This document shows, piece after piece, positions 1-24,000 of a stretch of 24,000 nt of DNA (position 1 is the stretch's first letter; each line of letters begins with the position of its first letter). The position numbers and the translations under genes are program-made. The stretch spans positions 64,273-88,272 of the forward strand of contig NZ_CP083762.1 of assembly GCF_023558375.1 (NCBI RefSeq). Reading direction: 5' to 3'. The notes below the pieces were generated by a model. It made no database searches. It was not told where the DNA came from and was given only the letters and a program-made list of their open reading frames with translations. The stretch comes from Chroococcidiopsis sp. CCMEE 29 (GTDB taxonomy: Bacteria > Cyanobacteriota > Cyanobacteriia > Cyanobacteriales > Chroococcidiopsidaceae).

Positions 1-336
1 TCCCTCACTCTGACCAAACTTGCAGAAATACTGGTAGCGCTGCGGGATGCCCAATTGGTTGATGATGCCGATTTACTAGAGGCTTACCTGGAAGCAGTTG
101 ATGCCGATTGGCGTGCCAAAATTGCTGAAGAAATCGGAGTGGAGGACAATAGCACTCCAACAAGTCCTTGGGCAGTGCTAGGGCTTACCCCTGGAGCATC
201 CTTAGAGGAGGTGAAACAGGCATATCGCAAGATTATGCGTACCGTCCACCCTGATACATCAGGACCGCCGCAATGGTACGCCCAGACAGTTAATGACGCT
301 TATCGCCAACTCTTGGAGGAACTAACTGATGACTAA
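1..336 (+). CDS. J-domain (DnaJ-like) protein, 5'-partial
   Basis: Frame 1 is open from nt 1, so the TTG at 55 in the ORF track is probably internal. The C-terminal ~60 aa show J-domain helices with the HPD tripeptide (LGLTPGASLEEVKQAYRKIMRTVHPD ... NDAYRQL). Confidence 0.7.
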   Translation, partial: SLTLTKLAEILVALRDAQLVDDADLLEAYLEAVDADWRAKIAEEIGVEDNSTPTSPWAVLGLTPGASLEEVKQAYRKIMRTVHPDTSGPPQWYAQTVNDAYRQLLEELTDD

Positions 337-1081
337 GGAAAAAAAGAATCTGCCTGCTAAAAGTGCTCGCGCCTCTTTTTTGGACAAAGTACGTCAGAGT
401 CAAGCAATTTCTGCTACGCCCAAACAAGAAACCCTTGCTAAAGCCCTTGCCAATGAGTCACGCCCCCGATTGCTATTTGCAATGGACGCAACCGCCAGCC
501 GCGAAGCTTCTTGGGAGATCGCTAAGCAAATTACAGGCGCTATGTTCAAGGCTGTTCCAGGTGCATTGGATGTTGCCCTGGCTTATCACAGTGGCGGACG
601 GTTGCAGGAGGTAACGCCATTCTCGCCAGATGCCAAAGTGTTCCTGAACAAGGTACATCTAGTCAGCTGCTCTTCCGGCATGACCGCTCTGAATGAGCTG
701 CTGGACAAAGCTACACAGATCACCCGGCTCAAGGCACTAGTCTATATTGGCGACTGTTTTGAGGAAAATCCCGATGCGGCTGTGGAACTTGCCCAACAAC
801 TCAAACTCAAAGGGGTACGCTGTTTCATGTTTCACGACACCAGTTCCCAAAACCAAGGGTACGATACCGAGGCGGCACGTACAGTTTTCGAGCAAATCGC
901 TCAGATTACAGGCGGTGCACTACTGCCGTTTGACGAAACTTCCCCTCAGATGGTCAAAGCCCTTCTAGAAGCGATCTCTATCTATGCTGCCCAAGGTATC
1001 AAAGCTTTGGAGCAAAAGACTAAGTATCTCCCAGCCGCCCGTTTGCTACTAGAGCAGATGCAGCCGGGTAGGCAGAACTAG
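329..1081 (+). CDS. von Willebrand factor type A (VWA) domain protein
   Basis: 250-aa ORF. A hydrophobic strand is followed by a MIDAS-like DATAS (RLLFAMDATAS), then later SGMT and IGDCF motifs in alternating strand/helix order. Its ATG overlaps the upstream stop (ATGACTAA), suggesting translational coupling. Confidence 0.6.
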   Translation: MTKEKKNLPAKSARASFLDKVRQSQAISATPKQETLAKALANESRPRLLFAMDATASREASWEIAKQITGAMFKAVPGALDVALAYHSGGRLQEVTPFSPDAKVFLNKVHLVSCSSGMTALNELLDKATQITRLKALVYIGDCFEENPDAAVELAQQLKLKGVRCFMFHDTSSQNQGYDTEAARTVFEQIAQITGGALLPFDETSPQMVKALLEAISIYAAQGIKALEQKTKYLPAARLLLEQMQPGRQN

Positions 1082-1161
1082 GCAGATGGACAAGCTGAAG
1101 GGGCGAAAGGAAGAAGATTTCCACAAACCGTAAACCGTCCACGCACGCATGCATGAATTAG

Positions 1162-1178
1162 TTCATAAACGTTTATGG
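1162..1178. repeat. Palindromic motif TTCATAAACGTTTATGG (core CATAAACGTTTATG is a perfect 14-nt palindrome)
   Basis: Read directly. A second copy lies at 2149-2165 (one change). A third related copy at 4690-4702/7278-7284 is split by the IS insertion. Confidence 0.6.
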
Positions 1179-1235
1179 TTTTATTCATCTTGCCAGCCCA
1201 TGATTCATCAACTCTTCTACATCAGTTGTGTGCAA

Positions 1236-1295
1236 GGTTAAGCTGAGAGGCAACTGCACGCAATGAGCACAACGCAATCGCCTCTCTAGTTAGTT
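1236..1295 (-). repeat. Degenerate attC-like imperfect palindrome downstream of the AhpD-like ORF
   Basis: On the minus strand it reads AACTAAC-TAGAGAGGCGATTGCG...CGTGCAGTTGCCTCTCAG-CTTAACC. The inner arms pair (GAGAGGC/GCCTCTC). The outer right box is degenerate. It starts 16 nt after the stop codon. Confidence 0.3.
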
Positions 1296-1311
1296 GGAAT
1301 GCGATTTATCT

Positions 1312-1872
1312 TTATACTGTCAGCGCAGGCTTTGACCAAACGTAGGGTTGGAACGGTTTATCCAGTGGCGTTTTAGCAATGTGATTCGTGTAGTTGTGCA
1401 TGATTTTAATCGCAATCCCCAGAATAACTTCCAGCAGTTGCTGTTGGGTATAACCCACTGCTAAGAATTCCTCGATTTCACGCTCGTCAACCCAACCCCG
1501 CGCTTGAATCATTCGTTGGGTAAAATGACGCAACGCTTGTAATTTTCGGTCACTCAGCGCTGTACCGTTGCGAAGCGCTTGAATATCGTCAGCCGACATG
1601 CCAATCATCTTTGCCAACCCAGAATGGGCTGCCATGCAGTAATGACATTCGTGTTCATAATTCACTGTCAAGTAAATCACTTGCTGTTCGATTGGGCTGA
1701 AACTAGTGGTTTCAAATAAATCCCACAGTGCCATTGAGCCTTTGAGCAATGCAGGGGCTTGGGCAAAAATCCCTTCTAGATTCGGAATAAACCCAAATGT
1801 CTGTTTCGCATGAACTAATGCTGCTTTGGACTTTTCAGGGGCAGTATCGATGGTGTAAATGGGAAAGTCCAT
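1312..1872 (-). CDS. Carboxymuconolactone decarboxylase / AhpD-like family protein
   Basis: 186-aa ORF with the AhpD-core CxxC signature (EHECHYCMAAH) and typical length. Confidence 0.85.
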   Translation of the reverse strand: MDFPIYTIDTAPEKSKAALVHAKQTFGFIPNLEGIFAQAPALLKGSMALWDLFETTSFSPIEQQVIYLTVNYEHECHYCMAAHSGLAKMIGMSADDIQALRNGTALSDRKLQALRHFTQRMIQARGWVDEREIEEFLAVGYTQQQLLEVILGIAIKIMHNYTNHIAKTPLDKPFQPYVWSKPALTV

Positions 1873-1898
1873 TAGTGTTTGCCTCCAATTCGCTGGCA

Positions 1899-1960
1899 GG
1901 TAGACAGAGTTGTCTACCTAAATCAGGTGTTATTGTAGGGCAAAGGAGACAATCTTGTCT
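1899..1960. promoter_or_regulatory. Two AGACA-N4-TGTCT palindromes (putative operator pair) upstream of the AhpD-like gene
   Basis: GGTAGACAGAGTTGTCTACC (1899-1918) and AGACAATCTTGTCT (1947-1960). Both have the same half-sites and spacing, with centres 45 bp apart, 27-88 nt upstream of the start at 1872. Confidence 0.4.
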
Positions 1961-2148
1961 ACTTATCAACCTATCTATGGTCGCCTCATCCAGTCACGCT
2001 CGACAGTAAATTCTCGAAATCGCGTTTGAACTCTTCTATCACAAGGGCATTCAATTGCAGGCATGAACTTGGGATTCGGGATCGCGGTCAAGTAACACCA
2101 TTCAAAGAGAGGGGCAGAGTTTTCCCCTTCTCCTTGCAATGTTCATAA

Positions 2149-2165
2149 TTCATAAATGTTTATGG
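2149..2165. repeat. Second copy of the TTCATAAAYGTTTATGG motif
   Basis: TTCATAAATGTTTATGG is 16/17 identical to 1162-1178 and is preceded by a partial tandem GTTCATAA. The two copies flank the AhpD-like gene. Confidence 0.6.
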
Positions 2166-2269
2166 GTGGTGTTCTAGATATGTTGGTCAGCCTTGTAAAC
2201 CAATTGACCTGACTAAACCTAAAAATCACTAACAACAGATTTGCAACACTACCCTCACGCTTAATCTCC

Positions 2270-2356
2270 GCCTAACAGTTGAACTCACCCGTCACTGGAG
2301 GCTTTGGGTGGATACCAGCAGCTCAGCGCGGGGTCGGGTGCAGTAATTTGTTATGT
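2270..2356 (-). repeat. attC-like recombination-site candidate (A) after the GFA ORF
   Basis: The minus strand reads ACATAAC-aaattactGCACCCGACCCCGCG...CGGGTGagttcaact-GTTAGGC. The right box fits GTTRRRY, and the inner arms pair with unpaired extra bases. The left box contains the GFA stop codon. Confidence 0.45.
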
Positions 2357-2770
2357 GCCTTCAGTATTTTCACCTAGCGCAAATTTGGCGAATATTTCTG
2401 CTTCTGTCATATTCAAGGTTTGATTAACAAATTCATAGTAACTAGGTTTCATGTCTATAAAGATTTGCTCCTTGAACTCAAACTCAATTCCATTCTGAAA
2501 AAGACCGGCTGGAACAAAATATTCTTTGGTGGGCAATAATCTGTAGAAAATATGCGTACCGCATTCACCACAAAAAGCTCTTTCAGCCCATTCTGAGGAC
2601 TTATACACTTTTAGTTTATCAACGCCGTCTATCTGCACATCTGACCCGCAAGCTACACCTAATGCTGGTCCGCCTCCCCATCGCCGACACATTCCGCAAT
2701 GACAGGCATCTATGCTGTTTTTGTCTGGTGTTCTGACTGTTATTGCACCACAAAGACACTTACCATCCAT
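2351..2770 (-). CDS. GFA (glutathione-dependent formaldehyde-activating / CENP-V-like) family protein
   Basis: 139 aa with the characteristic Cys clusters CLCGAI, CHCGMCRRWGGGP and CGECGTHIF. Confidence 0.85.
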   Translation of the reverse strand: MDGKCLCGAITVRTPDKNSIDACHCGMCRRWGGGPALGVACGSDVQIDGVDKLKVYKSSEWAERAFCGECGTHIFYRLLPTKEYFVPAGLFQNGIEFEFKEQIFIDMKPSYYEFVNQTLNMTEAEIFAKFALGENTEGT

Positions 2771-2812
2771 TCCTTTTTCCTCTATTTTCAGTAATTACTG
2801 TCTGATTCTGGT

Positions 2813-2898
2813 ACATAACGGCAAAATGCAGCGGCGGTAGACAACTTTTGCAACTCCACAAGTGGCTTTCATCGGTCCGCTGCCGTAAAGTGTTATGC
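2813..2898 (-). repeat. attC-like recombination-site candidate (B) after the GNAT ORF
   Basis: The minus strand reads GCATAAC-actttacGGCAGCGGaccg...ccGCCGCTGCattttgcc-GTTATGT. The outer boxes are mutually complementary. It starts 14 nt after the GNAT stop and ends 43 nt before the GFA ATG. Confidence 0.4.
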
Positions 2899-2912
2899 GG
2901 CGCATACAGCAA

Positions 2913-3338
2913 TTAATGTAACTCCTTCTTCAGAAAATAGCGCCTATAACCCTGGGGAAAGTTTGGTAACTCACCGAAAACAGCATATCCACGTTTTTGG
3001 TAAAACTCTGGAGCTTGAAAACTAAATGTATCCAAATATGCGTATTGACAACCGCGCTTCACAGCTTCCTGTTCCGCAGCAGCTAGAAGAGCATCTCCGT
3101 AACCTTCTCCGCGAAACGATTCATGCACGCACAACACATCAACATACAACCACTGCCAATAGGTTTCTCCAATCAACCCACCCACTACATGATTATCCGA
3201 ATCTCGCAAAAAGATCACTAAAGGTTTGTAATTACCCTCACCAGCGCGGCTGCTATTGAATTTTATAATCTGCTGAGTGACAAATTCAATTTCATCAGGT
3301 TGTGGTTCTACAGCTATCTCAATTCTTGGCTGCTTCAT
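2913..3338 (-). CDS. GNAT family N-acetyltransferase
   Basis: 141 aa. Acetyl-CoA binding motif A region (VHESFRGEGYGDALLAAAEQEAVKRGC) and a C-terminal FYQKRGY motif. Confidence 0.85.
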   Translation of the reverse strand: MKQPRIEIAVEPQPDEIEFVTQQIIKFNSSRAGEGNYKPLVIFLRDSDNHVVGGLIGETYWQWLYVDVLCVHESFRGEGYGDALLAAAEQEAVKRGCQYAYLDTFSFQAPEFYQKRGYAVFGELPNFPQGYRRYFLKKELH

Positions 3339-3433
3339 CGCGATTTACTCTGCTATCCAGCAAAAACTCAGCTTCATTTTAGAACCAGTACGATAGCTTC
3401 TAACTTTGCAACAATGCTCTGCCAACGAGCTTA

Positions 3434-3517
3434 AACTAACTTAACCTTAGAATTCGGCAGATGAGCTTTAAATACCGTCGCCACAGGTAACTCAAGCCGC
3501 ATAATAAATAGTTAGCC
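3434..3517. repeat. Central attC-like palindrome (C) between divergent cassettes
   Basis: AACTAAC ... GTTAGCC on the plus strand reads GGCTAAC ... GTTAGTT on the minus strand. Inner pairing is weak. GNAT leaves leftward and the hydrolase rightward from this site. Confidence 0.3.
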
Positions 3518-3536
3518 GCTGCCAACAGGGGAGGTT

Positions 3537-4433
3537 ATGTACCGAAAGCACATCCATACGACACGTTTGGAAATCGCCTATTTGGAAGACGGCCCCGAAG
3601 ACGGCGCACCCGTACTCCTTCTACACGGCTTCCCGGACGACGCGACCGGCTGGCGGGATGTCATGGCAGGTCTGGCGGCGCAGGGCTACCGTGCGCTGGC
3701 ACCATACATCCGTGGTTGCGGCCTGACCCGGTTCCTGCGGACCGATACGCCGCGAGCCGGGGACTTCGCGGCGCTTGGCCAAGACGCCGTGGATTTCGTG
3801 GACGCGCTGGCCCTCAACAACTTAATCGTGGTCGGCCAGGATTGGGGCTCGCCGACCGCCGAGGTCGTCGCGATGCAACGTCCCGACCGTGTCCGGAGGC
3901 TGGTGAAGCTGAATTGGTACGGCGTCTACTCGATGGCGGAGATGGCGCGGGCGCGGGAGTTTTCCTACCCGCAGCTGCGCGCCCTGTGGTACGTCTGGAT
4001 GTTCAACACGCCTTTGGGCGAGATGACCCTCAGAAACGACCGCGCCGGGCTGGCTAGGGCGCTGTGGACCGAGTGGTCGCCCACCTGGGATGCCGCGGCG
4101 CGGGAAGCGGCGCTCGGTGCCGTCGCCGGCTCATTCGACGGGGAGGACTGGGTGAGGGTCGCCCTTTCGGCGTACCGTGTGGGCATCACGGATGCGGAGA
4201 TGGACCGCGCCGACGATGCCCTACGTGAGAGGCTGAAGGAACCGCCGCCCTGCGCGTGCGAGGCCGTTATCCTGAACGGTGCTGACGATGGTGTGGAACG
4301 AACCCCGCTTGAAGAGACGGCGCTCGCGCGCTACTTCCCCGCCGGGGCGCGGGTCGAGACGCTTGATGGTGTCGGGCACTTCCCCCAGCGAGAATTACCC
4401 GTTGCGGTGATTCGCTTTATCCTCGGCCAGTAG
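3537..4433 (+). CDS. Alpha/beta hydrolase fold protein (epoxide hydrolase / haloalkane dehalogenase-like)
   Basis: 298 aa with HGFPD (oxyanion region) and the nucleophile-elbow-like GQDWGS. It is conspicuously GC-rich compared with all neighbours. Confidence 0.85.
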   Translation: MYRKHIHTTRLEIAYLEDGPEDGAPVLLLHGFPDDATGWRDVMAGLAAQGYRALAPYIRGCGLTRFLRTDTPRAGDFAALGQDAVDFVDALALNNLIVVGQDWGSPTAEVVAMQRPDRVRRLVKLNWYGVYSMAEMARAREFSYPQLRALWYVWMFNTPLGEMTLRNDRAGLARALWTEWSPTWDAAAREAALGAVAGSFDGEDWVRVALSAYRVGITDAEMDRADDALRERLKEPPPCACEAVILNGADDGVERTPLEETALARYFPAGARVETLDGVGHFPQRELPVAVIRFILGQ

Positions 4434-4445
4434 CCACCCAGTCGC

Positions 4446-4547
4446 GGCTAACAACGGCACGCACCCGACCGCGGATAGCGTTGCCTTCATCCGCGAGACT
4501 TGTCGCTGGCAAAAGTTCGTCGCGGCGGGTGATGCCTGGCGTTAGGC
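4446..4547 (+). repeat. attC-like recombination-site candidate (D) after the hydrolase ORF
   Basis: GGCTAAC-aacggcacGCACCCGACCGCGG...CGCGGCGGGTGatgcctggc-GTTAGGC. The arms pair with bulged bases. It shares GCACCCGACC..CGGGTG and the GTTAGGC box with site A. It starts 12 nt after the stop. Confidence 0.5.
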
Positions 4548-4708
4548 GGAGATTAAGCGTGGGATATGGTTTTACCTAAAGCTTGCCCCATGTTGAGAAC
4601 ACACAACCTTCCATGAGTCAACTCCTCATACCCCTACCAACAGGTTTTGACCGCACCCGCAAGCTCCAACGCCGGCAGTCAGCAGAAAACAATAGACGTT
4701 TATAGGAC

Positions 4709-5668
4709 TTACGCATTGACAAAAGACTGATTATGTAAATTCACTTCAAGTTTCTGCTGGAGGTGTTCTAGAATGAATTCCCTTGCCACCTGTAGGTACA
4801 AATTCTTTTGTAATTCGTACCAGTTTTCAATTAGTTCTTCAGCTCGCATTAACTCTAACTTAGTAAAGGCTCGGATTGAACAAAAAATGTGAGTTTTAAT
4901 AGCCTCACTTGTTCTGACCATAAACCGCGAAACTCCACACAGTTGTTTCAAGGCTCGGTGATAGCATTCAATTCCCCAATGGATTGAGTGCGACTCATTG
5001 AATTCCTGTCGGCTAACTTGTTCGGTAGCATCTGAATTAGGTAGGTATGTAATGTAGTATCTCTCGGCTTCGTTTTTGAATATCCTCCGAAATACTTTGA
5101 CGCGCCCAAAGTTTTTCAGATGTATTACCAAACCTTGGTCAGGAATTTCCAAATTTTGTACCTGGGTGTAATTTTTACCATCAGTTGAGACTTTTCGATT
5201 TTTGGCAATACCCATGAGAAATCCTACTTCCCGGTTTTTCAAGAATTTCAGATTTTCAAGGGCTGAATACCAAGCATCACCAGTTACCGTTTCTGGCTGC
5301 AAGCCCCAAGCCAAAACCTCCGTAATCATTACTCGAAAGTAATCGTTTTTTGTCAAACCCTCCCGCTTATCGTAGATCCGATAATTAACTGGGATAGACT
5401 TAGCTGATGCGTCGGTGTAATACAGGGTAATGAGGTGAAGCCCTTTAACAATTCGATGATGTTTTCCTGACCAAAAGTATCCAATTAGTTCAGCTAAATT
5501 TGGCTCACTATAAGGTTTATCAATAACGGTATCGTCACAGCTTAAAGTGCCGCCCACCAATTGAATGTGTGGTTTTATCTCTTCAAACAAGTCTTTAGGT
5601 TGATATCTTTCCCTTAACAAGAAGCGATTGACGCTGTCGTGTGAGACGTGCTTAAGAATTTCTGACAA
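4709..5668 (-). CDS. DDE transposase, IS4/IS701-superfamily (family tentative)
   Basis: 319 aa in the ORF track from an internal TTG. The frame stays open to 5803 (adding ...STIREITKPSTAKCNLDTYTLFLLAEPKYAGCNRL) with no ATG/GTG/TTG in that stretch. DDE-like landmarks: CDDTVIDKPY, GDAWY, HWGIECYHRALKQ. The stop lies inside the IR. Confidence 0.75.
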   Translation of the reverse strand: MSEILKHVSHDSVNRFLLRERYQPKDLFEEIKPHIQLVGGTLSCDDTVIDKPYSEPNLAELIGYFWSGKHHRIVKGLHLITLYYTDASAKSIPVNYRIYDKREGLTKNDYFRVMITEVLAWGLQPETVTGDAWYSALENLKFLKNREVGFLMGIAKNRKVSTDGKNYTQVQNLEIPDQGLVIHLKNFGRVKVFRRIFKNEAERYYITYLPNSDATEQVSRQEFNESHSIHWGIECYHRALKQLCGVSRFMVRTSEAIKTHIFCSIRAFTKLELMRAEELIENWYELQKNLYLQVAREFILEHLQQKLEVNLHNQSFVNA

Positions 5669-5966
5669 GCGGTTGCAGCCTGCGTACTTAGGTTCAGCTA
5701 ACAGGAATAAGGTATAAGTGTCGAGGTTGCATTTGGCTGTAGATGGTTTTGTAATCTCTCTGATGGTCGAATATCCCTGGGAAGTAAAACTATTTGCTGA
5801 AAGTTAAAGGGTGCAGTCAGTAGATAATATCTCTAATCAACTATTTCCATATCTATCAACTCCACTCCATCTCGAACTACCTAAGCACAAAAAGCGATCT
5901 TGAATGTTTTATGGCAAGGATGTATGCACGGAGTGCACCTGTCTGTTCAACTGACTTAACTCACTC

Positions 5967-6584
5967 TTAGGCTTGTTGTAATTCTCTCCAAGACTGAGAA
6001 ACAACTTTAGAAGCTGATTTGACAAAGACTACGGTGAGCAGAAGTCCGACAACTAAATCGGGTAGCAAAGAGTTTGTCAGAAATACGAAAAAAGCAGCTC
6101 CCAGAACAGAAGTGTTAGCAATGATATCATTGCGAGAACAAAGCCATACCGAGGACATATTAATATTGTCGTTTCTGTGTCTAGTCAATAAGAATAGACA
6201 CAGCAAGTTGGCAAACAAGGCTATTAACCCTACCGCACTCATTGCCCTCACCTCTGGCATTGTCTGAGCAAATAGCTGATAGCTGGCTCTGGCGAAGACA
6301 GCCACAGCTGACAAAAACATAATGCTCCCCTTGAGCAGTGCCGACCTTGCTTGAGCCTTCCTCCCTTGGTTGATGACTAAAAGACTACTACCATAAACCA
6401 ACGCATCCCCTAGCATATCGAGCGAATCTCCCGTCAGCGAAAGTGATGCAGACCTAATACCAGCTCCTAATTCCACCACAAACATTACGGCATTGATGAG
6501 CAGAACGGTCCACAAAACTCTACTCTGCTGTTTTCTGAGTTTGGACACTTCGCCAGCCTTCTTGTGGCAGCAATCATCACTCAT
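5967..6584 (-). CDS. Cation diffusion facilitator (CDF) family metal transporter, short form
   Basis: 205 aa. Cys/His-rich N-terminus (MSDDCCHKK), multiple hydrophobic helices and the CDF signature-like SLTGDSLDMLGDA. It lacks a long cytoplasmic C-terminal domain. Confidence 0.75.
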   Translation of the reverse strand: MSDDCCHKKAGEVSKLRKQQSRVLWTVLLINAVMFVVELGAGIRSASLSLTGDSLDMLGDALVYGSSLLVINQGRKAQARSALLKGSIMFLSAVAVFARASYQLFAQTMPEVRAMSAVGLIALFANLLCLFLLTRHRNDNINMSSVWLCSRNDIIANTSVLGAAFFVFLTNSLLPDLVVGLLLTVVFVKSASKVVSQSWRELQQA

Positions 6585-6713
6585 GGTTCACCTCCCAGCT
6601 ATGACGCTTAGAAGACAATTGTTCAAACATTCAAAACAATATTAGAATGATTGTCCCCGAAAAACTCAAACATTCAAAAAAAGTTAGAATCTTAACCACT
6701 TACAATCGAATGG

Positions 6714-7136
6714 CTAGCCTGCTATTTGCCCGAGTGCATAATAGAGAACTTCTACAATACGTTGGTCTTTTAGTGAGTAGTAGGCAAGTTTGCCATCATT
6801 TCTGTACTTGAGTATCTTGAGGTCTCGCAGTTTTCGCAGATGGTGGGAGGCAACTGCTACCTTAACCCCAAGCATTGATGCTACGTCACAGACGCAAAGC
6901 TCTTGATTATTACTGAGGGCATAGAGGATTTTTAGTCGTGACTTGTCTGCTAGAGCACTGAAGAGTATTTGAGCTTCTTCCAGAACCTCGTCCCCAGGCA
7001 TTGCTTCACAGACTTGGGTTACCAAGTCTATATTAAAACACCGCACCTGACAGACATCGTCTGGTTTTGGTTTTGTCACAAAATTTCTACAGCACCAGCG
7101 CTCAGGACAACACCTCCAGTTTAGCGGTTTTTGCAA
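6714..7136 (-). CDS. ArsR/SmtB family metal-responsive transcriptional repressor
   Basis: Winged-helix core with the ELCVCD metal-site motif and SHHLRKLRD recognition helix. Cys-rich N-terminal extension (CCPERWCC, VCQVRC). The start is uncertain: TTG 7136, an internal GTG, or ATG at MPGDE. Confidence 0.8.
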   Translation of the reverse strand: MQKPLNWRCCPERWCCRNFVTKPKPDDVCQVRCFNIDLVTQVCEAMPGDEVLEEAQILFSALADKSRLKILYALSNNQELCVCDVASMLGVKVAVASHHLRKLRDLKILKYRNDGKLAYYSLKDQRIVEVLYYALGQIAG

Positions 7137-14130: not shown

Positions 14131-14646
14131 ATGGAAACGAACCAAACCGAACACACCTCACACATGCCTGTTCAACCTCAAAAAGAACATCAGTGGCTCC
14201 AGAAACTTGTCGGTGAGTGGACCTATGAATCCGAAGCGCTGATGGGACCCGATCAACCTCCCGTCAAGTCAACGGGAACAGAAACAGTTCGCTCACTGGG
14301 TGGACTCTGGATATTGGCAGAAGGACAGGGTGAGATGCCGGGTTGTGGTCCTGCAACGACACTGATGACCCTCGGCTACGATCCTCAAAAACAGCGTTAT
14401 GTAGGCACCTGGGTCGGGTCAATGATGACGTACCTCTGGGTGTATGACGGTGAATTAGATGCAGGGGAAACTGTGCTAACGCTCAATTCCGATGGACCTG
14501 TCATGACGGGTGAGGAGAAACTAGGAAAGTACAAAGACGCGATCGAGTTCAAGAGCGACAATCATCGAATTTTGACCTCCCATATGTTGAGAGATGACGG
14601 GCAGTGGCAGCACTTCATGACCGCCCATTATTGGCGCAAGCAATAA
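14131..14646 (+). CDS. DUF1579 family protein
   Basis: 171 aa. LQKLVGEWTYE ... SLGGLWILAEGQGEMPG ... TLGYDPQKQRYVGTWVGSMMTYLW. Confidence 0.7.
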   Translation: METNQTEHTSHMPVQPQKEHQWLQKLVGEWTYESEALMGPDQPPVKSTGTETVRSLGGLWILAEGQGEMPGCGPATTLMTLGYDPQKQRYVGTWVGSMMTYLWVYDGELDAGETVLTLNSDGPVMTGEEKLGKYKDAIEFKSDNHRILTSHMLRDDGQWQHFMTAHYWRKQ

Positions 14647-14932
14647 ATGCTCCACGATTCTCTTGTAAGTTGCCATTTAATCTGGCTCCAGTCTCGCACG
14701 CGCATCCAGTCAGAACCAGGTTGTGTACCGATTGCCTGAAATCCGTAACGTTCTGCCAACCGGGATACTCTCAGGTTGGCACTTACAGAAATACCGATAA
14801 TCTCCTTCAGTCCCAAATCGCGGAACCCAAAATCAATCAGAGCTTTCCCGACTTCAATGGCATAGGCATAACGTCCCCAGTACTGTGGTGCTAGCTCAAT
14901 TCCAAGTTCTGCCTGCCCAGCAGCATAGCTGG
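14628..14932 (-). pseudogene. GNAT (RimJ/RimL-like) acetyltransferase, C-terminal ~100 codons only
   Basis: The frame is open up to the intron boundary: ..AELGIELAPQYWGRYAYAIEVGKALIDFGFRDLGLKEIIGISVSANLRVSRLAERYGFQAIG. The N-terminal ~70 codons are missing and were not found on the far side of the mobile block. Confidence 0.65.
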
Positions 14933-17418
14933 ATGCCTAAGCCAGGAAGTCACCCCCCTGACTCGGCTACAAAACCGTGCATGAAACGTTAATTTCACAC
15001 GGCTCCTCGATGATTTGGTGCTTGACAAGCACACCTCTAAATTCAGAGTTAAAAGGGATTACAGTTGAGATAATCCTCATCTATCTCTGGAACTGTAAGA
15101 GCAACTTTATCTGCTGCCGTTTTAGCATCGTGGCAATGTCCATGAAGTAATTGAAGATTGTCATAACTATCCTTACCGCCTTGAGAGCGGGGTATTTTAT
15201 GGTCGATTTCCATCAAGTCATCATGGTGAAAAAACAGTCCACAGTGAGTACACTTTCCTTTCTGCATCTTCAAGAGTGTTGCCATTCTTTTTGAAGCTTC
15301 AGGATGTTTACCCATTCTGGAACTCCAGTACACCCAATCACCATCAAACGGGCTACGACTTCCTTGCACTTGTATGTGTCTCACAATGCGAGTTTCACGG
15401 TGCTTGAGTAAGCGAATTTTCTGGTTATGGGGTTTAAATACCCAGTTATCAGACCCTACGGTTTGCCAATACTTTTGACAACTCCATCGGGAGGATTTAT
15501 TGGGGTGACGATGTTCTGCCCATGCTTTTAGCTGGCTGAATAATGTTGTATCCGCCTGGTTAAATATGCGTTTGCTGACGACGCCTGAGTAGTAGTTTGT
15601 CCATCCACGGATGACAGGATTTAGATGGGTGATTAAATCAGATTGTGGTACTGACTTATGCCCATCAATCAATTTACCTATCTTCTGCATATGTGCCTTC
15701 AGCTTTGTTTTGCTTGGGGTAATCAGAGTTTTGTAACCAAGTAATTTTCCGCTTGAGCTTTTACCACTGTGATATTTTCCTACAGGAAATTGTCGAACAG
15801 TGAAACCCAGAAAATCAAAACCAACTTTACCTTCATACATATTAAGTGTATGGGATATTCGGGTTTTACTTGGTTTGAATTCCAGCCCCAATTCGCTTAA
15901 CCATTCACTAATAATCTGCTGACATCTTTGGATAACGGCAAGGTCTTTATGCAGAATGACGAAATCATCTGCAAATCGAATTAAGCTTATTGCTGTATAG
16001 TTCGCCGCTAGAGAGCCAGGTAGACTTAAAGCAACTTGTTTAATTCTATTCTCCATGCCGTGGAGGGCTATATTCGCTAATAATGGCGAAATCGTACCCC
16101 CTTGTGGAACACCCATCGATGTTGTGTGGTCAGATTTCTCCCTCAAAGCATATTCGGAGAAATCAATCACTCCCGCTTTTAACCATGCACGAATTTGTCG
16201 GCGGATGGTGGGGAATGTATTTAATTTTGACAGCAGAACATTATGATGAATTTTGTCAAAACATTTTGCAATGTCGGCATCCAAAACATATTTAGGTTTG
16301 AGCTTAATAGTGTTGAATATTGCCTTCATTGCATCATGGGCATTTCTTCCTGGTCGGAAGCCGAAGGAGTTTGGCTCGAAACGAGCTTCCCATTCAGGTT
16401 CTAGGGCTAGTTTTACTAGCGATTGCAAGGCGCGGTCGTATAGAGTGGGTATAGAAAGGGGTCTTTTTTCTCCTGATGAACCGGGTTTTGGTATCCACAC
16501 CCTGCGAGTGGGGGCGGCTTTATGACCTAGTTTCAAGGATTGTACTAAGATGAGACGTGCTTTTGGGGACAAGTTTTTCTGCCCATCCACTCCTGCCGTC
16601 TTCTTACCTCGGTTTTCCTGTGTTACCCGACGAACCGCTAAACACTTTGCTGACCAGGAGCGTAACAACGTTTTTTGGAGTTGACGAACTGCTTTGACAT
16701 CACCACGCTGCGAGGCTTTGTAGATGCGCTTTTGCAACTTAAACACTTTCCGCTCTAGCTTTCGCCAGGGGATAGTCTTCCATTCCACCGTAGTCTTAAA
16801 ACTCGTTTTAGACATATAAATTGCTACTGGTACCTCTACAATCCAAGTCACCGTGCCTCCGTCTGCATATCCTCTGGCTTTCCCAAAGGCTTTGGCTTCT
16901 GAGGCAATCCTTCCCCTTGAAGGCTTGCGGCTGGCTACCTACTTAGGAAATCGACCATTTCCTGAGAGCGCATCAGGGGGTTACTTCGTTCCAATTCTTC
17001 GTTTGTCGCTGGTTTTAGGGTTCTCTCTCTTCACCGGGTTTATTGTGAGTGCATATTGGTCTGCCGCTTAATCAGCCAACCACTTATCCTTTCCCTTTTG
17101 GGACAAGCCTGACAGCCTTTTGGCTTGTTTTGCATTACGATGATTCAGTCAAGAGATTTGTATTCCTACCCATGACCAGCTATGCTAGGCGGGATTCCGC
17201 ATTAGGCTTGCAGTTACCGCCATGATTCCCCGCTTCATCCCATCAAAGAACCACTTGGCTGAAATGGGGGACTCGCTGTCACTCCTGCACTTGGAGGGAT
17301 GGAATTACACCATCACGAAAAATTGAGTTATCAAGGAACAGGAGAAGATTTCTCTCTTCTATCTTCCTTGTCTGTCATCCCCGAATATTTCTATTCGTTT
17401 CGACAGAACGAATCACAC
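14933..17418 (-). mobile_element. Group II intron, copy 1 (2486 nt)
   Basis: It starts GTGTG (17418 downward), has the RT/maturase/HNH ORF in domain IV, a canonical domain V and a domain VI with bulged A, and ends ..GGCAT at 14933 (+/-1-2 nt). Confidence 0.9.
15049..16851 (-). CDS. Group II intron reverse transcriptase/maturase with HNH endonuclease domain
   Basis: RT blocks (RRVWIPKPGSSGEKRPLSIPTLYDRALQ; FADDFVIL in place of YADD), X/maturase (RGWTNYY) and HNH (CTHCG...DHKIPRSQGG...HGHCH). The likely true start is ATG 16815 (MSKTSF..). The ORF-track start is a GTG. Confidence 0.9.
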   Translation of the reverse strand: MTWIVEVPVAIYMSKTSFKTTVEWKTIPWRKLERKVFKLQKRIYKASQRGDVKAVRQLQKTLLRSWSAKCLAVRRVTQENRGKKTAGVDGQKNLSPKARLILVQSLKLGHKAAPTRRVWIPKPGSSGEKRPLSIPTLYDRALQSLVKLALEPEWEARFEPNSFGFRPGRNAHDAMKAIFNTIKLKPKYVLDADIAKCFDKIHHNVLLSKLNTFPTIRRQIRAWLKAGVIDFSEYALREKSDHTTSMGVPQGGTISPLLANIALHGMENRIKQVALSLPGSLAANYTAISLIRFADDFVILHKDLAVIQRCQQIISEWLSELGLEFKPSKTRISHTLNMYEGKVGFDFLGFTVRQFPVGKYHSGKSSSGKLLGYKTLITPSKTKLKAHMQKIGKLIDGHKSVPQSDLITHLNPVIRGWTNYYSGVVSKRIFNQADTTLFSQLKAWAEHRHPNKSSRWSCQKYWQTVGSDNWVFKPHNQKIRLLKHRETRIVRHIQVQGSRSPFDGDWVYWSSRMGKHPEASKRMATLLKMQKGKCTHCGLFFHHDDLMEIDHKIPRSQGGKDSYDNLQLLHGHCHDAKTAADKVALTVPEIDEDYLNCNPF

Positions 17419-17648
17419 TAGCGACCTGCAATTATAAATGCTCAAACCTGCAAACAAGTCATTTTCAAACCAGCGTTTTCTTGACTTTCCTATTGGTAAG
17501 AGTTTCTGAACCCTAAACCGCCTACTCTCTAGTTAAAAAAGTCGGTAAAGAATTCAAAGTTAACTTATCAAATGCTGAGATGAGTTTTTTTGACAACCCC
17601 TGCAAGTCCTCACAGCCCAGTGCTAATAAGGCGTTTACTCTATTTGCA

Positions 17649-19500
17649 AATAATCCTGGGTCTTCCGCGATTTTGATGATGGAGAGGAATGTCACGGATG
17701 AGCGATCGCTCTTGATTGGAAACAGGATGAGGCGATCACCATTGGATGAACTGAAAACAGCAGAACAGAGAGTTCTAAACTGCCAATAAGAATCGTCGCT
17801 CAAGCAGCTCCATCCCAGCGCGACCATACATCTGCCGCTTCAACATCTTCAGTCGATTGATCTGCCCTTCGGTTTGACCGTTGCTCCAAGGAAGTGTTAC
17901 ACCTGCCTTAACAGCATCATAGTCCTCTTGCAGCCGTTTGGCAAAGCGGTTGAAAGGAGAAAGCTGGCTATGGAGCGCCTGTTCTAACCAAGGGTCGAGT
18001 TGCTCTGGCTGTCTGTCACGCACGAGAAAGGCAAAGCTTTGAGCGAGTTCAATCGCTTGGGTGAGGTCAGGATGCTGTGCCATGGCTTGTACGAGCTGTG
18101 CGTCATCTGGTTCCCAATTCTCCGGTCGTCGCGCTGCACATCTGGTAGTGCGGCGAGGTGTGAGCGCCAGTTTCTGGGGTTCACTCACCTTTGGCAGTTG
18201 CTTAATTGAACGCCGTCGTTTCCTGCGTTGCGTTCCTTGGGCTTGACGAAAGCGACGGGTATAGCGAGCTACTGTGTCATAGCTGCCAGAATAACCACGT
18301 TGTTGAATCTCCCCAAACAACCGCAAGGTATCATGACAACCATCGTTCCAACGTTCAAGAACATAGTCTTTGTAAGGGTCAACTAAGCGGCTCCGACCAC
18401 AGTCACGGCGTCCTTGGCGCTCCGGGAAGGTGGAACTGTGTAGGTAACGAAATACCGTCGTGCGACCAATCCCCACCTGACGAGCAATTGCTGGCACCAA
18501 CCAGCCTTGGTGGTGTAATTCCCAGACTCTCTTGTAATCTGCTTCTCGCCTCGACCGACGTTGTTCGGCAATGCTTTGCTCCTTGGGCAGCGGCTGCGGT
18601 GGCAACACTGGTACAACTGCGGTACTCTCAGGACTGATTACTGATGACAGGCTGTGTATTGCCCCAACTGTCTTAAGAGCTTGACTTTGTGCGCCAAACG
18701 CTTCAGCCAATGTTTCAGCCAGGTTTTGCAGCAGATGAAATCGGTCTGCTACTTGGATAGCCGTCGGTGCCCCTTGCCGAATGCCCCTTTCGTAAGCTTT
18801 GGAGCGATCTCGGGTGACGATTTCCACGCCTGGATGAACACAGAGCCAGTTGGCTAACGTCGATGCTTCCCGATCTGGCAGGAGCTCGATTGGTCGATGT
18901 TGTTCCAGGTTCACCAGAATTGTGCCGTAACGTCGCCCTTTCCGCCATGCCCAATCATCAACTCCAAGCACGCGGGGAGTCGCGTTGACAGCTAACCGAC
19001 TTTGATGAATGCGTCGCAATATCGTGTCCGGGCTGATAGGCATCCCTAGCCCCACCGCTAGCTTCACTCTAGCTTGACCACCTAGCATCATCCCAATCAG
19101 ATGCAGGGCATCATTGAATCGTACCGTTTGTCTACCATAAGCAGCGACGACGCGGGGCAGCCGTTCACAGAAAATTCGTCGTACACATGTCCGATTGACA
19201 CAGAAGAACCGACGGGTGAGTAGTTGTATTTGTACAGTAGCTCCTTGCCAAGGTAGATCTGTGAGTATGCGTTCGTAGCGACTATGTACCTGTGATGAAG
19301 GTTGGTGGCATTTGGGGCACAGAGCTACCGCTCTGATTGTCTTGACAACCAAGACCACTTGCGTGTCTTCTACAGAGAGGCTTTCTAGAGCGAGTACTTG
19401 AGGGTCAGCGAGGAGAGGGCTTTGATTCATATAACCCTCTTATTATAGCGAATTGCTACCTCATGCTTCATCAAAATTGCGGAAGACCCGTAATTACAGC
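17649..19500 (-). mobile_element. ISL3-family insertion sequence
   Basis: IRs GGGTCTTCCGCGATTTTGATGA (17658-17679) and TCATCAAAATTGCGGAAGACCC (19468-19489). Flanking direct repeat CTATTTGCA (17640-17648 and 19501-19509). Confidence 0.85.
17775..19430 (-). CDS. ISL3 family transposase
   Basis: 551 aa. N-terminal zinc finger CPKCHQPSSQVHSRYER, LPWQG motif, central DDWAWRKGRRYGT and a C-terminal SNGQTEGQINRLKMLKRQMYGRA signature. Confidence 0.9.
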   Translation of the reverse strand: MNQSPLLADPQVLALESLSVEDTQVVLVVKTIRAVALCPKCHQPSSQVHSRYERILTDLPWQGATVQIQLLTRRFFCVNRTCVRRIFCERLPRVVAAYGRQTVRFNDALHLIGMMLGGQARVKLAVGLGMPISPDTILRRIHQSRLAVNATPRVLGVDDWAWRKGRRYGTILVNLEQHRPIELLPDREASTLANWLCVHPGVEIVTRDRSKAYERGIRQGAPTAIQVADRFHLLQNLAETLAEAFGAQSQALKTVGAIHSLSSVISPESTAVVPVLPPQPLPKEQSIAEQRRSRREADYKRVWELHHQGWLVPAIARQVGIGRTTVFRYLHSSTFPERQGRRDCGRSRLVDPYKDYVLERWNDGCHDTLRLFGEIQQRGYSGSYDTVARYTRRFRQAQGTQRRKRRRSIKQLPKVSEPQKLALTPRRTTRCAARRPENWEPDDAQLVQAMAQHPDLTQAIELAQSFAFLVRDRQPEQLDPWLEQALHSQLSPFNRFAKRLQEDYDAVKAGVTLPWSNGQTEGQINRLKMLKRQMYGRAGMELLERRFLLAV

Positions 19501-19568
19501 CTATTTGCACTTAATGTGGTTTTGAAACCTTGTTTGCAGTTTGAGGCTCTGCTGTTTGCAGGTCGCTA

Positions 19569-22054
19569 GTGTGATTCGTTCTGTCGAAACGAATAGAAAT
19601 ATTCGGGGATGACAGACAAGGAAGATAGAAGAGAGAAATCTTCTCCTGTTCCTTGATAACTCAATTTTTCGTGATGGTGTAATTCCATCCCTCCAAGTGC
19701 AGGAGTGACAGCGAGTCCCCCATTTCAGCCAAGTGGTTCTTTGATGGGATGAAGCGGGGAATCATGGCGGTAACTGCAAGCCTAATGCGGAATCCCGCCT
19801 AGCATAGCTGGTCATGGGTAGGAATACAAATCTCTTGACTGAATCATCGTAATGCAAAACAAGCCAAAAGGCTGTCAGGCTTGTCCCAAAAGGGAAAGGA
19901 TAAGTGGTTGGCTGATTAAGCGGCAGACCAATATGCACTCACAATAAACCCGGTGAAGAGAGAGAACCCTAAAACCAGCGACAAACGAAGAATTGGAACG
20001 AAGTAACCCCCTGATGCGCTCTCAGGAAATGGTCGATTTCCTAAGTAGGTAGCCAGCCGCAAGCCTTCAAGGGGAAGGATTGCCTCAGAAGCCAAAGCCT
20101 TTGGGAAAGCCAGAGGATATGCAGACGGAGGCACGGTGACTTGGATTGTAGAGGTACCAGTAGCAATTTATATGTCTAAAACGAGTTTTAAGACTACGGT
20201 GGAATGGAAGACTATCCCCTGGCGAAAGCTAGAGCGGAAAGTGTTTAAGTTGCAAAAGCGCATCTACAAAGCCTCGCAGCGTGGTGATGTCAAAGCAGTT
20301 CGTCAACTCCAAAAAACGTTGTTACGCTCCTGGTCAGCAAAGTGTTTAGCGGTTCGTCGGGTAACACAGGAAAACCGAGGTAAGAAGACGGCAGGAGTGG
20401 ATGGGCAGAAAAACTTGTCCCCAAAAGCACGTCTCATCTTAGTACAATCCTTGAAACTAGGTCATAAAGCCGCCCCCACTCGCAGGGTGTGGATACCAAA
20501 ACCCGGTTCATCAGGAGAAAAAAGACCCCTTTCTATACCCACTCTATACGACCGCGCCTTGCAATCGCTAGTAAAACTAGCCCTAGAACCTGAATGGGAA
20601 GCTCGTTTCGAGCCAAACTCCTTCGGCTTCCGACCAGGAAGAAATGCCCATGATGCAATGAAGGCAATATTCAACACTATTAAGCTCAAACCTAAATATG
20701 TTTTGGATGCCGACATTGCAAAATGTTTTGACAAAATTCATCATAATGTTCTGCTGTCAAAATTAAATACATTCCCCACCATCCGCCGACAAATTCGTGC
20801 ATGGTTAAAAGCGGGAGTGATTGATTTCTCCGAATATGCTTTGAGGGAGAAATCTGACCACACAACATCGATGGGTGTTCCACAAGGGGGTACGATTTCG
20901 CCATTATTAGCGAATATAGCCCTCCACGGCATGGAGAATAGAATTAAACAAGTTGCTTTAAGTCTACCTGGCTCTCTAGCGGCGAACTATACAGCAATAA
21001 GCTTAATTCGATTTGCAGATGATTTCGTCATTCTGCATAAAGACCTTGCCGTTATCCAAAGATGTCAGCAGATTATTAGTGAATGGTTAAGCGAATTGGG
21101 GCTGGAATTCAAACCAAGTAAAACCCGAATATCCCATACACTTAATATGTATGAAGGTAAAGTTGGTTTTGATTTTCTGGGTTTCACTGTTCGACAATTT
21201 CCTGTAGGAAAATATCACAGTGGTAAAAGCTCAAGCGGAAAATTACTTGGTTACAAAACTCTGATTACCCCAAGCAAAACAAAGCTGAAGGCACATATGC
21301 AGAAGATAGGTAAATTGATTGATGGGCATAAGTCAGTACCACAATCTGATTTAATCACCCATCTAAATCCTGTCATCCGTGGATGGACAAACTACTACTC
21401 AGGCGTCGTCAGCAAACGCATATTTAACCAGGCGGATACAACATTATTCAGCCAGCTAAAAGCATGGGCAGAACATCGTCACCCCAATAAATCCTCCCGA
21501 TGGAGTTGTCAAAAGTATTGGCAAACCGTAGGGTCTGATAACTGGGTATTTAAACCCCATAACCAGAAAATTCGCTTACTCAAGCACCGTGAAACTCGCA
21601 TTGTGAGACACATACAAGTGCAAGGAAGTCGTAGCCCGTTTGATGGTGATTGGGTGTACTGGAGTTCCAGAATGGGTAAACATCCTGAAGCTTCAAAAAG
21701 AATGGCAACACTCTTGAAGATGCAGAAAGGAAAGTGTACTCACTGTGGACTGTTTTTTCACCATGATGACTTGATGGAAATCGACCATAAAATACCCCGC
21801 TCTCAAGGCGGTAAGGATAGTTATGACAATCTTCAATTACTTCATGGACATTGCCACGATGCTAAAACGGCAGCAGATAAAGTTGCTCTTACAGTTCCAG
21901 AGATAGATGAGGATTATCTCAACTGTAATCCCTTTTAACTCTGAATTTAGAGGTGTGCTTGTCAAGCACCAAATCATCGAGGAGCCGTGTGAAATTAACG
22001 TTTCATGCACGGTTTTGTAGCCGAGTCAGGGGGGTGACTTCCTGGCTTAGGCAT
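19569..22054 (+). mobile_element. Group II intron, copy 2 (2486 nt)
   Basis: GTGTG at 19569. Domain V GAGCCGTGTGAAATTAACGTTTCATGCACGGTTT at 21982-22015. Domain VI GCCGAGTCAGG...CCTGGCTTAGGC with bulged A. Ends GGCAT at 22054. By-eye comparison with copy 1 found no differences. Confidence 0.9.
20136..21938 (+). CDS. Group II intron reverse transcriptase/maturase with HNH endonuclease domain
   Basis: 600-aa translation identical to the copy at 15049-16851. The probable ATG start is at 20172. Confidence 0.9.
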   Translation: MTWIVEVPVAIYMSKTSFKTTVEWKTIPWRKLERKVFKLQKRIYKASQRGDVKAVRQLQKTLLRSWSAKCLAVRRVTQENRGKKTAGVDGQKNLSPKARLILVQSLKLGHKAAPTRRVWIPKPGSSGEKRPLSIPTLYDRALQSLVKLALEPEWEARFEPNSFGFRPGRNAHDAMKAIFNTIKLKPKYVLDADIAKCFDKIHHNVLLSKLNTFPTIRRQIRAWLKAGVIDFSEYALREKSDHTTSMGVPQGGTISPLLANIALHGMENRIKQVALSLPGSLAANYTAISLIRFADDFVILHKDLAVIQRCQQIISEWLSELGLEFKPSKTRISHTLNMYEGKVGFDFLGFTVRQFPVGKYHSGKSSSGKLLGYKTLITPSKTKLKAHMQKIGKLIDGHKSVPQSDLITHLNPVIRGWTNYYSGVVSKRIFNQADTTLFSQLKAWAEHRHPNKSSRWSCQKYWQTVGSDNWVFKPHNQKIRLLKHRETRIVRHIQVQGSRSPFDGDWVYWSSRMGKHPEASKRMATLLKMQKGKCTHCGLFFHHDDLMEIDHKIPRSQGGKDSYDNLQLLHGHCHDAKTAADKVALTVPEIDEDYLNCNPF

Positions 22055-22278
22055 CCACTTGACAAAGAAAAATAATTTGATTGCTTATAAATAAGGTTAG
22101 GGCGTGTCTGCGAACTAAGTATCCTAGTAAAGGAGTGTTAGGAGAAACGGATTGAGACTAAGATAGAAGTAATTAGTGCTCACACGTTTTTACTATCGAA
22201 AGTAGGTGAAGTGCTGACTACCAGGAAGAGTGAATTGGAAGTGATAACTTCACTGCTGTACAAAAGCCAACCCTTTGC

Positions 22279-22548
22279 TTGCCTATGAAGCTACTGTCAT
22301 CAGAACTAAACTCACCTGAATCGAGGCTGAAAAAGGCAGGTAGCTTGATTAAACGCTTCACTGCTGGCGTGGCAGTTGGGCTAACGATAGCTGCAATATA
22401 TTTTGGCTACGCACAAGAATGGCACCCACAACCTGTAGTTAGAAGCATTATGGTTAGCCTGACACTAGCAAGCATTGTTGGGGGACTAACTCTCAAGTGG
22501 GGCTACAGCATCCTACAGATGTTGTGGGAAAGTATGAATTTGCCCTAG
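22279..22548 (+). CDS. Hypothetical small membrane protein
   Basis: 89-aa ORF (ATG at 22285) with two hydrophobic helices (FTAGVAVGLTIAAIYFGYA; IMVSLTLASIVGGLTL). No recognisable family. Confidence 0.35.
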   Translation: MPMKLLSSELNSPESRLKKAGSLIKRFTAGVAVGLTIAAIYFGYAQEWHPQPVVRSIMVSLTLASIVGGLTLKWGYSILQMLWESMNLP

Positions 22549-22715
22549 TGAAGGTTCAAGAATTTACCTTATTAGATTGTGCTTGACGGACTTCGCCCGG
22601 AAGCTTTTGCTCAGCCTCCGGGAACTACCCAGAACTGCCAGCCGTGGCAGACAAGTTGGACCAGTATCGCAGGGCTGTAGGCGGTCGGGTGCCGCGTTTG
22701 ATCAGCAATTGCCCT

Positions 22716-23651
22716 CTATGTGTAGGCGACACCGGCAACTGTGTCAACCCAGAATTGGCTAAATCTGTCCCCGTCTATTTTAGTTACAACCCGTGTTGGC
22801 TTACCATCAGGGTCAATTCTCCAGTGCAGCACTCCATCTCTTAATTCTGTTTTCAGCGGAGCATGTGAAGTCTCTACTCCTTCGTGCCAACCGAGCGCGA
22901 TAGCACAAGTCAGCGGGTCGTGTTGAAAATTAATGATGTCCCTGGGTAGTTTGTTGCAAGTCTTGCCAAACTTTTCTCCGATTTGCTCATCTTCTGCGAA
23001 TGCTTCTGCCTGTCTTGCAAGCAATTGACCTAACGCGCCCCCTCCTCTCAAGACTTCCAGATGTTTTCTCCTCAGCGCGGTTTCCACTGTCACTGAAAGA
23101 GGAACAAACGTCGGATCTGAATTTTCAATGATGCATAGGGCTGATCGAGCGTCAACTTGAACATTAAAATCATCATCGTTGCCCCACTGCGGGAAGCCTT
23201 CTCGCGGCGGATAGACGTAGCCACCCATGAGGAAGAGTCGGGTATTGAGCAGTATCCCCGGATATTGGCTTTCGAGCAGATATAGATTTGTAAAGGGACC
23301 AATCCCAATCACAGTTGCATCCTGCTCAACACTTTGCTTTAGAAGTTCAACAGCTTCTCCCGCAACCTTCGGTAAAGGCGCAACGGTTCTTGCCCAATAC
23401 CTCTCTTCAGGCGGAAGACCCAGTTCATAGGGGTAGAATCCTTGAGAAATATCTGCTCCGGCGGCAACCGGAATATCGTTTCTGCCTTCAAGCTCCAAGA
23501 CATGTTTAACTTGTCCGGCTCTTCTGCCGTTTATCTCGGCAACTGTCGTAACTCCTGTAAGATGAGCATCACTCGACCATCTAAGCAGCATTGCCAAGGC
23601 ACAGATGTCGTCAATATCACTGCCAAAATCAGTATCAAGATGTATCTTCAA
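22716..23651 (-). CDS. Nucleoside hydrolase (inosine/uridine-preferring, IUNH family)
   Basis: 311 aa. N-terminal Asp cluster signature DTDFGSDIDD. TTG start preceded by AGGAG 9 nt upstream. Confidence 0.85.
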   Translation of the reverse strand: MKIHLDTDFGSDIDDICALAMLLRWSSDAHLTGVTTVAEINGRRAGQVKHVLELEGRNDIPVAAGADISQGFYPYELGLPPEERYWARTVAPLPKVAGEAVELLKQSVEQDATVIGIGPFTNLYLLESQYPGILLNTRLFLMGGYVYPPREGFPQWGNDDDFNVQVDARSALCIIENSDPTFVPLSVTVETALRRKHLEVLRGGGALGQLLARQAEAFAEDEQIGEKFGKTCNKLPRDIINFQHDPLTCAIALGWHEGVETSHAPLKTELRDGVLHWRIDPDGKPTRVVTKIDGDRFSQFWVDTVAGVAYT

Positions 23652-23697
23652 CGCCGAATTCTCCTTTACAGTTAGTTTGCAATACTGTTTATAGCTG

Positions 23698-24000
23698 TAG
23701 CGACCTGTAATTATAAATGCTCAAACCTGCAAACAAGTCATTTTCAAACCAGCGTTTTCTTGACTTTCCTATTGGTAAGAGTTTCTGAGAGGATGTTTGG
23801 AAAGTATAAGCTGCTACGCTAACCGCCTGACCATCAGCCGAACCATGGCAGCATAAATAAAAGCTTCTGAGCTGGTAGGTAAGACTTCATAGTCAATGGT
23901 TAATCGCCTGTAACGCACAAGCCATGCCAGAGTGCGCTCAACTATCCACCGCCAAGGCAACACTTGAAAGCCTTTGTTCTGCTTGCGCTTGACCACTTCC
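23698..24000 (-). mobile_element. IS5-family insertion sequence, 3' end (continues beyond the window)
   Basis: The terminal 91 nt are identical (one change) to the MITE end at 17419-17509. It contains the transposase C-terminus. Confidence 0.7.
23814..24000 (-). CDS. IS5-family (IS427/IS1031-like) DDE transposase, C-terminal part, 5'-partial at window edge
   Basis: [48 protein letters not shown] is the conserved C-terminal block of this family. The frame is open to nt 24000. Confidence 0.75.

What the first reader, a model, noticed from the sequence alone, without database searches (positions are those of the whole stretch)
1236..4563. Integron-like cassette array without an integrase, with cassettes diverging from a central palindrome
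Four short ORFs are each followed within 0-17 nt by a 60-102-nt imperfect palindrome. The outer boxes are ..YTAAC and GTTA..., and the right boxes GTTAGGC (twice), GTTATGT and GTTAGCC fit or nearly fit the attC GTTRRRY consensus. The inner arms pair with unpaired extra bases. Sites A and D share GCACCCGACC...CGGGTG. Unit sizes (about 550, 630, 1040 and 1040 bp) are cassette-like. Unlike canonical integrons, three cassettes point left and one points right from a central site (3434-3517). That could result from inversion between inverted attC sites. No intI or attI is visible in the window.
Basis: partly seen in the sequence, partly recalled or inferred. Interest (0 to 1): 0.7.

Follow-up and report, generated by a model that had tools for sequence, protein, structure and literature searches.

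The report
Back-to-back integron cassettes, no integrase
Three genuine integron gene cassettes sit on a large replicon of the cyanobacterium Chroococcidiopsis sp. CCMEE 29 with no integrase nearby; this is a known kind of element, but the cassettes are joined head to head across a 7-base attI-like spacer, which suggests they entered from both sides of one symmetric recombination site.

Summary
The core of the finding holds. Window 2270-4547 carries three real integron cassettes: GFA 2276-2818 (-), GNAT 2819-3504 (-) and alpha/beta-hydrolase 3512-4541 (+). Each ends in a true attC site.

A covariance model built only from attC sites of other cyanobacteria scores these sites at 34.7, 82.7 and 31.6 bits, strongly favouring one strand. 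The same model finds textbook class 1 attC sites. Both attC families also lie beside full-length integron integrases in other cyanobacteria. All three cassettes recur elsewhere in other contexts, with homology to the window starting right after an attC's G (GNAT, hydrolase) and, where a comparison was possible (GNAT, GFA), ending at G|TT. The window holds no intI, so this is a CALIN, a known kind.

- The hairpin at 1236-1310 follows an ordinary TetR-type regulated gene.
- The "central palindrome" 3434-3517 is really the GNAT cassette leader, 7 nt (TAAATAG), and the start of the hydrolase cassette.

Removing the cassettes rebuilds a 47-nt perfect palindrome. Its core, CCGCCTAA-TAAATAG-TTAGGCGG, matches attI cores of related integrons. 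The best reading is two opposite integrase-mediated insertions at the two cleavage positions of a symmetric attI-like site. This is inferred, not shown. Interest is moderate.

The parts
2256..2275 (.). Left arm of the bracketing inverted repeat (CACGCTTAATCTCCGCCTAA). It is the inferred left half of the original target site and ends in an L-box-like CCGCCTAA.
   Evidence: It is a perfect 20-nt inverted repeat with 4542-4561. It starts exactly at the crossover point after attC_B. It is not part of the GFA cassette, because L108 and L109 diverge after G|TTA. The inner TCCGCCTAA plus spacer is identical to the L151 attI-like core.
2270..2356 (-). attC site of the GFA cassette (family 1: ACATAAC...GCACCCGAC...CGGGTGA...GTTAGGC). 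Its R'' box overlaps the GFA stop codon.
   Evidence: R1 gives 51.4 bits. The independent model R2 gives 34.7 bits (E 2e-7), against 13.7 bits on the other strand. Unpaired top-strand bases lie at model positions 16 and 23 (alignment).
2276..2818 (-). GFA cassette (543 nt): starts TTATGTACC..., contains ORF 2351-2770 (139 aa, GFA family), and ends with the G of attC_B.
   Evidence: Pfam PF04828. The homologous cassette in L109 starts TTATGTGCC right after a G and ends ...G|TTATGCGG. L108 ends ...G|TTAGGCATT.
2813..2898 (-). attC site of the GNAT cassette (family 2: GCATAACACTTTACGGCAGCGGAC...CCGCCGCTGCATTTTGCCGTTATGT).
   Evidence: R2 gives 82.7 bits (E 9e-21), against 15.4 bits on the other strand. 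It is 75-88% identical to one site in each of more than 45 cyanobacterial genomes, including sites next to full-length intI in L043 and L094.
2819..3504 (-). GNAT cassette (686 nt): a 166-nt leader (3339-3504), ORF 2913-3338 (141 aa acetyltransferase), and attC_C.
   Evidence: Window 2816-3504 is 99.3% identical to L003/L004, where the cassette lies fourth in a one-directional array. Homology ends at G|TTA on both sides. It is 92% identical to L012, next to an intI remnant.
3505..3511 (.). 7-nt spacer TAAATAG between the two head-to-head cassette starts. It is the inferred central region of an attI-like core site.
   Evidence: The limits are set by comparison of both neighbouring cassettes with other contexts. 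The spacer is identical to that of the attI of L066 (CCGTATAA-TAAATAG|TTAGACC) and of L151 (CCGCCTAA-TAAATAG|TTAGGC). The geometry matches attI1, CCCTAA-AACAAAG|TTAG.
3512..4541 (+). Alpha/beta-hydrolase cassette (1030 nt): starts TTAGCCGCTGCC..., has a 25-nt leader with GGAGG, ORF 3537-4433 (298 aa), and attC_D. It is 67% G+C.
   Evidence: Pfam PF00561/PF12697. G+C profile. The homologous cassettes in L104 (85% aa) and L105 (81% aa) start TTAGCCGCT / TTAGCTGCT directly after the G of a preceding attC.
4446..4547 (+). attC site of the hydrolase cassette (family 1, long variable loop: GGCTAAC...GCACCCGAC...CGGGTGA...GTTAGGC).
   Evidence: R1 gives 45.9 bits. R2 gives 31.6 bits (E 1.4e-6), against 12.8 bits on the other strand. 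The fold shows the R stem, two stems, and two unpaired bases on the '' arm.
4542..4561 (.). Right arm of the bracketing inverted repeat (TTAGGCGGAGATTAAGCGTG). It is the inferred right half of the original target site, with an R-box-like G|TTAGGC.
   Evidence: It is the perfect inverted copy of 2256-2275 and starts exactly at the crossover point after attC_D. An independent Logan assembly contig (L002) spans the centre, the cassette and this arm.

Best explanation
Window 2256-4561 is a cluster of integron cassettes lacking an integrase (CALIN). It lies on the 673-kb replicon of Chroococcidiopsis sp. CCMEE 29.

It holds three mobile cassettes, each a promoterless-looking ORF plus a folded attC site: GFA and GNAT read leftwards, and a high-GC alpha/beta hydrolase reads rightwards.

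The cassettes were most likely integrated by a cyanobacterial integron integrase acting in trans or since lost. The target was one double-stranded, attI-like core site of the form [CCGCCTAA]-TAAATAG-[TTAGGCGG], whose two arms are perfect inverted copies over 20 nt. Because the site is symmetric, either half-site could serve as the cleaved 'R box':
- The hydrolase cassette entered at the canonical position (TAAATAG|TT on the + strand).
- The GNAT and GFA cassettes entered at the mirror position, 7 bp away on the other strand (CTATTTA|TT).

The result is two sub-arrays that point away from a 7-bp spacer, each followed by one arm of the old site.

Shown: attC identity, cassette limits, absence of intI in the window, the 7-nt centre, the 20-nt inverted repeat, and the resemblance to attI cores. 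Inferred: that the palindrome pre-existed, that both joints were made by IntI, and the order of events.
For: (1) attC identity.
- The structure is R''/R' AAC..GTT, two stems, an unpaired A at top-strand position 23 and an unpaired base at position 16. These are the positions named G16/T23 for attCaadA7 in PMC5027507.
- The structure is 93% paired across 100 distinct cyanobacterial sites, with 10 of 14 pairs covarying.
- Model R2, built without window sequences, scores the three sites at 82.7, 34.7 and 31.6 bits. Nothing else in 24 kb is significant.
- The same models find aadA2, gcuF and another class 1 attC on the correct strand at 22.8-39 bits.

(2) Link to integrases.
- Both attC families occur in arrays next to full-length IntI genes in L094 and L043.
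- Those proteins score 465 and 463 bits on TIGR02249, cutoff 265.

(3) Mobility at G|TT.
- The GNAT cassette is 99.3% identical in L003/L004, with homology ending at the crossover on both sides.
- The hydrolase cassette start follows another attC's G in L104/L105.
- The GFA cassette diverges from L108/L109 after G|TTA.

(4) Geometry.
- The two cassette starts are 7 nt apart.
- The flanks are a perfect 20-nt inverted repeat that begins at the crossover on each side.
- The rebuilt core TCCGCCTAATAAATAG|TTAGGC is identical to the attI-like core of L151. It is 15/19 identical to the attI of L066, which lies next to an intI remnant. No position of the real window reaches 15/19.
- The box-7 nt-box spacing equals that of attI1.

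(5) Cleavage positions.
- The + strand joints ...GCCTAA|C... and ...GCATAA|TAAATAG are those expected from a single-strand exchange after 'AA' of the left half-site, as IntI does at AA|C (PMC5027507).
- Loot et al. showed that IntI inserts cassettes in either orientation into double-stranded non-att sites (bioRxiv 10.1101/2022.09.11.507474).
Against: - No unoccupied copy of the 47-nt palindrome, or of its 20-nt arm, was found in JGI metagenomes, IMG/VR, PLSDB or the fetched loci. Its prior existence is therefore a reconstruction.
- The left joint has A, not G, before TT (ATT rather than the GWT consensus of secondary sites).
- The outer 11 nt of the arm match no attI region retrieved.
- The L-box resemblance is equally met by the inverted start of the GNAT cassette (14/19 against 15/19), so the comparison with L066 does not by itself discriminate.
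- Use of the left half-site of an attI-type site by IntI has not, to my knowledge, been reported.
- Whether the host encodes an IntI is unknown.
Confidence: 0.6

Rival explanations
1. Two cassette arrays formed separately elsewhere, each ending in the same 20-nt module TTAGGCGGAGATTAAGCGTG (a conserved array end, or the start of a common cassette). A later rearrangement (inversion, IS- or homology-mediated) then brought them head to head. On this view the 7-nt centre and the attI resemblance are by-products of two R-box-like cassette starts facing each other.
For: - The replicon is full of IS elements and two inverted group II introns.
- The GNAT cassette exists in a second copy on the 5.7-Mb chromosome.
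- Cassette starts (TTATGCGG, TTAGCC) resemble IntI boxes, so a face-to-face pair will look like an attI core.
- In L151 a cassette starts TTAGGCGGTG.
- L009 shows another mixed-orientation pair without an obvious 7-nt core.
Against: - A random rearrangement would not place both breakpoints exactly at cassette starts, leave exactly 7 nt that equal the spacer of two attI-type sites, and keep the repeat identical only from the crossover point outwards.
- The covariance models find no attC after either 20-mer, so it is not the start of a normal cassette.
- Sequences beyond the 20-mer are unrelated on the two sides.
Confidence: 0.2
2. This is the remnant of a once complete integron. The centre is the true attI of an L066-type integron whose intI and upstream attI region were displaced or deleted when GNAT and GFA were joined at the L box. 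The right arm is simply what originally followed attI.
For: - The core is nearly identical to the L066 attI, which still abuts an intI fragment.
- intI decay is common near these arrays: L006, L011, L012, L044, L054, L066.
- In L012 the same GNAT cassette abuts an intI remnant.
Against: - No intI remnant lies anywhere in 24 kb.
- The window flanks show no significant similarity to the upstream attI regions of L066/L011/L054/L094, which carry direct repeats such as TTATRCGGAAAAATTC.
- This view does not explain why the left flank is the perfect inverted copy of the right flank, unless the attI was itself palindromic. In that case it merges with the main explanation.
Confidence: 0.12
3. One reading: a central attC-like palindrome (3434-3517) from which cassettes diverge, produced by IntI-mediated inversion between inverted attC sites.
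For: - Opposite orientation of the flanking attC sites.
- TAAC and GTTAGCC motifs near 3436 and 3511.
Against: - 3434-3517 scores 6.8-10.2 bits (E 1.3-8) and folds no better than shuffles.
- 3339-3504 is the GNAT cassette leader, present unchanged in L003/L004/L005 downstream of a different attC.
- An inversion between two attC sites would leave hybrid attC sites at both ends, not two cassette starts 7 nt apart plus a duplicated inverted flank.
Confidence: 0.03
4. The palindromes are REP-like or terminator hairpins of the host and are unrelated to integrons.
For: - Folding energies are not better than shuffles.
- The family-2 element is widespread in cyanobacteria.
Against: - Conservation stops exactly at G|TT.
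- Sites occur in same-strand arrays after ORFs: 26 of 27 multi-site loci are one-directional.
- Some sites lie next to intI.
- The sites share architecture with class 1 attC sites.
- Cassettes move as units.
Confidence: 0.01

Closest known systems
CALIN (cluster of attC sites lacking integron-integrase; Cury et al. 2016, PMC4889954)
   Same: At least two attC sites lie less than 4 kb apart on one strand (2270-2356 and 2813-2898, both -), with no intI within reach. The cassettes are non-resistance genes. IS elements are nearby. One origin already proposed in that paper is integration at secondary sites by an integrase encoded elsewhere.
   Different: A third attC (4446-4547) lies on the opposite strand. 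IntegronFinder clusters attC sites by strand, so it would presumably report a 2-site CALIN plus a lone attC, not one unit. The two parts share a single 7-bp junction and a common inverted-repeat bracket.
Chromosomal integrons of filamentous cyanobacteria (e.g. L094 Phormidesmis sp., L043 Tildeniella nuda, L066 Nostoc sp.)
   Same: They use the same two attC families. Their attI core is of the same type (box-7 nt-G|TTAG; the L066 spacer TAAATAG is identical). The pool of cassettes is shared (GNAT, GFA and hydrolase relatives).
   Different: They have intI (320-321 aa, TIGR02249) or its remnant next to attI. Their attI regions carry several direct repeats such as TTATRCGGAAAAATTC. Their cassettes all run in one direction. 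The window has none of these three features.
attG / secondary-site cassette insertion (Loot et al., bioRxiv 10.1101/2022.09.11.507474; Nat Microbiol 2024)
   Same: Cassettes are inserted outside an integron platform into a double-stranded site by a single strand exchange. Either orientation is possible, depending on which strand carries the site. The cleavage point lies in the centre of a short core.
   Different: The reported consensus is 5'-GWT-3'. The right joint here fits it (GTT) but the left joint does not (ATT). The site looks like an attI core with long symmetric arms, not a minimal GWT site. Two insertions at mirror positions of one site were not described in the text read.
attI1 simple site of class 1 integrons (L box CCCTAAA, R box GTTRRRY; PMC12901181; sequence read in L112)
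   Same: Two inversely oriented boxes, CCTAA and TTAGG, are separated by 7 nt, and crossover follows the G: GCCCTAA-AACAAAG|TTAGCC compared with CCGCCTAA-TAAATAG|TTAGGC.
   Different: attI1 is described as non-palindromic (a title cited in PMC12901181), has DR1/DR2 on one side only, and is recombined only at the R box. The site here is symmetric over 20 nt and appears to have been used on both sides.
Inverted cassette insertion through attC top-strand recombination (Nivina et al. 2016, PMC5027507)
   Same: It yields a cassette that points the 'wrong' way relative to its neighbours.
   Different: Top-strand recombination cuts in R'', so the inverted cassette would carry shifted limits. GNAT and GFA here have the normal limits (TT...G of R'), the same as in L003 and L109. 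The inversion therefore lies in the target, not in the donor strand.

Membership tests
integron attC site | Outer inverse core and core boxes ending/starting AAC ... GTT (consensus RYYYAAC / GTTRRRY), able to pair | tested here: met
   The box pairs are ACATAAC/GTTAGGC, GCATAAC/GTTATGT and GGCTAAC/GTTAGGC. AAC/GTT is invariant in 20 of 20 aligned sites and present in 91-97 of 100. The strict RYYY/RRRY letters are not all met (e.g. GCATAAC), which is why a strict-consensus scan missed them.
integron attC site | Inner L''/L' imperfect inverted repeat with extrahelical bases on the '' arm only (positions 16 and 20-24 of the bottom strand), giving strand asymmetry | tested here: met
   An unpaired A lies at top-strand model position 23 in all three sites. 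An extra base lies at position 16 in the two family-1 sites (alignments). aadA2 attC aligns with the same unpaired A. The correct strand outscores the other by 19-67 bits. At 2270-2356 the position-16 base is C, not G, on the bottom strand.
integron attC site | Length 57-141 bp, with a variable terminal structure | tested here: met
   Lengths are 87, 86 and 102 nt. The loop regions are unrelated between families.
integron attC site | Detected by an attC covariance model | tested here: met
   IntegronFinder's own model was not available. Home-built models stood in for it. R2 contains no window sequence and gives 82.7, 34.7 and 31.6 bits. It recovers class 1 attC sites of aadA2, gcuF and one other cassette, but not dfrA12 (7.8 bits with R1), and qacG2 only weakly (14.7 bits).
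integron attC site | Marks the 3' end of a mobile cassette whose limits are G|TT | tested here: met
   The GNAT, hydrolase and GFA cassettes were compared with independent contexts. Homology begins right after an attC's G and, where testable, ends at G|TT.
integron attC site | Recombined by an IntI integrase as a folded bottom strand | not testable with these tools
   The evidence is associative only: the same attC families lie next to TIGR02249 integrases in L043 and L094.
CALIN | [quoted passage not shown] | tested here: met
   2270-2356 and 2813-2898 both lie on the - strand. The + strand holds one site only.
CALIN | No integron integrase nearby | tested here: met
   No tyrosine recombinase appears among the ORFs, and no tblastn hit with E < 4 was found in 24 kb. 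About 2.3 kb to the left and 19.5 kb to the right of the array were covered. The rest of the genome was not examined.
complete integron | intI gene adjacent to attI | tested here: not met
   
complete integron | attI site at the head of the array | tested here: inconclusive
   The core at 3496-3517 is 20/22 identical to the attI core of L066. The rebuilt core is identical to that of L151. The upstream attI region with its direct repeats is absent.
complete integron | Pc promoter reading into the cassettes | tested here: inconclusive
   Only one weak -35/-10 match (TCGCCA-16-CATAAT, 3478-3505 +) faces the hydrolase cassette. The number of matches in the region equals the shuffle expectation.
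attG secondary site | 5'-GWT-3' at the crossover, recombined as double-stranded DNA with a single cleavage | tested here: inconclusive
   The right joint TAAATAG|TT fits the consensus. The left joint CTATTTA|TT has A at -1.

The most novel reading that the evidence does not exclude
A perfectly symmetric attI-like core (two inverted IntI boxes around a 7-bp spacer, with no adjacent integrase) acts as a two-way landing pad. The integron integrase can cleave either half-site, so cassettes pile up in both directions from one point. This would be a natural 'bidirectional' integron platform, and direct genomic evidence that the L-side of an attI-type site is catalytically usable when the site is symmetric.
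Probability: 0.45. Interest if true: 0.55.

Novelty: new variant of a known kind. Interest (0 to 1): 0.4.

Why it matters
The element itself, a CALIN of metabolic cassettes in a cyanobacterium, is expected. The junction is what is useful.

It preserves at base resolution what looks like two integrase-made joints, 7 bp apart on opposite strands of one symmetric site. If confirmed, three things follow:
- The asymmetry of attI, and not the enzyme, would be what enforces one-way cassette arrays.
- There would be a simple route to mixed-orientation arrays, which strand-wise tools such as IntegronFinder split apart.
- A 47-bp natural substrate would be available for testing half-site choice by integron integrases.

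The case also documents cassette traffic within one genome: the same GNAT cassette lies on the chromosome and on the 673-kb replicon. A 67% G+C hydrolase cassette in this 42-50% G+C replicon, whose named non-cyanobacterial relatives are Gemmatimonadaceae, also hints at acquisition from outside the cyanobacteria.

Tried and rejected
- A strict RYYYAAC/GTTRRRY plus folding-energy scan found none of the sites. A relaxed version was no better than shuffles. I dropped both in favour of covariance models.
- Folding energies of single sites are not distinguishable from shuffles, so energy is not a useful criterion here.
- Rfam has no family for this region.
- I first read GTTATGTACC at 3534 as the hydrolase cassette start and 3512-3533 as a truncated attC. 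L104 and L105 show that the cassette starts at TTAGCC 3512. The 10-nt match to the GFA cassette start is coincidental.
- I considered the 20-nt arms as transposon terminal repeats. There is no target-site duplication and no other copy.
- I considered top-strand attC recombination. It was rejected because the cassette limits are canonical.
- I considered a large inverted duplication produced by single-strand exchange between inverted sites. It was rejected because only 20 nt are duplicated.
- Searches for an unoccupied site found nothing useful. The 20-mer gave 0 hits in metagenomes and in IMG/VR. A 347-nt rebuilt empty site gave 0 hits in PLSDB. The 19-nt core in metagenomes gave 66 loci, about 58 of them from an unrelated low-GC dispersed repeat, with only L151 relevant.
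- Local alignment of the flanks against attI upstream regions was not above shuffles.
- Exact-protein look-ups returned only short Logan contigs for the source strain, so the neighbourhood beyond the window could not be extended.

Full report
**Source and setting**

The window comes from Chroococcidiopsis sp. CCMEE 29. The hydrolase, GFA, CMD and vWA-like proteins of the window are recorded under that name on a 673,362-bp contig.

The 24 kb are rich in mobile DNA:
- an IS4-type DDE transposase (4709-5668);
- an IS110 transposase (7649-8719);
- an IS1 InsA gene (8866-9375);
- an ISL3 transposase (17775-19430);
- two inverted, 99.7% identical 2.53-kb copies of a group II intron.

No tyrosine recombinase is present. 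Pfam on all large ORFs found none.

**What is at the reported coordinates**

Three of the five palindromes are as described.
- 2270-2356 begins inside the stop codon of a GFA-family ORF (2351-2770, - strand).
- 2813-2898 begins 14 nt after a GNAT ORF (2913-3338, -).
- 4446-4547 begins 12 nt after an alpha/beta-hydrolase ORF (3537-4433, +).

Read on the strand of their ORF, each runs NNNTAAC...GTTANNN. The 5' arm carries extra bases that the 3' arm lacks. The hydrolase cassette is 62-68% G+C in a 42-50% background.

**Are they attC sites?**

Four lines of evidence agree.

(a) Relatives next to integrases.
- A pattern taken from the 2813-2898 site found 96 stretches in one-genome-per-species GTDB contigs.
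- More than 45 of these, all cyanobacterial, share about 75-88% identity over the whole 86-nt element.
- The sequence after the element varies from the TT of GTT onwards.
- In L094 (Phormidesmis sp.) and L043 (Tildeniella nuda) the element lies in an array next to a full-length gene 50-52% identical to IntI1. Those proteins score 465 and 463 bits on TIGR02249 'integron integrase', cutoff 265.
- The L094 array also contains the other attC family of the window.

(b) Structure.
- I aligned 20 sites and tested one common structure: an R stem, a 7-bp stem, one unpaired A, and a 3-bp stem.
- It is 92.8% paired with 8 covarying pairs.
- On 100 distinct sites from other genomes it is 93.0% paired with 10 of 14 pairs covarying. 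No shuffle and no slid register comes near these values.
- The unpaired A is top-strand position 23, and the family-1 sites have a second unpaired base at position 16. These are the positions named G16 and T23 for attCaadA7 (PMC5027507).

(c) Covariance models.
- R1 included the window sites in its training set. R2 was built only from 101 sites of other genomes.
- R2 scores the window sites at 82.7, 34.7 and 31.6 bits (E 9e-21, 2e-7, 1.4e-6) on the ORF strand, against 15.4, 13.7 and 12.8 bits on the other strand.
- Apart from these opposite-strand echoes, nothing else in 24 kb has E < 0.8.
- Both models, which contain no proteobacterial sequence, find the attC sites of aadA2 (38-39 bits), of an oxidoreductase cassette (37-38 bits) and of gcuF (23-24 bits) on the correct strand in three class 1 integrons. 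qacG2 scores weakly (14.7 bits). dfrA12 is missed (7.8 bits with R1).

(d) Mobility.
- The GNAT protein is found, 100% identical, in L003/L004. There it is the fourth cassette of a one-directional array, and window 2816-3504 is 99.3% identical at the DNA level.
- On the left, homology starts right after the G of the preceding attC (GGATCG|TTATGCGGC). On the right, it ends at GCCG|TTA.
- Hydrolase relatives (85% and 81% aa) in L104 and L105 start TTAGCCGCT / TTAGCTGCT directly after the G of another attC.
- GFA relatives in L109 and L108 share the cassette start TTATGTRCC (L109 only) and diverge from the window after G|TTA (both).

The cassettes are therefore 2276-2818, 2819-3504 and 3512-4541.

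**What is not an attC**

The hairpin at 1236-1310 has no GTT core. It scores 6.5 bits (E=9) with R1 and gave no hit with R2.
- The gene before it (CMD family) has a promoter-like site and two GTAGACAnnnTGTCTAC palindromes upstream.
- It has a paralogue on the same replicon.
- It has homologues on Nostoc, Acaryochloris and Gloeothece plasmids; in Gloeothece the match also covers an adjacent TetR-family gene.
- It is an ordinary gene.

The 'central palindrome' 3434-3517 scores 6.8-10.2 bits (E 1.3-8). It consists of the leader of the GNAT cassette (present unchanged in L003, L004 and L005), then 7 nt, then the first 6 nt of the hydrolase cassette.

**The junction**

With the limits fixed by comparison, the + strand reads:

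[CACGCTTAATCTCCGCCTAA] | GFA cassette (inverted) | GNAT cassette (inverted) ...GCCGCATAA | TAAATAG | TTAGCC... hydrolase cassette ...G | [TTAGGCGGAGATTAAGCGTG]

- The bracketed 20-mers are perfect inverted copies. They occur nowhere else in the window, and each begins exactly at the crossover point after the last attC of its side.
- They belong to neither cassette.
- Taking the cassettes out rebuilds the 47-nt perfect palindrome arm-TAAATAG-arm.
- Its core, CCGCCTAA-TAAATAG-TTAGGCGG, has the layout of an attI simple site: two inversely oriented boxes 7 nt apart, with crossover after the G.

For comparison, the attI cores read next to intI or intI remnants are:
- CAGTCTAA-ATAAGAG|TTAGCC (L043);
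- CAGCCTA-TTAATAG|TTATGC (L011);
- CCGTCTA-TTAATAG|TTAGAC (L094);
- CAGTCTA-TTAATAG|TTAGCT (L054);
- CCGTATAA-TAAATAG|TTAGACC (L066).

attI1 read from a plasmid is GCCCTAA-AACAAAG|TTAGCC.

- The L066 spacer is identical to that of the window.
- The 14-mer TAATAAATAGTTAG occurs in only L066 and the source strain among 112 loci.
- A metagenome scan for the rebuilt 19-nt core gave one relevant hit, L151. That locus reads GAAAGTTTCCGCCTAATAAATAG|TTAGGC followed by cassettes, and is identical to the rebuilt site over TCCGCCTAATAAATAGTTAGGC.
- The rebuilt left half is 15/19 identical to L066. No position of the real window reaches 15/19.

**Mechanism proposed**

IntI exchanges one strand only, cutting after AA in 5'-AA|C-3'. 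In an attI x attC reaction only the R-box side of attI is cut (PMC5027507; PMC12901181). Loot et al. showed that IntI also inserts cassettes into double-stranded non-att sites, in either orientation according to the strand that carries the site.

In a site whose two halves are mirror images, either half can play the R box.
- The hydrolase cassette sits at the canonical joint (TAAATAG|TT, i.e. AA|C on the - strand).
- GNAT and GFA sit at the mirror joint (...GCCTAA|C... and ...GCATAA|TAAATAG on the + strand, i.e. cleavage after AA of the left box).
- The two joints are 7 bp apart on opposite strands. That is the stagger expected for the two cleavage positions of a tyrosine-recombinase core.
- Top-strand recombination of the attC, the known route to inverted cassettes, is excluded, because it would shift the cassette limits to R''. 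The limits here are canonical.

**Weak points**

- The palindrome is a reconstruction, and no empty copy was found.
- The left joint is A|TT, not G|TT.
- The outer 11 nt of the arms match no attI region.
- The inverted start of the GNAT cassette mimics an L box almost as well as the arm does (14/19 against 15/19).
- A rearrangement joining two arrays that happen to end in the same 20-mer cannot be excluded, although it would have to hit both cassette starts and leave an attI-type spacer.
- Whether the host has an IntI is unknown.

**Comparison and verdict**

Cyanobacterial integrons and CALINs are known (PMC4889954). Integron integrases are annotated in many cyanobacteria. Among 27 fetched loci with two or more sites, 26 are one-directional, and only L009 is mixed.

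The window is a CALIN by definition (two same-strand sites, no intI), plus one opposite-strand cassette.

What is unusual is the shared 7-bp, attI-like junction with symmetric arms. I rate the element a new variant of a known kind, of moderate interest. My confidence that these are integron cassettes without a nearby integrase is about 0.95. My confidence in the double-insertion model is about 0.55-0.6.

Noticed in passing
window 14930-17458 (-) and 19529-22057 (+): Two 2.53-kb copies of a group II intron (RT/maturase/HNH ORFs of 600 aa; Rfam Intron_gpII domain at 14923-15007) are 99.7% identical and inverted. They flank an ISL3 transposase (17775-19430).
   Followed up: partly
window 1153-1197, 2146-2180, 4671-4710: There are three copies of a repeat containing the palindrome CATAAAYGTTTATG. 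Two direct copies bound the 987-bp CMD gene unit. One inverted copy abuts the IS4-type element. A paralogue of the CMD protein in the same 90%-identity cluster lies on the same 673-kb replicon. The nature of the repeat is unknown.
   Followed up: partly
L006-L101 (e.g. L043 3986-4071, L094 581-666, L086 2358-2443): One 86-nt attC type (GGCTAACACTTCACGGCAGCGGACGG...CTGCCGCCGCTGCGTTTTGCCGTTA) is about 75-88% identical to the window's site in more than 45 cyanobacterial species of many orders, behind different genes. It behaves like a phylum-wide counterpart of the Vibrio VCR repeat.
   Followed up: partly
L003 5400-10530 (= L004): A four-cassette, one-directional array (methyltransferase; FAD-oxidoreductase + LysR; GST; GNAT) lies between an ABC-transporter ATPase gene and its permease gene, with no intI in 20 kb. 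The identical GNAT protein is also recorded on a 5.7-Mb Chroococcidiopsis sp. CCMEE 29 contig, so the cassette occurs twice in one genome.
   Followed up: partly
L006 1952-2696, L011 5103-5632, L012 6582-6680, L044 3927-4013, L054 3334-3426, L066 6149-6358: Fragments of integron-integrase genes lie next to cassette arrays in six cyanobacterial genomes. In L012 the C-terminal 33 codons abut the same GNAT cassette, truncated in its leader.
   Followed up: partly
L009 4071-4156 (-) and 5076-5161 (+): This is the only other locus, out of 27 with two or more sites, that has attC sites on opposite strands. An inverted attC directly follows a + strand ORF. No 7-nt attI-like core was evident.
   Followed up: partly
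L151 500-900: An attI-like core (GAAAGTTTCCGCCTAATAAATAG|TTAGGC) lies downstream of a gene I took by eye to be ruvC-like (not checked) and of three direct repeats GGGGTTATTCTCAAC. It is followed by a short ORF-less unit and a normal cassette. No intI is present in the 2.1-kb contig.
   Followed up: no
L113-L178 (most): The 19-mer GCCTAATAAATAGTTAGGC is part of an unrelated dispersed repeat with about 58 copies in low-GC (23-39%) contigs of two JGI samples. It is probably a eukaryotic repeat family.
   Followed up: no
window 9405-14646: This is a block of small genes at 50-55% G+C: a glyoxalase, an ECF-type sigma factor with DUF6596, a YCII protein, a glyoxalase-like protein, DUF899 and DUF1579. 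It looks foreign but has no attC sites.
   Followed up: no
window 17419-17509 / 23698-23788 and 11172-11217 / 11267-11312: There is a 91-nt direct repeat (98.9% identical) 6.3 kb apart, and a 46-nt direct repeat (95.7% identical) 95 nt apart. Both are unexplained.
   Followed up: no

Follow-up and report, generated by a model that had tools for sequence, protein, structure and literature searches.

The pair of inverted group II introns on the 24,000-nucleotide stretch of DNA analysed here (the window), which most likely comes from the 673-kb plasmid of Chroococcidiopsis sp. CCMEE 029, is newly accounted for by target choice, as sequence comparison places the putative homing site of this intron lineage at the tip of one family of terminal inverted repeats (TIRs). 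Since the site lies within an inverted terminal repeat, the left and right tips of an element present the target in opposite orientations, and introns at occupied tips therefore point outward and are inverted relative to each other. The best explanation overall, judged very probable, is that the lineage homes to the TIR tip and that the type-A and type-B tips flanking an ISL3-family insertion sequence (IS) are both occupied. The identity of the two copies, their intact anatomy, a site common to more than 20 related copies, the empty sites and the read-graph support for the junctions are established. Among the papers searched, none describes this target specificity. The intron pair is laid out as follows (^ marks an intron junction throughout):

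14631..14929, minus strand: GNAT acetyltransferase gene lacking its N-terminal part, lying outside the 3' end of copy 1
14930..14931, minus strand (TG on the plus strand): terminal CA of the transposon end, which copy 1 separates from the remainder of the repeat
14932..17418, minus strand: group II intron copy 1, 2487 nt, with 5' GTGTG at 17418 and 3' ...GGCATC ending at 14932
19569..22055, plus strand: group II intron copy 2, 2487 nt
22056..22057, plus strand: terminal CA of the transposon end outside copy 2, where empty tips read ...GCTA^CA...

Direct comparison of 14933-17418 (minus strand) with 19569-22054 (plus strand) gives 0 mismatches over 2486 nt each, which is also the outcome of the full pairwise alignment proposed by an earlier, sequence-only reading of this DNA. 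That reading had described two identical inverted introns of 2486 nt, whose 5' ends face each other across an ISL3 in MITE-like sequence; the identity, the inversion and the facing 5' ends stand, and its 2150-bp spacer is confirmed between its own intron coordinates, but the length is 2487 nt. The boundary is taken from seven empty tips (...GCTA^CA...) compared with 15 occupied ones (...GCTA^GTGTG...GGCATC^CA...), which rule out a 3' end at 2486 nt (...CAT). The idea that only TA^CCA variants serve as targets was also dropped, as the same junction in L002 reads TA^CA. Perfect complementarity continues past the 2486-nt segments, by 13 nt on the 5' side and by 3 nt on the 3' side, so that the perfect inverted arms are 14930-17431 and 19556-22057 (2502 nt each) with a spacer of 2124 nt between them; the arms extend beyond the intron because the terminal CA is present at both outer ends. 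The ligated exons are predicted to read ...TTGCAGGTCGCTA^CAGCTATGC... and ...TTGCAGGTCGCTA^CACTTGAC.... Of the 138 positions of the Pfam profile Acetyltransf_3, the GNAT stump matches 79-138 only. Genome curators can take the locus as real, with the intron ends to be annotated at 14932 and 22055.

The functional parts of the introns are the following:

14968..15008, minus strand: domain V of copy 1 (RF04357, 50.4 bits, E=2e-9)
21979..22019, plus strand: domain V of copy 2 (RF04357, 50.4 bits, E=2e-9)
15049..16851, minus strand: intron-encoded protein of copy 1, 600 aa from GTG, frame intact
20136..21938, plus strand: intron-encoded protein of copy 2, with RVT_N, RVT_1, GIIM and HNH domains
19774..19779, plus strand: EBS2 (CUGCAA) of copy 2, 6/6 positions pairing with -13..-8
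19916..19924 (intron nt 348-356), plus strand: EBS1 (UUAAGCGGC) of copy 2, pairing with the 5' exon

Both copies are anatomically intact group II introns, probably of the chloroplast-like (IIB) type, a class read from the solved relative of the protein and from the domain V model. The closest solved relative of the protein is the T.el4h RT (6ME0, 4e-102), and the best model for domain V is that of plastid ndhA/ndhB D5. The Pfam matches of the protein are all above the cut-offs (RVT_N 4e-35, RVT_1 4e-44, GIIM 1e-24, HNH 6e-15), the RT active-site motif FADD lies at residue 293, and translation of the copy 1 protein probably starts at M13 (position 16815). The model RF00029 scores 40.0 bits in one copy and 39.7 in the other, for which reason one copy alone passed its gathering score of 40; the match in copy 1 covers 14923-15007. 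The 5' consensus GUGYG is present as GTGTG at 19569-19573 (plus strand) and 17418-17414 (minus strand), and is invariant in 15 of 15 relatives. In the fold of 21979-22055 (z = -5.4), the domain VI helix has one bulged A, at 22049, and this branch-point A is the seventh nucleotide from the 3' end if the intron ends at 22055 and the sixth if it ends at 22054.

In the exon-binding sites, EBS1, (U)AAGCGGC, pairs at six positions with -7..-2 and carries an extra A, so that -1 pairs only through a bulge. Across 15 sequences, EBS1/IBS1 and EBS2/IBS2 form standard pairs in 90% of cells, compared with 26-42% when the partner is slid; covariation between EBS and IBS in the same 15 sequences is weak, no stronger than in the shuffle control, the changes being mostly one-sided G-U. 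Local folds of the EBS1 and EBS2 regions in isolation were uninformative. Another EBS1 candidate, AGCGAC at intron nt 409-414, was rejected, as it leaves -1 unpaired and does not follow the exon changes among relatives.

The evidence for the homing site comes from relatives of the intron. Fifteen full or partial related introns (L014-L024, L056, L096 from Nostoc PCC 7120 pCC7120delta and L097 from Nostoc C057), which share 84-93% identity and are spread over about 10 cyanobacterial genera, all lie at one site, ...TTGCAGG(T)TCGCTA^GTGTG...GGCATC^CA-N-YTA, 2-3 nt inside the TIR tip, while their outer flanks are otherwise mutually unrelated. L096 is 91.6% and L097 90.8% identical to the window intron, and the nearest relatives among GTDB representatives and PLSDB reach 93% DNA identity or less and 95% protein identity. 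Seven further occupied tips of the same kind were found among metagenome or MAG matches in a metagenome scan. Double occupancy is not automatic, as four other complete elements (L017, L021, L023 and L096) have an empty second tip although this tip is a good target, and neither the related introns nor the metagenome scan yielded another element with both tips occupied. The two empty tips nearest the window introns are each mismatched, at -11 in the third tip of the window and at -7 in L002.

If the intron behaves like the IIB introns that have been studied, its RNA-protein particle would pair EBS2 and EBS1 with the outward-read repeat TTGCAG / GTCGCTA, reverse splicing would take place between ...GCTA and CA, 2-3 nt from the end of the element, and the HNH domain would nick the opposite strand, after which the RT would copy the intron. 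Invasion of both the type-A and the type-B tip on either side of the ISL3 would leave identical inverted copies around a 2.1-kb spacer. The copies presumably arose by retrohoming.

The spacer and the region of the third tip contain these features:

17419..17657, plus strand: type-A end of the TIR element, with tip TAGCGACCTGCAATTATAAATG..., conserved core and first right-hand subterminal repeat TTGCAAATAATCCT
17658..19489, minus strand: ISL3-family IS, 1832 bp, with 22-nt inverted repeats
17775..19430, minus strand: ISL3 transposase (DDE_Tnp_ISL3, 5e-31, and Zn_ribbon_ISL3)
19490..19568, plus strand: type-B end of the TIR element, reading inward from the tip TAGCGACCTGCAAACAGCAGAG...AAACCACATTAAGTGCAAATAGG
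23696..23788, plus strand: third type-A tip, TG + TAGCGACCTGTAATT..., without an intron and cut short at 23789 by an IS5-family element
23817..23999, minus strand: transposase fragment of the IS5-family element (DDE_Tnp_1_2 match)

The tips at 17419 and 19568 carry the common repeat TAGCGACCTGCAA..., which recurs in the third tip at 23698, and the consensus tip of the TIR family is TGTAGCGA(C/A)CTGCAA.... Positions 17419-17509 are 99% identical to 23698-23788; in the third tip, the would-be 5' exon has A in place of G at -11 and so mismatches EBS2. The type-A end is most like the ends of L023, L017 and L096, and its core matches the L023 and L096 MITEs, while the type-B end is most like the ends of L024, L002, L023_9195 and L021. 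Non-coding copies of the family, 514-626 bp long, occur in L021, L023 and L096, and such MITE-like copies are common on Nostocales plasmids; 'Nezha' MITEs are 130-170 bp long. The TIR family matches 166 plasmid records, many of them from Pseudomonas at 60-80% identity, and autonomous relatives with a tni-like gene module are likely to reside on Pseudomonas plasmids, as judged from one annotated plasmid. The TIR element does not show a clean 5-bp target duplication, and TA does not fit either; a YTA duplication matches on both sides of complete copies elsewhere (CTA, TTA, CTA).

The inverted repeats of the ISL3 element, GGGTCTTCCGC(G/A)ATTTTGATGA, are of the GGnTCTT type, match at 21 of 22 positions and lie at 17658 and 19489. 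These positions set the ends of the IS, and the length of 1852 bp given by the sequence-only reading is better replaced by 1832 bp; ends at 17649 and 19500 were downgraded, as the canonical inverted repeats sit further in. A 90%-identical IS copy in L002 agrees with this placement, its alignment starting at 17658 with a different flank. The 9-nt CTATTTGCA, found at 17640-17648 and 19501-19509, 9-11 nt outside the inverted repeats of the ISL3, had been taken for its target duplication, which is not convincing, as the same motif belongs to the subterminal repeats of IS-free MITEs in other genomes (GCTTATTTGCAAATAATCCTGG in L023 and GCCTATTTGCAGCTAATCTGG in L021). An 8-bp ISL3 target-site duplication is likewise missing, the flanks ATAATCCT and GTAATTAC matching at 5 of 8 positions. 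The IS appears to be single-copy, as Logan contig L094 passes straight through it. A scan for outward promoters in the spacer gave one site, where 1.9 are expected by chance.

The core between the introns had been read as one 289-bp MITE split by one IS, which is unlikely, as its left part is type-A, its right end is type-B and there is no duplication; it is probably a recombinant, with halves from different subfamilies joined without duplication. This bears on an alternative that is possible, if rather improbable, namely that the introns entered the tips of different MITE copies (one A, one B), which a later rearrangement, for example between two ISL3 copies, then joined, their identity being kept or restored by gene conversion. 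Such a history would fit the A and B ends of the window, where complete elements elsewhere are A/A or B/B, as well as the differing 8-bp flanks of the IS, the loss of the N-terminal half of the GNAT gene and the absence of a YTA duplication around the window composite (ATA on the left, TTG on the right); related sequencing runs moreover have a different ISL3 at nearly the same place in a type-B end. It needs more steps than direct homing to both tips, however, and zero divergence over 2487 nt together with an empty junction in related DNA points to a very recent arrival, which leaves little time for rearrangement.

The empty junction is that of the GNAT gene, which is intron-free in L002-L008 from other sequencing runs, the stump adjoining a bare transposon tip there, in DNA whose flank is 99.5% identical to the window over 5.3 kb. 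The emptiness of the same junction in 99.5%-identical DNA supports a recent insertion, and both copies may accordingly be regarded as recent on this comparison. Of the suggested very recent retrohoming or ongoing conversion, the recent arrival is thus upheld, with retrohoming as its probable route. That the copies are old and owe their identity to continuing gene conversion between the inverted arms is quite unlikely: long inverted repeats on one replicon do convert readily, and the type-B tip has the type-A base at -7, with identity reaching 13 nt into otherwise differing repeats, which might mark where a conversion tract ended, but at least seven contigs, from different runs, have the GNAT junction without an intron, and no relative of the intron in the databases searched exceeds 93% identity, which suggests recent acquisition. 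For the right flank, which was sought in the related runs, the 89-aa ORF is not on record, and outside CCMEE 029 nothing closer than 83% matches the nucleoside hydrolase.

It is highly improbable that the pair is an assembly artefact, with one copy, or two unlinked copies, falsely joined, since, although misjoins are a classic problem at perfect inverted repeats of 2.5 kb and the orientation of the spacer cannot be fixed by short reads, per-run short-read contigs from the same project give all four junction types (L010, GNAT^3' end; L011 and L012, right flank^3' end; L094 and L095, type-B tip^5' end of copy 2, continuous through the IS into the type-A part), Logan contig L001 contains the 13 shared nt, the intron and CCA, with nothing beyond them, and stops where the 5' flanks diverge at -14, so that at least two flank types exist at each intron end, and the deposited assembly of Chroococcidiopsis CCMEE 029 is an Illumina and Nanopore hybrid made with Unicycler (PMC9120168). 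The assembly error feared in the sequence-only reading is thus largely removed as a concern.

Homing to both tips around the ISL3, the preferred reading, gives a simple rule for a lineage spread over about 10 cyanobacterial genera, which homes to the outermost bases of one TIR family, and the rule needs no further assumption to account for inverted intron pairs. On this rule, occupied ends are expected to lose the terminal CA and may no longer transpose. The long perfect inverted repeats formed by intron pairs can invert or destabilise plasmid segments, and the inverted arms of the window may have recombined, as end orientation is discordant in related DNA; flipping of the spacer is plausible and is hinted at by this discordance, a suggestive comparison. 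A broader proposal, which is doubtful, is that the lineage is an obligate hitch-hiker on tni-type transposon tips, that the enclosed segment is a cassette flipping in the population and that severing the CA from the transposase-binding repeats would immobilise the host element; if it held, the discordant end orientation would be the trace of a flip. The locus is otherwise an ordinary nesting of mobile elements.

The target of RmInt1 is a transposase gene, within the body of an IS, whereas the window intron is targeted to the extreme TIR tip, which is why inverted pairs form and the terminal CA is cut off from the repeat. In Sinorhizobium meliloti, the homing site of RmInt1 lies in the insertion sequence ISRm2011-2 (PMC1802570, PMC5894124), and the two introns are alike in having their natural target inside another mobile element and in spreading with that host element as retroelements, not as gene introns. 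RmInt1 belongs to a different intron class, has no D/En domain and depends on replication forks, whereas the window intron protein contains an HNH domain. T.el4h and its intron family in Thermosynechococcus elongatus (PMC2882425; PDB 6ME0) are cyanobacterial, chloroplast-like IIB introns multiplying within a genome, as the window introns probably are; the similarity is at the family level only, and target specificity differs. Segments are known to become inverted when the inverted repeats of mobile elements recombine ectopically, as in IS inversions between TIRs (PMC3004938), and the window likewise offers identical inverted sequences around a segment as an inversion substrate; the arms here are 2.5-kb introns instead of short TIRs, and an inversion is suggested by the discordant end orientation. 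A further parallel is the annotated ltrA intron of Nostoc sp. PCC 7120 pCC7120delta (NC_003273.1, 45422-47908), which is 91.6% identical to the window intron over 2487 nt and sits at the same position in a 515-bp MITE belonging to this TIR family, in its right tip; that MITE has one tip occupied and the other (TTGCAGGTCGTTA^CA) empty, and contains no ISL3.

The claim that two identical group II introns lie in inverted orientation at 14933-17418 (minus strand) and 19569-22054 (plus strand) is borne out by full pairwise comparison, which gives 0 differences. Perfect complementarity extends 13 nt farther on the inner side and 3 nt on the outer side, leaving a spacer of 2124 nt; the '2529 nt, 100%' of a repeat finder is a rounded value, as the inner flanks diverge after 13 nt. 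The main features are as follows, where types A and B are two subfamilies of ends of one MITE family with terminal inverted repeats (TIRs).

4709-5668, minus strand: transposase gene, DDE_Tnp_1
7649-8719, minus strand: transposase gene, IS110 family (DEDD_Tnp_IS110, Transposase_20)
14930-17431: perfect arm, 2502 nt
14932-17418, minus strand: intron copy 1 as corrected from empty and occupied sites, 2487 nt
17419-17657: left core part, type-A end plus conserved core
17658 and 19489: ISL3 inverted repeats, GGGTCTTCCGC(G/A)ATTTTGATGA, 21/22 positions matching
19490-19568: right core part, type-B end
19556-22057: perfect arm, 2502 nt
19569-22055, plus strand: intron copy 2, likewise corrected, 2487 nt

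Both arms start with GTGTG and contain an intact 600-codon frame with RVT_N, RVT_1, GIIM and HNH domains, which likely starts at M13 and carries the RT motif FADD; among solved structures, the one closest to this protein is the Thermosynechococcus T.el4h reverse transcriptase (6ME0, E = 4e-102). Domain V of each arm scores 50.4 bits against the plastid-type D5 model, and the arms score 40.0 and 39.7 bits on RF00029, which is why a default Rfam run listed one copy only. The last 77 nt of the intron fold into domain V and a domain VI with a single bulged A (-35.9 kcal/mol, z = -5.4). As judged from these sequence features, the arms are intact mobile group II introns, probably chloroplast-like (IIB-type).

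Each intron is 2487 nt long rather than the 2486 nt first read. All seven empty tips, i.e. outer ends of the TIR element without intron (the window's third tip, the one shared by loci L002-L008, one each in loci L017, L021 and L096, and two in L023), read ...GCTA/CA... (slashes mark junctions), while the occupied tips (15/15) read ...GCTA/GTGTG...GGCAT-C/CA..., and the inserted unit is therefore GTGTG...GGCATC. This end puts the branch-point A at the usual place, seventh counting back from the intron's 3' end, and explains the two additional complementary bases beyond each intron as the terminal CA of the transposon. That only rare TA/CCA variants serve as targets is ruled out by the window's left junction, which in other sequencing runs reads ...GCATAGCTG/TAGCGA..., with no intron and one G fewer, and whose flank there is 99.5% identical to the window over 5.3 kb.

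A protein-guided scan of one genome per species identified full-length relatives at 10 loci (84-93% DNA identity) in Nodularia, Nostoc, Calothrix, Chlorogloeopsis, Brasilonema and MAGs labelled Limnothrix, Richelia or unclassified cyanobacteria, along with one split and one partial copy, and two more relatives are plasmid-borne (Nostoc PCC 7120 pCC7120delta, 91.6%; Nostoc C057, 90.8%). The site ...TTGCAGG(T)TCGCTA/GTGTG...GGCATC/CA... is common to 15/15 relatives, where the 5' flank is always the same repeat end, the 3' flank starts with CA-N-YTA, and the sequences farther out are unrelated. Metagenome and MAG contigs, scanned with a DNA pattern, yielded seven more such occupied tips, at least one of them probably a duplicate of a genome locus. 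On its 5' side the intron borders on the tip of a terminal inverted repeat, TGTAGCGA(C/A)CTGCAA..., after which come arrays of ~20-bp subterminal repeats, and complete non-coding elements of this kind (514-626 bp) occur in L021, L023 and L096. Since the target forms part of an inverted terminal repeat and reads outward, left and right tips show it in opposite orientations, and two occupied tips therefore carry inverted, outward-pointing introns. Tip targeting thus accounts for the 'nested palindrome' of the sequence-only reading without any special event.

By analogy with established IIB introns, insertion would proceed by reverse splicing and an HNH nick of the DNA. EBS2 (CUGCAA, intron nt 206-211) pairs with positions -13 to -8 of the 5' exon, and EBS1 (UUAAGCGGC, nt 348-356) with -7 to -2, and with -1 only if one A bulges. 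Standard pairs fill 90% of the EBS/IBS cells in 15 sequences, compared with 26-42% in controls whose partner was shifted by 1-3 columns. The changes are mostly one-sided G-U, and covariation among these 15 sequences is not above the shuffle control, so the EBS assignment rests on complementarity. Both empty tips nearest the window's introns mismatch the EBS: the third tip (23698) has A in place of G at -11, where EBS2 would pair, and L002 has T in place of G at -7.

Complete MITEs (L096 3486-4000, L023 1898-2411, L021 3599-4224) show an identical YTA triplet on both sides, offset as YTA-NN-TG... on the left and ...CA-N-YTA on the right, an arrangement at odds with both a 5-bp Tn5053/Tn7-type and a TA IS630-type duplication. 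In the window segment 23696-24000, the third, empty type-A tip (91 nt at 99% identity to 17419-17509) is interrupted at 23789 by an IS5-family element; the C-terminus of that element's transposase is encoded at 23817-23999 (minus strand). The terminal repeat TGTAGCGNCCTGCAAT... with CCGGGATTAATTGCG-type subterminal repeats is also found on 109 Pseudomonas plasmids, such as P. syringae pDC3000B (L098 3001-3611) and P. aeruginosa pBJ86 (L099 7001-10364). In pBJ86 it adjoins an AAA_22 ATPase, an rve-like DDE protein and a serine resolvase, a tni/Tn5053-like module, and the cyanobacterial MITEs are probably derived from such transposons. One TIR family common to different phyla is notable.

Between the introns, the ORF at 17775-19430 encodes an ISL3 transposase. 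The inverted repeats, together with a 90% identical copy in L002 which aligns from exactly 17658 and has a different upstream flank, place the IS at 17658-19489 (1832 bp). The 9-nt CTATTTGCA proposed as its flanking duplication is present (17640-17648 and 19501-19509), but lies outside the ISL3 repeats and belongs to the MITE subterminal repeats, being kept in IS-free copies (GCTTATTTGCAAATAATCCTGG in L023, GCCTATTTGCAGCTAATCTGG in L021), while the 8-bp IS flanks ATAATCCT and GTAATTAC match at 5/8 positions only. One MITE split by one insertion, as first suggested, is unlikely, since the two parts carry A and B ends (complete elements elsewhere being A/A or B/B), the composite has no YTA duplication around it, and of the GNAT acetyltransferase gene only a C-terminal stump is present to its left, without a matching part to its right. 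The core is better read as an ISL3 with pieces of two different MITE copies on either side, a configuration probably due to IS-mediated rearrangement, before or after which the introns may have arrived. In five independent contexts, of types A and B (L002 5392-5401; L056 ~2720; L103; L017 5371 and 913; L097 ~3939), ISL3 inverted repeats (GGGTCTTG.../GGCTCTTGG...) lie directly against the first subterminal repeat, at a distance of exactly 61 nt from the transposon tip. This ISL3 clade (551-567 aa, HTH_7-like insert within the DDE domain) apparently uses that repeat as its target (about AGGATTAT / CACATTAA).

The CCMEE 29 genome comprises a 5.7-Mb chromosome and a circular 673-kb plasmid, assembled by Unicycler from Illumina and Nanopore reads (SRR15174960-67; PMC9120168). 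Independent graph evidence is provided by Logan assemblies of the individual runs. Contig L001 is exactly TTGCAGGTCGCTA + intron + CCA, the sequence common to both copies, so at least two different flanks meet each intron end. The GNAT/intron 3' junction is contained in L010 and the right-flank/intron 3' junction in L011 and L012, while L094 and L095 start 11 nt within copy 2, at its 5' end, cross the type-B end and all of the ISL3, and stop at 17480. Given these junctions and the hybrid assembly, the assembly artefact feared earlier is unlikely; spacer orientation alone is beyond short reads.

No intron relative above 93% identity was found in the databases, which, with the zero divergence and the empty junction in 99.5%-identical DNA, points to a recent arrival. 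Unlike every other type-B tip in the panel, the window's right end has C in TAGCGA[C]C and so matches the type-A tip over exactly 13 nt; co-conversion at homing, gene conversion between the arms at a later time, or a variant that was already present could each explain this. The GNAT stump of L002-L008 adjoins a type-B tip that is a close relative of the right end in the window, the two sharing the otherwise unique segment ACAGCAGAGCC, whereas in the window it abuts the intron and then a type-A tip, exactly what inversion between the 2.5-kb arms would give. However, a segment of 6-9 nt is not the same in the two B-ends, and the ISL3 within the L002 end is a different one and oppositely oriented, so the ends may not be orthologous and other rearrangements are possible. 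No close counterpart of the right-flank genes was found outside CCMEE 029. A spacer flip may be considered plausible, though somewhat short of probable; no inversion has been reported among CCMEE 29 replicate cultures, where this locus was not specifically looked at (PMC9120168).

The two further upstream transposase genes make this plasmid region dense in insertion sequences. A conserved block at 9902-14646 encodes an ECF-type sigma factor with DUF6596 and, after it, YCII, glyoxalase-like, DUF899 and DUF1579 proteins; many unrelated sequencing runs (SRR22348xxx, SRR31616xxx) contain it at 99.5% identity. In Calothrix sp. NIES-4101 plasmid4 (L023 2412-7415), the intron's relative is a twintron: a 2.5-kb insert between its nt 1071 and 1072 contains another intron, ~65% related to it. 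Isolated 3'-terminal fragments of the window's intron (55-303 nt, 92-98% identical) occur on several plasmids of Fischerella, Planktothrix and Nostoc; incomplete reverse transcription would be expected to leave such 5'-truncated copies.

The finding is real and well supported. No description of tip-of-TIR specificity was found in the literature searched, and the intron family is already annotated as ltrA in pCC7120delta. Group II introns inside other mobile elements are well known, e.g. RmInt1 in ISRm2011-2 (PMC1802570), and tip-of-TIR targeting is a neat rule, yet within the known behaviour of group II retroelements.

Follow-up and report, generated by a model that had tools for sequence, protein, structure and literature searches.

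Two identical group II introns inside the terminal inverted repeats of a cyanobacterial MITE

The window (the whole 24,000-nt stretch of Chroococcidiopsis sp. CCMEE 29 DNA that was analysed) contains two identical group II introns, in opposite orientations, on either side of a small transposable element. The arrangement raises the question of how one intron came to lie at both ends of one element, and what the intron recognises there. A preliminary description of this DNA had proposed that the introns home to the outermost tip of an IS5-family/MITE terminal inverted repeat, by pairing of the intron with its 5' exon.

Two intron copies and their encoded protein

The two introns and the reading frames within them were delimited as follows:

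14932-17418, minus strand: group II intron, copy 2; 100% identical to the plus-strand copy, with zero mismatches
15049-16851, minus strand: intron-encoded protein (IEP), second copy
19569-22055, plus strand: group II intron, copy 1; 2487 nt, from GUGUG to the branch-point A22049 and the terminal GGCAUC
20136-21938, plus strand: IEP, 600 aa, with RVT_N, RVT_1, GIIM and HNH domains (Pfam)

The 5' boundary was placed with the GUGUG start (19569-19573 on the plus strand, 17418-17414 on the minus strand; GUGUG or GUGCG in relatives) and by alignment to at least 12 relatives. The 3' boundary was placed with the empty sites described below (GCTA/CA) and with the 3' ends of relatives (AGGCAAC/AGUUUAAC). 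Domains V and VI are conserved: domain V of the plus-strand copy scored 39.7 bits with RF00029 and 50.4 bits (E 7.5e-10) with the D5 model RF04357, the minus-strand copy scored 40.0 bits with RF00029 (equal to the gathering score; 14923-15007), and the bulged A22049 of domain VI with the GGCAUC after it aligns with A-GGC-AAC of the relatives. The 3' end of this lineage is AUC, in which the terminal pyrimidine is present and the penultimate nucleotide is U, not A; this departs from the AY terminus, which is a consensus and not obligatory, and the deviation was not counted as excluding the intron from group II. More distant relatives end in AAC, AAU or ACU. The Rfam D1-D4 models gave no domain I-IV match in the intron that could aid class assignment. 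From its sequence features, the intron is assigned to structural class IIB, of the chloroplast-like, T.el4h-like type.

The IEP, which is encoded in domain IV, is intact, and profile matches cover all of its domains. It scored 304 bits against TIGR04416 (cut-off 300), and its closest solved structure was the T.el4h maturase/reverse transcriptase 6ME0 (E 3.9e-102, full length). The reverse transcriptase active site reads FADD, as it does in 12 of 120 homologues.

The identity of the two copies runs without a mismatch over 19556-22057 and 17431-14930 and ends exactly at those limits; beyond the intron it takes in just 13 nt on the upstream side and, downstream, 2 nt of transposon, and the adjoining arms differ. 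The window's own IEP was matched on a single Logan contig, from SRR15174967, which collapses to exactly the shared 2502 nt. The relatives recovered in the GTDB scan were at most 95% identical.

The insertion site and its element

Both introns are preceded by the same 13-mer, TTGCAGGTCGCTA, found exactly at 17419-17431 (minus strand) and 19556-19568 (plus strand). Read outward, it forms the tip of a terminal inverted repeat (TIR) and, as the preliminary description had recognised, is the outer end of that repeat, which is imperfect: its two arms diverge further inward. Allowing up to two mismatches, the 13-mer occurs three times in the window (0.59 expected), the third time with one mismatch at 23698-23710 on the minus strand. 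The exon sequences at the two introns are:

19555-19568, plus strand: 5' exon, TIR tip read outward, with IBS2 TTTGCA (-14 to -9), IBS1 GTCGCT (-7 to -2) and A-1
17419-17432, minus strand: 5' exon of the mirror copy (ATTGCA...)
22056-22057, plus strand: terminal CA of the transposon, with the intron lying between it and the remainder of the repeat; IBS3 is C+1
14930-14931, minus strand: terminal CA of the transposon, mirror copy

The homing site comprises the last 16 bp of the TIR, 5'-(T/A)TTGCAGGTCGCTA^CA-3', and the tip target from -30 to +15 around the insertion point reads GAGCATTTATAATTGCAGGTCGCTA followed by CAGCTATG. In the window, CCA follows both introns and is succeeded by unrelated sequence, as had been noted. 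About 17 empty ends resolve this triplet: its first C is the last nucleotide of the intron, and CA is the terminal dinucleotide of the transposon. All the empty ends read ...GCTA-CA-NNTA, and all the occupied ends read ...GCTA(intron...C)CA-NNTA. The empty sites place the insertion point between A-1 and C+1, 2 bp inside the transposon terminus, and not at its outermost tip as had been supposed.

In the related loci L011, L085 and L087, a 6-bp duplication (NNTANN) lies directly outside the CA. The perfect duplications are CTTAGC and GGTATC around two empty MITEs, and CCTAAA around the intron-occupied MITE of Nostoc PCC 7120. We infer from these duplications, one of which surrounds an occupied element, that the MITE inserted first and that the intron entered later, 2 bp inside the end.

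The target elements are MITEs of 515-680 bp with arms made of 17-18-nt subrepeats and, in three elements, perfect 6-bp duplications. In the window they are represented by the following features:

17419-19568: rearranged MITE between the two introns, carrying an ISL3-family IS
17419-17657: type-1 left arm and MITE centre
17658-19489, minus strand: ISL3-family IS core with inverted repeats GGGTCTTCCGC..., inserted at the TAATCCT motif of an arm
17775-19430, minus strand: ISL3-family transposase, 551 aa, with an HTH_7 insert (Pfam; NCBIfam NF033550, 359 bits)
19490-19568: type-2 right arm
23696-23788, minus strand: third MITE end, unoccupied, TG followed by TAGCGACCTGTAA..., with a G-to-A change at -11, inside IBS2
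23786-24000, minus strand: IS5-family IS nested in the third MITE copy, with IR-like GAGAGGATGTTTGG, running past the end of the window

Positions 17424-17659 align collinearly with the central parts of the MITEs in L085 and L087. No target-site duplication was found around the window's MITE (CATAGC versus CTTGAC), and its arms belong to two subfamilies, which argues for a rearrangement of this MITE in the course of the invasion or later. No outward promoters were found in the MITE arms.

The inverted introns might also have been produced by an event at the DNA level (inverted duplication, recombination or gene conversion between the ends) in place of two retrohomings. Such an event agrees with the complete identity of the copies, with the rearranged element that lacks a target-site duplication, and with the abundance of IS elements in the region. 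However, the 13 nt and 2 nt shared beyond the intron are too short for homologous conversion and stop at the limits of the conserved tip, the arms beside the two copies come from different subfamilies, and the site has been reached repeatedly elsewhere, at 24 independent junctions. An origin of the pair by such an event is accordingly considered improbable, and two separate insertions are preferred.

The ISL3 family is a candidate parent of the target element: ISL3 transposases are present in all four of its long copies (those of the window, L083, L005, which has two, and L088), and the ISL3 cores may be either parents of the MITE or insertions nested in it. The ISL3 inverted repeats, of the GGCTCTT type, lie 60-240 bp inside the targeted tips, and it is the tips themselves that give the 6-bp duplication. 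One core in L005 (L005-B) has its own 8-bp TAATCCT duplication within an arm, and the ISL3 core beside the L088 intron matches that of the window in just the 38-nt tip.

The label of IS5-family target, given in the preliminary description, was abandoned. The intron-bearing copy and 23698-23788, which has no intron, have a 91-nt end in common, and the IS5 transposase is preceded by an IR-like end of its own, GAGAGGATGTTTGG, which lies 91 nt inside this third copy. Its C-terminus has a stop codon at 23814-23816 and matched NF033580 as a fragment (E 5e-14). The inverted repeat of the nested element is similar to that of the IS5 element in L101, and the point of divergence falls within the MITE consensus, which runs on through the IS5 junction point in the first copy, in L085 and in L087. 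A tblastn search with the IS5 fragment found no IS5 transposase adjoining the tips in any related locus. A full IS5-type parent was also sought in plasmids with the transposase fragment; the nearest matches had 66% identity and unrelated inverted repeats, and the IS5 copy was therefore read as nested.

Distinct 5' junctions of the intron lineage were collected from 12 GTDB loci, 3 plasmids and 11 metagenome contigs. All 24 lie in the repeat-tip site, in at least eight cyanobacterial genera; insertion into unrelated targets, which had been named as the finding that would speak against a tip-directed intron, was seen at none of them. The GTDB loci with the site belong to Nostoc, Nodularia, Calothrix, Chlorogloeopsis, Richelia, Brasilonema and a 'Limnothrix' MAG, and the plasmids with the intron in this site include pCC7120delta of Nostoc PCC 7120. 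Nostoc sp. C057 and Calothrix NIES-4101 are, like PCC 7120, complete genomes in which the lineage occurs. In plasmids the MITE end is much commoner than the intron (32 records from 9 genera versus 3 full copies and 1 remnant). Several perfect sites are without intron (L005, L011, L083-L085, L089), so that homing appears to be non-saturating, or the intron to be inactive in some places.

A constant junction could in principle reflect common descent, the intron being carried as a passenger by a transposing MITE/IS instead of homing to a specific site. The 6-bp duplication of PCC 7120 encloses MITE and intron together and, taken alone, also fits such composite transposition. Against this, the intron adjoins arms of both subfamilies and in both arm orientations, the intron copies are far more similar to each other than the adjoining arms are, and many MITEs of the same families are empty. 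In addition, the junction is complementary to EBS1, EBS2 and EBS3 of the intron itself (see below), and an insert of 2.5 kb, just 2 bp from the cleavage site, should prevent the end from being recognised. Carriage by the transposon is judged very improbable, and site-specific homing is retained as the explanation of the constant junction.

Predicted pairing between the intron and the transposon tip

The exon-binding sequences were located from their covariation with exons in 23-24 related introns that have other targets. The predicted positions are:

19853-19858, plus strand (17129-17134 in the minus-strand copy): EBS2, UGCAAA, intron positions 285-290
19915-19924, plus strand: EBS1 hairpin loop, AUUAAGCGG(C)
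19919-19924, plus strand (17063-17068 in the minus-strand copy): EBS1, AGCGGC, intron positions 351-356, pairing with -2 to -7
19958, plus strand (17029 in the minus-strand copy): EBS3, G390, pairing with C+1

For EBS2, the homologous block forms at least 5 bp with its own exon (-14 to -8) in 18 of 23 relatives, compared with 25% for non-cognate exons, and it is unpaired in the consensus fold. For EBS1, mean pairing across the relatives is 5.57 bp with cognate and 3.54 bp with non-cognate exons. EBS1 forms a hairpin loop in the alifold consensus, and its stem has compensatory changes at all eight pairs (91% of cells paired, versus 68% in shuffles); close relatives have UAGCGAC, UAGUGAC or UGGCGAC at this loop. 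Among 24 introns, the EBS3 column alone reaches 88% Watson-Crick complementarity to the +1 nucleotide; the next best column reaches 58%. So mapped, EBS1, EBS2 and EBS3 are all predicted to be complementary to the transposon tip.

The EBS1 loop of the window's intron carries one extra A relative to its relatives (UUAAGCGGC versus UUAGCGAC), so A-1 would stand opposite A350 unless that A bulges. The EBS1-IBS1 helix here has 6 bp only, one of them G-U.

The complementarity between EBS and tip anticipated in the preliminary description was borne out, at other positions than those proposed. It had taken CTGCAA (19774-19779) as EBS2 and AGCGAC (19977-19982) as EBS1, with TGGCGGT (19765-19771) as an alternative wobble-rich partner. 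All three motifs are present at these coordinates, and the exon is perfectly complementary to both hexamers. In 2487 nt, however, about 0.6 occurrences of each hexamer are expected from chance alone, and the homologous segments of relatives pair no better with their own exons than with foreign ones (own versus non-cognate, 4.13 versus 3.76 for the first and 3.26 versus 2.88 for the second; 3.61 versus 3.51 bp for TGGCGGT). Close relatives with the same target have CTGCTA or CTACTA and AGCAAC or AGCGTC, by which the pairings are broken, and the first hexamer lies in the conserved Id core, the second in a variable stretch after domain I. The original model as a whole, with these hexamers, the outermost tip of an IS5-family element as the site and unrelated DNA from the CCA onwards, could also draw on the IS5-family transposase fragment that comes after the third copy of the end. 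Since the empty sites make CA part of the element and the IS5 element is nested, that model in its original form is extremely improbable.

Taken together, intron anatomy, site conservation, empty sites, EBS positions and the 6-bp duplication make it highly probable that the intron reads the TIR tip through EBS1, EBS2 and EBS3 and homes 2 bp inside the terminus of a cyanobacterial MITE/IS. The steps of retrohoming would be as follows: EBS2 (UGCAAA) would pair with IBS2 (-14 to -9), EBS1 (AGCGGC, in the Id3 hairpin loop) with IBS1 (-7 to -2) and EBS3 (G390) with C+1, and the intron would reverse splice between A-1 and C+1, 2 bp inside the terminus. From what is known of the family, the HNH domain would then nick the bottom strand within the flanking duplication, about 9-10 nt downstream, and target-primed reverse transcription would presumably copy the intron.

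The tip sequence is on one strand at one end of the transposon and on the other strand at the other end, so that each transposon would offer two sites and an inserted intron would always point outward. This explanation of the inverted orientation had already been offered in the preliminary description and is upheld here, together with recognition by intron-exon pairing. In the window, both ends of one rearranged MITE would have been invaded, giving two identical inverted copies.

An occupied end should fail in transposition, since the insertion shifts the terminal CA 2.5 kb from its repeat; it is also plausible that the intron might mask the ends from the transposase, as had been suggested. 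A more far-reaching reading, which we offer tentatively and regard as rather unlikely, is that intron lineage and MITE family form a predator-prey pair. Through its entry 2 bp inside the cleavage site, the intron would permanently kill transposon ends, since RNA splicing cannot repair a DNA end, and the transposon would supply fresh targets of constrained sequence on plasmids throughout the cyanobacteria. The HNH protein may in that case be adapted to T+5/A+6, which are present in every site since the transposon itself prefers to insert at NNTANN.

Relation to known group II introns

The principle has been published: in Sinorhizobium meliloti, the intron RmInt2 uses the two inverted repeats of ISRm17 as homing sites, as established in retrohoming assays (PMC4615759; reviewed in PMC5894124). 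In both systems all copies lie in IS inverted repeats, with two sites per element on opposite strands, the ribozyme is of IIB type and uses IBS1/2/3-EBS pairing, and the host is a mobile element rather than a host gene. RmInt2 differs in being a bacterial class D intron whose IEP has a class D C-terminal motif and no endonuclease domain, in its restriction to one alphaproteobacterial strain and in having been tested experimentally. The intron described here is T.el4h-like, has an HNH domain and occurs in at least eight cyanobacterial genera; its target is a MITE family, in which it lies 2 bp from the terminus. Its HNH domain and its closest solved relative, T.el4h, indicate that the resemblance to RmInt2 is one of behaviour and not of descent. 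What is new is the intron class (IIB, HNH-bearing, T.el4h-like), the host phylum and the target.

RmInt1, also of S. meliloti, homes in ISRm2011-2 (IS630 family) and has been proposed to limit the spread of this IS (PMC5894124, PMC4238363). It likewise has its natural homing site in a multicopy IS, but this site lies in the body of the element, once per element, where splicing could in principle restore the mRNA; the site of the present intron is the DNA end itself, beyond restoration by RNA splicing. Class IIC introns, for their part, insert where another mobile system recombines, at a site that is an imperfect inverted repeat (PMC4424553). The target is of a similar kind in this respect; unlike the present intron, with conventional IIB EBS1/EBS2/EBS3 pairing to a linear sequence, IIC introns are without an endonuclease domain, make short EBS contacts and recognise a DNA stem-loop. 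The homing sites of T.el4h differ from that of the intron described here, and we know of no association of T.el4h with transposon ends. T.el4h (Thermosynechococcus, PDB 6ME0) resembles it as a cyanobacterial IIB intron with an RT-X-D-En protein.

The location of the pCC7120delta intron may already be given by Wolk et al. 2010 (PCC 7120 insertion sequences) or Dai & Zimmerly 2002, both of which lay outside the literature search in which this cyanobacterial case was not found.

After RmInt2, the present intron would be the second known to be specialised on the terminal repeats of transposons, and phylogenetically independent of the first. The case is unusually well populated: 24 occupied sites and about 17 empty ones are spread over several genera, and the model strain Nostoc/Anabaena PCC 7120 is among the hosts. 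Recognition by the transposase keeps the tip of a transposon constant, and the tip would therefore serve an intron as a multicopy, horizontally travelling and harmless landing site. As the intron should disable the end that it enters, the restraint of IS elements proposed for RmInt1 and RmInt2 becomes testable in a genetically tractable cyanobacterium. The 2.5-kb perfect repeats at MITE ends also account for assembly breaks and for local rearrangements like that of the window.

Intron copies and their shared flanks

The window holds two group II intron copies, each with a gene for an intron-encoded protein (IEP):
14932-17418, minus strand: group II intron, 2487 nt (IEP 15049-16851)
19569-22055, plus strand: group II intron, 2487 nt, inverted relative to the minus-strand copy (IEP 20136-21938)

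The copies are identical (0 differing positions), and each encodes an intact 600-aa IEP with RVT_N, RVT_1, GIIM and HNH domains. The IEP scored 304 bits against TIGR04416 (cut-off 300), and its nearest solved structure is the maturase/reverse transcriptase of the cyanobacterial IIB intron T.el4h (6ME0, E 3.9e-102). The RT active-site motif of the IEP (20136-21938) is FADD, not YADD, as in 12 of the 120 best homologues, and is apparently a trait of the intron lineage. Domain V/VI was matched by Rfam with 40.0 bits in the minus-strand copy (14923-15007) and 39.7 bits in the plus-strand copy (21980-22063); the scores differ because the alignment extends a few bases into unlike flanks. Only one member of this identical pair passes the gathering threshold, and threshold-based annotation would overlook the plus-strand copy.

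Identity between the copies reaches 13 nt upstream (TTGCAGGTCGCTA) and, including the last intron base, the CCA downstream, and stops abruptly on both sides. The window has two exact occurrences of the 13-mer and a third, intron-free one (23698-23710) with a single mismatch, against 0.59 occurrences expected at ≤2 mismatches. A Logan contig (run SRR15174967) consists of exactly these 13 nt, the intron and CCA (2502 nt), the appearance of a collapsed multicopy repeat. An origin of the inverted pair by DNA-level inverted duplication, or by conversion between transposon ends, is unlikely: sharing outside the intron is limited to 13 nt and 2 nt, and the arms adjoining the two introns belong to different subfamilies.

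The transposon terminus and the target family

About 17 unoccupied ends, from related loci and from plasmids recovered with the end sequence, all read ...TTGCAGGTCGCTA-CA-NNTA, and occupied ends read ...GCTA[GTGTG...GGCATC]CA-NNTA (intron bracketed). Comparison of empty (GCTA-CA) with occupied (GCTA[...C]CA) ends identifies the first C of CCA as the last intron nucleotide. In the preliminary description both introns were followed by CCA and then by unrelated DNA; of this CCA, the first C is intronic and CA is the terminal dinucleotide of the transposon. This boundary agrees with more distant relatives, whose 3' ends (A-GGC-AAC, A-GUU-UAAC and similar) have the bulged A seven nt from the end; the terminus in this lineage is AUC, against the consensus AY. 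Three elements have, immediately outside CA, perfect direct duplications of 6 bp (NNTANN):
CTTAGC, around a 678-bp MITE (L011, Calothrix sp. NIES-4101 plasmid4)
GGTATC, around a 522-bp MITE (related locus L085)
CCTAAA, around the MITE of pCC7120delta, with the intron in its right end
Since the duplications lie outside the terminal CA, the intron entered an already inserted element, 2 bp inside its terminus.

The elements of 515-680 bp with these tips contain no ORF and are MITEs. Their arms consist of four 17-18-nt subrepeats and form two subfamilies (types 1 and 2), one with ATTGCAGGTCGCTA tips and TTGCAAnTAATCCTGG subrepeats, the other with TTTGCAGTTCGCTA tips and TTGCAAATAATGTGGTTT subrepeats. 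MITE ends were found in 32 plasmid records from nine cyanobacterial genera; far fewer records have the intron. The window element is rearranged: it has a type 1 left arm, which has lost its subrepeats, and a type 2 right arm, and no target-site duplication surrounds it. The C-terminal part of a GNAT-like acetyltransferase (14650-14929, minus strand) runs into the intron/MITE junction and is cut off at the left flank; its N-terminal part is absent from the other side of the element, which, with the missing duplication, marks the locus as rearranged. A third MITE end in the window (23698 onward) is empty and carries a G-to-A change at -11, a central position of IBS2. Elsewhere, several perfect sites are likewise unoccupied, so occupancy is not saturating.

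Two insertion sequences are associated with the MITE copies of the window:
17658-19489: ISL3-family core with a 551-aa transposase whose DDE domain carries an HTH_7 insert; inverted repeats GGGTCTTCCGC...; located exactly at a TAATCCT subrepeat of the MITE arm
23786-24000, running off the window end: IS5-family element, nested 91 nt inside the third, intron-free MITE end, with the inverted-repeat-like sequence GAGAGGATGTTTGG

The target had been assigned to the IS5 family, a label that came from the IS5-type transposase C-terminus (NF033580-type) following the third MITE end. This assignment was abandoned: the first MITE copy continues past the divergence point, collinear with MITE centres from other species, and the divergent sequence in the third copy starts GAGAGGATGTTTGG, resembling the inverted repeat of a related IS5 element (AGAGGGTGTTTATAAA in locus L101). 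The IS5 element is most simply read, from these alignments, as a nested insertion in the third copy. In all long elements that end in these tips, the transposase belongs to the ISL3 family and has an HTH_7 insert (the 551-aa protein of the window, a decayed copy in Chroococcidiopsis, two in Nostoc XA010 and one in Nostoc C057). The ISL3 cores have their own GG(C/G)TCTT-type inverted repeats, 60-240 bp inside the tips; at least one (locus L005) has its own 8-bp (T/A)TAATCCT duplication within the MITE arm, and the L083 and L005-A cores are flanked by inverted arms. The cores may have given rise to the MITE, or may only insert preferentially into its subrepeats.

Guide sequences

Domain I was aligned for the window intron, 12 close relatives and 22 more distant relatives, the latter residing in other targets. 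Two blocks vary in step with each intron's own 5' exon, and one further column follows the 3' exon:
19853-19858, plus strand: EBS2, UGCAAA (intron 285-290); the homologous block pairs with exon -14..-9
19915-19924, plus strand: EBS1, hairpin loop (intron 347-356), pairing with the last 5-7 exon nt
19958: G390, EBS3

The EBS2 block covaries with the exon from UCAUG/CAUGA to UCGUG/CACGA, ACAUC/GAUGU, CACAG/CUGUG and AUAGA/UCUAU. The EBS1 loop is UAAGCGGC in the window, where AGCGGC pairs with -2..-7, and UAGCGAC, UAGUGAC or UGGCGAC in close relatives, against GUCGCUA. Cognate and non-cognate pairing was compared for 23 introns with distinct targets.

Table. Pairing of intron segments with their own and with foreign exons (mean bp; share with ≥5 bp)
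EBS1 loop: own 5.57, foreign 3.54; own 19/23, foreign 19%
EBS2 block: own 5.26, foreign 3.72; own 18/23, foreign 25%
Earlier EBS1 candidate (19977-19982): own 3.26, foreign 2.88; own 3/23, foreign 3.6%
Earlier EBS2 candidate (19774-19779): own 4.13, foreign 3.76; own 7/23, foreign 24%
Earlier alternative (19765-19771): own 3.61, foreign 3.51; own 6/23, foreign 23%

In the consensus fold the EBS1 segment forms the loop of a hairpin, and EBS2 is unpaired. The EBS1 stem has compensatory changes at 8/8 pairs, with 91% of cells paired; shuffles reach 68%, and sliding the partner leaves 49% or less. G390 is the single column that is Watson-Crick complementary to the first 3'-exon nucleotide in 88% of cases (24 introns; next best 58%), and is EBS3, a hallmark of IIB introns, pairing with C+1 of the terminal CA. 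As the three partners span -14 to +1, all RNA-read positions lie inside the transposon tip.

The guides do pair with the inverted-repeat tip, as had been proposed, at other positions than those proposed. The two candidate hexamers, present at 19774-19779 and 19977-19982 (but a given hexamer is expected about 0.6 times in 2487 nt), are not the guides: they pair with their own exons little better than with foreign ones, and close relatives with the same target have CTGCTA/CTACTA and AGCAAC/AGCGTC there, which breaks the pairings. The alternative partner at 19765-19771 likewise fell away (3.61 bp with own, 3.51 with foreign exons).

Site use, mechanism and related systems

A scan of GTDB representatives, which do not include the source genome, recovered 12 close relatives (81-95% IEP identity) in Nostoc, Nodularia, Calothrix, Chlorogloeopsis, Richelia, Brasilonema and a 'Limnothrix' MAG. 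All 12 have (A/T)TTGCAG(G/T)TCG(C/T)TA before the intron and CCA-NN-TA after it. The same site is used at three plasmid copies (Nostoc PCC 7120 pCC7120delta, Nostoc sp. C057 and a remnant in Planktothrix NIES-204) and in 11 metagenome contigs found with the first 24 nt of the intron. After deduplication these sources gave 24 distinct 5' junctions, none in an unrelated target, and the claimed site specificity therefore survives the survey; at the L002, L006 and L095 junctions the match is limited to the proximal 14-20 nt of the repeat. Spread of the intron as a passenger of an intron-bearing MITE is unlikely: the arms next to intron copies are of many kinds, the majority of MITEs have no intron, and the junction is matched by the guide sequences of the intron itself.

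The spliced intron RNP most likely reads the strand ending ...GCTACA-3' through EBS2, EBS1 and EBS3 and reverse-splices at the A-1/C+1 boundary. On the model of other IIB and IIA introns that carry an endonuclease, the opposite strand would then be nicked about 9-10 nt downstream, in the 6-bp duplication or just beyond, and this nick would prime reverse transcription. The tip is carried by opposite strands at the two transposon ends; each end is therefore a target, with the intron pointing outward in every case, which explains the inverted pair much as first suggested. At every site positions +5/+6 are T and A, a constancy that stems from the preference of the transposon itself for NNTANN; their use by the IEP is speculative. 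Insertion places 2.5 kb between the terminal CA and the rest of the repeat, and this separation should disable an occupied end. A DNA end, unlike an interrupted gene, is beyond repair by splicing.

Mobile elements are a common residence of bacterial group II introns (PMC7306698), for which three target modes have been published: homing sites, terminators and attC sites (PMC4424553). Homing into transposon inverted repeats is already published and experimentally tested for RmInt2 of Sinorhizobium meliloti GR4, every copy of which lies within ISRm17 inverted repeats (PMC4615759; PMC5894124); its authors pointed out that two sites per ISRm17, on opposite strands, double the number of targets (PMC4615759). 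The two systems are alike in behaviour, not in descent: RmInt2 is a class D intron without endonuclease domain, whereas the window intron is T.el4h-like with HNH, belongs to another phylum, targets a MITE family and occurs in many genera. No report of the cyanobacterial case was found in the literature searched. The original observation is confirmed and its interpretation is supported in part: the idea of a homing site at the transposon tip is right, but the proposed guide sequences, transposon family and precise boundary are wrong.

Several further observations were made at the compared loci. In Calothrix sp. NIES-4101 plasmid4 (L011/L082) the intron (L011 2412-7415) measures 5004 nt because it harbours another, different group II intron (twintron); in the annotation, one RT gene is interrupted by another. 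In Planktothrix agardhii NIES-204 plasmid1 (L089), positions 4001-4052 comprise the 13-nt tip and the first 39 intron nt, fused to unrelated sequence. This is a relic of the intron at a truncated MITE end; two further MITE ends close by are empty. At locus L008 (4400-4470) the 3' half of domain V and domain VI of another group II intron (CTACCTACCCTACTTCATGCACGGTT...) lie directly downstream of an occupied MITE end, and L047 carries the same junction sequence.

Elsewhere in the window, IS elements are abundant throughout. A 36-nt inverted repeat pair (2256-2291 and 4526-4561, 81% complementary) surrounds an alpha/beta-hydrolase gene, with a DDE_Tnp_1 transposase (4709-5668) and an IS110-family transposase (7649-8719) nearby. 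A 51-nt unit without Rfam match occurs in three direct copies (11167-11393; 100%, 92% and 75% identical, at spacings of 95 and 81 nt). The copies are in the region separating two divergent genes, one for an ECF-type sigma factor with DUF6596 (9902-11212, minus strand), the other for a YCII-domain protein (11405-11764).
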